DNA from: Candidatus Niyogibacteria bacterium
GTDB lineage: Bacteria; Patescibacteriota; Minisyncoccia; HO2-45-28
Assembly: GCA_016181935.1 (NCBI GenBank)
Contig: JACOYI010000003.1
Span: 35,741-99,740 of the forward strand
DNA length: 64,000 nucleotides
Reading direction: 5' to 3'
The notes beneath the pieces are model-generated. The model made no database searches. It had not been told where the DNA came from and saw only the letters and a program-made list of their open reading frames with translations. The position numbers and the translations under genes were made by a program. Positions within the stretch are counted from its first letter, which is position 1. Each line of letters begins with the position of its first letter. Positions 1-64,000 of this stretch are shown one piece after another.

Positions 1-1721
1 TAAGCGAAACAATAAAATTCATTGAGGTTTTTACGACGCGGCCCGATACGCTTTTTGGCGCGACGTACATTGCGATATCGCCGGAGCTTGCGAAATCATG
101 GCTCGATAGCGGATGGCAGGCGCCGGCCGACGTCGGCGCATTCATCGGGGAGTGCCTGAAAGCGCGCGAAGTTCCCCAGACGGACGAGGAACCCTCCTTC
201 GCTGAAGCTACGGCGGGCAAGGAGAAAACCGGCATTTTCACCGGCGTCTACGCCCTCAATCCCGCGAACCAAGAAAAAATTCCGGTCTGGGTCGCGAATT
301 ACGTGCTCGCGGGGTATGGCACCGGCGCCATCATGGCGGTGCCGGCGCACGACCGGCGTGATTTCGAATTCGCGAAAAAATACGGCCTGCCGATAAAAAT
401 CGTCATCTGTCCGCATTATCCCGAAAAAACCTGTCCGATGCTGGATGCGGCCTATGAAGGCGAGGGACATCTGGTGGGGTCGGGCGAATTCGACGGGGTG
501 CCGTCCGAGGAAGCGAAACGAAAAATTGCGGAGAAGATCGGCGCGACAATCAAAGTGAATTATCACCTGCGCGATTGGCTCATCAGCCGCCAGCGCTATT
601 GGGGGCCGCCGATTCCAATGATTTTTTGCGGTCCGCCAGTTGGCGGATGCGGCTGGCAACCGGTGCCGGAAGAGGATCTGCCGGTGCTCTTGCCCGACGT
701 AAAGGATTTCCATCCCACGGGAACCGATCAATCGCCGCTCGCGACCGTCGAGTCATTCGTAAAGACGAAATGCCCGAAGTGCGGGGGTGAGGCGCGTAGA
801 GAAACCGATGTGTCCGATACGTTTTTGGATTCGGCGTGGTATTTTTTCCGGTATCCGGATGTCAAAAACAAAAAAGAACCCTTCGGCAAGCTCGGGGCAA
901 AAACATGGCTACCCGTGGATATGTACATCGGCGGCGCGGAGCACGCGGTTCTGCATCTTCTCTACACGCGATTTATTACGAAAGTGTTCCATGACTGGGG
1001 GCTTGTTGATTTTGACGAACCCTTCAAAAAATTCCGCGCGCACGGATTGCTTATCAAGGACGGCGCCAAAATGTCGAAGTCGAAGGGGAACGTCGTGAAT
1101 CCGGATGACTATATCAAAAAATATGGCGCCGATGTGTTCCGGATGTATCTCATGTTTTTGGGCCCCTTTGAACAAGGCGGCGATTTTCGGGATGAGGGAA
1201 TTGCGGGGATTGCGCGATTTTTGGAGCGGGTGAAAAAACTCGCCAAAAAAGAATGGGGTGCCTCGGCGGACGAAACGATACTGCACCGGTCGGTCAAAAA
1301 GATCTCGGATGACATCGAGGGGCTGCATTACAATACGGCGATCGCTCAACTGATGATGTTGCTTTCCGCGTTGGAAAAGATGGAATGCGATAGAGCTAGT
1401 GTCAAGGTGTTTTTAAAACTCCTTGCGCCTTTCGCGCCCTTCATCGCAGAAGGGTTATGGCATAAGCTCGGCGAAAAAGAAAGCGTCCATCGTGCAGAAT
1501 GGCCAACATACGATGAATCAAAAACGCGGAGCGCGACCGCGACCATTGTTGTTCAAATCAACGGCAAGGTTCGCGACCGGTTTGAAGCAGAGACCGGAAC
1601 AGGGGACGTGGAATTAAAAGCGAAAGCGCTTGAACTTCCCAAGATCAAAAAACTCATCGGCGGCAAAGCGCCGGCGAATATCATCGTCATCAAAGACCGT
1701 CTCGTGAATATCGTTTTGTGA
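1..1721 (+). CDS. leuS: leucyl-tRNA synthetase, C-terminal ~570 aa (5' end lies outside the window)
   Basis: Frame 3 is open from the window start. The upstream translation contains TTRPDTLFGATY and the ORF has AVPAHDRRDFEFAKKYGLPI and the KMSKSKGN motif, which are class Ia LeuRS hallmarks. Confidence 0.9.
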   Translation, partial: SETIKFIEVFTTRPDTLFGATYIAISPELAKSWLDSGWQAPADVGAFIGECLKAREVPQTDEEPSFAEATAGKEKTGIFTGVYALNPANQEKIPVWVANYVLAGYGTGAIMAVPAHDRRDFEFAKKYGLPIKIVICPHYPEKTCPMLDAAYEGEGHLVGSGEFDGVPSEEAKRKIAEKIGATIKVNYHLRDWLISRQRYWGPPIPMIFCGPPVGGCGWQPVPEEDLPVLLPDVKDFHPTGTDQSPLATVESFVKTKCPKCGGEARRETDVSDTFLDSAWYFFRYPDVKNKKEPFGKLGAKTWLPVDMYIGGAEHAVLHLLYTRFITKVFHDWGLVDFDEPFKKFRAHGLLIKDGAKMSKSKGNVVNPDDYIKKYGADVFRMYLMFLGPFEQGGDFRDEGIAGIARFLERVKKLAKKEWGASADETILHRSVKKISDDIEGLHYNTAIAQLMMLLSALEKMECDRASVKVFLKLLAPFAPFIAEGLWHKLGEKESVHRAEWPTYDESKTRSATATIVVQINGKVRDRFEAETGTGDVELKAKALELPKIKKLIGGKAPANIIVIKDRLVNIVL

Positions 1722-1746
1722 TTGCGCCGGCGCGACTTACGCGCTA

Positions 1747-2415
1747 GTGTGGAGAAAGATTTTTGACAAAGGAGGCGCCCCCATGGCTTTACTCCGGCAA
1801 CTTCCCAACGCAATAACGCTTACCCGTCTCATCGGCGGGCCGGCGCTTGCGTATGTTTTTGCGAATGGAAGCGAGCGGCCGACCGCTTTTTTCACCGTAA
1901 TTTTCGTGTGGTTTTTCTGCCTCGTGGCGACGGATTGGCTGGACGGATTTCTTGCCCACTTGCTCGGAGCCCAAAGCCGGTTCGGCGCGATTCTCGATCC
2001 GCTTGCGGACAAGGCGCTGGCGTGGTCATTCCTCGGATTTTTCTTCTTCGGGACCCGCGTGTTCAACGCGTGGATGTTCGTGCCGCTCGGGATTCTCGCG
2101 ATTTTCGATCTGTATTCCACGATCCGCCGCTTCATTCAGCGCAAAGCCCCGGAAACGCATTTGCGCGCAAACTGGTTCGGAAAATGGAAGGCGGTGATGT
2201 CCTATCTCTCCATCGCCTGCCTGCTTTCGGCCACGATCGCCGTCTCGTTCCTGTATGAATTCTGGGACAGCGCTTCCGATGAAATGCTCATGGGCGCCGT
2301 GTTTGTTTCAAAGTTCAGTATGATGATGGCGCAGATTTCCATTGCCGCCGCCGCCCTGTTCGCCTTTTTTTCCACCCTTCTCGAAGGACTCCGCCGCGTT
2401 CCGGCCCAACACTAG
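1747..2415 (+). CDS. CDP-alcohol phosphatidyltransferase family protein (PgsA-like)
   Basis: NAITLTRL...GP followed by DWLDGFLAH...G...ILDPLADK matches the D-x2-DG-x2-AR...G-x3-D-x3-D motif. The protein has multiple TM segments. Confidence 0.7.
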   Translation: MWRKIFDKGGAPMALLRQLPNAITLTRLIGGPALAYVFANGSERPTAFFTVIFVWFFCLVATDWLDGFLAHLLGAQSRFGAILDPLADKALAWSFLGFFFFGTRVFNAWMFVPLGILAIFDLYSTIRRFIQRKAPETHLRANWFGKWKAVMSYLSIACLLSATIAVSFLYEFWDSASDEMLMGAVFVSKFSMMMAQISIAAAALFAFFSTLLEGLRRVPAQH

Positions 2416-2451
2416 AAAGTGTTGGGTTTTTTGTTTATCCTCTGTCTATAT

Positions 2452-4308
2452 ATGTGCGGCATCGTGGGTTATATCGGCCGTCGGAACGCGGTCGAAATCG
2501 CGCTCAAAGGCCTGAAGCTCTTGGAATACCGCGGCTATGATTCTGCGGGCATCGCGTCTTGCGACGCGCGGGGCGTTGTGTTTCTCGAAAAATCACCGGG
2601 CAAGATCGCGTCCTTGGAACGCAAATTGAAGCATATCCCGCCCTCGATCCTGGCCATCGCGCACACGCGGTGGGCGACGCACGGAGAGCCGAATTTCGAA
2701 AATGCGCATCCGCATGCGGATTGCAAAAACGAAATTTTCATCGCGCATAACGGCATCATCGAAAATCACGAAACAATCCGCGCCGCCCTCACACAGGAGG
2801 GGCACCTGTTCCGCTCGCGGACCGATTCCGAGGTTGTTGCGCATTTGATCGAGCGCGAACGTGCGGGCGCTTCGACGCTCGAGGAAGCGGTCATGCGCGC
2901 GCTCGCGCATGTGGAGGGAACGTTCGGGCTCGCGGTGCTCTCGGCGCGGGAACCCAGAAAACTCATCGGCGCGCGCCGCGGCTCGCCGCTTCTGGTCGGT
3001 CTCGGAAAAAAGGAATATTTGCTCGCATCGGATGCGGCGGCCATCGTCGGCCGGACGCGCCGCGTGATCTATCTCGATGACAACGAAATGGCGGTATTCA
3101 CCCCGTCATCGAAAAAGATCCTCGCGATCTCGCAGTCCGCATCCGCCGCGCACAGGGAGGTCGAGAAAACCGTGCGCACCATCGACTGGACCGTGGAGGA
3201 TTCCCAGAAAGGCGGGTTCGGCTCTTTCATGGAAAAGGAGATCTTCGAGGCGCCGTTCGTCATCGAAAACGCCCTGCGGGGGCATGTGCTGGCAAAGGCG
3301 GGCGAGGTGAAATTCGGCGGACTCGATATGATGCGCGATCGTCTTTCGCAGATCAACCGCGTCATATTCGTCGGTTGCGGAACCTCGCATTATGCGAGCT
3401 TGGTGGGAAAATATTTTTTTGAAAAATTCGCGCGCCTGCCGGCCGAGTCGGTGCTGGCGTCCGAATTCCGGTATCAGCCGCCGGTCATGGATTCGAAGAC
3501 CGCCGTATTCGCCATTTCGCAATCGGGCGAGACCGCCGATACGCTCGAAGCCGTCCGTGAGGCAAAGCGCAGGGGCGCGCTGACGCTCGGCATCGTCAAT
3601 GTCGTCGGGTCGTCCATCGCGCGGGAGGTGCAAGCCGGTGTTTATAATCATGCAGGCCCCGAGATCGCCGTTGCGTCCACCAAGGCGTTCATTTCGCAGT
3701 TATGCGTATTGGCGCTATCGGCGATCTATTTCGGGCGGCTTCGCAAGACGCTTCCCGCATCGGAAGCATCGGGCATTCTCTCGGAGCTTTTGAGTTATCC
3801 GGCCCGTGCACGCCGTCTCTTAACGGATGCGCGGTCAAGCGTGGAGCAGGCGGCCGAAGCGTATCATACGGCGGAGCATTTTTTCTATTTGGGCCGGCGC
3901 TTTAACTGGCCGGTCGCGCTCGAAGGGGCGCTTAAACTGAAGGAAATTTCCTACATTCATGCGGAGGGATACGCGGCGGGGGAAATGAAGCACGGCCCGC
4001 TGGCATTGGTGAATGCCGGATTCCCCGCGTTCGTCGTCATCCCGCACGACAGCGTGTACGAAAAGACGGTCTCCAATATCCACGAATTGAAAGCGCGGGG
4101 CGCCAAGATCATTGCGTTGGCAACCGAAGGGGATGATGGAATCGCGAAACTCGCCGACCATGTGATTCCGTTACCGGCGCTCCGCGAGGAATTGTCGCCC
4201 ATTCTGTCGGTGATCCCGCTTCAGCTCTTCGCGCATCAGGCGGCGGTTTTACGGGGGCGCGACGTGGACCGGCCGCGCAACCTCGCCAAAAGCGTGACGG
4301 TGGAATAA
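2452..4308 (+). CDS. glmS: glutamine--fructose-6-phosphate aminotransferase
   Basis: Starts MCGIVGYIG with the Ntn Cys, has two SIS domains and ends ...VTVE. The ORF-track start at 2419 is probably an N-terminal over-extension. Confidence 0.9.
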   Translation: MCGIVGYIGRRNAVEIALKGLKLLEYRGYDSAGIASCDARGVVFLEKSPGKIASLERKLKHIPPSILAIAHTRWATHGEPNFENAHPHADCKNEIFIAHNGIIENHETIRAALTQEGHLFRSRTDSEVVAHLIERERAGASTLEEAVMRALAHVEGTFGLAVLSAREPRKLIGARRGSPLLVGLGKKEYLLASDAAAIVGRTRRVIYLDDNEMAVFTPSSKKILAISQSASAAHREVEKTVRTIDWTVEDSQKGGFGSFMEKEIFEAPFVIENALRGHVLAKAGEVKFGGLDMMRDRLSQINRVIFVGCGTSHYASLVGKYFFEKFARLPAESVLASEFRYQPPVMDSKTAVFAISQSGETADTLEAVREAKRRGALTLGIVNVVGSSIAREVQAGVYNHAGPEIAVASTKAFISQLCVLALSAIYFGRLRKTLPASEASGILSELLSYPARARRLLTDARSSVEQAAEAYHTAEHFFYLGRRFNWPVALEGALKLKEISYIHAEGYAAGEMKHGPLALVNAGFPAFVVIPHDSVYEKTVSNIHELKARGAKIIALATEGDDGIAKLADHVIPLPALREELSPILSVIPLQLFAHQAAVLRGRDVDRPRNLAKSVTVE

Positions 4309-4320
4309 TGCTTGAAGTAA

Positions 4321-4348
4321 AAAACCCGCCGTGGCGGGTCAATTTTTG
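4321..4348. terminator. rho-independent terminator (bidirectional hairpin ACCCGCC-GTG-GGCGGGT flanked by A and T runs)
   Basis: Perfect 7-bp GC stem after the glmS stop, followed by CAATTTTT. An A-run precedes it, so it can also serve the minus-strand small ORF. Confidence 0.7.
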
Positions 4349-4584
4349 GGAAACAAACTTCGGAACGCGTTGCGGAGAAGATACAGACCGGCACAAAGCT
4401 GGATGAAGGTGAGTGCGTAGGCGACCTTAAAGAAAGAAGACGAGACGCCAACCCAGAAACTCGCATTGTGAGCTTGTTGTATCGAGCTAAAATTCTGAGC
4501 GGAACTGAAAAAAGCGGCGCCCGCAAACAGGAGAAAAACAACAAAGAAGAAAACACGTTTGAGCATCTGCATCGCGAGCTGCAT
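4339..4584 (-). CDS. small hydrophobic membrane protein (~81 aa), hypothetical
   Basis: Internal start MQLAMQMLKRVFFFVVFLLFAGAAFF... is preceded by GGAGG 5 nt upstream. The longer ORF-track version overlaps the glyA start and is less likely. Confidence 0.4.
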   Translation of the reverse strand: MQLAMQMLKRVFFFVVFLLFAGAAFFSSAQNFSSIQQAHNASFWVGVSSSFFKVAYALTFIQLCAGLYLLRNAFRSLFPKN

Positions 4585-4669
4585 CAGCACCTCCCGTGGT
4601 TGAATGAGTCCGGGTTCATTAAACCATTTTTTGTTGAAAATACAAGCGGTATCGGGTATCGTGAGAGCC

Positions 4670-5890
4670 ATGAATGAGAAGGTGGTTCTAAAGTTAATAC
4701 GCGCCGAAGAGCGGCGGCAGGCCGGCGTCATCAATCTGATCGCGTCGGAGAATTACGTGTCGCGCGCGGTCCGCGCGGCGTCGGGTTCCATATTCACGAA
4801 CAAATATTCGGAGGGATACCCGGGAAAACGATATTACGCAGGCAACGAGATCGTGGATGAAGTCGAGCGGCTGGCGCAGGAACGCGCGCTCAAGCTTTTT
4901 GGCTTGAATCCCAAAAAATGGGGCGTGAATGTGCAGGCGCTTTCCGGCGTTCCCGCGAATGTTTTTGTGTACTCGGCGCTGGTCAAAAACGGCGACCTGA
5001 TGGCGGCGCAGGCGCTCGATCAGGGCGGCCATTTGTCGCATGGCTCTCCCGTAAGTTTAACCTCGCGATTCTGGAAATGGGTCCACTACGGGGTTTCGAA
5101 AGAAACCGAAACGCTGGATTATGACGGCATTACCGCTTTGCTCGAAAAAGAATTCCCCAAGCTGATCGTCGCGGGATTTTCGTCGTATCCGCGCCGCCTC
5201 GATTTCAAGCGGTTCCGGACGATCGCGGACGCGTGCGGCGCGTATCTGATGGCGGATATCGCGCATGTGGCGGGATTGGTCGCGGCCCGTGCCTATCCTT
5301 CGCCGTTTCCGTATGCGGATGTCGTGACCATGACCACGCATAAAACCCTGCGCGGGCCGAGAGGCGCGCTCATTTTTTTCAAAAAAGAATTGGAGGAAAA
5401 GATCAACAAAGCGGTTTTTCCCGGCGGGCAGGGCGGGCCGCATAACCACCAAACCGCCGCGATCGCGGTCGCGCTTGCGGAGGCAAAGAGTCCGGCGTTC
5501 AAAAAATACGCGCGCCAAACTGTCGCGAATGCACGCGTGCTTGCGCAGGAATTGCAAAAGAAGAGATGGCGCATCGTATCGGGCGGAACGGATAACCATT
5601 TGATGCTGGTGGATGTCTCCCGCGAAGGGCTTTCCGGCAAGGATGCAGAAAAATTGCTGGAGAGCGCGGGTATTATCGTGAACCGGAATGCGATCCCATT
5701 CGATGCGCGTCCTCCGTATAATCCTTCGGGCATCCGCATCGGGACGCCGGCAGTGACCACGCGGGGCATGAAAGGGGGCGATATGAAAAGGATCGCCGAA
5801 TGGCTCGATGGCGTCTTGCGCCGCGCATTAGAACCCGCCGTCGTGAAAGCGGAGATTCGCCGTTTTATCAAAAAATTCCCTCTGCCATGA
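4670..5890 (+). CDS. glyA: serine hydroxymethyltransferase
   Basis: MNEKVV..., LIASENY, the PLP-lysine region TTHKTLRGPRG, and SHMT family length. Confidence 0.9.
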   Translation: MNEKVVLKLIRAEERRQAGVINLIASENYVSRAVRAASGSIFTNKYSEGYPGKRYYAGNEIVDEVERLAQERALKLFGLNPKKWGVNVQALSGVPANVFVYSALVKNGDLMAAQALDQGGHLSHGSPVSLTSRFWKWVHYGVSKETETLDYDGITALLEKEFPKLIVAGFSSYPRRLDFKRFRTIADACGAYLMADIAHVAGLVAARAYPSPFPYADVVTMTTHKTLRGPRGALIFFKKELEEKINKAVFPGGQGGPHNHQTAAIAVALAEAKSPAFKKYARQTVANARVLAQELQKKRWRIVSGGTDNHLMLVDVSREGLSGKDAEKLLESAGIIVNRNAIPFDARPPYNPSGIRIGTPAVTTRGMKGGDMKRIAEWLDGVLRRALEPAVVKAEIRRFIKKFPLP

Positions 5891-6741
5891 TCGTGGGCGG
5901 AAAGGCGATCGCGGAGGAAATTCGCTTTGAACTAAAAAACGAGATTCAGGCGCGAGAACACGCTCCGCGGCTGGATATTATTTTGGCGGGTGATGATCCG
6001 GCATCGGCCGCGTATGTGAAGCGCAAACAGGTATTTGGCAAATCCATCGGCGCAGAAGTCGTGGTCCACGAAACGTCGGAAGATGCTTATCCCGATTCAA
6101 TCGCGCTTATTGCATTCATAAAGGATATCGTTCAAAATCCCGCAACGGATGGGATCATCGTTCAACTTCCGTTGCCGGAATCACTGCGTACGCATACGCG
6201 GTCTGTTTTGGACGCAGTGCCGCCGGAAAAAGATGTTGATTGTCTTTCGTCGGGAGCACTCGAACGGTTTGCGTCGAGGGAGAGCGACATACGGCCGCCA
6301 TCGGTCGGCGTTGTGGATGAAATTTTCCGACGCCATTCCGTCGATATTCGAGGGAAAAAGATCGCGCTGGTCGGCGCTACGGGCGGGCTGGTGGGAAGGC
6401 CGCTTGCGCTCTGGTTTTCGTCGCGCGGCATTCCGTTTTCGGCGGTCAATACAAAAACGCCGCCCGTCCAAATGCGCGAAATTTTGAAAAACGCCGATAT
6501 CGTCATTTCGGGCGTCGGGAAAGCGGGTCTTATAACCGCGGACATGGTGAAGGCGGGCGTCATTGCGATCGATGCGGGGACATCGAGTTCGTTTGGCACA
6601 CTTCGTGGCGATATGGACCCCGCGATCGCTTTGAAAGCCGAATTATTCACGCCCGTACCGGGCGGTGTCGGTCCAATCACAGTCGCGATGCTTTTTCGGA
6701 ATCTGCTTGCGCTTGCAAATAAATCCAAGGGTAGTCCTTAG
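5887..6741 (+). CDS. folD: bifunctional methylenetetrahydrofolate dehydrogenase/cyclohydrolase
   Basis: MIVGGKAIAEEI..., YVKRKQ, GVGPIT. It overlaps the glyA stop by 4 nt (translational coupling). Confidence 0.85.
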   Translation: MIVGGKAIAEEIRFELKNEIQAREHAPRLDIILAGDDPASAAYVKRKQVFGKSIGAEVVVHETSEDAYPDSIALIAFIKDIVQNPATDGIIVQLPLPESLRTHTRSVLDAVPPEKDVDCLSSGALERFASRESDIRPPSVGVVDEIFRRHSVDIRGKKIALVGATGGLVGRPLALWFSSRGIPFSAVNTKTPPVQMREILKNADIVISGVGKAGLITADMVKAGVIAIDAGTSSSFGTLRGDMDPAIALKAELFTPVPGGVGPITVAMLFRNLLALANKSKGSP

Positions 6742-6764
6742 GAATCAGACAAGGACTACCCTTA
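6726..6764. repeat. REP-like palindromic element, copy 1 (CCAAGGGTAGTCC-loop-GGACTACCCTT)
   Basis: 11-bp inverted arms around a 14-nt loop. The element overlaps the folD stop. Related copies lie at 22835, 48791 and 57751. Confidence 0.8.
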
Positions 6765-6804
6765 AAAAAAGAATGGCCCGCCTGAAAGGCGAGGCCGTTT
6801 CTGA

Positions 6805-7551
6805 CTAAAAACTCCAATCTGTCGCGCCAACAGGGATACTCGTTTCGCGGTTTTGCATTCTCTTGTTTTCGAGAAACTCCTTTCCATGCCCGACATCGGT
6901 GTTGATCGGAACGCCGTCTTTGCAGAGCGGGCATTGATCGGGTGGCCACGACGGGATTTCTTTGGTGATGAGCGAGCCGATGGGGATGCCGAGTTTGCCG
7001 GGTGTCACTCCGCCGCGATTCCAAATGGTGAGGGCGAGCACGACTTCCCCGCCAACTTTTTGGACAGAGCGTTTCACCTTTTCAAGCGAACCGCCTTTTG
7101 TCGAAACATCGTCCACCAGAAGGATGCGTTTTCCCCGCACGAATTCCTCATGGCACTCCGCGACCGCGAAATCGTCTTTTCCGACTTTGTCCGTCCACGC
7201 GCATCGGATCGGCGAATCATCCGGATCCTTTTTCGGGCTGGGAAATCGGAGCTGGGAAAGCCAATAGGCAACGCCTTTTGCGAGATCATTGCCGCCCCGC
7301 GCCGGTCCGACCACGGTATCAATGGGGGCAGAAGGATCGACGCAGAAGGCGAACAAGCGGCACATTCTCCAGAATCTTTCCGGATTGGCAAAAAGTTTGC
7401 GCGCATTCACGTATTCATCCGCATGGTCTTTGCTTCGGAGAACGAAATGCCCATGAATAAGGGATTTCGTCACGGTCAGCAAAATCAGGGCCGATTCGCC
7501 GAACGCCGGTTTAACCGTGAAGAGTTGGGACACGGGTTTCCTCCTTATCAA
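6805..7551 (-). CDS. type I phosphoribosyltransferase, orotate phosphoribosyltransferase-like
   Basis: GHFVLRSKDHADEYVN resembles the PyrE N-terminal motif. VVGPARGGNDLA and KRILLVDDVSTKGGS form the PRPP-binding loop. The C-terminus has an extension containing CPLC, and the true start may lie downstream of the listed one. Confidence 0.6.
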   Translation of the reverse strand: MIRRKPVSQLFTVKPAFGESALILLTVTKSLIHGHFVLRSKDHADEYVNARKLFANPERFWRMCRLFAFCVDPSAPIDTVVGPARGGNDLAKGVAYWLSQLRFPSPKKDPDDSPIRCAWTDKVGKDDFAVAECHEEFVRGKRILLVDDVSTKGGSLEKVKRSVQKVGGEVVLALTIWNRGGVTPGKLGIPIGSLITKEIPSWPPDQCPLCKDGVPINTDVGHGKEFLENKRMQNRETSIPVGATDWSF

Positions 7552-7568
7552 AATCCTTCGAAAAAATA

Positions 7569-8240
7569 TTACCGCGATTTGATCTCCCAGTCAAGATGCA
7601 TCCGTGGAAGCATCATGCGGGGATTCCATAGTTTTTTGAGTTTTGAGAGTTCGTCCGAAATCTGATATTTGCCGTCCCGCGAATAATCCGTGCCCGAGAT
7701 CGGCTCCACTTCGTAAAAAACCATTTGCGCGATGCGGCGGCCGACGACAAGCGGGATCGTGAAATGCTGGGAATTGTTCGTCACTTCCATGGTCCAGCGG
7801 TTGAAATAGCCGACGTCGCCCCAGCCCGCATCTTTGCAGACCTCGATGAAATTGCGGCCGAGAGATGAACGCGCGTACATTTTACACACGGCATTGTACC
7901 GCCCGCCAATGAATTCCTGCGTATGCGCGAGAATGGTTTCGCCTGGGCGCAAAAGGATGATTTTATCGGCCGGCTTGATATTTGCGAAATTCAAATTCAG
8001 GCGCTTGGCGGTAATGCCGACTTTATCGGCGCGAAACGGCCCGCCCCAGATACGGTTGGTGGATGCTTCATCGTAGATATTGTGGATCGTATGCGCGCCT
8101 TCGGGATGGTGTTCGCGCCAGAACCAGTCTCCCAACGAAACATCGTAGCTCGTGGTTTTGAGTTTCTTGGGGTCAAAGGGATCAATGATGATGGTCCCTT
8201 TTTTCTTGTGTCTTAATATCGCATCACGCGAAAGAAGCAT
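7569..8240 (-). CDS. dcd: dCTP deaminase
   Basis: MLLSRDAILRHKKKGTIIIDPFDPKKLKTTSYDVSLG is a Dcd/dUTPase-fold N-terminus. The upstream 43 codons of the ORF-track version were judged spurious. Confidence 0.85.
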   Translation of the reverse strand: MLLSRDAILRHKKKGTIIIDPFDPKKLKTTSYDVSLGDWFWREHHPEGAHTIHNIYDEASTNRIWGGPFRADKVGITAKRLNLNFANIKPADKIILLRPGETILAHTQEFIGGRYNAVCKMYARSSLGRNFIEVCKDAGWGDVGYFNRWTMEVTNNSQHFTIPLVVGRRIAQMVFYEVEPISGTDYSRDGKYQISDELSKLKKLWNPRMMLPRMHLDWEIKSR

Positions 8241-8260
8241 AGGGCTACTATACGGTGGAC

Positions 8261-8299
8261 AAAGAAAAATAAAAAGGGCAGCCGAACTTTTCGGCTGCC
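8261..8299 (-). terminator. rho-independent terminator (GGCAGCCGAA-CTT-TTCGGCTGCC followed by a U-run on the minus strand)
   Basis: Perfect 10-bp stem. The minus strand then reads CTTTTTATTTTTCTTT. It lies between the Cys-rich small ORF and the dcd start. Confidence 0.7.
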
Positions 8300-8323
8300 T
8301 CTCTAGAAATGCGCTCGCGGCGA

Positions 8324-8629
8324 CTAGCGAGCTCGCATGTTGTCGAAGTGATATCCGCAACAGCGGCAAACTGCGAGGACGCTATTTTTCACGAAATTCC
8401 TTGTCCTGCCGCACTTTGCGCATCGCTGCATTTGCACGATTTTGTATCGCGCCATCGGTTTTTTGCAACAAAAGACCAAATAGATCAGATGGGTCTTCTG
8501 TCCAAAAACCCCCATCATGGGTTCACGCCGCTCTTCGCCGACATTCTCCCATTTCGGGTCATGATAGAGACACATTCCGTGGGCGCATTGGATGTGCGCG
8601 GTTTTTTGGTTCGGATTGCTATGGTCCAT
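8324..8629 (-). CDS. Cys-rich small protein (~101 aa), hypothetical zinc-binding
   Basis: Start MDHSNPNQ... is preceded by GGAGG with a 7-nt spacer. The pairs CAHGMC, CAKC and CRCC suggest a zinc ribbon. No family could be assigned by eye. Confidence 0.45.
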   Translation of the reverse strand: MDHSNPNQKTAHIQCAHGMCLYHDPKWENVGEERREPMMGVFGQKTHLIYLVFCCKKPMARYKIVQMQRCAKCGRTRNFVKNSVLAVCRCCGYHFDNMRAR

Positions 8630-8738
8630 AGCAATACCTCCCTTGGGAAGGTTCACTTCGTGGCCACCCATTTTCTTGGGTGCCCCAGGCATCATAAAGC
8701 AAAGGTAAAAAAAATCAAGTGCCGCGGGCGGGGCTTGG

Positions 8739-9320
8739 TTAGGCCTTCCAATACTTTATTTCATCAACGAAACGGTGGACATTTTTAGAAAGGCGAATAG
8801 TGTGTTTTATCTTCTTATTTGATTGTTCTAGCTTTTGCATCGTTGGCGAATAGCCGATAGAGCGCATCATGGAAAATGCATCATGCGCCAAGGTTTCGCA
8901 TGTGTTCACAAAATTGATCATGGGATAGCCGCGATCATGGTATAGCGACCCATCGGTTTGTAATAATCCGCGCAAGCACTCTTTTGTATAGATGGCACGT
9001 TGTTTGATCCACGGCGGGACTGCGACATTCTGTTTGTCTTTCGGACCACCATCCCATCTCCATTCGAGAAGCTTGGGAAGATGGTTAGAGTAAACACTTA
9101 CATCTGCGCAAGATCGCTGATTGACGATATTCACGGAGTTATCCGGAAATAATCGCTGTAATGATTTGGCAATATGATGAAGTAGTTTTTTGTACCGTTT
9201 GTCGCAGGTTATGCGTAATCGCACAGCTCGTCCGTTGGGGTTGGAAAGATTGCCATCACCAAGAGCAAGACCTACAATATATGCTCTCAATTTTTTATCT
9301 CGGCTTACGAGTTTTTTCAC
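8739..9320 (-). CDS. LAGLIDADG homing endonuclease
   Basis: YIVGLALGDGNLS and GLLQTDGSLYHD are two LAGLIDADG motifs. The ORF-track N-terminus reads through tRNA-Leu, so the likely start is GTG at 9320, immediately 3' of the tRNA. Confidence 0.75.
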   Translation of the reverse strand: MKKLVSRDKKLRAYIVGLALGDGNLSNPNGRAVRLRITCDKRYKKLLHHIAKSLQRLFPDNSVNIVNQRSCADVSVYSNHLPKLLEWRWDGGPKDKQNVAVPPWIKQRAIYTKECLRGLLQTDGSLYHDRGYPMINFVNTCETLAHDAFSMMRSIGYSPTMQKLEQSNKKIKHTIRLSKNVHRFVDEIKYWKA

Positions 9321-9321
9321 G

Positions 9322-9404
9322 TGCCTAGGGGGAGAGTCGAACTCCCACGGGCTTTCGCCCAAAGGTTTTTGAGACCTTCGCGTATACCATTCCGCCACCT
9401 AGGC
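9322..9404 (-). tRNA. tRNA-Leu(CAA)
   Basis: Hand-folded cloverleaf: acceptor GCCTAGG/CCTAGGC, anticodon stem AAGGT/ACCTT with loop CTCAAAA, long variable arm TGGGCGAAAGCCCGT, T-loop TTCGACT. Confidence 0.85.
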
Positions 9405-9515
9405 AATTTTAGTATGAAAATTCCACCACTCCAGCATCGCCGTTATTGTATCGGAATATCGGAGTTTTATCCACCGTTTGTCAATTTGGTCGGGTCTGAT
9501 ACGCTGGATGTATCT

Positions 9516-10517
9516 ATGACAGATACCGCGATACGAAATGAACAACCGGCAGGCAGCGTTTTTTGGGTGGAAACCGATAAGATCCGGCCCAATCCGATGC
9601 AGCCGCGCCGCGAATTCGATGAGCCGAAACTCAAGGAACTCGCGGAGTCCATCCAGCAATACGGCATTTTGCAGCCGATGGTGGTGGTGCGCGTGGAGCG
9701 CGATACGGATACCGGCCGCGCCGTGGATTACGAACTGATCGCGGGCGAGCGCCGGCTTCGCGCCGCCAAGATCGCCGGTCTCGCGCACGTGCCGGTTCTT
9801 ATCCGCGACGAACCTGCCGATAAAGTGAAATTGGAATTGGCGCTCATTGAAAATGTCCAGCGCGAGGATCTGAATGCGATCGAGCGCGCGCGCGCATTCA
9901 AGCAACTGATGGACGAATTCAATTTGAAGCAGAAAGAAGTCGGCGCGCGCGTCGGTAAAAGCCGCGAATATGTTGCGAACACGATGCGTTTGCTTTCTTT
10001 GCCTGACTTTATCCAAAAAGCCGTCGTGGACGGCCGGCTAAGCGAGGGCCACACGCGCCCGCTCCTGATGCTTGCGGACCGGCCTCAAGAGCAGGAAGCG
10101 CTTTTCAATGATGTTTATTTTAAGCGCCTGACCGTGCGCGATGCCGAGCGCGCGGCGCGACGGATCGCCGTGGAGCGCGCCCGCCGCAGAGACGATATTC
10201 CGGATGCCGAAACGCGTTCGTTCGAGGAGCGGTTGCGCGAGGTGTTGGGAACGCGCGTGTACATCGAGCGAAAAGGCATCGGCGGCAAAATTTCCATTGA
10301 GTTTTTTTCGGAGGATGAATTGCGGAATTTGATCGCGCATGTCGCGTCGGCCAACGCAGAGGCCGCCCATCATCATGCCGAGGCCTTGGACCCGACGCCG
10401 GCGGCCGTCGAGCACACGGCGCCGGAAGAATGGAGCCGTGAATCGGATCCCGCGAATCCTGACGTCTCCGCGACCGCACACGCGCGCGAGGACGATATAA
10501 AAGGGTTTACGGTTTAG
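9516..10517 (+). CDS. parB: chromosome partitioning protein ParB/Spo0J with acidic low-complexity C-terminal tail
   Basis: IRPNPMQPRREFDE...LAESIQQYGILQPMVV...YELIAGERRLRAAKIAGL matches ParB box motifs. The ORF-track start lies inside the opposite-strand tRNA, so the start was moved to 9516. Confidence 0.85.
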   Translation: MTDTAIRNEQPAGSVFWVETDKIRPNPMQPRREFDEPKLKELAESIQQYGILQPMVVVRVERDTDTGRAVDYELIAGERRLRAAKIAGLAHVPVLIRDEPADKVKLELALIENVQREDLNAIERARAFKQLMDEFNLKQKEVGARVGKSREYVANTMRLLSLPDFIQKAVVDGRLSEGHTRPLLMLADRPQEQEALFNDVYFKRLTVRDAERAARRIAVERARRRDDIPDAETRSFEERLREVLGTRVYIERKGIGGKISIEFFSEDELRNLIAHVASANAEAAHHHAEALDPTPAAVEHTAPEEWSRESDPANPDVSATAHAREDDIKGFTV

Positions 10518-12267
10518 CGGGCTTTGCGTGCTCGGCGATCGAGTGTACGCCCCGGATCTTTTTGATCTGGGTTTTTATCTTTCCAAGTTGTCCGGGGTTT
10601 TTGTGCCGGAAACGAACGAGGATGACGGGGTACGCGCTCGCACGCCGTTCAACGGACGCCGTTTCGATGTTGATGCGAAAGCGCGCAAAAGCGCCCGAAA
10701 TGTCCTTTAAAAGTCCTACGCGGTCATTCACGGCGATCTCCAATTCGGTTTCGGTCGGTTTTGTTTCCGGCGGCGCCGCGCCTCGGAGAACATGGCGGAT
10801 CTGGGAGCGGGCGAGCGACGTTTTGACGAATGCAAGCCATTCCGAGCTCGGCCGCCGGTTTTTTTGCGTGATGATCTCGATCATGTCGCCCGACGAAAGG
10901 GGATGGTCGAGAGGGACCATTTTTGAATTCACTTTAACGCCCGCCGCGCGATTCCCGATATCGGAATGAATGTGGTAGGCGAAATCCACGGGCGTCGCAT
11001 TTTCGGGGAGATCCACGACGTCGCCTTTCGGCGTCAGGACGAAGATCCGGTCTTTGAAAAAATCGATCTTCAACGATTCCAAATAGTCATCCGAACGCTC
11101 GGCGTGGCCGAATTCTTTTTGCCATGTGCGAAGCTGGCGGACCCACGCGAATTTTTTCCCCACGAGGCGCGTCCCCTCTTTTGGTTTTCCGGTTTGGGTC
11201 CAAAGCCAGTGCGCGGTGATGCCGTATTCATTTTCACGGTGCATCGCTTCCGTTCGGATCTGGAATTCGGTCGCATTTCCATCGAGGCAGAACACGGTCG
11301 TATGCAAACTCTGATAGCCGTTGGGTTTCGGAAGCGCGATGTAATCCTTGATGCGGCCGGGCATGGGCGGCCACAGGGCATGGATGACGCCGAGCGCCGC
11401 ATAACAATCCTCGATCGTCGGCACAACGACGCGCAACGCCACCAGATCCAGAAGATGGTCCCAATTCATGTCATACCGCAGCAATTTTTTCCATGCGCTA
11501 TAAAAATGTTTTGCGCGCGCCGAAACGAAGAGCGCCGGAATGTTTTCGTCCGCAAGCGCTTTCTCGAGGATCGGTCTTATTTTTTTCAGATGCTCCTCGC
11601 GCGCCGGGATCCGCTTGCGGATCTCGCGCGCCATCCATCGGTGTTCGTCCGGAAAGACATAGGCGAACGCGAGATCCTCAAGCTCGCCCTTCAGTTCCCC
11701 CATGCCGAGGCGATCGGCAATGGATGCGTAAATATCAAGAGTTTCTTTTGCGATGCGAAGGCGCTTTTCTGGCGCGGGATGCGCCCAAAGCGTCTGCATA
11801 TTGTGAAGGCGGTCCACCAGTTTCAGGATGATCACGCGAACGTCTTCGGCGACCGCAAAAAGCATGCGCCGCATGCTTTCCGCGGCGCGCTCCGCTCCAT
11901 GGTAATGGATCTTGTCCACTTTTGTGACGCCGTCGACGAGAAACGCGATCTCATCGCCGAACCGTTTTTTGACGTCGGAGAGCGCCCCGCCGTCTTCAAC
12001 GGTGTCGTGCAAAAGGGCCGCCGCGATCGTCGGCGCGTCTAGTTTGTATGCTGTGGCGCTCTGCGATACCGCGATCGGATGCGTGAAATACGGGTCGCCC
12101 GAAAACCGTTTTTGTTCGCGGTGAATATCTGCCGCGTAATCGAATGCTCTACGGATCAGCGAAAGTTCGGCGCCGGTATAGCGGTTTCCGGAAATGCGAA
12201 CGAGTTCACGATGATAGGCGTCCCAATCCAGGAGTGTTTGAGGTGCGAGATTCGTGAGATCATTCAT
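10507..12267 (-). CDS. relA: bifunctional (p)ppGpp synthetase/hydrolase RelA/SpoT
   Basis: HD domain (HDTVEDG), synthetase motif GRIKDYIALPKPNGYQSLHTTV, and TGS and ACT-like C-terminus. The start MNDLTN overlaps the topA stop (ATGAATGA). Confidence 0.9.
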   Translation of the reverse strand: MNDLTNLAPQTLLDWDAYHRELVRISGNRYTGAELSLIRRAFDYAADIHREQKRFSGDPYFTHPIAVSQSATAYKLDAPTIAAALLHDTVEDGGALSDVKKRFGDEIAFLVDGVTKVDKIHYHGAERAAESMRRMLFAVAEDVRVIILKLVDRLHNMQTLWAHPAPEKRLRIAKETLDIYASIADRLGMGELKGELEDLAFAYVFPDEHRWMAREIRKRIPAREEHLKKIRPILEKALADENIPALFVSARAKHFYSAWKKLLRYDMNWDHLLDLVALRVVVPTIEDCYAALGVIHALWPPMPGRIKDYIALPKPNGYQSLHTTVFCLDGNATEFQIRTEAMHRENEYGITAHWLWTQTGKPKEGTRLVGKKFAWVRQLRTWQKEFGHAERSDDYLESLKIDFFKDRIFVLTPKGDVVDLPENATPVDFAYHIHSDIGNRAAGVKVNSKMVPLDHPLSSGDMIEIITQKNRRPSSEWLAFVKTSLARSQIRHVLRGAAPPETKPTETELEIAVNDRVGLLKDISGAFARFRINIETASVERRASAYPVILVRFRHKNPGQLGKIKTQIKKIRGVHSIAEHAKPAKP

Positions 12268-14359
12268 TCTTTTTTGATTTTCCCTTTTTCCCTCTGAATG
12301 AACAGGATTTGTTCGAACATTTCTCGCCGGTGGGGGTTTCGATGAGCGGTGAGGCGCATTCGATGCAGAGTTTGCCGGTCGGTTTGCGCCATGTTGCGAA
12401 TTTGCATTGAGGCCAGCGCGAACAGCCGTAAAAAAGACGCTTTGTTTTTGTGTGGCGCTCGACGATCGTGCCTTCGTTGCAGAGTGGGCAGGGAATATTG
12501 AGAGAGACCGGCGGCAGGGCCTCCGTGTATTTGCATTCCGGAAAACCCGAACATGCAATGAAGCGTCCGAACCGGCCGTGGCGGACGATCAAGGACTTGC
12601 CGCATGTGGGGCATGCGCGGTCCAAGGGCTCCGTGAGGTCCTCTTTGGCGACGGTCTCATATTTTTCCTTGAGATTTTTCGCGAAGGGCTCATAAAATTC
12701 CTGAAGTATGGGGCGCCACTCTTTCTTCCCCGATGCGATCGAGTCAAGTTTTTCCTCCATGGCACGCGTGAAATCCACATCGATGACATCAGCAAAATGC
12801 TCGACCAGAAGGGCGATCACTTTTTCGCCGATCTCGGTCGGCGCAAATCGCTTATCGTCGTCGCGCGTGACATAACCGCGTTCTTCCAGCGTCGAGATCG
12901 TCGGCGCATAGGTGGACGGGCGGCCGATGCCCGATTCCTCGAGCACTTTAACGAGCGACGCATCGCTGTAGCGCGCGGGGCCTTTGGTTTGGCGTTCCTT
13001 GGATTCGACGCCGGAGAGCGCGAGCGTCTCTCCGTCGGAGAGCTCGGGAAGAATGACATCCGTTGTTTTGTAGGGGTAGATCTTCAAAAAACCGTCGAAT
13101 CGGATGAGGGAACCCGTTCCTTTGAGTCCATAGGATTTCGCTCCCCGCGCATGGATCGCAATGCGGGTTTCGTCGAACAGCGCTTCCGGCATTTGGGATG
13201 CCATAAAACGGCGCCAGATCAATTCGTACAGGCGCGCTTGCGCCGAATCCTTGAATTTCGAATTCAGCGCATCGGGGGTTCCTGCAGGATTTGTCGGCCG
13301 GATCGCTTCATGGGCTTCCTGGGCGAGTTTGGAGGCGGTCTTGAATCGGCGTCCGCCGGGGATGGCATAATCGGGACCGAACGTTGTTTTCAGATATTCG
13401 GACGCGGCAAGGAGAGCTTCGGGCGCGATCGCGAATGAATCCGTGCGCATGTAGGTGATAAAGCCCGTTTCATAGAGTTGCTGGGCGATGGTCATTGTTT
13501 TTTTGGCGGAAAATCCCAAACGGCCGAACGCATCCTGCTGAAGCGTGGATGTCGTGAATGGTGGATTCGGGGAACGCTTGCGTTTTCGTTTTTCGAGCGA
13601 CGCAATGGAAAAGGCCGCTTTTTTCAAATCGTCGGTTACGGCAACAGCTTCCGTTTTATCGAGCATGCCGGGTTTTTCGATGGCTTTTTCGTCGATGCTC
13701 TCGAGGGTGGCGCCGAAGGGGATGCACTCCGCCGTTTGGCTTGTACAATTTTGTTTTTGGAGCATTGCCTCGATGGTCCAAAATGTTTGCGGCCGGAAGG
13801 CGCGGATCTCATTTTCACGTTCAACGATCAGGCGGAGCGCCACCGATTGAACGCGGCCGGCGGAAAGTCCGCTCATGACCTTCCGCCAAAGAAACGGAGA
13901 AAGTTTGTATCCCACCAGACGGTCGAGGATCCGGCGCGCCTGTTGGGCGTCCACCAAATGCTGATCAACGCCGCGCGGATGCTCGATGGCGTCGAGGATC
14001 GCTTTTTTCGTGATCTCGTGAAAAACAATGCGGTCCATCGGTTTCGGTCCGCCTTTTTTCCCGTCGAGCTCCAATGCTTGCTGGATGTGCCACGCGATCG
14101 CTTCGCCTTCGCGGTCCTCGTCGGTCGCGAGAATGACATGGGTGGCCTCCGCCGCTTCTTCTTTCAGTTTTTTGACCACCGGCCGGGCTTTGCGGGAAAT
14201 GACGTAATGCGGTTCGAAATTATTTTCGACGTCCACCCCCAATTCATAACTCGGCAGGTCGCGGATATGGCCGTAGCTTGAATCAACCTTAAAACCCCGA
14301 GGCAAGAATCGGGAAATGGTGCGGGCTTTCGTGGGCGATTCGACAATGACAAGCTGCAT
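12260..14359 (-). CDS. topA: DNA topoisomerase I
   Basis: MQLVIVESPTKARTI Toprim N-terminus, Tyr-recombinase-like core, and C-terminal CxxC zinc ribbons. Confidence 0.95.
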   Translation of the reverse strand: MQLVIVESPTKARTISRFLPRGFKVDSSYGHIRDLPSYELGVDVENNFEPHYVISRKARPVVKKLKEEAAEATHVILATDEDREGEAIAWHIQQALELDGKKGGPKPMDRIVFHEITKKAILDAIEHPRGVDQHLVDAQQARRILDRLVGYKLSPFLWRKVMSGLSAGRVQSVALRLIVERENEIRAFRPQTFWTIEAMLQKQNCTSQTAECIPFGATLESIDEKAIEKPGMLDKTEAVAVTDDLKKAAFSIASLEKRKRKRSPNPPFTTSTLQQDAFGRLGFSAKKTMTIAQQLYETGFITYMRTDSFAIAPEALLAASEYLKTTFGPDYAIPGGRRFKTASKLAQEAHEAIRPTNPAGTPDALNSKFKDSAQARLYELIWRRFMASQMPEALFDETRIAIHARGAKSYGLKGTGSLIRFDGFLKIYPYKTTDVILPELSDGETLALSGVESKERQTKGPARYSDASLVKVLEESGIGRPSTYAPTISTLEERGYVTRDDDKRFAPTEIGEKVIALLVEHFADVIDVDFTRAMEEKLDSIASGKKEWRPILQEFYEPFAKNLKEKYETVAKEDLTEPLDRACPTCGKSLIVRHGRFGRFIACSGFPECKYTEALPPVSLNIPCPLCNEGTIVERHTKTKRLFYGCSRWPQCKFATWRKPTGKLCIECASPLIETPTGEKCSNKSCSFRGKKGKSKKNE

Positions 14360-14553
14360 AATGGAAGGAGCGTTTTTAATTTTTTGAAATGTTGCGGAAA
14401 CGCTTTGAAAATGAAGAAGTATTGCGAGCGAAAATAGCGGTCGGAAAATCCTGACTGGAGCGAAGCGGAAGGAAGGAGGAACGGGAACCGCGTGAAGTTT
14501 TCGCGAGCAAGACGACTATCATTTTCAAGCGCTGGAGCATGTATTGAAAAAAA

Positions 14554-15450
14554 TTAAAAGCGCCCCTTCTTAAAGCCGGTTTTATGGAATAATCCGCCGC
14601 GGTTTTCGATCTTTCCCGCGAGTTCCAACCGCGTGAGCCGTCCCAGTAATTCCGAAATGGATGTCCGGACGGCGTCCGCAAGCATTTCGGCATTCTGCGG
14701 CGTTTCCAAACAACGGAGCAGATTGTTATCATTTTCGTCCATGATGTCAAGTGCGGGGCGGATTTTAACCTCCAATCCCAAGAGTTCATAGACATCATCG
14801 AGCGTCCGGATGAGCGCCGCCCCTTCTTTCAATAGTTGATTCGTTCCCTTTGAATTGATCGAGGTGATCTCGCCGGGGACCGCCCCTACGTCGCGGTTAA
14901 AATCCAGAGCGAAACGCGCGGTGATCAACGCCCCGCTTTTTTCCGGCGCCTCTATGACAATGGTCGCTTCGGCGAGGCCCGCGATGATGCGGTTTCGCTG
15001 GGGGAAGGTCCACGTCTCGGCTGGCATATCGGGTTCGAACTCGGAAACGATGGCGCCTCCGGTCTCCAAAATTTGTTCCGCTAAACGGCGGTTGGTCATC
15101 GGGACAATGTGATTCAACCCGGAACCGAGCACGGCGATGGTCGGCGATTTTCCTGCGAGCGCCCCCGTATGCGCCTCTGCGTCAATGCCGAGCGCCAAAC
15201 CGCTTACGACCGCAATGCCGGCATTGGATGCGTCGCGCGCAAGGTCGCGCGCGGTTTCGAGTCCGTAGCGCGTGGCTCTCCGTGTTCCGACGATCGCAAC
15301 GGAGGGCGCATGCGCGAGCACTTCCGCATTTCCGAGACAATACAAAATTTCGGGCGGTTCGGGAATGTGCCGTAAGCCGTCCGGAAAGCGTTCATCGGTT
15401 CGGGCGAGTTTTTGGATAGAGAATCGCACGTCCTTACTATTATATATCAA
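14554..15450 (-). CDS. dprA: DNA processing protein A (Smf family)
   Basis: HAPSVAIVGTRRATRYG Rossmann motif. The dprA-topA adjacency is conserved in many bacteria. Confidence 0.85.
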   Translation of the reverse strand: MIYNSKDVRFSIQKLARTDERFPDGLRHIPEPPEILYCLGNAEVLAHAPSVAIVGTRRATRYGLETARDLARDASNAGIAVVSGLALGIDAEAHTGALAGKSPTIAVLGSGLNHIVPMTNRRLAEQILETGGAIVSEFEPDMPAETWTFPQRNRIIAGLAEATIVIEAPEKSGALITARFALDFNRDVGAVPGEITSINSKGTNQLLKEGAALIRTLDDVYELLGLEVKIRPALDIMDENDNNLLRCLETPQNAEMLADAVRTSISELLGRLTRLELAGKIENRGGLFHKTGFKKGRF

Positions 15451-15484
15451 ACCAAGGAGTTAAGGGTTACCCTTTGGTTGCGTG

Positions 15485-15512
15485 TTGACAGACATGAAGG
15501 TGGATGTATAGT
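15485..15512 (+). promoter_or_regulatory. sigma70-like promoter TTGACA-N16-TATAGT
   Basis: Consensus -35 with a 16-nt spacer and TATAGT -10, about 30 nt upstream of the GGAGG RBS and ATG at 15543. Confidence 0.6.
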
Positions 15513-15542
15513 AGGGGCGGATTTTACAACTTGGAGGTTCGT

Positions 15543-16694
15543 ATGAACGATCCGCTCTATCGACTTCTCGGCGCCTATCACGAGCGTCTTTTTGACTACG
15601 AGCGTGGGCTCGATTTTCCGGGCGAGATTCATCTGTTCCGGCATCCCGGGATACCGGCAGATGTTCTTTTCGCATGCGTGAAAACAGCGTTCGCGAGTTC
15701 CACCGGCGGGACGCACTGCGACGAATTGCGGCCGTTGAATCCTCATGGCTGGGCAAGTTTTGACGAGGCGATGGAAAAAGTCGCGCATAAAGCGCTCGCC
15801 ATGCGCCAAAAAAATCTCATTCATGGATTGCCCTATGGCGGCTCGAAGGGCGTGATTGTCGGACGCGGACCGATCGCGGCGGGCAAGAATCGTCTTCGTG
15901 TTTTTCTAGAAATATGGCCGCATGCCATCAATTTTTTCAACGGCAAATTGTATACCGGCGCTGATGTCGGCGTCGGAGAGCCGGAGGCGCTTCTGGCGCG
16001 CGGGCGTACGCCGTGGGTGTTCGGTCTTCCGAAAAATTTCGGCGGCTCCGGCGATCCCTCGGAAAACACGGCGTATGGATTGGTCGGCGTGATCGATGCG
16101 TATCGCGACCTGTTCCATCTGTTCCATGCGGGCGGCAAACTTACCGTTGCCATCAAAGGCGTTGGCAAAGTCGGTAAAGAAGTTTTGCGGCTGCTCCACG
16201 AGCGCGGTGATCGGATCTTTTTTGCGGATGTGTTGCCGGATGCGATAGAAAAAATCCAGAGAGAATTTTCCGGCGTTACGCCATGCGTTCCGCACGCGAT
16301 CCACAAACTTCCGCGGGGCGTGGACGTTTTCGTTCCGTGCGACAAGGACGTGGCCGTAACATCGGAAACTGTGGATGAATTTGCGTGCAAAGCCATCATC
16401 GGCGCGGCCAACGACCAATGCCGCGATCCGGCGCTCGAAGAGCGCCTGCACGAACGCGGTATTCTGCACATGACGGATTTTTTGGTGAATGGCGGCGGCG
16501 TCATCACCATCACATCAGAACTCGGTTCATCGGGATACGACGAGGCCGCGGTGAAAGCAAAGATCGATGAAAGCGTCATCGAGCAATCGCGCGCGGTAAT
16601 GCAGGAATCGCTTGAAACCGGCCTCGCACCCTACAAAATTTGCGCGCGGCTCGTTCAAGAAGAAGCCGAACGCACCGGTAATGTCCTTTCGTGA
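15543..16694 (+). CDS. Glu/Leu/Phe/Val-family amino acid dehydrogenase
   Basis: GGSKGVIVG is a GGxKGG-like catalytic lysine motif. GVGKVGKEV is a Rossmann GxGxxG. IGAANDQ is also present. GGAGG RBS. Confidence 0.75.
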   Translation: MNDPLYRLLGAYHERLFDYERGLDFPGEIHLFRHPGIPADVLFACVKTAFASSTGGTHCDELRPLNPHGWASFDEAMEKVAHKALAMRQKNLIHGLPYGGSKGVIVGRGPIAAGKNRLRVFLEIWPHAINFFNGKLYTGADVGVGEPEALLARGRTPWVFGLPKNFGGSGDPSENTAYGLVGVIDAYRDLFHLFHAGGKLTVAIKGVGKVGKEVLRLLHERGDRIFFADVLPDAIEKIQREFSGVTPCVPHAIHKLPRGVDVFVPCDKDVAVTSETVDEFACKAIIGAANDQCRDPALEERLHERGILHMTDFLVNGGGVITITSELGSSGYDEAAVKAKIDESVIEQSRAVMQESLETGLAPYKICARLVQEEAERTGNVLS

Positions 16695-16700
16695 AAAATA

Positions 16701-16733
16701 CCCCCCGCCTTGGCAGGGGGTTGACTTTTTTTC
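16701..16733 (+). terminator. terminator hairpin CCCCCGCC-TT-GGCAGGGGG plus T-run
   Basis: GC stem after the dehydrogenase stop, followed by TTGACTTTTTTT. Confidence 0.55.
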
Positions 16734-16748
16734 CAAAGGGTATATAAT
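16721..16748 (+). promoter_or_regulatory. consensus sigma70 promoter TTGACT-N16-TATAAT
   Basis: Near-perfect -35 and -10 boxes, about 160 nt upstream of the 16908 ORF. Confidence 0.6.
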
Positions 16749-16907
16749 CACCGTCAGTTAGGTCTTTAAGCTTTCTATCCGTTAACCCCCAAAAGGGAGA
16801 AAAAACAGCGTCGGGCGCAGGTTTCCCCCAAAGATCTTCCGGAAACGGAAGCGCATTTCCAACATGGCTCGCTGATCGTTGGGCGGGCTTTCACGAACAG
16901 GTGTGTC

Positions 16908-18479
16908 ATGGAAAACGGAGCAGACAATCTGCAGGTCGTTTCTCTCGATGATCTCGAGCAGACCATCGCGGGCATCGATGCGAAGAAGGAGGAGCAGAAG
17001 GCAGTGGACCAATACACCATGAGCCTCCTGCCCTTCTTCGAGAAGTTGCCGGTACTCGTCGACAAGCTCATCGCCGAACAGTATCGTTCCGGCGGTGGCG
17101 GCGGGCAGGACGAAGTCATCCGCAAGCAGATCCTCGAGCGGGGCGGTCTCGATCCGGTCGCGCAATTTCGCGCTCGGATGATCTACTTCGAGCGTCTGGC
17201 CTTCTACGCAAGGCAGCACGGCGGTGTTCCGAGTTTCGCCGCCGTGATGCGCGCGGTCAAGGAGTATCGGCTGATCAAGGAGGCCGGCAACAAGGCGCAG
17301 GGCGCGCGGAACGCGTACATCGTCGGCGAAACGAAGTATACGCTTTCGCTGGAGGTGTCTTCCGAGCTTCGTGAATTCGCGGAGCAGAAGTTTTTCCCGG
17401 CACTGCGCGCTCTCGAGCGCGTGTCATCCGAGAAAGCGCACATGCAACGCGAAACCGCCCGGCGTGATTTTCGCGCCGACGTCACCATCACGCCGCTTCA
17501 ATTTTTGGGCGGCACGTCCGGAGTGACCATTCTTCCCATCCCGCCTCGTCGGTTCAAAAAAACCGACCGCGAGACCAAGGAAGAAATCGAAATCACCCAG
17601 CCCGGTGGACAGGTGAAAATGGAGTCGAACGGCCGGACATTCTGGGTGCTCGACGCAACCGGCTCGAAGAGATTCATCGACGCAATGGAGCGAGGGCGGG
17701 ACTTGGATGCCAAGGTTCTCGTCAGGAGCATTTCTGAAGCTCCGCCGCTCAAAGTGAAGGAGTGGCGGGAGATCAACGAAGAGACGCTCCGGTCGATGAC
17801 GTTCGTTCACGCTGCGGTTCATGCCTGCTGGCAGAAGATGGGCCAGATGAAGAACGCCCGCGACCGCGCAACGATTCCCGAGTACGAATTTGTGCTCGGG
17901 CCCAAGAAGCCGGGTGTCTCGTTCTTCCGTCTTCCGATGTTCTATTGGAAGACGAGGATGAAGGGTGGCACCGAGATCCCCATTCCGTACTCTGATCTCT
18001 GGGGTCTTATCGAGCGCGACAAGGAAGGCATGCTCCAACTGTTGGAGTACGACTCTTTCGCGTTCGAGTTTCTGGCGGCCTGCATGGGCAAGGTGAAGCC
18101 CGGCGACAAGTACGCCGGCGTTCTCCAGCCGCTTCGGTCCGTTCTCCAGCGGTGGAACGTGGAGACCCGCGAATTGGCGGAGCAGGAAAAAGATCCCGAG
18201 TGGCAGAGGATCATCGCGCAGTGGAAAGAGGAGGCCGCAACCGCGGCCGCAGCTGCGACGCAAGAAGATCAAGCGCATCGGGACCATCTGGCGCGGCTCA
18301 AGGAGACCGATCCGGATGGCTACGAGCGAGCAATCGCAGCCGAACAGGCGCCCGGCGATGACACCGGTGATGACGATCCGGAAGGCGTGCAGCTCGGCGC
18401 CTCGGAATCCGAACCGCCCAGCGGCGAGTCGGACGGCGCGGAAAAGCCGAAGAAGGAGCGGAAGCCCCGCAAGAAGTAA
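16908..18479 (+). CDS. hypothetical protein (523 aa) with Gly-rich loop and acidic/lysine-rich C-terminal tail
   Basis: Long ORF with balanced amino-acid composition, whereas the antisense ORF is R/L/G junk. Codon usage (GAG, AAG, CTC, GAC) is markedly more GC3-biased than neighbouring genes. Confidence 0.6.
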   Translation: MENGADNLQVVSLDDLEQTIAGIDAKKEEQKAVDQYTMSLLPFFEKLPVLVDKLIAEQYRSGGGGGQDEVIRKQILERGGLDPVAQFRARMIYFERLAFYARQHGGVPSFAAVMRAVKEYRLIKEAGNKAQGARNAYIVGETKYTLSLEVSSELREFAEQKFFPALRALERVSSEKAHMQRETARRDFRADVTITPLQFLGGTSGVTILPIPPRRFKKTDRETKEEIEITQPGGQVKMESNGRTFWVLDATGSKRFIDAMERGRDLDAKVLVRSISEAPPLKVKEWREINEETLRSMTFVHAAVHACWQKMGQMKNARDRATIPEYEFVLGPKKPGVSFFRLPMFYWKTRMKGGTEIPIPYSDLWGLIERDKEGMLQLLEYDSFAFEFLAACMGKVKPGDKYAGVLQPLRSVLQRWNVETRELAEQEKDPEWQRIIAQWKEEAATAAAAATQEDQAHRDHLARLKETDPDGYERAIAAEQAPGDDTGDDDPEGVQLGASESEPPSGESDGAEKPKKERKPRKK

Positions 18480-18535
18480 GCAGTGGTTCTGTGAAGCCGG
18501 GAGTGGCATTGCCATTCCCGGCGTTTTATTTTAGA

Positions 18536-20398
18536 ATGAACTTAATGAAATTATTCTCTCGCAATATCGCCATTGCGATTTTGGTTTTGTTGCTGATCGC
18601 GACGCTCTATCCGGTCGTCACGGGTCAGCTGCAGCCGAAAGAGACATTCGCGCTTTCCGATGTCGTGTCCGAGATCCGCACCGGAAACGTGACGTCGATC
18701 ATGATTTCGGGCGACGATCTCGCGATCCGTCTGAAGGACGGGAGCGAGCGCGCATCGAAAAAAGAATCGGAAGCGGGGCTCACGGAAACCCTCAAAAATT
18801 ATGGCGTGACGGATGCGATGCTGGAATCGATCGCCATCACCGTGGAAGGGCCATCCGGATTTTTGTTCTGGGCAGGGGCGGTTCTGCCGTTTCTATTGCC
18901 GTTTGTGCTCGTGATCTTTTTCTTCTGGCTCATTTCGCGCCAAGTCAAACAAGCCAATGTCCAGGCATTCACGTTCGGGAAATCGCGCGCGCGCGTGATC
19001 TCTCCCGACAGCAAAAAAAACCGCATTACATTCGGCGATGTGGCGGGCGCGGACGAAGCAAAACAGGAACTTTCCGAGATCGTTGATTTTTTGAAAAGTC
19101 CCAAAAAATTCCATGCGATCGGCGCGCGCATCCCCAAGGGCGTATTGCTCATGGGCGCTCCAGGGACGGGGAAAACGCTTCTTGCGCGCGCGGTCGCAGG
19201 CGAGGCGGGCGTCCCCTTTTTCCATATGTCCGCATCCGAGTTCGTGGAAATGTTCGTGGGGGTGGGCGCATCGCGCGTGCGCGATCTTTTTAAAATGGCA
19301 AAGCGCTCGGCGCCCGCCATTATTTTCATTGACGAGATCGATGCGATCGGCCGCCATCGCGGCGCGGGATTGGGCGGCGGGCACGATGAACGCGAACAGA
19401 CGCTCAATCAAATTCTGGTGGAATTGGATGGATTCGAGCCGCATGAATCGGTGATCGTGATGGCGGCAACCAACCGCCCCGATGTGCTGGATCCCGCGCT
19501 TTTGCGCCCCGGCCGGTTTGACCGCCGCGTCGTCATTGATCTGCCGGACTTGAAAGCCCGCGAGGCGATCCTCGCGATCCACGGCCGCGGAAAACCGATG
19601 AGCGAAAAAGCGGACCTGCATGAAATCGCCCAGCGAACGCCCGGATTTTCGGGCGCCGACCTCCAGAATTTGATGAATGAAGGGGCGATCTTGGCCGCGC
19701 GAGAAAACCGCAAGCTGATCGAGCAGAATGACCTGCTTGTTTCGATCGAGAAAGTGATGCTCGGCCCCGAACGCAAAAGCCATATTTTGTCGCCTGAAGA
19801 AAAAAAGATATCCGCGTATCACGAGGCGGGACATGCATTGGTCGCCGCCACGCTTCCCGAAGCCGATCCGGTGCATAAGGTCTCGATTGTATCGCGCGGG
19901 CGCGCCGCAGGGTACACCCTTAAACTTCCGGTGGAGGACCGCCACTTGTATTCCAAAAAACATTTTTTGGCGGAACTGGCGGTTGCGCTTGGCGGATACG
20001 CGTCCGAAGAGGTGGTGTTCAATGAACTGACGACCGGCGCATCGAATGATTTAAAAACCGCGACCGCGATCGCGCGGGACTTGGTTACGCGCTACGGGAT
20101 GTCGGAAAAGATCGGCCCGGTATCGCTCGACGAGCCGCACGAAATGGTGTTTTTGGGCAGAGAGCTCGGCATGGAGCGGACATATTCGGAAAAAATGGCC
20201 GAGGCTGTGGATTCAGAAGTCGCGCGATTCATGAAAAACGCGTACCAGACCGCCCTTGATATTTTGAAAGAAAAGCGCGAAGCTCTGGAGGCCATCGCAA
20301 AACATCTGATCGAAAAAGAGACCATTGAGCGCGAAGAGTTCGCCAAACTCATGGGCTCGTTCGGGATTCAGGCGACGCGCGGGGCGTCTGCGGCGTAA
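18536..20398 (+). CDS. ftsH: ATP-dependent zinc metalloprotease FtsH
   Basis: Two N-terminal TM segments, Walker [14 protein letters not shown], second region of homology, and HEAGHA zinc motif. Confidence 0.9.
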
Positions 20399-20420
20399 AC
20401 AACTAAAACACGTTTTTTGT

Positions 20421-20455
20421 GCGCGCGGTAGTTGACCGCGCGCTTTGATTTTTTA
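20421..20455 (+). terminator. rho-independent terminator GCGCGCGG-TAGTTGA-CCGCGCGC plus TTTGATTTTTT
   Basis: Perfect 8-bp GC stem and a T-run directly after the ftsH stop. Confidence 0.75.
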
Positions 20456-20494
20456 ACGCTGAAAGCAACCCCCTGTTCTTTCAAAAGAGGTTCG

Positions 20495-21802
20495 ATGATC
20501 CACCTGGGAACCGATCCAGATGTGCTTTCAGATGCGGCTCGGGTCATGTTGCGGCGCCTCGATGCGCCAAAGCGGAAGACGGATATTCCAGTCCCGCCCC
20601 TGATCGCGGAATTTTTCGGTATGCATAAAGCCGGAAAAGACACGCAATTGGTGGAGGTCGACCGATGGGCCAAACGGAATGGTTTTAATGCATTTATCGA
20701 GCGAGAGTCCGCAGAAGCCGACGAAATCCGCCGGTTCCCGCGCGATAATCCGTACGTTTATGAGATGAGGCATTTTACCTACGCGTTTAAGGCGCTGCTC
20801 GATGCGTTCGGAAGCCGCGATTATCATTTTGTGGCATTGAATCGCGGCATTGTGGATACGCTCGTGTGGCTCGAGGTGGGGCGGCACCAGCAAAAAATCA
20901 CGGAAGAAGCGCAGGCGGCCGCCAAACAGCTGATCTTGGGAGGGCCGTGGCTTGCCAGCGTTGACGCATTTTTTTATCTCACCTGCAGCGTTGAAAAGGC
21001 GCTCGAAAGGGAATATGGGACGACAACCGGAGCCATCAAATACGGCTCACGGATGAACCCGCCCATGCTTGCATTGATGCACGGGTGCCTGGAAAGCGTG
21101 TATCAGGAATTACGCGAGACATTTCCCCAGCTTCCGATCTGCCGGATCGACACGACCAAAAAAACCATCGCTGACGTACGCGACGAGATCCTCTCATTTC
21201 TTTTGAGTTCCGCGATGGAACGCCGGCGTCTGGAGGAAACGGACGTTCTGCCGTGGTGCGGAGCGCTTCTGCGCGAGAAAGCGCGGATGGCGGGTCCGGA
21301 GATCAAATTCCGTCGGGCGGTTTCGCATGATGCGCTCCGGAGTAACGGGTGGCAGATGCAGGGCGTGACGCTGGAAGAGGACATTTTTCTCAAGCCCCGA
21401 AATCAGGAATTGCAAGGCAACGAATGTTTTCATTTGCGCCGGTCGGGCGAACGATGGTATTTCGTGTACAAGCGGGAAGGAGCGGACTCGCGGCATTGGG
21501 CGAAAATCCACATTCCAGTTTCGCAGGAGGGCGCTGCTGAAATTCTTGAGGTATTCGAGCGGGTTGCGGTGGTCAAAAAACGGCGGGAGATCTTCACGCG
21601 CGACCACTTCATCTTGAATCGGGATGACGTGGAGGGGCTCGGCGCATTTACGGAGGTGAAATCGTCAAAACCCACGGATGAGGACCGGCTGTTACGGGCG
21701 GCTCGCAAGCTTGGCTTGGAGGACGGCGACATCCTGCCGGAAAGTTATGTGAATTTGCAAAGAAAAATGGCCGGCGCCGCGCCGATAGCGCAAGCGGTCT
21801 GA
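20495..21802 (+). CDS. P-loop kinase-like N-terminal domain fused to a C-terminal CYTH (CyaB/thiamine triphosphatase-like) domain; hypothetical
   Basis: GMHKAGKDTQ is a Walker A-like loop. The C-terminus FHLRRSGERWYFVYK...VVKKRREIFTRDHFILNRDDVEGLGAFTEVKS matches the second half of CYTH domains. Confidence 0.5.
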   Translation: MIHLGTDPDVLSDAARVMLRRLDAPKRKTDIPVPPLIAEFFGMHKAGKDTQLVEVDRWAKRNGFNAFIERESAEADEIRRFPRDNPYVYEMRHFTYAFKALLDAFGSRDYHFVALNRGIVDTLVWLEVGRHQQKITEEAQAAAKQLILGGPWLASVDAFFYLTCSVEKALEREYGTTTGAIKYGSRMNPPMLALMHGCLESVYQELRETFPQLPICRIDTTKKTIADVRDEILSFLLSSAMERRRLEETDVLPWCGALLREKARMAGPEIKFRRAVSHDALRSNGWQMQGVTLEEDIFLKPRNQELQGNECFHLRRSGERWYFVYKREGADSRHWAKIHIPVSQEGAAEILEVFERVAVVKKRREIFTRDHFILNRDDVEGLGAFTEVKSSKPTDEDRLLRAARKLGLEDGDILPESYVNLQRKMAGAAPIAQAV

Positions 21803-21858
21803 TAATAGAGCCGCCAGCCCAAAGGCCGGCGGTTTTTCTTTTGTGCGTGCGCTTGGAT

Positions 21859-21904
21859 TCGCCCTATCATTCGATAGGGCGCCCCGTCGGATGACGGGGC
21901 GAAC
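21859..21904 (-). terminator. two tandem perfect 8-bp hairpins (GCCCTATC/GATAGGGC and GCCCCGTC/GACGGGGC) 3' of tRNA-Ile
   Basis: Located immediately downstream of the tRNA 3' end on the minus strand. Confidence 0.5.
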
Positions 21905-21914
21905 CTTTGCCGTG

Positions 21915-21986
21915 TGGGTGTGCTAGGATTCGAACCTAGAACCACGAAGGTATAAGCTTCGCGCTCTACCATTGAGCTACACACCC
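21915..21986 (-). tRNA. tRNA-Ile(UAU), hand-folded with anticodon UAU
   Basis: Acceptor GGGTGTG/CACACCC, D-arm GCTC-AATGGTA-GAGC, anticodon stem CGAAG/CTTCG with loop CTTATAC, T-loop TTCGAAT, discriminator A. Confidence 0.7.
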
Positions 21987-22035
21987 ATTTGCCTTGCTCC
22001 TCGCTCACTGCCAGCGATAAGCTCCGTGCTCCCTA

Positions 22036-22083
22036 CCTGCCTGCCTGCCGGCAGGCAGGTACCGATTGAGCTACGGGTGCGTT
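22036..22083 (-). other. tRNA 5'-half-like fragment (GCACCCGTAGCTCAATCGGTA) followed by a perfect palindrome CCTGCCTGCC/GGCAGGCAGG, upstream of tRNA-Ile
   Basis: Matches the acceptor and D-arm 5' strand of the adjacent tRNA but lacks the D-stem 3' strand. A candidate TTGACA -35 lies at 22133 to 22138 on the minus strand. Confidence 0.5.
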
Positions 22084-22218
22084 GAAACCGCCCTTATTCT
22101 AGCACTGTGTGGATAACTTTTCTATCCTATTTTGTCAACCCCCCGTATAATGACCATGTTATTGCTTTTATCTTTTTAAAGGTCGAGTTTGTATTATTCA
22201 ATGAATTTATAAGCGAAT

Positions 22219-22812
22219 ATGCAACCTTCCTTTAATAAATGGCTCCCGATCGCGTTGATGATCGGCGTGCTCGCCGGATTTTCGGTATGGCTGACCGTTG
22301 GCTGGCTTTCGGTGAACATCGCGGGGTGGCTGGGCGCCGTATGGGCTTTGTTTATCAGCTGGGGATTGTATTTTGCCGGAGGCGCCAAACTGTCGCGTCT
22401 TCACAAATATTTCTTCGGGCTGACCGGCGGCATCGTTTTCGGCTGGCTCACGCTTCTTGTTTACGGCTGGATTTTGGCCTATGTGGGTGATCCATGGGCA
22501 TTGCCATTGACGGTGTTTCTTGCCGCCACATCGATCGTGCTTCTTGAGCTGACGGATTGGTTCGAATATGCCCCCGCGTATTTTCTGACCTATGCGGGAT
22601 ATTTCGCGTTTGTGTTCGGTAATTTCGCGCCGGGGGCGACCGTCGAGATGGCGGCGATCTATTTCTGGATCCTTATCATGATCGGCGTCGGGTTCGGCAT
22701 CGTTTCCGCCGTCGTCAAAGACAAAATGTTCGATTGGATGCGTGTTCCTAAAAGTCAGCGTCAAACGGTATTTGATCGCGAAAACCGCGGAATGTACGGC
22801 TTGATGCAGTGA
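22219..22812 (+). CDS. integral membrane protein, hypothetical (W/G/F-rich, ~6 TM)
   Basis: Hydrophobic helices throughout. The overlapping 462-aa minus ORF is antisense junk. Confidence 0.6.
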   Translation: MQPSFNKWLPIALMIGVLAGFSVWLTVGWLSVNIAGWLGAVWALFISWGLYFAGGAKLSRLHKYFFGLTGGIVFGWLTLLVYGWILAYVGDPWALPLTVFLAATSIVLLELTDWFEYAPAYFLTYAGYFAFVFGNFAPGATVEMAAIYFWILIMIGVGFGIVSAVVKDKMFDWMRVPKSQRQTVFDRENRGMYGLMQ

Positions 22813-22834
22813 TTTTTTTGACGTCAAAACCGCC

Positions 22835-22874
22835 CCAAAGGTAGTCCTGCGGGTCAGAAACGGACTACCCTTGG
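22835..22874. repeat. REP-like palindromic element, copy 2 (opposite loop orientation)
   Basis: CCAAAGGTAGTCC-TGCGGGTCAGAAAC-GGACTACCCTTGG. An outer stem AAAACCG/CGGTTTT and a following T-run make it terminator-like. Confidence 0.8.
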
Positions 22875-22974
22875 GACGGTTTTTGATTTGCCCATCCACA
22901 ACTGTTATGAAAAGGCGCGAAGGTTTATTATAGAGAAGGAACGGAATTTGAAAATTTTTGCATGGAGGCGTGTC

Positions 22975-24996
22975 ATGCCCGAAAACAACCGATTCGATGT
23001 TGACCGCGCGATCACGGATGACGCCGAACGAAAAAAGGAAAAAGGCGCCCAAAAGCAGGAAATTCTGTTCGCTGAATATCTGAAGCGCGTTCAAGAAGAT
23101 CCGAAGATCGCCCAGAACGCCCATGCGCGGGTTTTGGAAACGGTCTTGGGCTTCAGCGTGGAGGATATTCCGGAAGCGGAGCGATGGTTGGGCGTCGAGA
23201 AGCGCTATTCTTTGATCGCATCCAAACTTTTCGGCATTGAAAAGCCGACCGAAGAGATCATGCGATACCTGGAGGCGGGCGCCGAAGGGCTTCCGATCGG
23301 CAAGCAAATTCTTTTGATCGTGGGTCCGACCGCGAGCGGAAAATCCACGTTCGTGAATATTCTCAAGCACGCGCTCGAACACTATCACGAGCGCCCGGTC
23401 TTTATGATCAAAGGGTGTCCCCTGTACGAAGAACCGCTTCATTTGCTGCCTCGTCATCTTCGGGATGAATTTTTCGAGAAAACGAGCATCCGGATCCGCG
23501 GGGATCTCTGTCCGCATTGCCGATATCGACTGATGGAAGAATACAAAGGAGAATGGGCGCGCGTGCCCATCGAAACGTTCACATTCTCGATCCAAGGAAC
23601 GCGCGGTATCGGGTCATTTGAGCCATCGGATGAAAAATCGTCCGATGTTTCCGAGCTCGTGGGCCGTGAGAATATCGCCATCAGTTCAAGAAAGGGCACG
23701 GATCATCCGTTGGCATATTCGCTTTCCGGAGAGTTGGAAAAAGCGAATCGCGGCATTTTCGAGGGGCGGGAGCTTATCAAGGCCGACGAAAAGCTTTTGT
23801 GGGTGTTGATCAGCGCCGCCGAAGAAGGGGAGATCAAAGTTCAGGGCTCAACGCTTCCCCATATTTCTGTTGATGTTTTGATGATCGGTCATACGAATCT
23901 TACGGAATACCGGAAATTCGCGGCGCGTCAGGAAAATGAAGCGCTGCACGACCGGATGTATGTGGTCACATTCCCGTATCTGTTGCGGGTCAAGGACGAG
24001 GTGGCGCTGTATCGCAAGCTCATTCGAAGCGAAAACGATTTCTCGGATCTTCGTAAATGCCATGTGGCGCCGGGAACGCTCGAAATGGCGGCGATCTTTG
24101 CGGTACTTTCGCGGCTTCTGGATTCGCAAATGGGCGTGGATGCGTTGACCAAACTCAAGCTCTATAACGGCGACAAAGCGCTCACCGAGATTCAGAACAA
24201 AGAAAAAATGCCGGTGGATCTGCGCGCGCTCATCGAAGAAGGTCAGGCATCGTCGGATATTTCCAAGCGCGAAGGCATGTTCGGCATCAGCCCCCGGGAC
24301 GTATTGGCTGCGCTCAACACGTCGCTGGTCGCTCAAAAAGGGAAAAACGGATGCTTAACGCCGCTTCGGGCGATCCGCGCGATCCGCGAGATCTTTGAGC
24401 ACCGGATGGGATATACGCCCGAGGAGATCGAGCGGTTCCGAACGCTCTTGTCTGCAGGAGAGGGCGGCAGCGTGATGACCGAGTATCATGATTTTGCGGT
24501 TCGAACCGTAAGCCGAGCGTTTTTGCACGCGTACGACGATCTTAAGCGGGACCTGTTCGGAAGGTATATCAACGAGATCGAATTTTACCGCGAAACGAAA
24601 CGAAAATTCGTTCGCGGTCAGACCCATGATATTCGCAGAGACGAGCTGACCGGAAAACCCAAAGAACCGGACACGAAGTTGATGCGGTCCGTGGAAGAGC
24701 AAATCCCGATCGTCGAATCGGAGGCGGAAGCATTTCGGGGCGAGATCTTGGAATTCAAAGCGGGGACTCCGAATTTTTCTTACGATACCTATCCGCCGCT
24801 TGCCCAAGCCATTGATAAAAAATTATTGCACGACAGCCGGTCGGTTTTGACGCTTGTTTTGGATCCCAACCGTCCTCGCGGCGATGAAGAAAAAAAGCGG
24901 GTTGGAGATCTTTTTAACGCGCTAAAAATGCGTGAGCATTGCGAGGTTTGCGCTCGGGAATTGGTGGAAAAGGCCAGTGAATTTTTGAGGGAATAG
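22975..24996 (+). CDS. prkA: PrkA family serine protein kinase (AAA ATPase-like)
   Basis: GGAGG RBS 6 nt upstream. Walker A LLIVGPTASGKSTFV. Length and domain order match PrkA/YeaG. Confidence 0.85.
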   Translation: MPENNRFDVDRAITDDAERKKEKGAQKQEILFAEYLKRVQEDPKIAQNAHARVLETVLGFSVEDIPEAERWLGVEKRYSLIASKLFGIEKPTEEIMRYLEAGAEGLPIGKQILLIVGPTASGKSTFVNILKHALEHYHERPVFMIKGCPLYEEPLHLLPRHLRDEFFEKTSIRIRGDLCPHCRYRLMEEYKGEWARVPIETFTFSIQGTRGIGSFEPSDEKSSDVSELVGRENIAISSRKGTDHPLAYSLSGELEKANRGIFEGRELIKADEKLLWVLISAAEEGEIKVQGSTLPHISVDVLMIGHTNLTEYRKFAARQENEALHDRMYVVTFPYLLRVKDEVALYRKLIRSENDFSDLRKCHVAPGTLEMAAIFAVLSRLLDSQMGVDALTKLKLYNGDKALTEIQNKEKMPVDLRALIEEGQASSDISKREGMFGISPRDVLAALNTSLVAQKGKNGCLTPLRAIRAIREIFEHRMGYTPEEIERFRTLLSAGEGGSVMTEYHDFAVRTVSRAFLHAYDDLKRDLFGRYINEIEFYRETKRKFVRGQTHDIRRDELTGKPKEPDTKLMRSVEEQIPIVESEAEAFRGEILEFKAGTPNFSYDTYPPLAQAIDKKLLHDSRSVLTLVLDPNRPRGDEEKKRVGDLFNALKMREHCEVCARELVEKASEFLRE

Positions 24997-25083
24997 TGTT
25001 ATTGCCCAGCCCAGTAGGACTGGGCTTTTGTTTTCGCGGTATAATCAAGGCGAAGCGCATTTTGACAACACCTAGAGGTTCCG

Positions 25084-26394
25084 ATGCCGATCATCCGTTC
25101 CGATCCGGTCGCGCAGAAAGGAAAAAAGGACGCCGCGCGGCACCGCGAGAAACAAAAAGACGCCATTCGAAGACAATTGCCCGAGATCATTGCGAGGGAA
25201 TCCATTATCACGTCGAAAAAAGGAAAGATCGTGAAAGTTCCCATTCGTATCATGGATATTCCGCATTTTCGCCCCGCACAAGGTTCTGCGGGTGCGGGAG
25301 TCGGACAAGGGAAGGGAAAAGCCGGGGGTGTTATCGGTCGGCGTCCCGGAACCGGAAAACCGGGCGAGGCGGGAGACCGTCCGGGCGAGGAATATCTGGA
25401 AACAGAGATCGAAATGGAGGAATTGATCGAAATGATGATCGAAGACCTCGGCCTTCCGCGGCTGGAAGAGCGGAAGGGCGAAGGAATGGTCGCCGAAACC
25501 CGATTTAAGATCCGCGGCATTCAGAAAACAGGTCCGTGGGTGCTTTTGGATAAACGAAGGAGCGCCCGGGAGGGGTTGCGCCGGTTTTGGGAATTTTTGC
25601 ATTATCTTGTCAAGGAAACCGGCCGCGATGAGCTCGCCTGTTTTGATGCGCTCGAGCAGACGGATGGTATCCTTGCCGACGCGTTGGAATTGCTGAAAAG
25701 CGGCGCCTATGCGCCGATCCATACGGTTTTTGAGCCGTTTCCGATCTTCTATCCCGACGATCTCCGGTTTTTGGAACAGAAAAAGGACATAGAGTATCAT
25801 TCGCAAGCCGTGGTGTTCGCCCTGATGGATACGTCGGGCTCCATGACGGACAAAAAAAAATATCTTGCGCGCTCGGCGCTTTTTTGGCTCGCGGCATTTT
25901 TGCGAACGATCTACGAGCGGGTCGAGATCCGGTTCATCATTCACGATGCCCGAGCCGAGGTCGTAGAGGAGGAGGAATTTTTCAAGAAAGTACTGGGCGG
26001 CGGAACGCGCGCGTGGACCGCGTACGAACTTGCCGGAGGACTTATGGATTCCGAATATCCGGTATCGGAGTGGAATATCTATTTATGGCATTTTTCGGAC
26101 GGGGAAGATTTTGAACCCGCGCGCGCGGCTCTCGAAGCGAAGAAACTGATCGAACGCGGCATTTCCATGTTCGGGTATGGCGAGATCGAACCGAGCAGCA
26201 GCCATTCCGATTCGGCGCTGCTCGCGGCCTTCAAGGAAATACTGGATGTTCAGGTTCACTGGAAAGAGGGGTTCATGGTGGTCGCAGGGCGGGACATGCC
26301 ATTTCTTGCGGTCGCGATCCAGAAAAAGGAGCACGTTCATTTGGCGCTTCGCGAATTTCTGGACAAAGAGAGGTGGGGCCATGCAACGAAGTGA
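25084..26394 (+). CDS. yhbH: YhbH/YeaH family protein (DUF444, vWA-like)
   Basis: Start MPIIRSDP.... Glycine-rich segment GQGKGKAGG. Conserved position in the prkA-yhbH-spoVR triad. Confidence 0.8.
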   Translation: MPIIRSDPVAQKGKKDAARHREKQKDAIRRQLPEIIARESIITSKKGKIVKVPIRIMDIPHFRPAQGSAGAGVGQGKGKAGGVIGRRPGTGKPGEAGDRPGEEYLETEIEMEELIEMMIEDLGLPRLEERKGEGMVAETRFKIRGIQKTGPWVLLDKRRSAREGLRRFWEFLHYLVKETGRDELACFDALEQTDGILADALELLKSGAYAPIHTVFEPFPIFYPDDLRFLEQKKDIEYHSQAVVFALMDTSGSMTDKKKYLARSALFWLAAFLRTIYERVEIRFIIHDARAEVVEEEEFFKKVLGGGTRAWTAYELAGGLMDSEYPVSEWNIYLWHFSDGEDFEPARAALEAKKLIERGISMFGYGEIEPSSSHSDSALLAAFKEILDVQVHWKEGFMVVAGRDMPFLAVAIQKKEHVHLALREFLDKERWGHATK

Positions 26395-27919
26395 CGTAAA
26401 GCGATTGGAAACCGTTGAGCGCCGGAGCCGCGAGATCGCCGAAGAGTTCGGACTTTCCACGACCGATGTCATGTTCGAAATCGTGTCGAGCCAGCAGATG
26501 CTCGAAGGGATGGCGTATCGGTTTCCGACCAATTTTTCCCATTGGACGTTCGGACGGGATTACGAACGCCAGCGCACGATCTATGAACATACGGGCGGCG
26601 GCCTTCCCTACGAGGTCGTGTGGAATTTTGAGGTGCCACGGGCGTTTTTGATGGAATCGAATCCATTCGCATTGAATGCGCTCGTCATCGCGCATGTGTG
26701 GGGGCATGTGGATTTTTTTCTGGAGAGCCGGTATCTCCAGCGCGGCCGCGCTTTTTCCGACATTGCCGGAGAAGCGCGAAGCGCCGCCGAGCGGTTTCGC
26801 GGCTATGAAGAGCGGTATGGAAAAGAAAACATGGAAAAATTCATTGACGCGGCCATGTCCATTGAGTGGCATCAGCATCCGGATCCCTTTTTTGAGGAGC
26901 CGGATGAAGAAGAAATGCGTGAGCGGCTGATCCAGCGAGAACGCGCAATGCTCGAACGCACGCGCGATATTCATTCCCAGTTCAAAAAACCGGAAACGAA
27001 AGCCGAGATCCGTGAGATCGAAAAACGCCTGAAACGTCTGTCACGCAAAACTCCGCCTGGGCCGGTATACGACCTCTTGTGGTATATCACCCGGAAATCT
27101 CCTCTGCCGCTCGAACCGTGGCAGCAGGATGTGTTGTCGGTGGTCCGCAGTCAGGCGCGCGCACTTTCTCCCAACCGCAAGACCAAAATGCTGAACGAGG
27201 GATGGGCGACCTATTGGCATGTCCGGATCATGCGGCGGCTGTTCGAGGAAGGGATACTGGACGCAAAAGAGCACGGCATTTTTTCGGATTTCCATGCGAA
27301 GGTCACGCGTCCTCTGCGCCGCGATTTCAATTGGTACGCGATCGGGCCGGCGCTTTACGAATATGTACGCGAGCGGTGGGATCGCGGGCAATTCGGGCTC
27401 GAATTCGAGGAATGCGGCGATTCCGCAAAAAGAGCGTACTGGGATACGAAAGTAGGCAAGGGGCGGGAGAAAATATTCGAACTGCGGTCGTTTTACACCG
27501 ATCGCATGGCCATTGAGCATTTCTTTGATGCGGATTTCATCCGTCGCAACGATCTGTATCTTTATACGGAGACCGTGGATCCGCAAAATGGGGACATTGT
27601 GGATGTCATTGCGGAAAAGGATCCTGAAACGATCCGGCGCATGTTGAAACACGCCTTTGTTCATTACGGGACGCCCGTGATCCGCGTGGAGGACGGGAAT
27701 CATAATCAGCGCAGCGAACTCTATTTGGTGCATGAATTCGACGGATTCGAATTGGATCCGGCGTATCGCGACCGGACGCTCGAAAATATCCATGAACTTT
27801 GGGGACGCGCCGTGCATCTGGAAACGGTCATTCAGGGAAAGCGGACGCTTTGCACGTATAACGGAAGAAGCGTCTCGACGGATACGGGTTCTTCGGCCGA
27901 CGGATTGATGGAATTATGA
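26381..27919 (+). CDS. spoVR: SpoVR/YcgB family protein
   Basis: Start MQRSDVKRLE overlaps the yhbH end by 14 nt. SpoVR-like length. Followed by a terminator. Confidence 0.8.
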   Translation: MQRSDVKRLETVERRSREIAEEFGLSTTDVMFEIVSSQQMLEGMAYRFPTNFSHWTFGRDYERQRTIYEHTGGGLPYEVVWNFEVPRAFLMESNPFALNALVIAHVWGHVDFFLESRYLQRGRAFSDIAGEARSAAERFRGYEERYGKENMEKFIDAAMSIEWHQHPDPFFEEPDEEEMRERLIQRERAMLERTRDIHSQFKKPETKAEIREIEKRLKRLSRKTPPGPVYDLLWYITRKSPLPLEPWQQDVLSVVRSQARALSPNRKTKMLNEGWATYWHVRIMRRLFEEGILDAKEHGIFSDFHAKVTRPLRRDFNWYAIGPALYEYVRERWDRGQFGLEFEECGDSAKRAYWDTKVGKGREKIFELRSFYTDRMAIEHFFDADFIRRNDLYLYTETVDPQNGDIVDVIAEKDPETIRRMLKHAFVHYGTPVIRVEDGNHNQRSELYLVHEFDGFELDPAYRDRTLENIHELWGRAVHLETVIQGKRTLCTYNGRSVSTDTGSSADGLMEL

Positions 27920-27931
27920 CGTGAGTATCAA

Positions 27932-27961
27932 AGCTCCGCCTTCGCGGCGGGGCTTTTTTTC
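27932..27961 (+). terminator. rho-independent terminator AGCTCCGCC-TTCGC-GGCGGGGCT plus TTTTTTT
   Basis: 9-bp stem with one G-U pair and a 7-T run after the spoVR stop. Confidence 0.75.
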
Positions 27962-27987
27962 TTGACGCAGGCGCGTATAATGGTGGC

Positions 27988-29505
27988 GTGACACAGCCGT
28001 ATTTGCATATCGGGAATTTCCGCAACCTCACGGGCCGCGACCGTCTGCTCTATCGCCTATTTGAAATCATTCCCGCGTTTTTGTCGTGGGGCACGCTCGC
28101 GGGCGTTGTTTTTTTGTCGGAAGTCTGGCCCGCCGGCATCGCGGTTTTCATCATCCTGTTCGACCTGTATTGGCTTATCAAGACGATGTATTTATCGCTG
28201 CATTTGCGCGCGAACTGGAGACGGCTCGAGAATTTTCAGGCGATGGACTGGGAGGCGCGCCTGAAAAATGTGAGATGGGATCATGTGCGCCAACTGGTGA
28301 TCTTGCCGCTTTCGCGCGAAGGGTGGGAGGTGGTGGACGCGACACTGCATTCACTTGCGAATTCAAAATGGCCTCAGGAGCGCCTGATGGTCGTGCTGGC
28401 ATGCGAGGAGAGGGCGCGCGATACGGCGGAAGCGGTGGCAAAAAAAGCGGAGGAAAAATACGGCGCTCTGTTCCGGCATTTTTTGGTCACATGGCATCCG
28501 GCGGGGCTCACGGGCGAAGTCGCGGGCAAGGGCTCGAATATCACGTGGGCCGCTAAAGAAGCGCAAAAGCTCATCGATGCCGAAAAAATTCCGTATGAGG
28601 ATATTCTGGTCTCGGCTTTCGACGTCGACACGCAGGCGGGGCCGCAGTATTTTTTGTGCCTTGCGTATCACTTTTTGACGGCGGAGAAACCGCATCGCTC
28701 GAGCTATCAACCGGTGCCGCTCTATAACAACAACATCTGGAGAGCTCCGGCCGCATCGCGGGTCGTTGCGACCTCGGGCACGTTTTGGCAGATGATGCAG
28801 CAGGAACGGCCCGAACGCCTGTCCACGTTTTCGTCGCACTCGATGAGCTTCAAAATGCTTGCGGATGTCGGCTTCTGGCAGACCAACGTCGTATCCGAGG
28901 ATTCGCGGATCTTCTGGAATGCGCTCCTGCATTATGACGGCGATTACCGCGTGGTGCCGATGGCATTTCCGGTTTCGATGGATGCGAACGTCGGGCGCAA
29001 TGTATGGGAAACCATGAAGCAGGTGTACAAGCAGCAGCGCCGCTGGACGTGGGGGGTCGAAAACGTTCCGTATCTTTTTTACGGATTTTGGAAAAATAAA
29101 AAAATCCCATTCCGGACAAAGGCCTTCCATGTCGCGACGCAGCTCGAAGGATTTTGGGGGCTTGCGACCAACCCCATTCTGATCTTTTTGCTGGGATGGC
29201 TTCCGTTGATGATGGGCGGCCCCGAATTCAACGCGACGCTATTATCGTACAATTTGCCGCGTATCACGCGGTTGTTGATGACCGTGGCGATGCTTGGTCT
29301 TTTCACGTCCGCCGTCATTTCAACGCGGCTCTTGCCGCCGCGTCCGGCGGGATATGGTAAATGGCGCCACATCAGCATGATATTCCAGTGGCTGTTGATA
29401 CCGGTTACGATCGTGGTGTTCGGCGCGATCCCCGGGCTCGATGCGCAATTACGTCTCGCGCTTGGCCGCCCGCTCGGTTTTTGGGTGACACCGAAGCGAC
29501 GCTAG
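27988..29505 (+). CDS. family 2 processive glycosyltransferase (cellulose/PNAG synthase-like) with TM helices
   Basis: QQRRWTWG is a QxxRW motif. DVDT-like and ED motifs are present. N- and C-terminal TM segments. The start codon is GTG. Confidence 0.8.
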   Translation: MTQPYLHIGNFRNLTGRDRLLYRLFEIIPAFLSWGTLAGVVFLSEVWPAGIAVFIILFDLYWLIKTMYLSLHLRANWRRLENFQAMDWEARLKNVRWDHVRQLVILPLSREGWEVVDATLHSLANSKWPQERLMVVLACEERARDTAEAVAKKAEEKYGALFRHFLVTWHPAGLTGEVAGKGSNITWAAKEAQKLIDAEKIPYEDILVSAFDVDTQAGPQYFLCLAYHFLTAEKPHRSSYQPVPLYNNNIWRAPAASRVVATSGTFWQMMQQERPERLSTFSSHSMSFKMLADVGFWQTNVVSEDSRIFWNALLHYDGDYRVVPMAFPVSMDANVGRNVWETMKQVYKQQRRWTWGVENVPYLFYGFWKNKKIPFRTKAFHVATQLEGFWGLATNPILIFLLGWLPLMMGGPEFNATLLSYNLPRITRLLMTVAMLGLFTSAVISTRLLPPRPAGYGKWRHISMIFQWLLIPVTIVVFGAIPGLDAQLRLALGRPLGFWVTPKRR

Positions 29506-29579
29506 CGCTACAACGTTTTTTGTTATACGTTAAAAGGAGAAATTGAAACGGTGAATTTCAGTATAAGGGAGGTTGACCG

Positions 29580-29786
29580 ATGCCGCGACACAAACATTCC
29601 GCTGGAATGTCGGAATCCGAATACCGTCGCAGGGCCAAGCGCGACTTGCCCGGTCTTATCCGGATGGGCATAAAGGCGGCGAAAAAGCTTTTTGGCGATC
29701 AGTACCTCGAATCGATCAATGAATTGGCCGATCGAGATAAGCCGGTTTCCGCTCGGAAGCAAAAAATACCGACTGGTAAGTCGTAG
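29580..29786 (+). CDS. small basic hypothetical protein (68 aa)
   Basis: Strong RBS GGGAGG upstream. Immediately followed by a perfect terminator. Confidence 0.5.
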   Translation: MPRHKHSAGMSESEYRRRAKRDLPGLIRMGIKAAKKLFGDQYLESINELADRDKPVSARKQKIPTGKS

Positions 29787-29799
29787 AACAAGGACTCGC

Positions 29800-29830
29800 G
29801 AGCCGACTTCTGTCGGCTCATTTTTTATTA
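29800..29830. terminator. bidirectional rho-independent terminator GAGCCGAC-TTCT-GTCGGCTC plus TTTTTT
   Basis: Perfect 8-bp stem shared by the small plus-strand ORF and convergent recG. Confidence 0.8.
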
Positions 29831-29837
29831 TTTCAAC

Positions 29838-32045
29838 CTATTCAAAATGCAGATTTTCGAATCGCGCGGCGAATGATTTGAGGCGCGGGTGGCGCCCGAG
29901 TTCGGGGTCGCGTTCCAAAAGCGCCCGCGCTTCGGCGCGCGCCGCTTCCACCATTTTGATATTTTTGAGCGCTTCCATGCCTGCGTCCGAAATGCCCCAT
30001 TGCCCCGAGCCGGAAAGTTCGCCTGCGCCGCGGAATTTGAGATCATACTCGGCAAGTTCGAATCCGTTTTTGGCTTCCACCAACGCCTGCAGACGCGTGA
30101 GCGTACGCGCCGTCGTGGAATCGGTGAAAACAAAACAATAGGGCTGATGCGTGCCGCGCAACACGCGGCCGCGCAATTGATGCAGTTGCGCGAGCCCGAA
30201 CCGGTCCGCGCCCTCGATCAGGATGAGGGTGGCGTTCGGCACATTCACGCCGACCTCGATGACCGAGGTGGCGATCAACACATGGATTTTCCCCGCGCGA
30301 AAATCGCGCATGACGCGTTCTTTTTCTTTTGGCAGCATTTTACCGTGGAGCATTTCCACATTAAATTCCGGAAAAACATCGCGCGAAAGTTTTTTATGCT
30401 CGGCTTTCACGGATTTCATTTCGAGCACCATTTCCGAGTCCGACCCGTCTCGCCCGACGCGAGTCGAGGCGGAGTTTTCCTCGATTCGCGGGCAGATGAT
30501 GTAGGCCTGCCGGCCCTTTTTGATCTCCGAGCGCATCTGTTCGTAGGCGCGGGCGCGTAGTGCGGGCGGTACGACGGTCGTGATGATCTTCTTGCGTCCC
30601 GCGGGCATTTCGTCAATGAGGGTGAGTTCGAGGTCGCCGTAGAGGGTGAGCGCGAGGGTACGCGGAATGGGGGTTGCGGTCATGCTCAAAAGATGAGGGA
30701 TGCCGAGCGCGGTTGCCGAAGCAAGGTGGGTCCGCCTCGGCGAGCCCTCGGCGAGACGGGCCCGCTGGGCGACGCCGAAGCGGTGCTGTTCATCAATGAC
30801 GGCAAGCGCGAGTTTCCTGAATTTCATCGAATCCTGTATCAACGCATGGGTGCCGATGATGATGGGAATTTCTCCGGAAGCCGCCCATTTCAAAAATTGC
30901 GCGCGGCTCGTGTGCGTATCCTTTGTGGGAAATGCCTTGGACGGGAAGCGACGGCATTCCGACGAGGTGATGAGCCCGACGGGGATACGGTACGGGGCGA
31001 AATGCGCGCAAAAGTCCTGATAGTGCTGGCGCGCGAGGATCTCGGTGGGCGCCATGTAGGCGATCTGGTGGCCGCTCTTGGCGCACGCATAAGCGGCGAT
31101 CGCGGCGACAATGGTTTTGCCCGAGCCGACATCGCCCTCGAGCAGGCGCGCCATGGGCAGGGGACGCGAAATATCCGTAAGAACCGCTTTGATCGCGGCT
31201 TTTTGGGCGTTGGTCAATGCGAAAGGGAGAGACGAAAGAAAGGGTTTGAACGCATCGGGCGCGATGCGGACCGGAGTGGCATGCGACCGGCTTCGCGCCA
31301 TTTTTATTTTCTGGCGGTCGAGCTGGATCAAAAAAATTTCCTCGAACGCGAAGCGTTTGCGCGCCGCAAGAGCGATCCGCGCGTCGGGCGCTTTGTGGAT
31401 GGCGTGGAGCGCGGTCTTTAAGCTCGGCAATTTGTAGCGCGCGAGGATGTCATGCGGGATAGGGTCATCGAATGCGCCTGCCTCGCCGGCAGGCAGGCCC
31501 GAAAATTTTTCCAAAAGTTTTCCGGCGGCATACGCGAGCCATTCGGAGGTCACGCCGCGCGATTCGGGATAGACCGGTGTGAGTGTTTTTTGTTCGGTCT
31601 CTTCCACGAATGAACCCGGTGCGCGATATTTAGGATTCGCAAGAAAAAGTCCGCGCTTTCCTTCGCCCACGCGCCCCGCAAACGAGTATTCAATTTCTGG
31701 CTTCAGGGTTTTGGCAATGTAGGGCTGGTTGAACCAGATGGCGCGGATTTTTCCGGTGCCATCATCAATGACGGTTTCGGCGAGTGCGATTTTGGTGCGG
31801 AATGTTTTTGTAATTTTCGCCGATACGACATGCCCCGTAATGACGGCGCGGTCGCCCGCGGCGAGGTCGCGGATGGCTTTGGGTTCGTGGAACGATTCGT
31901 AGCGCGCGGGAAAACGCCAGAGAATGTCGCGCGCGGTTTTGAGCCCTGCGTTCAGGAGCCGCTCCTTTTGCTTGGGCGTCAGGCGCAGATGGAGTTCCAG
32001 CGGGTCGTCGAGATGCATAGGATTAACGGTATCGCGTTCGCTCAA
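29838..32045 (-). CDS. recG: ATP-dependent DNA helicase RecG
   Basis: Wedge domain, helicase motifs (GDVGSGKT, DEQHRFG, SATP), and C-terminal helicase domain. Confidence 0.9.
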   Translation of the reverse strand: MSERDTVNPMHLDDPLELHLRLTPKQKERLLNAGLKTARDILWRFPARYESFHEPKAIRDLAAGDRAVITGHVVSAKITKTFRTKIALAETVIDDGTGKIRAIWFNQPYIAKTLKPEIEYSFAGRVGEGKRGLFLANPKYRAPGSFVEETEQKTLTPVYPESRGVTSEWLAYAAGKLLEKFSGLPAGEAGAFDDPIPHDILARYKLPSLKTALHAIHKAPDARIALAARKRFAFEEIFLIQLDRQKIKMARSRSHATPVRIAPDAFKPFLSSLPFALTNAQKAAIKAVLTDISRPLPMARLLEGDVGSGKTIVAAIAAYACAKSGHQIAYMAPTEILARQHYQDFCAHFAPYRIPVGLITSSECRRFPSKAFPTKDTHTSRAQFLKWAASGEIPIIIGTHALIQDSMKFRKLALAVIDEQHRFGVAQRARLAEGSPRRTHLASATALGIPHLLSMTATPIPRTLALTLYGDLELTLIDEMPAGRKKIITTVVPPALRARAYEQMRSEIKKGRQAYIICPRIEENSASTRVGRDGSDSEMVLEMKSVKAEHKKLSRDVFPEFNVEMLHGKMLPKEKERVMRDFRAGKIHVLIATSVIEVGVNVPNATLILIEGADRFGLAQLHQLRGRVLRGTHQPYCFVFTDSTTARTLTRLQALVEAKNGFELAEYDLKFRGAGELSGSGQWGISDAGMEALKNIKMVEAARAEARALLERDPELGRHPRLKSFAARFENLHFE

Positions 32046-32090
32046 TAAAAAAAGCCCCGCGCGTGTCGTGCGACACGGCGGGGCGTCGGT

Positions 32091-32489
32091 CTAGCGGGTC
32101 CATTCCTCGGGGAGGGGTTGGTCGAGCCTGAATACCAGCCCTTGGCGGGTCCTGGAATTGAAGACGACTTCCCACTGCCATTGGGTGAGAGCGGAAGCTG
32201 GGTAATCAAAGAGCGGTTCACTGGTCAGGAATCGGCCCAGGAATCGGATATTGCTTGGCTCGTCTTCTTGATGTCCCATCGCGACGGTCGTTCCTCGGAG
32301 CGCGACCTCGAAGGAAATTTTAAACTCGTTCCAGCGCCCGAGCCGCTGTTGGAATTCGCGTGTGGGAGCGAGCGTGAATTCCACGATGACTTTCTTGTGT
32401 TCTCGGTATGACCGGAGTTCCTCCTCGATAATGCGAGACAAGCCCGGAGCATTGGTGACACAGGAATAGGGCAGGCGTTCGGATGCCAT
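32091..32489 (-). CDS. hypothetical protein (~132 aa)
   Basis: Start MASERLPY is preceded by AAAAGGAG. The ORF-track N-terminal extension was judged spurious. Confidence 0.45.
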   Translation of the reverse strand: MASERLPYSCVTNAPGLSRIIEEELRSYREHKKVIVEFTLAPTREFQQRLGRWNEFKISFEVALRGTTVAMGHQEDEPSNIRFLGRFLTSEPLFDYPASALTQWQWEVVFNSRTRQGLVFRLDQPLPEEWTR

Positions 32490-32645
32490 AACGGCTCCTT
32501 TTAATGTGCGGGTGCCTCTCGAGGCCGAGGCACGGCAAGCCCTTACAAAAGGCATAACGCCTTTTGCGACCCGTTCGTGAATGGAATGAACAGGAATTGA
32601 ACTATAAGTATTATATACTATCTAGTGTAAAAAGTCAAGTTTTTG

Positions 32646-32717
32646 TGCCCCCATGAGGAATCGAACCTCAATTTCAGCCTCCGCAGGGCTGCGCTCTATC
32701 CGTTGAGCTATGGGGAC
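32646..32717 (-). tRNA. tRNA-Arg(GCG), hand-folded
   Basis: Acceptor GTCCCCA/TGGGGGC with one G-U pair, D-arm GCTC-AACGGATA-GAGC, anticodon stem CAGCC/GGCTG with loop CTGCGGA, T-loop TTCGATT. Confidence 0.65.
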
Positions 32718-32735
32718 AATAATAATGAAGAGCGG

Positions 32736-32768
32736 GACGGTCCTATCCGTTGAACGACGAGGGCAACA
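32736..32768 (-). other. degenerate tRNA 5'-half-like fragment upstream of tRNA-Arg
   Basis: GCCCTCGTCGTTCAACGGATAGGACCG resembles the acceptor and D-arm of the adjacent tRNA. Confidence 0.4.
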
Positions 32769-32784
32769 GGAATTCCGAAATCCA

Positions 32785-32910
32785 TTTTAGAAGCCCCACA
32801 GGCGTTTTGCACGGCGTTTTTTGGTTATAATTTCTGTGGAACCAAAAAACAAAGTGCCGAGGACGGAGCTTGAATCTCGCCGGAAATTCAAGCGTATTCT
32901 AAAAGGGATT
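32785..32910 (+). repeat. ~135-nt structured repeat element, copy A (terminal stem plus two internal hairpins)
   Basis: P1 TAGAAG/CTTCTA, P2 TTTTTTGG/CCAAAAAA, P3 GCTTGAAT/ATTCAAGC. Conserved linkers are CCCCRCAGGCG and CAAAGYGCCGAGGACGGAGC. Homologous to copy B at 63558 to 63695. Confidence 0.7.
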
Positions 32911-32924
32911 TCGGGATTCGTGTT

Positions 32925-33524
32925 CTAGAAGCCGAGATATCGCCCGATGCCTTCGGCGAGCGATTCCTCGGTTTCCGTTTCTTTCAAGGTTTTTATCAAA
33001 ATGTTCCGTATCTCGATCGGATCGGCGTCGCCTAAGGGAATCGTAATGCGGGGCGAGGTCAATTTCTTGGAAATGATATCGAGCTCTTTGGTATGCGGCG
33101 GGTCGTAGCGGATCCAAAAGGATTCGAGCGATTCGTAGGAATGCAATTTTTCTCCGATCTGAACGCCGCGCGCCGTCACCGCGAATTTCACGATCTTGGG
33201 ACGCCGCGCTCCGTAAAGCGCGATCGTGAAGCCAGCCAAGACCGTTAAAATACCAAATAAAAGGTTTCGAATCAAGGCGGCGACAATAACAAGCGCCGCA
33301 ACGATGATGCCGACGGCCCAGTACCATTCGCGGGATTTGGGAACGAAATCGTATTCGGGCGCCGACCAGCTGACGAGCGGCGTTTTAATGTCCGGTTTCG
33401 GTTCGGGCGTTGCGGCGATTGGCGGCAGTCCGCCAGCTGGCGGAGGCTGCGGTTCCGGCAGTTTTTCTGCGGGCGCTTGTTGTCCGGCATCCGGTTCTTT
33501 GCGGCGGACCATATCCATATCCAT
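32925..33524 (-). CDS. membrane protein with Pro-rich N-terminal region, hypothetical
   Basis: Start MDMDMVRRKE lies just after a terminator. TM helix VGIIVAALVIVAALI. The ORF-track N-terminus was judged spurious. Confidence 0.5.
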   Translation of the reverse strand: MDMDMVRRKEPDAGQQAPAEKLPEPQPPPAGGLPPIAATPEPKPDIKTPLVSWSAPEYDFVPKSREWYWAVGIIVAALVIVAALIRNLLFGILTVLAGFTIALYGARRPKIVKFAVTARGVQIGEKLHSYESLESFWIRYDPPHTKELDIISKKLTSPRITIPLGDADPIEIRNILIKTLKETETEESLAEGIGRYLGF

Positions 33525-33550
33525 TTCTTTATTGTCGCGGTTTCGCCTCA

Positions 33551-33584
33551 AAATGAAAAGCCGTCCTGCTTTGAGTAGGACGGC
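33551..33584 (-). terminator. rho-independent terminator GCCGTCCT/AGGACGGC plus U-run (minus strand)
   Basis: Perfect 8-bp stem followed on the minus strand by TTTTCATTTT, after the stop of the 33602 to 33802 ORF. Confidence 0.65.
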
Positions 33585-33601
33585 CTCGCTATTTTGAACC
33601 T

Positions 33602-33802
33602 TTATTTTTTGAAACGCTCCGGCAGAATTCTGCCGAAAATTTTTTTGATTTTCATCCGGAGCCAGCGCGCATAGACGAAGTAGCCGGCAAGGATGGCAAT
33701 GCCCCACACGAGGAACGGAATGCCGGGCACCAGTGGCAGGATAAGTCCCGCAATCCCCAAAAGAACAAGAACTCCGCCGAGCGCGATCCAGAAGAGCCTC
33801 AT
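33602..33802 (-). CDS. small membrane protein (66 aa), hypothetical
   Basis: Two TM helices, GGAG RBS, terminator downstream. Confidence 0.5.
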   Translation of the reverse strand: MRLFWIALGGVLVLLGIAGLILPLVPGIPFLVWGIAILAGYFVYARWLRMKIKKIFGRILPERFKK

Positions 33803-33833
33803 CGGAAATCTCCGTATCTGCGGCGCGGCATCG

Positions 33834-34009
33834 CTAGATGCCGAAATATTTCATCAGCGCTCCGACGCCGGCAATGGCGAGACCGCCGGCGATTTTGATT
33901 ATCGGCTTTTTCCAATCCCTGTCGTCTTCGCTGTCGCCGAAAGTCATGACATCAAAAGCGCCGAAGAGAACGGCTATGCCGCCAATGAACATCACGAGAT
34001 GTCCCATTT
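33834..34009 (-). CDS. small membrane protein (58 aa), below the ORF-track length cutoff
   Basis: MGHLVMFIGGIAVLFGAF...GGLAIAGVGALMKYFGI. GGAGGG RBS 7 nt upstream of the ATG. Confidence 0.45.
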
Positions 34010-34136
34010 TTCAACCCTCCGTGTTTGGGATGTATGGTCTAGATATTCAATAGCATTTCCATAAATCTTGTCAACCCCGCAGTAGAAAGCGGCGTAGCGC
34101 GCGCATGCCGGACGTCGCTTTTCACTACGGGGTCAA

Positions 34137-34170
34137 CATAAAAACTCCGCCAAGGGCGGAGCCATTTTTC
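34137..34170. terminator. bidirectional terminator CTCCGCC-AAG-GGCGGAG flanked by A and T runs
   Basis: Perfect 7-bp stem with CCATTTTT on the plus strand and TTTTTATG on the minus strand. Confidence 0.6.
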
Positions 34171-34309
34171 AACTGGCGGTGTATTTTAAAAATAGCTCGA
34201 ACGGAATTCGCTCCTCGCCGCGCACACTGATAATTTCAAGTTTTTCTTTGGCGGAATAAATTCAGAATTCGCGAAGCGAATACCAAATGTATTTTATGAA
34301 AAATTTCAA

Positions 34310-34360
34310 AATAAATCAAAAAGAAGAAACCTGCCAGAGCTCCGGGAGGAGATGGCAGGT
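34310..34360 (-). terminator. rho-independent terminator ACCTGCCA/TGGCAGGT plus U-run (minus strand)
   Basis: Directly 3' of the 34365 to 35030 ORF stop. The minus strand then reads TTCTTCTTTTTGATTTATTTTG. Confidence 0.65.
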
Positions 34361-34364
34361 CAGT

Positions 34365-35030
34365 TTAGTTGAACGACACCAGAGGATTGAGAGTGAAGTA
34401 CTCCTCGCGCCCGTGGACGCCAGACGACACGATCCGCAAGAACTGCCGATTGAAGTCTTGCTGCACCGGCAAGCTCTCGTGAGGAGTCAGGATGCCGATC
34501 TCGTGGACTTCGCCGGCTTTCAGGAAGCTCGCGCGATCGAATGGATAGTCCGCCGCAGCGTGGCCGATGTCGCCGTCGAGCGACGTGTCCTCGTGTTCGG
34601 CGTCCCACACAGCGCAACTGTCGTCGAGGTTGTTGGCGAGCAGGATCCTGACATCACGGTCGAGGGTGACGCGGTGTCTTGGCTTCGGCTTCGGTTTTGG
34701 GCGTGGGCCTAGGCTAGGACGTGGTACGCCCCATCCTCCTCCACCTCCCCAACAGTAGATTTGACCCGGAACTCTTCCCACTTCTGTGTGCAATGCGCGG
34801 CCATATTTTGCCCGCTGTCCGCGGTGAGGAGTCCCTGCGACGGCGACAGATTCATCGATCGTCAGGAAGCCAATGTCGCCTTTTTTCAGAAACACCAAAT
34901 CCACGATGTCCCTGTAAGGCGCATAGATGTCGGGAATCGACGCCGAATCGCCTTGGATGTAAGGCATCATCAGGCACCGAATACCCGAGAATTGAGGGAA
35001 CTCCACTGTCCGTCCTGTGTGTGTGTTCAT
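34365..35030 (-). CDS. hypothetical two-domain protein with GGGGGWG...PKPKPKP linker
   Basis: AAAGGAGG RBS. Own promoter with an operator palindrome upstream and its own terminator. Confidence 0.55.
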   Translation of the reverse strand: MNTHTGRTVEFPQFSGIRCLMMPYIQGDSASIPDIYAPYRDIVDLVFLKKGDIGFLTIDESVAVAGTPHRGQRAKYGRALHTEVGRVPGQIYCWGGGGGWGVPRPSLGPRPKPKPKPRHRVTLDRDVRILLANNLDDSCAVWDAEHEDTSLDGDIGHAAADYPFDRASFLKAGEVHEIGILTPHESLPVQQDFNRQFLRIVSSGVHGREEYFTLNPLVSFN

Positions 35031-35089
35031 TGTCCAACCCTCCTTTCAAGGTACGATTACTATCTCAGCACATTGCCAAGGTTTAGCTC

Positions 35090-35142
35090 CATTTTACTAG
35101 ATTATGCATAAAAGTCAATAGTCGGCAAACTTGCCGACTATT
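35090..35142 (-). promoter_or_regulatory. promoter TTGACT-N17-TAAAAT overlapped by a perfect 26-bp palindrome AATAGTCGGCAA-AC-TTGCCGACTATT (candidate operator)
   Basis: The palindrome lies at 35117 to 35142, the -35 at 35113 to 35118 and the -10 at 35090 to 35095, all on the minus strand upstream of the 34365 ORF. Confidence 0.55.
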
Positions 35143-35306
35143 GAGAAAAATCTTATGAAAAAATTTCTTTTGCCCTTACAAAATATGGTTCGAGTCGATT
35201 TGTTTTCAGGTTCTTTGGCAGTTTGGAGTGTGCGCGGCGGAGCCGCTCATTTTTGCCCCGCCACACCCGAGCCGCGCTTTGCGCGGCGAGGAGCGAATTC
35301 CTTTCT

Positions 35307-35375
35307 GGCGGAGGCGGTAGGATTCGAACCTACGAAGCCCTTGCGGACTTAGCAGTTTTCAAGACTGCCCCCATT
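35307..35375 (-). pseudogene. tRNA-Ser(UGA) 3' two-thirds copy (anticodon arm to 3' end, ~85% identical) lacking the 5' acceptor strand
   Basis: GCAGTCTTGAAAACTGC...GTAGGTTCGAATCCTACCGCCTCCGCCA has no upstream GGAGGCG partner. Confidence 0.7.
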
Positions 35376-35382
35376 CTTTCGC

Positions 35383-35418
35383 TTTTACGCGAAAGCCGGG
35401 GTTGCTTTTTATTTTATC
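35383..35418. repeat. left copy of a 38-nt inverted repeat (AATAAAAAGCAACCCCGGCTTTCGCGTARAAGCGAAAG)
   Basis: Its reverse complement recurs at 45505 to 45542 with one mismatch. It contains the internal hairpin CTTTCGC/GCGAAAG. Confidence 0.8.
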
Positions 35419-35425
35419 GACGCGG

Positions 35426-35512
35426 CGGAGGCGGTAGGATTCGAACCTACGAGGCCATTGCTGACCTAACGGTTTTCAAGACCGTCCCATTCAACCGCTC
35501 TGGCACGCCTCC
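35426..35512 (-). tRNA. tRNA-Ser(UGA)
   Basis: Acceptor GGAGGCG/CGCCTCC, anticodon stem ACGGT/ACCGT with loop CTTGAAA, long variable arm, T-loop TTCGAAT, discriminator G. Confidence 0.85.
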
Positions 35513-35543
35513 GCCTCGCCGACAAATCAATGTAAAGCAACCC

Positions 35544-35589
35544 GTCGAATCTGAAGCAGTTCAGATTCGACCCACTCTGGCACGCCTCC
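35544..35589 (-). other. tRNA-Ser 5' fragment (GGAGGCGTGCCAGAGTGGG) fused to a perfect 12-bp hairpin GTCGAATCTGAA/TTCAGATTCGAC
   Basis: Seen on the minus strand upstream of the complete tRNA-Ser(UGA). Confidence 0.5.
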
Positions 35590-35592
35590 GTA

Positions 35593-35838
35593 TCATTTGA
35601 TCAGATTTTCGAGATTAGGCAGGGCTTTGAGGCCGCTCCCGTAAATCGTGTAGAGCGTACCAAGATACGGCTGGATTTGCAAATAACCAAAAACGGTAAG
35701 GCCGATGATGGCGGTCCATTTGACGGCGACGACGACCCGCTGCCAGACAAACACGCGGTGCATTTTTTGCACGAGCTCGAGCGTTTTGCGGGTCGCTTCG
35801 AGGTTTTTTTCAAGAAGAAGTTTGAGCTCGGGGTCCAT
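35593..35838 (-). CDS. small membrane protein (81 aa), hypothetical
   Basis: One TM segment WTAIIGLTVFGYLQI. GC content similar to the core genome. Confidence 0.4.
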   Translation of the reverse strand: MDPELKLLLEKNLEATRKTLELVQKMHRVFVWQRVVVAVKWTAIIGLTVFGYLQIQPYLGTLYTIYGSGLKALPNLENLIK

Positions 35839-35890
35839 GGATCCAGTATAATTGAAAAACCGGCAAAAATAGAGTACAATAAAGCGGGCT

Positions 35891-35935
35891 TGGAGAGGTG
35901 GCTGAGTGGGTTTAATGTGCTCATAAGCACATTAA
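35891..35935 (+). other. tRNA-Ser 5' fragment (GGAGAGGTGGCTGAGTGGG) followed by the perfect palindrome TTTAATGTGCT-CAT-AAGCACATTAAA
   Basis: Canonical tRNA-Ser 5' end without the remainder of the tRNA. Confidence 0.5.
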
Positions 35936-35964
35936 ACGGGCGCTCAAAGCATTGAACCCATAGC

Positions 35965-36051
35965 GGAGGCGTGGCTGAGCGGTTGAAAGCGGCGCCGTGC
36001 TAAGGCGTTAAGGGGGAAACTCCTTCAGAGGTTCGAATCCTCTCGCCTCCG
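35965..36051 (+). tRNA. tRNA-Ser(GCU)
   Basis: Acceptor GGAGGCG/CGCCTCC, anticodon stem GCGCC/GGCGT (one G-U pair) with loop GTGCTAA, long variable arm, T-loop TTCGAAT. Flanked by the processing-stem-like inverted repeat CCCATAGC/GCTATGGG. Confidence 0.85.
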
Positions 36052-37893
36052 CTATGGGTTTTTAATACGCGCCCTGGGTTTTCGCCAAGATGCCGCCGAT
36101 GCTCGCAATGCGAGCTTTGGCGGGACAAGCCGTGCTAAGGCGTTAAGGGGGAAACTCCAGAGGTTCGAATCCTCTCGCCTCCGCAATCTTGGAATGTCTG
36201 CCTCGAAAGGCAGGCATTTCCGTTTATTCACGCGATATTTTTTAGGTTCGATTGCTATTGTGGTTGAAGGAAAACGATTTGCGATCATCGAATAAAAATC
36301 GAGCGGTTTTTTCAAGGAAATACTCAACTTTTCGTCTTTTAGGGTTAGGTTCGATTCAGAAAGCGACATAAAGACCGCCCGCTTCTGTTCCGGCGCGCCA
36401 TTTTCAAACCACATCCGTGCTGCAACGGCAAAATTGAAGGAGTTCTCCGCCCAATCGATCCATTCCTCAATCTTGCGACCGGTGTCTTGTTGGGCTTCTT
36501 CGAGTTGCTTCTTTTGAGCCAAAAGGGTTTTGCGTTGCGGCTCGTATTCCTCGAGCGTTAGGAGTTCGCCGCTGGCGTTTTTCGGCGATGTATAGAGTTG
36601 CGTCAAATTCTGTAATTCGGCAACAACGTCTTTATAGCGCTTCTGTTGGGAGTCGATGACCGCGTTTTGGTTTTTAACGGTCTCAACATTGTCTTTCGAT
36701 AGTTCCTCAAGCGCCCACTGGCTGAACTCTTGGGAAAGTTTGAATCCTTTGATCTCATTGTCAATGAGTTTCTCCAAAACTTCGGCGCGCATGAATTTCT
36801 GGGTGCACTTCTTATTCTTCTGCTTGGTGCAATGGTAATAAACGTAGTGGAGGATTGTCGGCTTTTTCATTTCTTCAATCCTCGTTTTGCATTGGGGACA
36901 AGCATCTTTGCTCTTGTAAGCAAATTTATATTTACACTTCGTGCAAATGAGTTGATGTTTTTCTTCTGCGGTTACCATCCCGCCGCACTCGCCGCATTCA
37001 ATCTTCCCCGTGTAGGAAAAATGGTGGTTGGTGTGCGATCTTGGCTTTCCTTTCCTGCCGAGCTTCACTTGGATACGGTCAAAGTCATCCTCGGTAATCA
37101 TGGGTGTATGCGCGCCTTTGACGAGATCGCGCTCACCTGTTTCTTCGTTCTTTACTCCAAAGTAGCCGTAGTAAAACGGCTCGGTGAGAATTTTATAAAT
37201 TGCGGAGATGGGAAGATGCCGACCGCCCTGCCGTTTTGTTTGCCGTGTTTTTAAACCCCATTTTACTATTTCTTTTTGAATCCTGCGTACTGAATATTCT
37301 TCGCTCAAGAAAAGTTGGAAGAGACGCTGCACGAGAGGGAAACGTTCGGGGTCAGAGATAATATTTCGTTCACCCTTTGGTTTATCAAGATTGTTGAGAT
37401 ATCCGATGGGTGCGATGCCGTTCCTCCATCCCTGAAGGACTTTTGTCCGGTGTCCACGTTTTACGCTTGCGATCATGTCATCGGAATACTTTTTTGCCAT
37501 GCCGAATTCTATTTGCAGGATGAACTTATCATCAGACGAATTGTAATAAGTTTTGAAAGGCGTGCGCACTTCATCAATGTGTCCTTCGTCCATCAAGGTG
37601 ATTACCCAGCCACCGTCTAAGGCGTTGCGGGCAATGCGGTTCGGCTGCCAGACAAGGAAGGCATTTATTTTGCCCTCCTCCATCATGCTCATGAGTTGAG
37701 CAAACACCGGCCTTCCCCGTTTGTGGGCGGATTTTTCCTCTCGGTAAGTGCCGAGGACTCTGAGGTTGTGTTTCTTTGCGTACTCCTTTAGTTCGCGCTC
37801 CTGCGAATCAATCGAAAGCACCTGCTTATCCTTGTCCTCGGTGGACTTCCGGCAGTAGATGACGTATTTAAGTTTCTCGTTTTGGGTTGTCAT
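36052..37893 (-). CDS. large serine recombinase (phage integrase/transposase type)
   Basis: N-terminal resolvase catalytic domain YCRKSTEDKDKQVLSIDSQ, recombinase domain, Cys4 zinc ribbon (CGECGG...CTKC...CPQC) and coiled coil. The C-terminal ~45 codons read through the tRNA-Ser fragment, so the exact stop is uncertain. Confidence 0.85.
   Translation of the reverse strand: MTTQNEKLKYVIYCRKSTEDKDKQVLSIDSQERELKEYAKKHNLRVLGTYREEKSAHKRGRPVFAQLMSMMEEGKINAFLVWQPNRIARNALDGGWVITLMDEGHIDEVRTPFKTYYNSSDDKFILQIEFGMAKKYSDDMIASVKRGHRTKVLQGWRNGIAPIGYLNNLDKPKGERNIISDPERFPLVQRLFQLFLSEEYSVRRIQKEIVKWGLKTRQTKRQGGRHLPISAIYKILTEPFYYGYFGVKNEETGERDLVKGAHTPMITEDDFDRIQVKLGRKGKPRSHTNHHFSYTGKIECGECGGMVTAEEKHQLICTKCKYKFAYKSKDACPQCKTRIEEMKKPTILHYVYYHCTKQKNKKCTQKFMRAEVLEKLIDNEIKGFKLSQEFSQWALEELSKDNVETVKNQNAVIDSQQKRYKDVVAELQNLTQLYTSPKNASGELLTLEEYEPQRKTLLAQKKQLEEAQQDTGRKIEEWIDWAENSFNFAVAARMWFENGAPEQKRAVFMSLSESNLTLKDEKLSISLKKPLDFYSMIANRFPSTTIAIEPKKYRVNKRKCLPFEADIPRLRRREDSNLWSFPLNALARLVPPKLALRASAASWRKPRARIKNP
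36130..36184 (+). pseudogene. tRNA-Ser(GCU) 3' partial copy (anticodon loop to 3' end, near-identical apart from a 3-nt deletion)
   Basis: CCGTGCTAAGGCGTTAAGGGGGAAACTCC-AGAGGTTCGAATCCTCTCGCCTCCGC lies about 78 bp downstream of the complete tRNA and inside the 3' end of the recombinase ORF. Confidence 0.75.
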
Positions 37894-37926
37894 TTTGTGT
37901 ACACCAACATTATGGCCGAACTTTGG

Positions 37927-38253
37927 CTAAAGCCAAGGGCGGAGTGGATTTTCTCCATCTCGCGGATATTCCCAGTTAAGTTCGCGGATTTTCTCATAAA
38001 ACTCCCGTACTGCTTCAACGACCCCCGCTCGCCATTTAAGGAGATCAGCCGATAAGTCGGATTTCCTTTTCTCCTCGGCCGTGAGCTTTGCGCATGCTCG
38101 CCACAGAAGCTTGGTAGTATAGCTCCGGTTTAAATGGAGCCCTTGCCGGTCAATCTCCCTCCATAAGTACCGCGCGCTCATATTCGGGTTTTGTGAGAAA
38201 ATCGCGTATACCTTCTCGAGGTGTAACTCTTGCTGTTCTTTTGAATATTTCAT
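37927..38253 (-). CDS. hypothetical protein (108 aa), island gene
   Basis: AT-rich codon usage typical of the island. Lies between the recombinase and the replication-like gene. Confidence 0.45.
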   Translation of the reverse strand: MKYSKEQQELHLEKVYAIFSQNPNMSARYLWREIDRQGLHLNRSYTTKLLWRACAKLTAEEKRKSDLSADLLKWRAGVVEAVREFYEKIRELNWEYPRDGENPLRPWL

Positions 38254-38324
38254 GGATTATTATTTAATGGTTCGGTCTGCTCTACTGGTACGTTTTGTCC
38301 ACCTTTGTGGCCTACGATGGATTA

Positions 38325-38921
38325 TCATTCCATTCCGTACTGGCGTTTTGACCTTCTTTCCTCCCACGCGGCTTCCTCCTGTGCTTCAGTCCTCATCCTA
38401 TCAGGCAACACCTTTCGCCTTATGAGCTCTTTTTTCATTTCTTCTAAAAGTTTTATCCTATCCTTCTTTTGTGAATCCTTCTCTTGTGCATCCTTCGTGG
38501 CTCCACCGGAACCCGCACGAAGTTCTACAGGAGCCAACATCATAGGTCTGACGGTTCTCTCATCCCGTCTTTTTAATGGCTCTGTGGGAGCCAGCAAACC
38601 CTTACTTTTCCATTCTGATTTATCAAGAAGCCAGTAGGTATTGCTCATGCGTCCGCCGAGGCGCTGTTTCCGGATAATATTCCAAGCCAGAAGTTCTTTA
38701 AGGCCACGCTTAACCGACTTTGTAGAAATGTGATGCTGTTCCGCAATCCGCCTGATAGACGGGAACGCTTTTTGCGCTTTGTCGGCGTGCCGACAAAGGG
38801 AAAGGTAGGCGCACGTTGCATACGGACTCATTAACCTCGCGTAGCCGTTCAAATATGAATCATCAATGATGAACTGCTCTTTTTTGCGCAGATCTCTGAC
38901 TTTGAAATAACCATCGTTCAT
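38325..38921 (-). CDS. helix-turn-helix replication-organizer-like protein (DnaD/phage replisome organizer N-terminal-like)
   Basis: FIIDDSYLNGYARLMSPYATCAYLSLCRHADKAQKAFPSIRRIAEQHHISTKSVKRGLKELLAWNII is a wHTH of the replication-initiator type. Start MNDGYFKV with AGGAAAAG RBS. Charged C-terminal tail. Confidence 0.55.
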   Translation of the reverse strand: MNDGYFKVRDLRKKEQFIIDDSYLNGYARLMSPYATCAYLSLCRHADKAQKAFPSIRRIAEQHHISTKSVKRGLKELLAWNIIRKQRLGGRMSNTYWLLDKSEWKSKGLLAPTEPLKRRDERTVRPMMLAPVELRAGSGGATKDAQEKDSQKKDRIKLLEEMKKELIRRKVLPDRMRTEAQEEAAWEERRSKRQYGME

Positions 38922-39109
38922 AACTTTTCCTGCTCTTTGAGAAGCTGGTTGTACCGATCCAGCCATTCTTTCGGCATTGGCTGATAAACAACTCGGGCAA
39001 GGTTCAAAAGTCGTTGCGCCTGTTCAGCCGCCTCATCGTGCGAAATCTCAATGCCAAACTCCTTTTGGTAAATCGCTCGGTATTTTTCAATGGCTTGCTC
39101 GGAAAGCAT
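38918..39109 (-). CDS. small hypothetical protein (63 aa)
   Basis: Overlaps the downstream gene start by 4 nt. No clear RBS. Confidence 0.3.
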   Translation of the reverse strand: MLSEQAIEKYRAIYQKEFGIEISHDEAAEQAQRLLNLARVVYQPMPKEWLDRYNQLLKEQEKL

Positions 39110-39155
39110 GGAATTGGTGAACGGCCTTCATCGCGGCTGGAACTCGCGACACGGC

Positions 39156-39410
39156 CTAATTTTGTGCGTACAGGCGCGTCTTTATGGCTCGGAGTTCGTC
39201 AAAATATGCCTGCGGTTCGACCTTTAACTCTTTCCGCCAGAATGCCGCGACAAGCTCGTCAAGCTCCTCGCTATGCGGAAAAACAAAATAAGCCCGACGA
39301 TAATCGGTCTTGTCTATGGCCTCAAGAGGCACAAAAAGAGAAAGCGCGGCTGCAAGCGCGAGATCCGCCGTTCGATAAAAATCTTTGGATTGTAGTTTTT
39401 GCATAGTCAT
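39156..39410 (-). CDS. small hypothetical protein (84 aa)
   Basis: Island codon usage. The ATG is preceded by an AT-rich leader. Confidence 0.4.
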   Translation of the reverse strand: MTMQKLQSKDFYRTADLALAAALSLFVPLEAIDKTDYRRAYFVFPHSEELDELVAAFWRKELKVEPQAYFDELRAIKTRLYAQN

Positions 39411-39434
39411 TGTAATTGCTTATTATTTTTTCTT

Positions 39435-39475
39435 GCTTTCAGTAAAACAAAACCTCTCGGCGCGAAATGCCGAGA
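39435..39475 (-). terminator. terminator CTCTCGGC-GCGAAAT-GCCGAGAG plus U-run (minus strand)
   Basis: Perfect 8-bp stem followed by GTTTTGTTTTACTG on the minus strand, after the 39583 ORF stop. Confidence 0.55.
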
Positions 39476-39582
39476 GTACGAGGGAGGAGATTTTTCTTTT
39501 TAGAGAATGGTTTTAGGCAACAAAAAAGAAGGTTTTTGACAAACCCTCTCAACCGGTCAAGCCGGCAAGAAAAATGTACTCT

Positions 39583-40410
39583 CTAACCCTCTAACTCAAG
39601 CCAGAATGTTCTTTTTTGGGCGTCAGTACGGTATCGGATTTTTCCTTGAAGTTTTTCATTCTTTTGCAATTCTTTTTTTGTAAATTCAATAAGCTCCACC
39701 ATACGAGTATGGCGCTGTGGGCTGTAATCAATCAACCGGCTATCACCCTTATCTTTTGGCAGGCGGATCGCTTCAAATACGGCATCTATATTTTTCTGAA
39801 CCCCGAAATGCGGCTCGCAGAGGGTTTGCAAAAGTTTGAAATGCCGCGACCTGCTTGATCCAACGAGAATCTTTTCCCTTTGTTTATAAAATTTAAAGTA
39901 TCCCTTGCCCCCTTCGATAAGCGTGTATGGTTTCGCTGGTTCATCAACCGACACTTTTTTATCAGTTGGTTGGAGCTTAGTTTCCGTGGGAGCGGTTGCA
40001 CCTTTTGGTTTTGCCTTTATGATCTCCCACGCCCTATACACGATCTTGTCATTGTAGCTATGGGGGAACGCCCAATGCTGGATAACGTTATGAAATTCTT
40101 TGGCATCAAGCCCCAGTTTCAAGCCGTTTTCAAAAAGTTTATATGTCTCATCAAATTTCTCTCCAAGAGTTAGATGGAACAGGACTGGCTTGCCATCGCG
40201 CCCCAGAGGAACATCGGGCACTGCTTCATAGGTAACCGCATGATACCCCCGCAGCATTCTTAAGAGTTTACGCTGTGTTGCGAGATCCGGCGTATTCTCG
40301 CCGGTTTCCGAAAGCGTGAATTCTCCATTTTCTGGCGTCAAAAGACGATCCTTTTTAATTGCCTGCAACATCCACCAAATATTTTGAATAAAAAAATCGT
40401 GTGGGGTCAT
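39583..40410 (-). CDS. hypothetical protein (~275 aa), island gene
   Basis: Start MTPHDFFIQ.... Upstream TGTAAT-TGTAAT direct repeat. No recognisable motifs. Confidence 0.5.
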   Translation of the reverse strand: MTPHDFFIQNIWWMLQAIKKDRLLTPENGEFTLSETGENTPDLATQRKLLRMLRGYHAVTYEAVPDVPLGRDGKPVLFHLTLGEKFDETYKLFENGLKLGLDAKEFHNVIQHWAFPHSYNDKIVYRAWEIIKAKPKGATAPTETKLQPTDKKVSVDEPAKPYTLIEGGKGYFKFYKQREKILVGSSRSRHFKLLQTLCEPHFGVQKNIDAVFEAIRLPKDKGDSRLIDYSPQRHTRMVELIEFTKKELQKNEKLQGKIRYRTDAQKRTFWLELEG

Positions 40411-40554
40411 TGTAATTGTAATGTTTAATTTTAATGCCCCCGATTTGCCTCGTTCCTCTAAAAGTTGCACAAAATCCGATAAATGTAAACGTCGCGCTTT
40501 AGTTTTTACGAGTCGATCCTATACAAGATTTACCAAAAATGATAGCGTGATTTT

Positions 40555-41256
40555 ATGAATATAAACACGCTAGTCAAGAAGTTGCACATAATCAAAGATA
40601 AGGGTTTCATAAAAACTCACCGTGCTCACGATACTGGGATTGGTAAAACTCTGGAAGATTTGCTGGAAATAAAAGAAAATAATTTGCAACTCCCTGATGT
40701 CGGAAAGATTGAATTGAAGGCAAAAAGGATCGACTCGGGGAGCATGCTCACTGTTGCCACTAAATCACCCTTACCAAAAGGCGTGAATAGGATTTTATTT
40801 GAGAAGTATAAATATAGGGATAAAGAAGGAAAATATAATCTTCACTCTACCGTGTGCGGTTCGCGAACCAACAGACAAGGACTTAGGGTTGTTTTGAAAA
40901 ACGATAAGTTAATTTTGAAAAATACCTACAACGTTGAGGCATATTGGCCTCTTTCTATTTTCGATGATGTTTTAAAGAGCAAATCAAATAAGATATTGCT
41001 CATTTTTGCTGAAACAAAAGGCGAGAGAAAAACTCCAAGCGAAAAATTTCACTACAGCGAGGCCTATTTACTTTCGGGGCTTAATAGTAAAAAGTTCAAA
41101 TCTGCCATAGAAAAAGATAAACTAAAGGTTGATATTCGAATTGGGGTATATCGAAGCGGCAAATTCAAAGGACGCTATCACGATCATGGCACTGGATTTC
41201 GAATCAATAAAAAAGACTTCCTCCAACTTTTTGATCATTACAAAAAGCTCATTTAG
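40555..41256 (+). CDS. type II restriction endonuclease, MutH/MvaI/BcnI-like PD-(D/E)xK family
   Basis: LPDVGKIELKAKR is a PD...ELK catalytic motif as in MutH. LLIFAETKGERKTPSEKFHYSEAYLL and YHDHGTGFRI resemble conserved MvaI/BcnI blocks. Convergent with and overlapping the methyltransferase by 8 nt. Confidence 0.65.
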   Translation: MNINTLVKKLHIIKDKGFIKTHRAHDTGIGKTLEDLLEIKENNLQLPDVGKIELKAKRIDSGSMLTVATKSPLPKGVNRILFEKYKYRDKEGKYNLHSTVCGSRTNRQGLRVVLKNDKLILKNTYNVEAYWPLSIFDDVLKSKSNKILLIFAETKGERKTPSEKFHYSEAYLLSGLNSKKFKSAIEKDKLKVDIRIGVYRSGKFKGRYHDHGTGFRINKKDFLQLFDHYKKLI

Positions 41257-43114
41257 TTTTTCTCAGAACAACGATACTTTCTCTTGTCATCGTTTCTTCT
41301 AGCTCGCCGGCGATATTGGTGGGGGAATTTTTAATTGGCATTCTTTTGCCTGGTATATTGCGTACCACAATATTCTCACAATTGAACCCGATTTGCTCTG
41401 CGAGTTCGGCAATAATAAAATCGGTCGGTAGTCTTACTTGCTTAACTAAACGATTTCCGATAACGAGACAAAAATACTTATTTGGTTTTAATATCTGATG
41501 GGCTTTTTTAAGGCAATCATTTAGTCCGATATAAAAACTCAAAACATCTTTTGCTCTCTTGGGGTCTCGTTCGTCGATCTTTTTTAGAGAATCTTTGAGA
41601 TAATCTGACGCCAATGAATTTCTTAACTCAATGACAGGCTTACCGCCTAGCAACTTGTTGTCAACTCCGGAAGCTTCATTTGGATCATCAAACATATCAA
41701 TCCACTGTGAAGAAAGCCGTGAAAACTGACCGTAGGCGACAGTCGTTCTACTGTCTCCATAGGGTGGGGAGGTGATAATAAAATCAATGGATTCGTCTTT
41801 TATGCCGTTATCTTTTGAAGAATCTCCGTATATAATTTTTGCCCATGTGTTTCTATCAACGTCACGGTAATAACTCTCCATGCCTTTCATGTTGAGCTCC
41901 GTTCTTTTTTTAAATGTGGCTAAAACATCGGGGCTGTGATTTTCAAGATTTTCTTTTTTAATTCTCACAAGCTTAAATTCTCCGCTCTTTGTATTTGACA
42001 CTTTCCTGACAGTTTCACTAAAAGCAACCATGAAGAAATTTCGGATATTTTTACTGGAGATTTCCTGTATAGCTTTTTTTATTTTTGCCAACTCGATGAC
42101 TACTTTTTCTTTAAACCAAAATTCAACGTTATTAAATACCGGCTTCTTAATCTGATTGTTTTTAATCTCGCCGATTTTTTTTAGGAGTTTTAAATACTCC
42201 TTATTGAGAATCGCGGGGTCAATAGGGGTTGTTTTTGTTTTTGCAAGAAAGATGGCAAGTGGGTTTAAATCAATACCATGCGCATTTCGGCCTAACAGAC
42301 GACTCTCAATCAAGGCCGTGCCGGAGCCACAAAAGATGTCGCAAACCGTATCTCCCTTTTTGCTGTAAGTTAGTAAAAGTCGCCTTGCAACGTGAGGGAT
42401 AAACATTGCGGGGTATGTGTGAAAACCGTGAGTGTATGGTTTGGTATTAACTCTTTCAAAATCCCATGAGTAGTCGATCTGTCTTTGAAGTTTATGATCA
42501 GATACTTTTTCTTTCTCGGTTGGCTTTTCGAGATTTCTAATAATTCTTACAACAACACCGCGAACCTCTAACTCTTTTGTGTAAATTGGGAATAGAGTTG
42601 GATTTGCTGGTTGCAATCTGAAACGATCCTTTTCTCGATAAATCCGTTTTAGCGTTGCCTCGTTGTCATTAATAATCGCAACTACAGTTTGTCCGTTATC
42701 AGCGATGTTCTGCTGCCGAATGACAACAATATCTCCGTCATAGATTCCATCGTCTATCATGCTATTTCCTTGCACTCGTAGGGCATAATGATTGCCGAAC
42801 TTTCCAATGTCGTCTTTCGCAACTGTGATTGTTTCTGGAATTTCTATGGCCTCGATGGGCGTGCCGGCGGCAATCGTACCCAAAAGAGGAATTTTAATCG
42901 TTCTGCTGTTTTTTTCTGCCGACATCGCGCGCGGCTGGTTAACCTCGCGCTGTAAATATCCGGCTTCTTGCAGTCTCTTAACATGAAAATGCGCCGTAGA
43001 AACCGAAGCAAGTTTAAAGCGCCTCCGAATCTCCTCTAAGGATGGGGCGTACCTTTTCTTTGCGCTATATTGTTTTATGAATTCCAAAACTTCCTTTGGA
43101 CGCTTTGTTAACAT
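41249..43114 (-). CDS. LexA-like repressor (wHTH plus S24 autopeptidase) fused in-frame to an amino-DNA methyltransferase (motif I FCGSGT, motif IV SPPY)
   Basis: N-terminal ~205 aa: LTKRPKEVLEFI, HLKAL-like helix, IPLLGTIAAGTPIEA (Ala-Gly cleavage site), LRVQGNSMIDDGIYDGDIVV (Ser nucleophile), GQTVVAIINDNEATLKRIY (Lys), VVVRIIRN. The following ~420 aa carry HGFHTYPAMF...DIFCGSGTALIESRLLGRNAHGIDLNP and IDFIITSPPYG. The reading frame is continuous over 621 aa. Confidence 0.85.
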   Translation of the reverse strand: MLTKRPKEVLEFIKQYSAKKRYAPSLEEIRRRFKLASVSTAHFHVKRLQEAGYLQREVNQPRAMSAEKNSRTIKIPLLGTIAAGTPIEAIEIPETITVAKDDIGKFGNHYALRVQGNSMIDDGIYDGDIVVIRQQNIADNGQTVVAIINDNEATLKRIYREKDRFRLQPANPTLFPIYTKELEVRGVVVRIIRNLEKPTEKEKVSDHKLQRQIDYSWDFERVNTKPYTHGFHTYPAMFIPHVARRLLLTYSKKGDTVCDIFCGSGTALIESRLLGRNAHGIDLNPLAIFLAKTKTTPIDPAILNKEYLKLLKKIGEIKNNQIKKPVFNNVEFWFKEKVVIELAKIKKAIQEISSKNIRNFFMVAFSETVRKVSNTKSGEFKLVRIKKENLENHSPDVLATFKKRTELNMKGMESYYRDVDRNTWAKIIYGDSSKDNGIKDESIDFIITSPPYGDSRTTVAYGQFSRLSSQWIDMFDDPNEASGVDNKLLGGKPVIELRNSLASDYLKDSLKKIDERDPKRAKDVLSFYIGLNDCLKKAHQILKPNKYFCLVIGNRLVKQVRLPTDFIIAELAEQIGFNCENIVVRNIPGKRMPIKNSPTNIAGELEETMTRESIVVLRKTK

Positions 43115-43252
43115 GGCTGTGTATTGCTTTTTATCCCGCACTTAAAGTATAATAGAAAATAAATAGAAAGTCGAAAGTCGGGTTATCCCCAGCTTCATGT
43201 GATAAGTTCGATGGGGGTTGAAATATCCTAAAAATGTGATAAAAAATAAGAA

Positions 43253-44035
43253 ATGTTTGCAACCCAAGAAGAACAAAACAAATACATCAAAGAAACCTAT
43301 CCTGAAATCACTGATAATCGTATTGACGAAGCGCATTGGGATCTTCACTGTTCAAGATGTGAAATAACGCGAGGGTTTTTTGTTACCGAAATGGGCTTTG
43401 CCCACCAACAAACCCGTTATAGCGGCGTCTCTTTGAATCAACCACATGGATTCACATTCCATTGCCCAGTGTGCAAGTTGTATAAGCTCTGGATTGTTTT
43501 TGAGATTTCAGGCAACGAAACAAAAGAAGATGGCAGTCAGGGGTGGGTCAAGAGGTGTTACAAAGTGACATCTCTACCAAGCGAAGGATTAGAGGAGATA
43601 GAACAACTTCCAGAAAATCCCTCGTCTCTCCGCATTGCGTATAGGCAGGCAATACGGGCAATGGATGCGAATGCACACATCGCTGCTGCGGCTATGTTTC
43701 GGCGAGCGCTCCAAATCATCACGCGGGAGATTTTGAAAGCTAAACATGGATCTCTGGCAGATGAGCTAGATTCGCTTGTGGGCACAGAGTTCAACGGAGT
43801 AAAACTTACAAACAACTTCGCTACGAATGGTTACATCATTAGGGAATCAGGGAATCAAGGAGCGCACCCCGACAAAGACCCCGACTTATTGGATTTCACT
43901 CAGCAAGATGCGGAGGATCTACAGGGGATTTTCATGGAGCTTGTCAGTGAGCTTTTTATCGCGCCCGAAGCAATGAAAAAAGCTAAGCAGGAGTTTGTGC
44001 AAAGGAGGAAGATTGCGCCACCAAAAATAGTCTAA
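43253..44035 (+). CDS. zinc-ribbon N-terminal domain plus C-terminal DUF4145 domain protein
   Basis: HCSRC...HCPVC Cys pairs. C-terminus AMFRRALQIITREIL...IRESGNQGAHPD matches DUF4145 (R..LE...IR..GN..AH). Confidence 0.6.
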   Translation: MFATQEEQNKYIKETYPEITDNRIDEAHWDLHCSRCEITRGFFVTEMGFAHQQTRYSGVSLNQPHGFTFHCPVCKLYKLWIVFEISGNETKEDGSQGWVKRCYKVTSLPSEGLEEIEQLPENPSSLRIAYRQAIRAMDANAHIAAAAMFRRALQIITREILKAKHGSLADELDSLVGTEFNGVKLTNNFATNGYIIRESGNQGAHPDKDPDLLDFTQQDAEDLQGIFMELVSELFIAPEAMKKAKQEFVQRRKIAPPKIV

Positions 44036-44050
44036 GATAAAAACTTTTCT

Positions 44051-44599
44051 ATGGATATAAACGAGAAAATCGCCCCTATCTATTCAGAGCTACAAGGATA
44101 CCTTGCACAAGCGCCAGAAAAAGATAAAGAAATCTTCGTTGAAGCTGTTTGGGAACGATACAATCAAACCGTTGAGGAGCTCAATAATGTTTCTGGAAAA
44201 AACTATGATGGTTACCGTGTTCAACCAAGAAGATGGGCGAATACCACGAATCCATGTGTAGCTACTCTTGATTATCGCACCAAGCTCGGAGGAATCATTG
44301 CGCGATTACATCGAGAGTATTTTTCGGATGAAGCAGCGCCTTTCAGCGGAATGCCGAATACCGTAATCAATCAAAGTCAACACCAATACCAATCCATTCA
44401 GATGCTTCTCGAAATACAAGATAAAATCAGTGAGAAGTTTTATCAAGCAACTGAAGGTAGTAAAGAAAAAACTTTTTTGGAAAAAGTGAAAAGTTCTCTG
44501 TCCTCTGTTCGGAATGCTACGGAACTACTCTCGTTGATTATGAAAACAGCAAAAGACATAGGACTGTCGGTCGATGAACTTATAAAACTTTTTATGTAA
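44051..44599 (+). CDS. hypothetical protein (182 aa), co-operonic with the DUF4145 gene
   Basis: 16-nt gap from the upstream gene. Island codon usage. Confidence 0.5.
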   Translation: MDINEKIAPIYSELQGYLAQAPEKDKEIFVEAVWERYNQTVEELNNVSGKNYDGYRVQPRRWANTTNPCVATLDYRTKLGGIIARLHREYFSDEAAPFSGMPNTVINQSQHQYQSIQMLLEIQDKISEKFYQATEGSKEKTFLEKVKSSLSSVRNATELLSLIMKTAKDIGLSVDELIKLFM

Positions 44600-44601
44600 A
44601 T

Positions 44602-44781
44602 ATGGGAAAAGAAACATACAAGCTCAAAGTATTTTGTGTTAACTGCAATTTTAAGGGCGAGATCGAGATTCCGAAGGGGGTTGCTTACAAAAGCCAAGAG
44701 TGTCCGAACTGCGGAGTTACGGGATTGGAACGCGTGCTTGAGCCCGCAAGATTGATTCCTGATATTCCCAACTATTTTTAG
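44602..44781 (+). CDS. small zinc-ribbon protein (59 aa), below the ORF-track length cutoff
   Basis: MGKETYKLKVFCVNCNFKGEIEIPKGVAYKSQECPNCGV has CxxC-N19-CxxC. The start abuts the upstream stop. Confidence 0.4.
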   Translation: MGKETYKLKVFCVNCNFKGEIEIPKGVAYKSQECPNCGVTGLERVLEPARLIPDIPNYF

Positions 44782-44948
44782 TTGTGAGTTTGCCGTGACA
44801 AACAATTCAAAAGAACTACCGCAAAACTCATGAGTAATCTGGAAATGGTTGCCAGCTTCTGATACCCTGAAAGTAAGTTCTAATATCGTTCAAGATTTCC
44901 CGCAGGATTGAGCGCCCGTTCGAGAGACCGGGAATCCTCAAAAACAAA

Positions 44949-44975
44949 ACGCCCGCTAACAGCGGGCTACGAAGA
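44949..44975 (-). terminator. terminator hairpin GCCCGCT-AACA-GCGGGC with U-run on the minus strand
   Basis: The minus strand reads GCCCGCTGTTAGCGGGCGTTTTGTTTTTG at the 3' end of the 44967 ORF. Confidence 0.5.
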
Positions 44976-45320
44976 TGTTTTAGGGAGAGAACGAAGTTTA
45001 CGCATTGCAAAATAGTTCGTAATCGCTTTAAGAATTTCCGGCTCGTTTACAAATTTTCCGGAAGTTGTAAGATTTCTCATTGTTTCGTCAAGTTGAACCA
45101 AATCCAGTGCTGTAACAAATTGAACAAGCGACCCGACAACTCGCGGATTGTCGTTTGTCTCGATGATTTCGCCAATCGCTCTGATAAAGATAGTTCGATC
45201 CTCGCCGCCGCTTGAATCATAGAGTTCGAGGAGTGCGCCCGACCCACCCCAATCTGCATAATCGTAATCAGAGATTCCGGCAAAACATGCCAAAATTTCT
45301 GCTTGCCAATTCTTTTCCAT
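44967..45320 (-). CDS. hypothetical protein (117 aa), acidic, possible immunity/accessory protein
   Basis: Clean ORF in the island. Confidence 0.45.
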   Translation of the reverse strand: MEKNWQAEILACFAGISDYDYADWGGSGALLELYDSSGGEDRTIFIRAIGEIIETNDNPRVVGSLVQFVTALDLVQLDETMRNLTTSGKFVNEPEILKAITNYFAMRKLRSLPKTSS

Positions 45321-45445
45321 TATTTCTCCTTCTATAATTTTGTTAAGGTTCTACGTTTAAGGTTACTATCTTTTAAAACAAAAGGCGAGTTTTTAACCCC
45401 GACCGACCCCCATCAAATCATTCTCTAGAAAAGAGCGCGAAAAAG

Positions 45446-45473
45446 CCTTATGATTCTCATATTGGGTAGTTCT
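45446..45473 (+). other. highly degenerate tRNA-Ser 3'-end-like remnant (GTAGTTCTAGACTGGCTCACTCCGC)
   Basis: About 65% identical to GTAGGTTCGAATCCTACCGCCTCCGCC. It has the same spacing to the 38-nt repeat as the complete tRNA-Ser(UGA) on the left side. Confidence 0.3.
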
Positions 45474-45504
45474 AGACTGGCTCACTCCGCTTTAAGCGTA
45501 AATA

Positions 45505-45542
45505 AAAAGCAACCCCGGCTTTCGCGTAGAAGCGAAAGCGGC
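45505..45542. repeat. right copy of the 38-nt inverted repeat
   Basis: AATAAAAAGCAACCCCGGCTTTCGCGTAGAAGCGAAAG is the reverse complement of 35383 to 35418 with one mismatch. Confidence 0.8.
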
Positions 45543-45787
45543 GGCTTGCGTCTTTTTGATGCCTCCGCGATAATGGGATGACCGTGCGGGAACGGGGATC
45601 GCTTAATGATTAATCGTAGTTATAAAACATAATATGGCATTTGAAGAACCCAAGACAGGGCAGGAAGAGATGGATGAGGACAAAAGTTTTTTTAGGCAAG
45701 TAGCAGAACAGAAAGAAGAAGATGCGCGTGAGGCGCAAAAAGCGGCGGAAGCGGAAAAAGGAGACAAAAAAGCCGCGTAAAAGCAGA

Positions 45788-46108
45788 ATGCGATCATTTA
45801 TGCCGGATGATACGATCCAAGACGCGAAGACCGGTCTTGAATTTCACGCAAAAAAACTTGCGGCGCTTATCATCGTTTCGTCCATGCCGCAGAGCGTAAA
45901 AGAGGCATGGGTCGCGCTATTGCCGATCATGAAACTGCCGCAAATCGCGCGGTTCCTCGATATTCTCGAGGCGAAGTATTTGAATGAAAAAACGAAAATG
46001 GTGGATGAAACCTACAAACATGAATTGGCGGATTTTTTGCATGAAGTTGAAGAGTCGGATAACGAACGCGAACTCGCGCTGATTAAAAAGATCGATGCAT
46101 TGGCATAA
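45788..46108 (+). CDS. hypothetical protein (~106 aa)
   Basis: Start MRSFMPDD. Preceded by a possible 48-aa ORF at 45634 to 45780. Ends 2 nt before the 891-aa ORF. Confidence 0.35.
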   Translation: MRSFMPDDTIQDAKTGLEFHAKKLAALIIVSSMPQSVKEAWVALLPIMKLPQIARFLDILEAKYLNEKTKMVDETYKHELADFLHEVEESDNERELALIKKIDALA

Positions 46109-46110
46109 CT

Positions 46111-48786
46111 ATGGCGCTTGAAAATCCCGAATCAGAGGAGGGAAAGCCGCTAAAATCCGCGCTCGATATCACGAATAAACGGGCGCGGGAAGCCGCGGCC
46201 GAAACTGCCGAACAAGAGCATGAGGAAGCGGTGGTCCAACACCGGCAGGCGCCACCGTTGATGGAAAAGCCGCCGGAAGAGAAAAAAGAAGAAAAGCCGG
46301 AAACCGCTCCGGAAAAAAGAGCGGGTATGGTAGAACGTGCAAAAGGGGCATGGGAAAATTTAAAACAACTCTCACGCAAACATCCGATATGGACCGAGGC
46401 GCTCCGCACGACGGCGAGCGTTGCCGCGTCCATTGCGGGCATCCGGAGTATTTATGATGTTCCAGAATATTTTAGGGAGCGCTTTGCGGTGCGCGGATTT
46501 CGCGGAAAAGGGGGCCTCGACGCGGCAACCGAGAAACTGCTTGCCGCGCGATGGGAATTGAAAAAGGAAAAACCGGCGGAAAAGCGCGGCGAAATCAAAC
46601 ACGCGATCGCTGATCTGAATCGCCGCCTGAAAATGACGAAAGAGGGCGTGAAAAAAGGTTCGGAACAGCGAACGAAACTTGCCGAAATTTTGCGCGAGAA
46701 TCGGCTTGGAGAAAAACAAGTACGCGAAGAGCGGCAGGCGAAAGTCAAAGAAATTCTCGATAATTACACAACCACCAAGGTAACCGGCATGCAGGCGGCG
46801 CGCGAGGCAATGAACTCGGCGTTCGTGGCAACAGGCGCGTTTGCCCTGCGGCCCGTTGCATACGGGCTTATGGAAGGCGCCGAACGCTATCACCGGTTGG
46901 CAAAAGAAGCGCGAGTCAAAGGCGGCAAGGTAAGCATTGTAAAAGACGTATTGGCGCGGGGCATTACGGAAACGTTCAAGGAAGCGGTCGGAAGGGGCGA
47001 GCAAAAAACGAAATTGGAAAAAGGAATGAGCGCCGTGCGCGCGTGGGGCAAGGTCGCGCGCTATGCGGGTATCGGCGCCACATGGCGTCCGGAATCGGCA
47101 GATGAGATGATCGGGAAGGCGCTCGACGCGTTTTCCGGAAGATTGACGTTCGAGAAGATGGGGGAAAATTTCGTTGAAAATATCAATCGGCTGGGAGATA
47201 CGCTGAAAAAGCCGTTTGAATGGGGGGACGCTGAAAAAGCAGAGGTTTCTGCTCCCGCCGCTACGGGCGTTGCGGGACTTGAAGCCGAGATTTCAGGGCC
47301 CCCGCCGGTCGTTGAAGCGATGACGCCGGAAGTCCCGATCGAGACCGCTGTCGAAGCGGGATTTGTCGGACATTTGGAATACCAAGGCGGAAAATCCGTT
47401 TGGAATGAGGGCGAAAAACAGCTCATCCAACGATTCAAAGAATTTAAAACATTGGGCGGTGAGCGTTCATACATGGCCGATGCGCTCAAAACGTACAACA
47501 TTGACCGTATCAAAGACACGATCGCCGAAAATCCCGAAAAGTACGGTCTTTTGGCAAAAGATGCGAATATTGTGACCGCCGAGCAATTGAAGGGCGTCCA
47601 TTGGGATCAGGCGTTTGAGGATACATTCGGAAAATCGGGGCTCACGAAAGAATTGACGCCGGAACAGATCGAGGGGGTTTTGCGGAGTAATTTGTCGATG
47701 AAGGCGGCGCTTGCTCAAAGTGTTGCGGCGCACGAGGCCGCGCCGTTGATGCCCGCAGCAGAGGTTGCGGGGCCATTGCCGGAGCAGTTGGAATACCCGC
47801 CTCCGAATCCGGATGCGTTCGTTCGCGAACAGGAATTGGTGGATATCCGTTCGGTCGAAGGAGAATCGGGTCTTACGGTGCGCGACTATATTGTGACGCG
47901 GCGGGAATCGGTTGTGGGCGGGATGCGGATCGAGGAAGGAGTCGCGGAAGCGCCATCCGGCCTCAAACAATTCAAAGTGGCCGCGTTATGGAATGAAAAA
48001 GCAAACGAGTGGAACGGCGAACCCGTGGAAATTTTGGATCCGTACGGGAAAACCGATGCGCTTCCGAATGCGGAGCGGGTAGCGACGCTGGATACGGAGG
48101 CGCAACAGGTCATTGCAGACCGGAATCGGGATTTCGGGGAGGCGGAGAAAAATATCATTACCGCGCGCCAAACCGCGTTCGGGACGACCGCGGAAGCGGA
48201 GCGCGCAACATTCGAGCGCCTTACGAAAGATTGGGGCATCGAGCGCGACCGATGGGCATCGGAAGATCCTCTTGAATTTTGGAGAAAAAATCCGGCGCTT
48301 GATACAAAAACCCTTGAAAATATCTTTTTTGTCAATCGGATGTCCGGAAATACGTTGGATTGCGAAGTGATCAAAAAATACATCGATAGCGGTTTTCTTC
48401 CGAAAATTCAGGAAACGCTATCGTTGCCGCAAGCAATGGACCTCGTTAAAATTTTGGAATATCCGGAATCGGCAAAAGTTCCGGTGCTGAATGTCATTGG
48501 CGAAGGGTGGCGGGAGAGCGGGCTTTTTTCGGATGTTGAATGGGAAGTAAAAGACGGTAATCTGAAGATCTCATTCGATGTAAAAAACAATCCGGTGGAT
48601 GTGGATCTGTGGATTTCGCGCGACGGCACGATGGCAGTGGATGGCCACGGCATGCGGAATTGGCATCTGGATAAACCGGCGCCGGTATCGGATGTGAATC
48701 TCAAAGAAGCAATGGATTTTATTGTGCGAAAAGACGGGAAAGGCGCGGTGGCGATCCAGCCGGCGAGCGCCGGCCGAGGCCGTTAA
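46111..48786 (+). CDS. large hypothetical protein (891 aa), charged/alanine-rich, no recognised domains
   Basis: Long ORF with core-like GC. The antisense ORFs are junk. Confidence 0.6.
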   Translation: MALENPESEEGKPLKSALDITNKRAREAAAETAEQEHEEAVVQHRQAPPLMEKPPEEKKEEKPETAPEKRAGMVERAKGAWENLKQLSRKHPIWTEALRTTASVAASIAGIRSIYDVPEYFRERFAVRGFRGKGGLDAATEKLLAARWELKKEKPAEKRGEIKHAIADLNRRLKMTKEGVKKGSEQRTKLAEILRENRLGEKQVREERQAKVKEILDNYTTTKVTGMQAAREAMNSAFVATGAFALRPVAYGLMEGAERYHRLAKEARVKGGKVSIVKDVLARGITETFKEAVGRGEQKTKLEKGMSAVRAWGKVARYAGIGATWRPESADEMIGKALDAFSGRLTFEKMGENFVENINRLGDTLKKPFEWGDAEKAEVSAPAATGVAGLEAEISGPPPVVEAMTPEVPIETAVEAGFVGHLEYQGGKSVWNEGEKQLIQRFKEFKTLGGERSYMADALKTYNIDRIKDTIAENPEKYGLLAKDANIVTAEQLKGVHWDQAFEDTFGKSGLTKELTPEQIEGVLRSNLSMKAALAQSVAAHEAAPLMPAAEVAGPLPEQLEYPPPNPDAFVREQELVDIRSVEGESGLTVRDYIVTRRESVVGGMRIEEGVAEAPSGLKQFKVAALWNEKANEWNGEPVEILDPYGKTDALPNAERVATLDTEAQQVIADRNRDFGEAEKNIITARQTAFGTTAEAERATFERLTKDWGIERDRWASEDPLEFWRKNPALDTKTLENIFFVNRMSGNTLDCEVIKKYIDSGFLPKIQETLSLPQAMDLVKILEYPESAKVPVLNVIGEGWRESGLFSDVEWEVKDGNLKISFDVKNNPVDVDLWISRDGTMAVDGHGMRNWHLDKPAPVSDVNLKEAMDFIVRKDGKGAVAIQPASAGRGR

Positions 48787-48790
48787 ATTC

Positions 48791-48835
48791 CCCCAAGGGT
48801 AGTCCTTTTCTGACCCGCAGGACTACCCTTGGGGC
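48791..48835. repeat. REP-like palindromic element, copy 3
   Basis: CCCCAAGGGTAGTCC-TTTTCTGACCCGCA-GGACTACCCTTGGGG begins 5 nt after the stop of the 891-aa ORF. Confidence 0.8.
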
Positions 48836-48887
48836 GGATATGTAAAAACCCCCCGAGCCGGAAACGGCTCGGGGGTTGTTCGCTGCA

Positions 48888-49787
48888 TCACTTCGGCTGT
48901 GGCTTCAGCATCTCGGGGCTCAGGATGAACTGCTGGCTCGATGGCACCAGCATCACGCTGACGTTCGGCGCCAGCTTGCTCGCGAAGATGTACTGAACGA
49001 GTTGCGGCGAGAGCGACTCGGCGAGCTTTTTGTTGGCCTCGGCCTGTTTGGAGGCGGTGATCAGGATCGCTTCTCCGGCGCCGCGGGCCGTTTCGATCGC
49101 CTGATCGGCCTTGGCTTTTTCACTCGCGACCTTTTCCCGCTCTGCAAGCGCGAGCTGGCTCTGCCTCTGCTTTTCCTCGATCGCGTTCTGGAACTCCGCG
49201 CTGAAGGAGATGTTGTCGATCAGTAGATCTTGAACGGCGATCGAGTGGATCATGAGCTCGGTCGTCAGGCGTTCGCGAACCTCCTTGCGGATGGCTTCGC
49301 GATTCGGTGCGATCTGGACACTCGAATACCGGACGGTCGCATCCTTGAACGCCTGCAGGACGCGCGGGCGCACGAGGACGTCAAAGTACTCCGGGCCCAC
49401 TTCGCGGTACAGTTCCTGGATGTTCTCGGGCGAGACCTGAATGTTGATGGTGGCGGCCACGAACACGTCCTGCGTTTCGAGACTGAAAGAATCCAGCTTG
49501 TCGAACTTGTGGCCCTGCACCTGAATCGAAGCCCTGGTGATGCTTCTCCATGGCGCGACCCATTGCAGGCCGTCGCTGGTCTGGTTCACGATGGCGCCGA
49601 ATGAATAGACGATGCCCACGTGGCCGGCCGGAACTTGGTAGGCCGAGTTCCAGCCGGTCCACAGAAGGGCCGTGACCGCGGCGACCCACAACGCGATGCT
49701 CCGCGGAAACGGCGCGCGCGTTCCGGCGGTAGTGGCGTAAAGCACGCCGCCCACCATGACGAAAAGGACAGAGATGAGGTAGCCCAT
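48888..49787 (-). CDS. SPFH/band 7 domain protein (HflC/prohibitin-like)
   Basis: N-terminal TM segment, PAGHVGIVYSFG, coiled-coil C-terminus. Confidence 0.8.
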   Translation of the reverse strand: MGYLISVLFVMVGGVLYATTAGTRAPFPRSIALWVAAVTALLWTGWNSAYQVPAGHVGIVYSFGAIVNQTSDGLQWVAPWRSITRASIQVQGHKFDKLDSFSLETQDVFVAATINIQVSPENIQELYREVGPEYFDVLVRPRVLQAFKDATVRYSSVQIAPNREAIRKEVRERLTTELMIHSIAVQDLLIDNISFSAEFQNAIEEKQRQSQLALAEREKVASEKAKADQAIETARGAGEAILITASKQAEANKKLAESLSPQLVQYIFASKLAPNVSVMLVPSSQQFILSPEMLKPQPK

Positions 49788-49892
49788 GGCATTTTCCTTT
49801 TTGAAAGGTGCCGCTGCATTCCCGCAGCTGGGGTGTCGCTTGGCGCGACTCTGGAAAGAACTAACTTCTTATACCTTAAAAGGATTATTTTG

Positions 49893-50528
49893 TCAACTAT
49901 GCGCGACGACGGCGCCGATGACGGTCTGGGCGCCGGATTTTTTTAATGCGCGCGCGGCTTCGATGAGCGTCGCGCCGGTGGTGGAAATGTCGTCCACGAT
50001 AATGACGGTTTTTTGCGGAATATGATCACCCCGCGCCGCAAACGCGCCGCGCAAATTTTTCAATCGTTCGTTGCGCTTGAGCGTTGATTGCGGCGGCGTT
50101 TCGCGGATTTTAACAAGCGCATCCGCAAATGGCAGATTCAACTGCGCCGCGAGCGCGCGTCCCAACAGTTCGGCTTGATTGAATCCGCGCTCGTGCCGGC
50201 GCGCGGCGGTTGTAGGGATTGCGACGATTTCGGTATCGCGAGGATTTTTTTTGAGCGCATCCGCGAGTAATTCCGCAAGCGCCGAAGCAATGTCGCGCGA
50301 ACCGCGGTACTTCAATTGTTTGAGCGCTCGTTTAATGCCGTCGTTTTGGTATGGAATGCAGGCATAAACCTGCATTCCGGCGTCTAGCCGATAGGTTTGC
50401 GGCGTACATTGCGAAGCGCAGGCGGTGCATATATAAGAACCGCTCCCTCCGCACCCGAAACAGAAACGCGGAAAGAGTATTTGGGCGCAAAAATCCCACA
50501 TTTTGTGGATAAGTCGAAGTCCTTGCAT
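49893..50528 (-). CDS. comF: ComF family phosphoribosyltransferase (competence protein ComFC-like)
   Basis: N-terminal CxxC...CxxC zinc finger followed by the PRTase motif VIIVDDISTTGATL. Confidence 0.75.
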   Translation of the reverse strand: MQGLRLIHKMWDFCAQILFPRFCFGCGGSGSYICTACASQCTPQTYRLDAGMQVYACIPYQNDGIKRALKQLKYRGSRDIASALAELLADALKKNPRDTEIVAIPTTAARRHERGFNQAELLGRALAAQLNLPFADALVKIRETPPQSTLKRNERLKNLRGAFAARGDHIPQKTVIIVDDISTTGATLIEAARALKKSGAQTVIGAVVAHS

Positions 50529-50572
50529 GTTATTGTATGATACGCTGAATACAGGCGACGGCCTACGCATGC

Positions 50573-51706
50573 ATGCCCGACTTTTCATTCCTCAAGAATT
50601 TACCGGGTATTCCGAAGTTCCCGCCGTTTTTTAAACGCGAGTCGAGCGTGCTTGGAATTGACGTCGGTTCCTCGTCCATTAAAATCGTTCAGCTTCGCCG
50701 CGAACAAGAGCGCGCCGTGCTGGAGACCTACGGCGAACTGTCGCTCGGTCCCTACGGAAGCGTTGCCGGAGGACAAGCGGTGCGCCTGACCGAGGACAAA
50801 GCAAAAGAAGCGCTCGCCGATCTGATGCGGGAAGCGGGCGTCAAGGCGAAAAGCGCGGTCGTCGCGATACCGCTTCGCGCAAGTTTTGTAACCGTGATCG
50901 AAATGCCGCAAATGGAAAAAAAGGAATTGAAAGAGGCGGTGGAATATGAATTGCGCCGGTATATACCGGTGCCGCTCGCCGAGGTGTTGCTCGATTGGTG
51001 GGTGATTCCGGAAGGATTTGCGGTGAGCTCGGAAGAAGTGGGGGACGAGGGGCTGGTGAAAAAGAAAAAGTTCATTTCCGTACTTATTGCCGCGATCTAC
51101 AGCGATGTGATCGAAAAATACCGGTCCTTCATCACGGCGGCGGGACTGTCCATCGCCGCCTACGAGATCGAAGTGTTCAGCGCCGTGCGTTCTCTTCTCG
51201 GCAATGAATTGGCGCCGGTTCTGATCCTTGATTTCGGGGCGTCGTCCACCAAGATCGCGGTCGTGGATTACGGCATCGTGCGGATGGCGTATTCGTACGA
51301 GCACGGGTTTCAGGAATTGACCGAAAGCATTGCGCGGTCTTTGGGCGTGGATTTTGCCCGCGCCGAAGAAATGAAACGGACGATCGGTCTTTCCGATAAA
51401 CCCGAGCATCGGGAATTGCAAAACGCCATTCTGCCGACGCTCGACCTCATGTTCGTGGAAGCCGGCCGGGTGCTTCTCGATTACCGGCGCCGGACCGGAC
51501 GATCGATCACGCGTGTGATCATTCACGGCGGGGGCGCCGCACTCAAAGGGCTTCCGGAAAAGATCGCGCAGAAATTCGGCATCGAAGTGAATCTGGCGGA
51601 GCCCTTCAACCGTTTGAAATATCCGTTGCTGGTTCAGCCTGTGGTAAAAGAGGTTGGTCCGCCGTTTTCCACCGCCATCGGATTGGCGCTCCGCGGTCTT
51701 AAATAA
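50573..51706 (+). CDS. pilM: type IV pilus assembly ATPase-like protein PilM
   Basis: VLGIDVGSSSIKIV actin-like fold motif. Second ILDFGASSTK motif. Confidence 0.85.
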   Translation: MPDFSFLKNLPGIPKFPPFFKRESSVLGIDVGSSSIKIVQLRREQERAVLETYGELSLGPYGSVAGGQAVRLTEDKAKEALADLMREAGVKAKSAVVAIPLRASFVTVIEMPQMEKKELKEAVEYELRRYIPVPLAEVLLDWWVIPEGFAVSSEEVGDEGLVKKKKFISVLIAAIYSDVIEKYRSFITAAGLSIAAYEIEVFSAVRSLLGNELAPVLILDFGASSTKIAVVDYGIVRMAYSYEHGFQELTESIARSLGVDFARAEEMKRTIGLSDKPEHRELQNAILPTLDLMFVEAGRVLLDYRRRTGRSITRVIIHGGGAALKGLPEKIAQKFGIEVNLAEPFNRLKYPLLVQPVVKEVGPPFSTAIGLALRGLK

Positions 51707-51743
51707 TTTTTTAGTTTTTATATTTTAATTTTTAAATCGAAAC

Positions 51744-52328
51744 GTGCCTGTCGAACAACCCACATTCATTCCCCGAACACCGATCCCGCCGTCCGGCAGG
51801 CGGGGAACGGGTATTGGATGGTTCGTAACGTTCGGTTTTTTGGCGCTCATCGTGTCCGTTTTAATGACGGCGGGGTTATGGCTGTATCGCGGACTTTTAA
51901 TGTCGCAGATCGACGGGTACACCGAAACATTGAAACAGGTGGAAAGCGAATTCGAGCCGTCATTGATCTTAGAATTGCGCCGTACTGCGCAGGCGATCGA
52001 TGTGGGCCGCGAATTGCTGAAAAATCACGTGGCGACATCGCGCCTTTTGAAATTCATCGAAGACAATACGCTTCCCGAAACCAGTTTCTCACGGTTCATT
52101 TATAAAGACGGGACGCTCGTGCTTTCGGGTTCCGCGCGGTCGTACGCGTCTTTGGCGCAGCAAGCGCGCGTATTTGAAGAATCGCCATTCCTTGAGCGCG
52201 CGACGTTTTCGGATTTTACGCTGGGCTCGGGCGGACTCGTGAATTTCCGCGCGGAACTCGTGATCGAACCCGAGCTTATCACTTACACCGGCGCCGCGGG
52301 CGCCGCAACAACAACCCAAGGAGATTGA
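51744..52328 (+). CDS. pilN: type IV pilus assembly protein PilN-like
   Basis: N-terminal TM segment and periplasmic domain, positioned after pilM. Confidence 0.55.
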   Translation: MPVEQPTFIPRTPIPPSGRRGTGIGWFVTFGFLALIVSVLMTAGLWLYRGLLMSQIDGYTETLKQVESEFEPSLILELRRTAQAIDVGRELLKNHVATSRLLKFIEDNTLPETSFSRFIYKDGTLVLSGSARSYASLAQQARVFEESPFLERATFSDFTLGSGGLVNFRAELVIEPELITYTGAAGAATTTQGD

Positions 52329-52329
52329 T

Positions 52330-52875
52330 ATGCGTTTGATCATCGCATCATTATTGTTCGCCTCCTCGATCGCCGTATTCATATTCGGGGTGCGTCCCGT
52401 GTGGCAGGACATCGGAACATTGGGCGCAAAAAAGGATACATTCAGTACGACGATCGAGCGCATCAACGAACTTCGTCGAGCGCGCGATACGCTGATCCAA
52501 ACCTATAATTCCATTTCGCAAACCGACATCCGGCGCGTCAAAAAAATTCTGCCTGATACGCTCAATTCCGGCCTCATTCTCGTTGAATTGTCCAATCTGG
52601 CGTCGCAAAGCGGATTTTTGCTGAAAAGCACGGATGTTTCCGCAGCCGCCGGACGTTCGGGCGCTCCGGTCGTTCGCGGCGCAAACCAGCGTTTTGCCGA
52701 GGTGCAACTGAAACTCGTCGTATCGGGCCCCTATGAGCGATTCCGGTCCTTTTTGCAGAATTTAGAAAAAAACTTGCGCATCATCGATGTAACATCGCTG
52801 TCCTTTACGTCGCCGGGGCAGCCCAGCGCCTCCGTGGATTTTTCCATAGAGGCGAAAAGCTATACACAACCATAA
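52330..52875 (+). CDS. pilO: type IV pilus assembly protein PilO-like
   Basis: N-terminal TM segment and coiled-coil, in the pilMNO position. Confidence 0.55.
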   Translation: MRLIIASLLFASSIAVFIFGVRPVWQDIGTLGAKKDTFSTTIERINELRRARDTLIQTYNSISQTDIRRVKKILPDTLNSGLILVELSNLASQSGFLLKSTDVSAAAGRSGAPVVRGANQRFAEVQLKLVVSGPYERFRSFLQNLEKNLRIIDVTSLSFTSPGQPSASVDFSIEAKSYTQP

Positions 52876-52877
52876 GT

Positions 52878-53171
52878 ATGTGGAAACGAACGCTTGTTTT
52901 GGGGATCATCATCATCGGCGTAGGGGCGGCCGCGCTTTTTTGGCAGCGTTTTTTGCGTTCGCGTTCCGTAGAACCCGTGGTCCGGACGAATGGGCAGGCG
53001 GCAGGTTCGCAAGAATTGCTGACTCTGTTGGGTTCGCTCGAGGGGCTTACATTCGACACCTCATTTTTTGACGACCGTCTGTACAAAAGTTTGCAGGATT
53101 TTTCACCCGAGATTCAGGTCCCGCAAACGCGCGGGTCGCAAAATCCCTTTGTCGCGCCATCCGGCCGATAG
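52878..53171 (+). CDS. small membrane-anchored protein in pilus operon (PilP-position), hypothetical
   Basis: N-terminal TM segment, 97 aa. Confidence 0.4.
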   Translation: MWKRTLVLGIIIIGVGAAALFWQRFLRSRSVEPVVRTNGQAAGSQELLTLLGSLEGLTFDTSFFDDRLYKSLQDFSPEIQVPQTRGSQNPFVAPSGR

Positions 53172-53176
53172 CCCGT

Positions 53177-54886
53177 ATGGACACCGCTTTCGTTGACCGC
53201 TTGGTGGAACGAGGGCTCATCACCGAGCGCGATGCGCTCGGCGTGAAGCGTGAAGCGGCGGACGACGCCGCGTTTGAGCGGTTGCTTCTTGCGCGCGGCG
53301 TTTCCGAGTCGGACGTGCTCGGCGTCAAGAGCGAATTTTACGGCGTTCCGGCATTTGAATTGCAGGGTTCGAAAGTGAACGCCGAAGTATTGAAAAATAT
53401 TCCCGAGGAATCCGCGCGCCACTACCGATTTATACCGCTCGGCATCCGGGACGGCGTATTGGAATTGGGGATGGCGGATCCGTCGAACATCGAAGCACGG
53501 GAAGCGATCAAATTCATTGCGGCCAAAAACAATATCCCGTACAAAATTTACGTCATTTCGGCGTCGGACTTAAACGCCGTCCTTGAGGAATACAAAAGTT
53601 TGGGGGGCGAGGTGACAAAAGTTCTTTCCGAATTCGAGCTCGCGGTTTCCGGAGAAAAACTCACGATCCCGACGCTCGAAGCGGCCGAAAATGTGCTAGT
53701 GGAGGAAGCGCCCGTGACCAAAATGGTGGCGGTCATTATTCGCCACGCGACCGAAGGCAAGGCGTCGGATATCCACATTGAGCCGTCGCGCGATAAATTA
53801 CGCGTCCGGTTCCGGGTGGACGGGGTGCTCTACACCAGTTTGATTTTGCCGATGGCGATCCACGAATCGCTCGTATCGCGGATCAAGATCATGACGAAAC
53901 TGCTTTTGGATGAAAAACGAAAGCCGCAGGACGGCCGGTTCAGCGCGCAGGTGGACCAGCGCCAGATCGATTTTCGCGTCTCCACGTTTCCGACCGCATT
54001 CGGCGAAAAAGTCGCGGTCCGCATTTTGGATCCGGAAACCGCCATTTTATCGCTTCCGGAACTGGGATTGGAAGGGGAGAATCTCTCGGCTGTTGAGGAG
54101 GCGCTCGCGCGTCCCTACGGCATGATCTTGGTCACGGGTCCTACGGGGTCCGGAAAGACGACGACGCTTTATGCGATGCTCCAAACATTGAACCGCGAGC
54201 GCTACAATATCGTGAGTTTGGAGGACCCGATCGAATATAATATTGAGGGCGTCAATCAATCGCAGGTGCGCCCCGAGATCGGCTACACATTCGCGAACGG
54301 CCTTCGTTCCATCTTGCGTCAGGACCCTGATATAATGCTGGTAGGCGAGATCCGCGACAAGGAAACGGCGGAACTCGCGATCCATTCGGCGCTCACCGGA
54401 CATCTGGTTCTCTCAACGCTCCATACGAATGACGCGATCGGGGCCGTTACGCGATTGATGGATATGGGGGTGGAGCCGTTTTTATTGGCGCCGACGCTCG
54501 CTTGCGTCATTGGCCAGCGGCTCGTGCAAACGTTATGCGCCGAATCGCGCGAGCCCATGAAAGTGGAGGGGACGCTCGAAGAGCGCCTGGAAGCCGAGCT
54601 CGCGGATATTCCTGCGCTCATGCGCAAAAAGATCGAATTGCCGAAAGATGTGTATGAGGCGTTGCCGTCCGCTGTGTGCCCCAAGGGTACGCGGGGGCGC
54701 CTCGGCGTATTTGAAGTGCTATCCACGACAAAAGAATTCGAGCGCGTTATTTTGCGGGAGCCGACCCAAGAGGCCATTCAAGCGGAGTTTCGCCGGCAAG
54801 GGCGCCTGACCATGCGGGAAGACGGGATCATGAAAGTACTCGACGGCCGGGTCGGGCTTGAGCAATTGGTGCAGATCACATTGTAA
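53177..54886 (+). CDS. pilB: type IV pilus assembly ATPase PilB/GspE
   Basis: Walker A VTGPTGSGKTTTLYA. GspII N-terminal domain. Asp box and His box. Confidence 0.9.
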   Translation: MDTAFVDRLVERGLITERDALGVKREAADDAAFERLLLARGVSESDVLGVKSEFYGVPAFELQGSKVNAEVLKNIPEESARHYRFIPLGIRDGVLELGMADPSNIEAREAIKFIAAKNNIPYKIYVISASDLNAVLEEYKSLGGEVTKVLSEFELAVSGEKLTIPTLEAAENVLVEEAPVTKMVAVIIRHATEGKASDIHIEPSRDKLRVRFRVDGVLYTSLILPMAIHESLVSRIKIMTKLLLDEKRKPQDGRFSAQVDQRQIDFRVSTFPTAFGEKVAVRILDPETAILSLPELGLEGENLSAVEEALARPYGMILVTGPTGSGKTTTLYAMLQTLNRERYNIVSLEDPIEYNIEGVNQSQVRPEIGYTFANGLRSILRQDPDIMLVGEIRDKETAELAIHSALTGHLVLSTLHTNDAIGAVTRLMDMGVEPFLLAPTLACVIGQRLVQTLCAESREPMKVEGTLEERLEAELADIPALMRKKIELPKDVYEALPSAVCPKGTRGRLGVFEVLSTTKEFERVILREPTQEAIQAEFRRQGRLTMREDGIMKVLDGRVGLEQLVQITL

Positions 54887-54908
54887 CGGAGATAAAAACA
54901 AATCACCT

Positions 54909-55289
54909 ATGGCGAACGGAAAAAAGGTTTTGATCATTGACGACGACGAATTTTTACTGGACATGTACGCGGTCAAATTCCGCGAATCGGGTTTTGATGT
55001 TCAGGTGGCCTCATCCGGCGGCGATGCGGAGGCCGCGATAAAAAACGGTTTCTCGCCTGACGTGATCCTCTTGGATCTTGTGATGCCGGGCATGGACGGT
55101 TTTGATTTTTTGAAATCCATAAAGACCTTGAGACCCGCATTGCATGCCAAGGTCGTCATTCTTACGAATTTAGGGCAGAAAGAGGATATCGATAAAGGAT
55201 TAAAACTCGGCGCCGCCGATTACATCGTAAAAGCGCATCATACGCCGTCGGAGGTGGTCAATAAAGTCAGCGCGATGCTCTCGACATGA
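54909..55289 (+). CDS. single-domain response regulator (CheY/PilH-like receiver)
   Basis: KVLIIDDDE. Phospho-acceptor Asp in ILLDLVMPGMDG. Conserved Lys in YIVKA. Confidence 0.75.
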   Translation: MANGKKVLIIDDDEFLLDMYAVKFRESGFDVQVASSGGDAEAAIKNGFSPDVILLDLVMPGMDGFDFLKSIKTLRPALHAKVVILTNLGQKEDIDKGLKLGAADYIVKAHHTPSEVVNKVSAMLST

Positions 55290-56350
55290 ACGACCACAAA
55301 ACAAAACTCGACGCGCTCGCGATCCAGACCGCGTCTCAAGGCGCATCGGATTTGCATCTGTCCGTAGGCCGTCATCCGGCGCTCCGGATTGCGGGCGTTC
55401 TTTCGCCGCTTTCCTCGGAGCCGTTATTGACGCGCGAGGATACGGAAGGGATGGTGTTTTCCATTTTGACCGACGATCAAAAGGCGCGCCTTGCGCGGGA
55501 TCGGACCGTTGATTTTTCGTATGCGGTGGAAGACCGCGCCCGTTTCAGGGTCAACGCATTTTTTGAGCGCGGATTTGTTTCCGTGGCGTTCCGGCTGATC
55601 CCCGTCAAAATCCCGACGCTTGACGAGTTGAATCTGCCCCCGATCCTTGCGGATTTCGCCCGCCGCCCCCAGGGATTTTTTCTGGTGGTCGGCCCTACGG
55701 GACACGGAAAATCCACGACGCTTGCGTCCATGGTGGACGTCATCAATCACGAGCGTGCGGAGCATATTTTAACGATCGAGGATCCGATCGAATATATTTT
55801 TTCGGACGATAAATCCATTATCAATCAGCGCGAAGTGGGCACCGATGCCGCTGATTTTCCGTCGGCGCTCCGCTCGTTGTTCCGGGAGGACGTGAACGTC
55901 GCGATGATCGGGGAGATGCGCGATTCCGAAACGATCTCGACGGCCGTCACGGCGGCCGAAACCGGCCACCTGATCCTGTCGTCGCTTCACACCAACAGCG
56001 CCTCTCAAACGGTCCACCGCATCATTGATGCATTTCCGTCGGACCAGCAAACCCAGATCCGTTCCCAGCTGTCGAGCACGCTTCTCGGCGTTTTTTCACA
56101 GCGGTTATTGCCGAGGATCTCGGGCGGACGGGTCCCTGCGTATGAGATGCTTATTGCGAACACGGCCGTGCGCAACCTCATTCGGGAAAATAAAGTCCAT
56201 GAGATCGATCTGTTCATTGAGACGAGCTCCTCGGAAGGCATGATGAGTTTGAATCAATCGTTGGTCGAACTGGTGCGCAAGGGAGAGATCACGCTCGAGG
56301 CCGCGCGCGATTATTCATTGAATGTGAAGGGACTCGAACATCTATTATAA
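55286..56350 (+). CDS. pilT: twitching motility ATPase PilT
   Basis: Walker A VVGPTGHGKSTTLAS. AIRNLIRE motif. Confidence 0.9.
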   Translation: MNDHKTKLDALAIQTASQGASDLHLSVGRHPALRIAGVLSPLSSEPLLTREDTEGMVFSILTDDQKARLARDRTVDFSYAVEDRARFRVNAFFERGFVSVAFRLIPVKIPTLDELNLPPILADFARRPQGFFLVVGPTGHGKSTTLASMVDVINHERAEHILTIEDPIEYIFSDDKSIINQREVGTDAADFPSALRSLFREDVNVAMIGEMRDSETISTAVTAAETGHLILSSLHTNSASQTVHRIIDAFPSDQQTQIRSQLSSTLLGVFSQRLLPRISGGRVPAYEMLIANTAVRNLIRENKVHEIDLFIETSSSEGMMSLNQSLVELVRKGEITLEAARDYSLNVKGLEHLL

Positions 56351-56440
56351 TGAATCCTATGCATGCAAGTTTTGCCGATAGCGATTCTCGACACGCGGGA
56401 CTGCCCCTGCGAGGCATTCCCGCTCTGTCCTCGGCTCGCT

Positions 56441-56485
56441 CGTTTCGCTTAAACGCTACGCGTGATTATAAGCGAAACGCCGTGC
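56441..56485 (+). other. perfect 10-bp hairpin GTTTCGCTTA/TAAGCGAAAC with 15-nt loop in the pilT-pilC intergenic region
   Basis: The spacer is 188 bp long, much longer than other intergenic gaps in the operon. Confidence 0.4.
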
Positions 56486-56537
56486 CCGCTCGCCTGCGGA
56501 CGGTCTCGAATTCACTATCGGCAAATCTTGCGTAAAT

Positions 56538-57746
56538 ATGCTTTTCTACTACAAAGCCAAAACGCGCGAAGGGGAGGATAAATCCGGCTCGATCGAGGCG
56601 GCTACACAGGATTTAGCCGTTGCCGCGCTTCAACGACGGGAATTGATCATCGTGTCGCTCGAGGCGGCCGAAGAGCGCGGTTCGTGGCTTTGGCGCAATT
56701 TAGCCGCATTCGAGCGCGTCAAGGATCGCGACATTGTCATTCTTTCGCGCCAAATGGCAACGCTCTTTGGCGCAAAGGTGGCCGTGGTGGACGCGCTCCG
56801 GATCTTGGTGACCGAAACCACCAACGAACAGATACGCAAGGGGCTTACGGCGGTCGCGGATGATATTCAGGGCGGACTTCCCATTTCGCAGGCCATGGCC
56901 CGACAGCCCAAGATTTTCACCCCGTTTTATACGCAAATGGTGCGTTCGGGCGAGGAATCCGGAAAACTGGAGGACGTACTAAATTATCTGGCCGACTATT
57001 TGGAGCGTTCCTACGATCTTATCTCCAAAGCGCGCAATGCCCTGATCTATCCGTCCTTTGTGGTCGTGACGTTCGCGGTCGTGATCAGCATTATGCTGGT
57101 GGTGGTCGTTCCCCGCCTGTCCTCGATCCTTATTGAATCCGGCCAAGCCGTTCCTTTGTATACCCGCATCATCATCGGGTTATCCGATTTTTTGCGCGTA
57201 TTCGGTATTTTCATTATTTTGGGACTCGTGATCGCGGGCATTGTGGTGTGGCGGTATCGCGAAACTGCGCGGGGCCGTCGGGCGACCGCGCGGTTCCAGC
57301 TGAGCATCCCGATCGTGCGCGACCTGTATCGTCAGCTGTATCTCGCGCGGTTTGCCGATAATTTGCAAACGCTCTTATCGGGCGGCGTGCCGGTGGCGCG
57401 CTCGCTCGAAGTGGCGTCCGATGTGGTGGGGAATGAAGTTTATGCGTCCATTCTTCGCGAAACGCGCGATGCGGTCAGCGCCGGCTCCTCGATCTCCGAT
57501 GCGCTTGCGCGCTACGAGGATGTTCCGCCGCTCGTGTCCCAGATGATCAAGATCGGCGAGGAAACCGGAAAACTAGTGCCGATCCTGGAAACGCTTGCCA
57601 AGTTTTATAACCGCGAAGTCAACAACACGCTTGAGCGCATCGTCAGCTTGATCGAGCCAGCCCTGATCGTGGGCCTTGGCCTCGGTGTCGGCATCATCGT
57701 TGCCGCTATTTTGGTTCCGATCTACAACCTGTCTATTGGGATTTAA
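56538..57746 (+). CDS. pilC: type IV pilus inner-membrane platform protein PilC/GspF
   Basis: Two GspF repeats and three TM segments. Confidence 0.85.
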   Translation: MLFYYKAKTREGEDKSGSIEAATQDLAVAALQRRELIIVSLEAAEERGSWLWRNLAAFERVKDRDIVILSRQMATLFGAKVAVVDALRILVTETTNEQIRKGLTAVADDIQGGLPISQAMARQPKIFTPFYTQMVRSGEESGKLEDVLNYLADYLERSYDLISKARNALIYPSFVVVTFAVVISIMLVVVVPRLSSILIESGQAVPLYTRIIIGLSDFLRVFGIFIILGLVIAGIVVWRYRETARGRRATARFQLSIPIVRDLYRQLYLARFADNLQTLLSGGVPVARSLEVASDVVGNEVYASILRETRDAVSAGSSISDALARYEDVPPLVSQMIKIGEETGKLVPILETLAKFYNREVNNTLERIVSLIEPALIVGLGLGVGIIVAAILVPIYNLSIGI

Positions 57747-57750
57747 GAGT

Positions 57751-57829
57751 AGCCCCAAGGGTAGTCCTTTTCTGATTCCTAAGGACTACCCTTGGGGCTA
57801 TTTTCTGATTCCTAAGGACTACCCTTAAG
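57751..57829. repeat. REP-like palindromic element, copy 4, plus a tandem partial fifth copy
   Basis: AGCCCCAAGGGTAGTCC-TTTTCTGATTCCTA-AGGACTACCCTTGGGGCT followed by a loop-plus-right-arm repeat. Confidence 0.8.
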
Positions 57830-57925
57830 TTATCCACAACGGCAATTATTTTACCGTCCCAAGTCGTCTATAATGGATGTATCAATGTTTTGGGATTATT
57901 TTAACAATTAACTAAACAGCTTTTT

Positions 57926-58441
57926 ATGCTACAAGCTACAAGCTACAAGCTACAAGCTCGCAAGGGGCTGCAAGCCCGCAAAGGTTTTACGTTGATCGAG
58001 CTTTTGGTGGTGATCGCCATTATCGGTGTATTGGCGTCGGTCGTATTGGCATCGCTCAATACCGCGCGCACCAAGTCGCGCGACGCACGCCGCATCGCGG
58101 ATATTAAACAGCTTCAATTGGCGCTCGAGCTTTCTTTTGATTCGGTCGCTACTTATCCGGCTACTTTAGCGGAGCTTGCTCCAACGTATATTCCGGTGGT
58201 TCCGCTCGATCCCCTTCTCGCTTCCTATAATTACGAGCGGTGTTCGGCTACGGTGTATCATATCGGCGCTGCGCTTGAAGAACCCACGAATCCTGCGCTT
58301 GACTCGGATTCTCGAGGCAACGACACAGACGTAAATATAACGCTTCCTAACGGTTGTACTACATGGGGTACTGACAGTGCTGTTTGTTACACTCCAACAA
58401 CGGGAGGTCAGGGATCTCATTGCTACGACGTTTTGCCGTAA
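57926..58441 (+). CDS. pilA: type IV major pilin (PilA-like) with an unusually long 20-aa leader that contains a heptanucleotide repeat
   Basis: KG-FTLIELLVVIAIIGVLA prepilin cleavage and N-methylation motif. C-terminal Cys pair. Confidence 0.8.
   Translation: MLQATSYKLQARKGLQARKGFTLIELLVVIAIIGVLASVVLASLNTARTKSRDARRIADIKQLQLALELSFDSVATYPATLAELAPTYIPVVPLDPLLASYNYERCSATVYHIGAALEEPTNPALDSDSRGNDTDVNITLPNGCTTWGTDSAVCYTPTTGGQGSHCYDVLP
57929..57956 (+). repeat. (CTACAAG)x4 tandem heptanucleotide repeat inside the pilin leader coding sequence
   Basis: Four perfect units start 1 nt after the ATG and are followed by a degenerate unit CTCGCAAG. Confidence 0.9.
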
Positions 58442-58456
58442 CGCGTTGATATTGGC

Positions 58457-59242
58457 GTGGGGTCTTTCGTTTTTCTTCTCGGTTTGATTCTTGGCAGTTT
58501 TGCGAATGTCGTCGTAATGCGCTTGAATACCGGCGAGTCCCTGATCTACGGGGGCTCGCGGTGTTTTTCGTGCTCGCGGCGGCTTCGGTGGTTTGAACTG
58601 ATTCCCGTTGTTTCCTATTTCGCATTTCGCGGCAAATGCCGTTCCTGCGGCGCCGGCATTTCCCTGCAATATCCGTTGGTTGAACTTGCGAGCGGCCTCC
58701 TATTTTTATTTATTTATCTCAAAAGCACCCAAAGTCCGCCAACTGGCGGATTTGAGTGGATAACGTTTGCGCTCACAATAAGTTTCTTTTGGCTTTTATT
58801 GACGCTTTCGGTCTATGACATCCGGCATCAGATCCTGCCGGATATGCTGGTGGGAGCCGCGGCGGCGGCCGCCATCGTGTTTGTGACGGCCCAAAGCATC
58901 CAAAACCCTTCTCTTATCCTTGTGCACGGCTTTGCGGGAGCGGCCCTATTTTTGTTTTTTGGGGCACTTTGGTTTTTTTCGCAGGGACGCTGGATGGGGC
59001 TGGGGGACGCGAAATTAGCGTTTGCCGTCGGCCTTTTTTTGGGGCCGGTTCCCGCGCTCGTCGCCCTTTTTCTGTCGTTTTGGACGGGCGCCGCCGTTGG
59101 TATCGCCTGGGTGCTTCTAAACCGCATCCGGACGCTTAAAATCCCCATTCCTTTCGGTCCTTTTTTGGCGGCGGGTGCCTTTGTCGCCTATCTTTGGGGC
59201 GATATTCTTATCGAGCAGTACCTTCGATTGGTGATATACTGA
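58457..59242 (+). CDS. pilD: prepilin peptidase (A24 family) PilD
   Basis: Cys4 motif (CFSCSRRL...CRSCG) and catalytic Asp residues in TM regions. Confidence 0.85.
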   Translation: MGSFVFLLGLILGSFANVVVMRLNTGESLIYGGSRCFSCSRRLRWFELIPVVSYFAFRGKCRSCGAGISLQYPLVELASGLLFLFIYLKSTQSPPTGGFEWITFALTISFFWLLLTLSVYDIRHQILPDMLVGAAAAAAIVFVTAQSIQNPSLILVHGFAGAALFLFFGALWFFSQGRWMGLGDAKLAFAVGLFLGPVPALVALFLSFWTGAAVGIAWVLLNRIRTLKIPIPFGPFLAAGAFVAYLWGDILIEQYLRLVIY

Positions 59243-59246
59243 AATA

Positions 59247-59942
59247 ATGAATCGAGGGTTTATCCAGCACTACAACGTCGAAATTTTCCGGCGCCTAAAG
59301 CGTATTCGACATTGTAGTGCTGGGTTTACGCTCCTCGAAATGGCGGTGACGGTTGGCGTTGCCGCGATGATCTCGAGTTTGATCCTTGCGAATTTTCCGC
59401 AATTTTCAAGGCGGCTTGAAATGTCGAGAACGGCGCAGGCCGTGGCGCTTTCGTTCCGCGAGGCGGAAGCCGCCGCGCTCGGTGTGCGAGAGTTCACGTT
59501 CAGCGGAGTCGGTTTTTTCCCCGCCTATGGTTTGCATTTTGAAAAACCATCGGCAATAAATGGCGATGGCCGGCAATTTTTTCTTTTCGCGGACCTTGAC
59601 GAGGATCGGCTTTATGATGGAACGAAGGATGATAATTTTGACGGCGAGCCCGATGAGCGCGCGGATATTTTTACGATCAGCGGCGCGCCAAAGATCGTCG
59701 ATCTCTGTTCCGGCAGAAAATCCCGCAGCAGTTCCGCCGGTTGCAGGCTTGACAGCTTGGATATCACGTTCGTCCGTCCCAATCCGGATGTGAAGATCAA
59801 ACGGAACAACGATCCGTTATCCGATTTTTCCGATGCGGAGATCGTCGTCCGGATTCCGACCGGAGAATGCCGCCGCATTACCATTTGGTCGACGGGACAA
59901 TTATCCATTGAGCCGATCGAAATACCATGCCAATTGGAATAA
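59247..59942 (+). CDS. minor pilin/pseudopilin with long leader (…RHCSAG-FTLLEM)
   Basis: Prepilin N-terminal motif. The leader coding region carries a 20-bp inverted repeat at 59265 to 59325. Confidence 0.65.
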   Translation: MNRGFIQHYNVEIFRRLKRIRHCSAGFTLLEMAVTVGVAAMISSLILANFPQFSRRLEMSRTAQAVALSFREAEAAALGVREFTFSGVGFFPAYGLHFEKPSAINGDGRQFFLFADLDEDRLYDGTKDDNFDGEPDERADIFTISGAPKIVDLCSGRKSRSSSAGCRLDSLDITFVRPNPDVKIKRNNDPLSDFSDAEIVVRIPTGECRRITIWSTGQLSIEPIEIPCQLE

Positions 59943-60496
59943 AAAAAGGGTTCTCGCTTCTTGAGACCATTATTGCGATCGCGATTTTGACTCTCGCGAT
60001 GACCGCGGTCTTCACGCTCGTGTCCCGCGGTATACGCTCGATCTCATTGGCGTCCAATGAAATGACCGCATATTTTTTGGCGTCAGAAGCGCTTGAATTC
60101 ATTCGAAATACGCGGGACGGTAATTTGTTGGCGGATGATCCTCCGCGCGATGCATTCGATCCCGATATCTTTGCGGTATGCGAAACGTTCGAGGGCTGCG
60201 TGATCGACGTACACGCGAAAAATAACGACGGTTCTATCGAGTATTGTTCCGGCGGCATTTGCCCGCCGATCCGATTCAATCGCGAAAGCGGTATCTATAA
60301 TCATGATCCGCCGACCAGCGCCAATGAAAATACGATTTTTACGCGCCAGCTCCATATGACGTGCCGGCTACCCTGCGCAGAAACCGATCCGCAGGAGTTC
60401 GAAGTCCGTGTGGTCGTCACATGGCAGCAGCTGGATGCGCCGCGGACGCTTCGGTCATTCGCGCTTTCCGTTGGTTTATTCGATACCGCCTTTTAA
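59927..60496 (+). CDS. minor pilin/pseudopilin (MPIGIKKG-FSLLET)
   Basis: Canonical short leader and hydrophobic N-terminal helix. Confidence 0.7.
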   Translation: MPIGIKKGFSLLETIIAIAILTLAMTAVFTLVSRGIRSISLASNEMTAYFLASEALEFIRNTRDGNLLADDPPRDAFDPDIFAVCETFEGCVIDVHAKNNDGSIEYCSGGICPPIRFNRESGIYNHDPPTSANENTIFTRQLHMTCRLPCAETDPQEFEVRVVVTWQQLDAPRTLRSFALSVGLFDTAF

Positions 60497-60497
60497 T

Positions 60498-61094
60498 ATG
60501 AGAATGCATACCGCCGGATTCACCCAGCACTACAGCGTCGAAATATTTCGGTGCGCGAAGCGCATTCGACATTGTAGTGCTGGGTTCACGCTTCTTGAAA
60601 TGATCGCCGCGCTCGGCGTCTTCAGCGTCATCATCATTATTTTTTCCTCCACGTTTTTGAATCTGCTCAATGCCGAGCGCAAGGCGCAGATCGCCTCGAG
60701 CGTGCAGGATAATCTGCGTTTTGCTATCGAGGTGATGTCAAAGGAGATCCGGACGGGAACCCAATATCAAGTTCCGCCTCAGCCGACGAATACCGCAATA
60801 ACCTTCGTGAACGCGAATGATGAATCGATTACCTATCGCGTGAGCGGTCCGGATATTGCGAATAATCCATGCAGCGATGAGAAGCCCTGTATCGTTAAAA
60901 GCGTGAACGGTGGCGATTTTTTGCCGCTCACCTCCGATCAGATCGCAATCGATGACCTGTTGTTTTTTGTGGGCGGAATTCAGCCGCGCATTCAGATCAT
61001 CATTCGCGCGCGCGCAACCGTTCAAAATGTCGAAACGCAATTGAATCTTCAGACGACCGTTTCCCAGCGCAACATAGTGCGGCCAACACCATGA
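60498..61094 (+). CDS. minor pilin/pseudopilin with long leader (…RHCSAG-FTLLEM), paralogous 5' module
   Basis: The same ~85-nt 5' module as the 59247 gene, with an inverted repeat at 60523 to 60584. Confidence 0.65.
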   Translation: MRMHTAGFTQHYSVEIFRCAKRIRHCSAGFTLLEMIAALGVFSVIIIIFSSTFLNLLNAERKAQIASSVQDNLRFAIEVMSKEIRTGTQYQVPPQPTNTAITFVNANDESITYRVSGPDIANNPCSDEKPCIVKSVNGGDFLPLTSDQIAIDDLLFFVGGIQPRIQIIIRARATVQNVETQLNLQTTVSQRNIVRPTP

Positions 61095-61513
61095 AAGGTT
61101 TTACATTATTAATGACGCTTCTCTATATCACGGCCGCGCTCTCGATCGGCATCGGGGTTGCGCTTTTAGTTGCGGGAGAGGTGGGGCTTTCGGGTACCGG
61201 CCGCGATTCGCAATTTGCGTTTTACGCCGCGGATTTCGGCGCCGAATGCGCGCTCTATTGGGACTTGAAGCATCATAGGTTCGAGATTCCGACAGAAGAA
61301 AACGGTCTTCCGGATCAATTTACGATTCAATGCGGCGGCGCGGGTTTGAATGTATCATTCGTATCCCCGAATAAATTCATATTCGCTTCGCTTAATCCGC
61401 GTTTCGATGTAACATTTGAACGGCTGGACGGGGGCGGCGGGCAGATCACCGCGCGCGGATATGCGGGGCAGGCGGGCCGCCGCGTCGAGCGCGGGCTTCG
61501 AGTAGAGTATTAG
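61091..61513 (+). CDS. minor pilin-like protein (MKG-FTLLMTLLY)
   Basis: Short leader and hydrophobic N-terminus. Confidence 0.55.
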   Translation: MKGFTLLMTLLYITAALSIGIGVALLVAGEVGLSGTGRDSQFAFYAADFGAECALYWDLKHHRFEIPTEENGLPDQFTIQCGGAGLNVSFVSPNKFIFASLNPRFDVTFERLDGGGGQITARGYAGQAGRRVERGLRVEY

Positions 61514-63541
<2,028 letters not shown>

Positions 63542-63557
63542 CCATGAACCGGAAAAT

Positions 63558-63695
63558 CCTTTTCGGAGGCCCCGCAGGCGCTTTGCAAGGTGTTTTTTGG
63601 CTACAATTGCGCGAAGCGAGCCAAAAAACAAAGCGCCGAGGACGGAGCATGAGCGTCGCCGGACGCTCATGCGTACTCCGAAAAGGATTTTTAAG
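63558..63695 (+). repeat. ~135-nt structured repeat element, copy B (upstream of gatC)
   Basis: P1 TCGGAG/CTCCGA, P2 TTTTTTGG/CCAAAAAA with a different loop, P3 GCATGAGCG/CGCTCATGC. Same conserved linkers as copy A. Confidence 0.7.
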
Positions 63696-63713
63696 GTTCA
63701 TGGCATCATTCTT

Positions 63714-63998
63714 ATGATCACACGCGAAGATGTAAAAAAAATGGCCGACCTCGCGCGCATTGAATTGGATGCGAGCGAGGGCGCCGCGCTCGCAGGCGAT
63801 CTCGAGCGGATTTTGGATTACATTGAAAAATTGAAAGAAGTGAACACAAAGGGCGTGGAGGGTGCGGCGACGACCGCGCTCGTCAATGAATTCCGACTCG
63901 ATGCCGCGCGGTCATTCGAAAACAGTGCGGCGCTCTTGGATGCCGCTCCGCATACGGAGCATGGGCTTGTATCGGTCAAAAAAATCATCGAAAAATGA
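63714..63998 (+). CDS. gatC: Asp-tRNA(Asn)/Glu-tRNA(Gln) amidotransferase subunit C
   Basis: MITREDVKKMADLARIELDASE...LERILDYIEKL is a typical GatC. The ORF-track N-terminal extension reads through the repeat element. Confidence 0.8.
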   Translation: MITREDVKKMADLARIELDASEGAALAGDLERILDYIEKLKEVNTKGVEGAATTALVNEFRLDAARSFENSAALLDAAPHTEHGLVSVKKIIEK

Positions 63999-64000
63999 AT

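Follow-up and report, generated by a model that had tools for sequence, protein, structure and literature searches.

The stretch of DNA analysed here, called the window throughout, comprises 64,000 nt of contig JACOYI010000003.1 (assembly GCA_016181935.1) of Candidatus Niyogibacteria bacterium, an uncultured member of the CPR. As outlined in Table 1, it carries a cluster of pilin genes together with the prepilin peptidase PilD. The N_methyl Pfam model matched minor pilin gene 2 with E = 4.4e-5 and 23.3 bits, above the Pfam gathering cut-off of 21.2 bits, and minor pilin gene 1 below it (E = 1.1e-3, 18.8 bits). A first-pass annotation had described the mature domains of these two pilins as unrelated; they could be aligned over the N-terminal 26–29% only. 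The minor pilin between them has a short leader, as had been noted (MPIGIKKG/FSLLE, the slash marking the cleavage junction).

Table 1 Features of the pilin cluster, in coordinates of the window (TSD, target-site duplication).
Feature	Position	Strand	Remarks
Major pilin	57926..58441	+	Junction GGTTTTACGTTG without element; leader expanded by other repeats
PilD prepilin peptidase (A24)	58457..59242	+	PF06750 4.7e-31, PF01478 1.7e-14
Minor pilin gene 1	59247..59942	+	231 aa; NCBI MBI2038931.1; leader 26 aa vs ancestral 4 (MNRG)
Copy 1 TSD, upstream TTTA	59259..59262	+	With the preceding GGG, the old Gly-Phe codons, now non-functional
Element copy 1 (type A, 62 nt)	59263..59324	+	TCCAGCACTACA...TGTAGTGCTGGG; encodes (I)QHYNVEIFRRLKRIRHCSAG, within gene 1 leader
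Copy 1 TSD, downstream TTTA	59325..59328	+	Completes functional junction GGG/TTT ACG (G/FT)
Intervening minor pilin	59927..60496	+	Junction GGGTTCTCGCTT unoccupied; no TTYA in register
Minor pilin gene 2	60498..61094	+	198 aa; NCBI MBI2038933.1; leader 29 aa vs ~7 (MxxHTAG)
Copy 2 TSD, upstream TTCA	60519..60522	+	Exact 4-nt repeat of 60585..60588
Element copy 2 (type A, 62 nt)	60523..60584	+	CCCAGCACTACA...TGTAGTGCTGGG; encodes QHYSVEIFRCAKRIRHCSAG, within gene 2 leader
Copy 2 TSD, downstream TTCA	60585..60588	+	Completes functional junction GGG/TTC ACG
PilX-like pseudopilin	61091..61513	+	Junction GGTTTTACATTA unoccupied

The hairpin module had been placed, as two direct copies, in the leaders of genes 1 and 2, and it is found exactly there, within a direct repeat at 59256–59359 and 60516–60619. 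The element proper is shorter than the ~85 nt claimed, measuring 62 nt; the remainder of the shared stretch is the generic pilin N-terminus coding for FTLLEM. Within the element 53 of 62 positions are identical (85%, not ~90%), and most differences fall in the loop (7 of 22 nt, vs 2 of 40 in the stems; Fisher p = 0.007), so that the conservation claimed for synonymous sites applies to the stems and fails for the loop. The arm pattern CCAGCACTACARCGTCGAAAT has four matches in the window, accounting for both arms of either copy, with 0.00 matches expected from shuffles. Since the sequence of both copies is identical across three independent Logan assemblies, the elements are not an assembly artefact.

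Each copy ends in a terminal inverted repeat (12/13 in copy 1, a perfect 12/12 in copy 2). Short direct repeats flank each copy, a feature that the first-pass annotation had missed. This target duplication reads TTTA in copy 1 and TTCA in copy 2, in each case matching the Phe codon of the own gene, and around copy 1 it lengthens to 7 nt (GGGTTTA, period 66). Because the element ends in GGR, the register of the duplication is ambiguous, and the direct repeat reaches up to 7–9 nt in some copies, a length that is also compatible with a microhomology-dependent mechanism. The motif GGNTTYACGCT was found in the window at the two occupied sites only. The 62 nt contain a sole open frame of 20 residues and have no coding capacity for a transposase.

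Comparison with related genomes indicates that the long leaders are derived. Short leaders of 4–9 aa were found in 57 of 57 orthologues of the two pilins and the module in none of them; the closest orthologues start with MNRG/FTLLEM (gene 1) and MKTHTAG/FTLLEM (gene 2). The window leaders correspond to these short leaders plus a 66-nt in-frame insertion (62-nt element and 4-nt target duplication). The leaders had been called atypically long, which is correct for their length of 26 and 29 aa, although each is an ordinary short leader that carries the 66 additional nucleotides. In the syntenic relative L011 (GCA_016177385.1) both sites are empty. Copy 1 is missing from L011 and L014, the empty site of the orthologue being ATGAACCGGGGCTTTACGCTT, and copy 2 is missing from L011 and L013, the latter with the empty site ACCGCCGGATTTACGCTTCTTGAAATG. 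Filled and empty orthologues can be very close, with 92.6% identity between P0050 and P0051 and 87.4% between P0045 and P0042, the empty member of the latter pair having the predicted MNKG leader. On the basis of these alignments the window module is an insertion, neither an ancestral long leader nor a conserved regulatory hairpin, and the 22 extra residues are to be regarded as the product of a recent DNA insertion and no family trait. An insertion of 66 nt into a short leader, complete with terminal inverted repeats and target duplication, explains the whole pattern.

The suggested survey of related genomes gave a divided result, since the type A module is missing from the orthologues and four further Parcubacteria genomes have analogous elements at the corresponding junction. 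Together with the window this amounts to seven instances in five genomes and three sequence types of 59, 62 and 80 nt; the additional loci were picked for odd-looking annotated N-termini, which biases these frequencies. All seven lie in minor pilin genes and interrupt the Gly-Phe-Thr junction at one and the same nucleotide, after GGN-TTY-A. The three types share the termini YCCNG...CNGGR, the terminal inverted repeat being 11–13/13 across all instances, and similarity among them beyond the termini was not significant (z <= 2.5). Every element keeps the frame (length plus duplication divisible by three), contains no stop, ends in GGG or GGA and encodes a net basic peptide with terminal Gly. An exact TTTA or TTCA duplication, again the local Phe codon, is present in six of the seven and has decayed in L030. 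When 22 prepilin junctions were scanned for terminal repeats with duplication, four were picked out, two in the window and two in the genome L032; in both genomes the elements occupy the first and third minor pilins. Furthermore, across 91 kb of Parcubacteria DNA with 1,666 TTYA sites all elements with a duplication were located at prepilin junctions. Elements were also found in independent assemblies from other samples.

The 80-nt family allowed the terminal repeat to be followed through sequence change. In the alignment 96% of the repeat cells are paired, compared with 35–52% in slid controls, and three pairs have changed on both sides, so that the 13-bp repeat is maintained by compensatory changes. 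In the same family dN/dS amounts to 0.87–1.25, and the members are more alike in nucleotides (79% identity) than in amino acids (54%). These values argue for an absence of selection on the sequence of the element peptide.

Insertion, terminal inverted repeats with target duplication, recurrence at the same junction, empty sites in close relatives and the kept frame are read directly from the alignments. It is probable that the 62-nt module is a non-autonomous mobile element of the MITE kind at the prepilin junction, belonging to the wider set of 59-, 62- and 80-nt elements in at least five Parcubacteria genomes. The earlier idea of a site of recombination survives in its general part, a discrete, non-random unit of mobile type, and its specific proposals on translation gating and cassette swapping fare poorly.

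For the spread within a genome, a single insertion followed by gene conversion or template switching into the paralogous pilin, via the homology coding for G-F-T-L-L-E, was considered in place of two separate transpositions. It would fit the arrangement, as both copies in a genome occupy homologous positions of paralogues ~1.2 kb apart, with ~20 nt of homology on the 3' side; the 5' side offers 4–8 nt only. The copies in L032 differ at one position of the internal 54 nt and at six in the termini, as homogenisation predicts, and this pattern, near-identical inside and different at the ends, hints at gene conversion between the copies. The window copies, by contrast, are 15% different with the differences clustered in the loop, and the flanking repeats match the Phe codon of the own gene (TTTA/TTTA, TTCA/TTCA) and not that of a donor. 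Such a process would cover the spread within a genome, not three sequence types at one site across genomes, and we regard it as an unlikely account.

Each window copy folds into an imperfect hairpin of ~20 bp stem and 22-nt loop, in good agreement with the 20-bp stem and ~20-nt loop reported before. The calculated energies of the element alone are −31.2 kcal/mol (copy 1) and −37.2 kcal/mol (copy 2), and folding in 121-nt contexts gave z-scores of −5.0 and −4.1, compared with −0.2 for the control pilin at 59927. A check of fold and RBS accessibility had been recommended; the fold proved significant, and accessibility is not reduced by the element. The hairpin is self-contained, and for the SD/start window (−18..+13) the predicted opening energy is 13.8 kcal/mol with the element vs 17.4 kcal/mol after in silico deletion in gene 1, and 8.7 vs 8.8 kcal/mol in gene 2. 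As the element either lowers the opening energy or leaves it unchanged, these models give no support to an occluded ribosome-binding site, and this candidate mechanism was rejected.

A broader version, in which the hairpin is a cis-regulatory RNA that tunes minor-pilin stoichiometry through translation, mRNA stability or processing, was considered as well. The significant fold, stems that are more conserved than the loop, and two stem differences that both keep pairing (U.G to C-G; A-U to G.U) would be expected from it, as would the fact that in two genomes analogous elements sit in the first and in the third minor pilin. In gene 1, moreover, the hairpin starts at +17 and the element raises the cost of opening −4..+20 by 6 kcal/mol; in gene 2, on the other hand, the element begins at +26 and has no effect on opening. 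The SD/start window is unoccluded in both genes, and the orthologues, including the syntenic relative, lack the hairpin, so that the mRNA hairpin gating translation that had been put forward is not borne out. Folding is weak in the 59- and 80-nt types (−15 to −26 kcal/mol), whose interiors are AT-rich and unstructured, and imperfect stem cells contain G.T and A.C about equally (6 vs 4), which is the neutral expectation and not that of selection at the RNA level. An Rfam family search yielded nothing at the gathering threshold and noise alone at E <= 10. Regulation would also leave the target duplication unexplained, and we judge a regulatory RNA to be quite unlikely. If the module is a mobile element, the mRNA hairpin would be incidental, and early elongation of gene 1 would be affected modestly at most.

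The two prepilins were compared with the class III (prepilin) signal peptide, which consists of a hydrophilic leader ending in Gly followed by ~21 hydrophobic residues with Glu5 (PMC4471445). With the element in place Gly −1 and Glu +5 are retained, and 20 of 21 residues are hydrophobic or neutral. Known leaders comprise 6–26 aa, and ~15–30 aa in type IVb (PMC4471445), so that the 26 and 29 aa of the window are at the upper edge of the known range. In analogy to type IVb prepilins (PMC4471445) these leaders end in Gly and precede an FTLLEM helix with Glu5; in contrast to them, the long leader is not a family trait, as the orthologues demonstrate. By the class III signal-peptide rules (PMC4471445), PilD is presumably the enzyme that takes off the leader together with the element-encoded peptide.

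In the proposed mechanism the insertion machinery would recognise the conserved junction sequence. Because element and duplication are a multiple of three, the frame is stop-free and the last codon encodes Gly, the insertion yields an intact prepilin, whose cytoplasmic leader is longer and more basic and whose G/F site is restored. PilD would cut at the downstream G/F and discard the element peptide, leaving the mature pilin unchanged. The prepilin junction would then be a safe harbour in which insertion is nearly neutral. The presence of similar elements at this point in related genomes suggests selfish DNA sheltering in a discarded protein part.

The insert might instead have been selected at the protein level, a longer, more basic leader, or an alternative start codon borne by the 80-nt element, altering membrane insertion, timing or processing efficiency by PilD. 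Net leader charge rises from +1 to +5 in gene 1 and to +4 in gene 2, the basic charge and terminal Gly recur in 7/7 peptides, and codon 8 has remained an in-frame ATG in 4/4 of the 80-nt elements, the Lys-rich stretch after it resembling a natural leader. The leader of the window's major pilin is expanded too, by unrelated repeats; for a comparison of repeat number across samples, PilC, PilT and the major pilin were looked up and gave no records. Basic charge and terminal Gly would, though, equally result if selfish insertions were filtered by survivorship, and a dN/dS near 1 in the 80-nt family, the sporadic distribution and the empty sites in 93%-identical relatives all count against selection, making this explanation very unlikely.

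Returning to the mobile element, a more far-reaching version can be formulated, in which tiny CPR transposable elements are specialised on the class III cleavage junction, recognise the conserved sequence coding for Gly-Phe-Thr that all pilin genes contain and are built for removal by the peptidase, so that insertion is phenotypically silent. We put this forward tentatively, giving it somewhat less than an even chance. The features behind it are a length of 2 mod 3, a frame free of stops in either orientation (one per orientation in the window element), the basic peptide and the terminal Gly codon.

Short mobile hairpins within coding sequence, flanked by matched Gly codons and neutralised after transcription, are known from the coding gap of T4 gene 60 and from inserts in the mitochondria of Magnusiomyces capitatus (PMC5009743). 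Those inserts contain stops or frame disruptions and are neutralised by ribosome hopping; the pilin elements differ in being translated through and would be neutralised after translation by leader cleavage. A programmed bypass of the same type, with take-off at the upstream Gly-Phe codons and landing downstream so that the hairpin is skipped, was also considered. Matched GGN-TTY codons do stand on either side of a hairpin-forming mobile insert in coding sequence, and mobile inserts of 27–55 nt provide precedents (PMC5009743; bioRxiv 10.1101/2022.08.31.505936). The take-off codon, however, is not followed by a stop or an unusable codon, the target duplication trivially accounts for the matched codons, and all inserts are in frame and stop-free, a constraint that would be needless if they were skipped. 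On the last ground bypass was rejected, its probability being negligible.

Swapping of minor-pilin cassettes, the other specific proposal, found no support. A shufflon or site-specific cassette system was dismissed, as the copies are in direct orientation, the pilin cluster contains no recombinase, and no rearranged variants were seen in the three assemblies. A single recombinase is encoded in the window, of the large serine type, and it is located 22 kb off in a tRNA-flanked island. Within the 64 kb neither a transposase nor a full-length parent with matching ends was detected; no further terminal-repeat matches and no transposase domains among ~50 ORFs were found. Integron attC, REP/RAYT and IS200/IS605-type identities were set aside, as the core motifs that we take to define them do not fit and a duplication is present. 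To our knowledge, IS200/IS605 elements make no target duplication.

Public data were searched for the type A element as well. The outer-stem pattern gave 0 matches in GTDB representative genomes and seven in JGI metagenomes, none of which is related; they comprise palindromes at contig ends, a hairpin rich in AT and a coding sequence matched by chance. The single-arm pattern gave 13 genome matches, all chance FDVVVL-type coding without a partner arm. There were no matches in IMG/VR or in phages and one 31-nt chance match in plasmids. A HMMER search with the leader profile against 1.84 billion representatives returned 0 hits at E <= 0.001, which is weakly informative, as clustering at 50% can mask leader variants and a 20-aa match is sub-threshold. 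A cognate autonomous insertion sequence was found neither in the window nor in the scans of public DNA, and the literature searched contained no paper tying MITEs to Patescibacteria biology.

The closest precedent for in-frame insertion of a MITE is provided by the Rickettsia palindromic elements, RPEs (Ogata et al. 2000, reviewed in PMC10969869). In both cases small palindromic mobile repeats lie in frame in coding genes and add an open reading frame, and the host protein works. RPEs, however, measure ~95–150 bp and occur in many unrelated genes, in structured protein parts, whereas the present elements measure 59–80 nt, all copies were found at prepilin junctions, all seven sit at one nucleotide of the G/F junction, and their peptide falls in the segment that would be removed by proteolysis. 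Bacterial MITEs such as Correia, ERIC, BOX/RUP and Nezha (PMC10969869) likewise have terminal inverted repeats, target-site duplication, hairpin transcripts and presence/absence polymorphism and lack a transposase. Compared with these, 62 nt is at the extreme small end, and the target restriction is unusually strict; the window contains two copies within 64 kb, both in one operon.

Inteins and self-splicing introns are selfish insertions as well, which persist as their product is removed and which favour highly conserved targets. The pilin elements differ in having neither self-splicing nor a homing endonuclease, the host prepilin peptidase being the one that would remove the peptide. If specialisation on the cleavage junction is true, the elements would represent a new route by which mobile DNA persists in extremely streamlined, gene-dense genomes, residing in the one discarded part of a multi-copy protein family, and would parallel introns and inteins at the post-translational level, the host leader peptidase doing the "splicing". 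Since CPR pili are thought to mediate host attachment and DNA uptake, a change in the dosage of minor pilins caused by the elements, if there is one, could have ecological consequences. These bacteria appear to tolerate 20–28 extra residues in their prepilin leaders, and they also offer natural variants for the study of PilD recognition. Finally, gene callers start the P0045 and P0050 pilins at an ATG inside the element; N-termini in databases therefore hide such insertions, and statistics on CPR pilin leader length are unreliable.

The first-pass annotation had reported a hairpin module shared by the 5' ends of two minor pilin genes, and this module is real: its arm pattern gave four matches in the window, two arms in each of two copies, where none was expected. 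The copies lie in direct orientation at a distance of 1,260 nt, with an identity inside the element of 53/62 (85%). Each folds into a stem of ~20 bp with a 22-nt loop (−31.2 and −37.2 kcal/mol; z-scores in sequence context −5.0 and −4.1), and folding in context revealed no comparable structure at the neighbouring pilin or the major pilin. Differences between the copies cluster in the loop (7/22 positions vs 2/40 in the stems, p = 0.007). No Rfam family matches the module, and the element-bearing sequence is identical across three independent Logan assemblies. According to the source names of the window's proteins the organism is an uncultured Candidatus Niyogibacteria bacterium (Patescibacteria/CPR), and both copies lie within a complete type IV pilus cluster.

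Homologue searches with both pilins returned a short leader in 57/57 relatives. The closest relatives of gene 1 (59247) start MNRG|FTLLEM or MG|FTLLEM and those of gene 2 (60498) MKTHTAG|FTLLEM and similar, the window proteins reading MNRGF-[22 aa]-TLLEM and MRMHTAGFT-[22 aa]-LLEM. Both sites are also empty in a related genome, GCA_016177385.1 (locus L011), whose locus is fully syntenic (pilC, major pilin, pilD, four minor pilins, ligA, gatC, gatA). By nucleotide comparison its site ATGAACCGGGGCTTTACGCTT corresponds to ATGAATCGAGGGTTTA[62 nt]TTTACGCTC in the window, and ACCGCCGGATTTACGCTT to ACCGCCGGATTCA[62 nt]TTCACGCTT. The terminal GGR of the element mimics the target Gly codon and so makes the duplication register ambiguous (4-9 nt). 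Only one register fits both copies exactly: a 62-nt element, YCCAGCACTACA...TGTAGTGCTGGG, whose terminal inverted repeats are perfect or nearly so and which is flanked by a 4-nt duplication (gene 1, TTTA; gene 2, TTCA). Both flanks match the Phe codon of the gene they lie in. A target duplication made by a staggered cut would give this pattern, whereas copying from the other gene would not. The inverted terminal repeats, the duplicated target, the empty sites of relatives and the lack of transposase coding capacity together form the classical hallmark of small, non-autonomous DNA transposons. Element and duplication add 66 nt or 22 codons, and a single open frame of the element is common to both copies; this frame, QHY.VE...CSAG, is open in either orientation because the element is palindromic. 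A second Niyogibacteria species (L012) with empty pilin junctions co-occurs in SRR12113420; it matches L011 in both pilin 5' regions compared and encodes the same protein P0036. Logan contigs from three samples share their first base at window 59055, inside pilD, probably reflecting k-mers common to these two species in conserved pilD sequence.

Features of the pilus cluster, of the probable integrated element and of filled pilin junctions in related loci (L numbers)
Feature	Position	Strand	Remarks
PilM, PilO, PilB, PilT-type ATPases	50573-56350		type IV pilus cluster
PilC	56538		type IV pilus cluster
Major pilin	57926		type IV pilus cluster
PilD prepilin peptidase	58457		type IV pilus cluster
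Minor pilin/pseudopilin genes (n=4)	59247, 59927, 60498, 61091		type IV pilus cluster
62-nt element copies	59263-59324; 60523-60584		genes 1 and 2
ligA, gatC			after the four minor pilin genes
Large serine recombinase	36052-37893	minus	adjoins tRNA gene 35965-36051
Duplicated tRNA fragments	35307-35371/35424-35488; 35994-36055/36129-36187		near recombinase
HTH protein	within 35300-43200		after recombinase
MvaI/BcnI-type restriction endonuclease	40555-41256
DNA methylase fused to LexA/S24 peptidase domain	41249-43141
L032 (aquifer metagenome), 80-nt elements	1478-1557; 2652-2731		first minor pilin MNKGF-[28 aa]-TLLEM, TCCCGTTAGTAAG...CTTACCAGCGGGA, duplication TTTA; third MIMDKRGFT-[28 aa]-LIEL, duplication TTCA
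L034, first minor pilin, 80 nt	386-465		MSKGFT-[26 aa]-LVEL, related element
L035, third minor pilin, 80 nt	4556-4635		MNKNGFT-[26 aa]-LLEM, related element
L030, middle minor pilin, 59 nt			MKLAKNKEGF-APHFY...SCAKSAG|FTLLE, CCCCGCACTTTT/AAAAGCGCGGGG termini, decayed duplication

The same insert architecture, built from different sequences, was found in related pilin loci. DNA of the extra loci was fetched for homologues with oddly long or truncated annotated N-termini, so that element frequency cannot be estimated from them. A junction scan (terminal repeat ≥9/12, exact duplication ≥4 nt, element end at the Gly codon) selected 4/22 prepilin junctions examined, and a motif-free scan of 91 kb of Parcubacteria DNA recovered all seven junction elements together with one duplication-less hairpin inside pilD of L011. 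The latter (1162-1208, 47 nt, YCCNG...CNGGR-type ends 13/13 complementary) could be chance or a relic. In 7/7 elements the insertion point follows GGN-TTY-A, stops are absent, the encoded peptide is net basic and the 3' end is GGG or GGA; the element thus itself provides Gly −1 at the functional cleavage site. All lengths (59, 62 and 80 nt) are 2 mod 3. The three sequence types have YCCNG...CNGGR termini in common and otherwise no significant similarity. Compensatory changes (GTAAG/CTTAC, GTGAG/CTCAC and GAGAG/CTCTC) maintain the 13-bp terminal repeat, which in the 80-nt family is paired in 96% of cells vs 35-52% in slid controls. As to recency, the site is empty (MSRG|FTLVEL) in a 92.6%-identical orthologue of the filled L034 pilin, an 87.4%-identical orthologue of the filled L032 pilin carries exactly the predicted leader MNKG, and the L032 and L030 elements were found again in assemblies of other samples. 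Codon 8 has been kept as an in-frame ATG in 4/4 80-nt elements, and a Lys-rich stretch comes next. Gene callers took this internal ATG as the start of proteins P0045 and P0050, with the result that the insertion is hidden in database N-termini and the leaders pass for ordinary 19-aa ones. Two minor pilins of L028 (850-960 and 1500-1620) have apparent leaders of 33-59 aa with tandem and inverted repeats, e.g. CCACATGATGAATAC twice with an inverted partner. The model of terminal repeats plus duplication does not account for them, and they may represent another kind of leader expansion.

The expanded leaders of genes 1 and 2 (26 and 29 aa) are inside the range of natural type IVb leaders and agree with every class III signal peptide criterion (PMC4471445), being hydrophilic, basic and ending in Gly, with Glu at +5 and 20/21 residues hydrophobic or neutral after the cleavage site. 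Eight charged residues (His counted) follow the upstream relic G|F, which moreover has Tyr at +5 and is thus an implausible substrate. On these grounds PilD, encoded directly upstream, would remove the element-encoded peptide along with the leader, and the mature pilin would stay unchanged. Selection does not act on the peptide sequence: members of the 80-nt family have a dN/dS of 0.87-1.25 and are more alike in nucleotides than in amino acids.

The proposal that the hairpin gates translation was not supported, since in silico deletion of the element failed to lower the opening energy of the SD/start region (present vs deleted, in kcal/mol: gene 1, 13.8 vs 17.4; gene 2, 8.7 vs 8.8). In gene 1 only windows reaching +20 are affected, by ~6 kcal/mol, because the element starts at +17; in gene 2 it starts at +26. 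At imperfect terminal-stem positions G.T and A.C are about equally frequent (6 vs 4), which is what neutrality predicts for an inverted repeat in DNA; an RNA helix under selection would favour G.U. Conceivably the hairpin acts secondarily on early elongation or mRNA stability. The defining tests went against translational bypass, a shufflon and a riboswitch-like hairpin that sequesters the RBS.

The insertions work like in-frame MITEs or like Rickettsia palindromic elements (RPEs). The structural criteria of MITEs hold where testable; RPEs set a precedent for elements of this kind persisting in frame within genes (PMC10969869) but differ in target range. Our literature search turned up neither an account of mobile elements in prepilin leaders nor a paper tying MITEs to Patescibacteria biology. 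The choice of site is unusual. The window contains 1,077 TTYA tetranucleotides and 13 TTYACGCT octamers, and both copies nonetheless sit at prepilin junctions; the 11-mers GGNTTYACGCT and TTYACGCTYCT occur there only at the two occupied sites. Either the insertion machinery would recognise the conserved junction sequence, or insertions at other places would be purged; probably both apply. Gene conversion between resident copies probably also occurs, because the two L032 copies look homogenised internally. Neither a transposase nor a parent element was found in the 64-kb window, public DNA scans for the 62-nt element were negative, and an exhaustive protein search was negative, but weakly informative.

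The major pilin leader (57926-57985) is itself long, with 20 aa (MLQATSYKLQARKGLQARKG|F) compared to 9 aa in the syntenic orthologue (MFYKEKSRG|F). Immediately 3' of its ATG lies a (GCTACAA)x4 tandem repeat (57928-57955), and after it comes an imperfect tandem duplication of 18 nt that encodes LQARKG twice. Because seven is not divisible by three, gain or loss of heptanucleotide units would alter the reading frame, making the repeat a candidate slipped-strand phase-variation switch comparable to that of Neisseria opa.

A second palindromic family, CCCCAAGGGTAGTCCT...AGGACTACCCTTGGGG, occurs at 48791-48834 and 57745-57826, just 3' of the 46111-48786 ORF and of pilC, with very stable hairpins (z = −7.2 and −8.0) and a partial extra direct copy at 57800-57826; the family has the look of a repeated, terminator-like element. 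A repeat of 73 nt (32839-32911 and 63618-63690, 81% identical; regions 32800-32920 and 63550-63695) shows compensatory changes in its internal hairpin (GCTTGAAT.../...ATTCAAGC vs GCATGAGCG.../...CGCTCATGC). The ligA-gatC intergenic copy adopts a long multi-helix fold (−76 kcal/mol, z = −8.2), and the repeat, without Rfam match, may represent a small RNA or a further repeat element. The region 35300-43200 is a probable integrated element. Within 8739-9404, a LAGLIDADG-like ORF (minus strand, domain ~8757-8981) lies directly downstream of, and forms one open frame with, an 83-nt tRNA call (9322-9404, minus). Finally, one ORF lies between a PrkA-type kinase (22888-24996) and a SpoVR-like protein (26177-27919), a set which resembles the yeaG-yeaH-ycgB stress operon and is somewhat unexpected in a reduced CPR genome.
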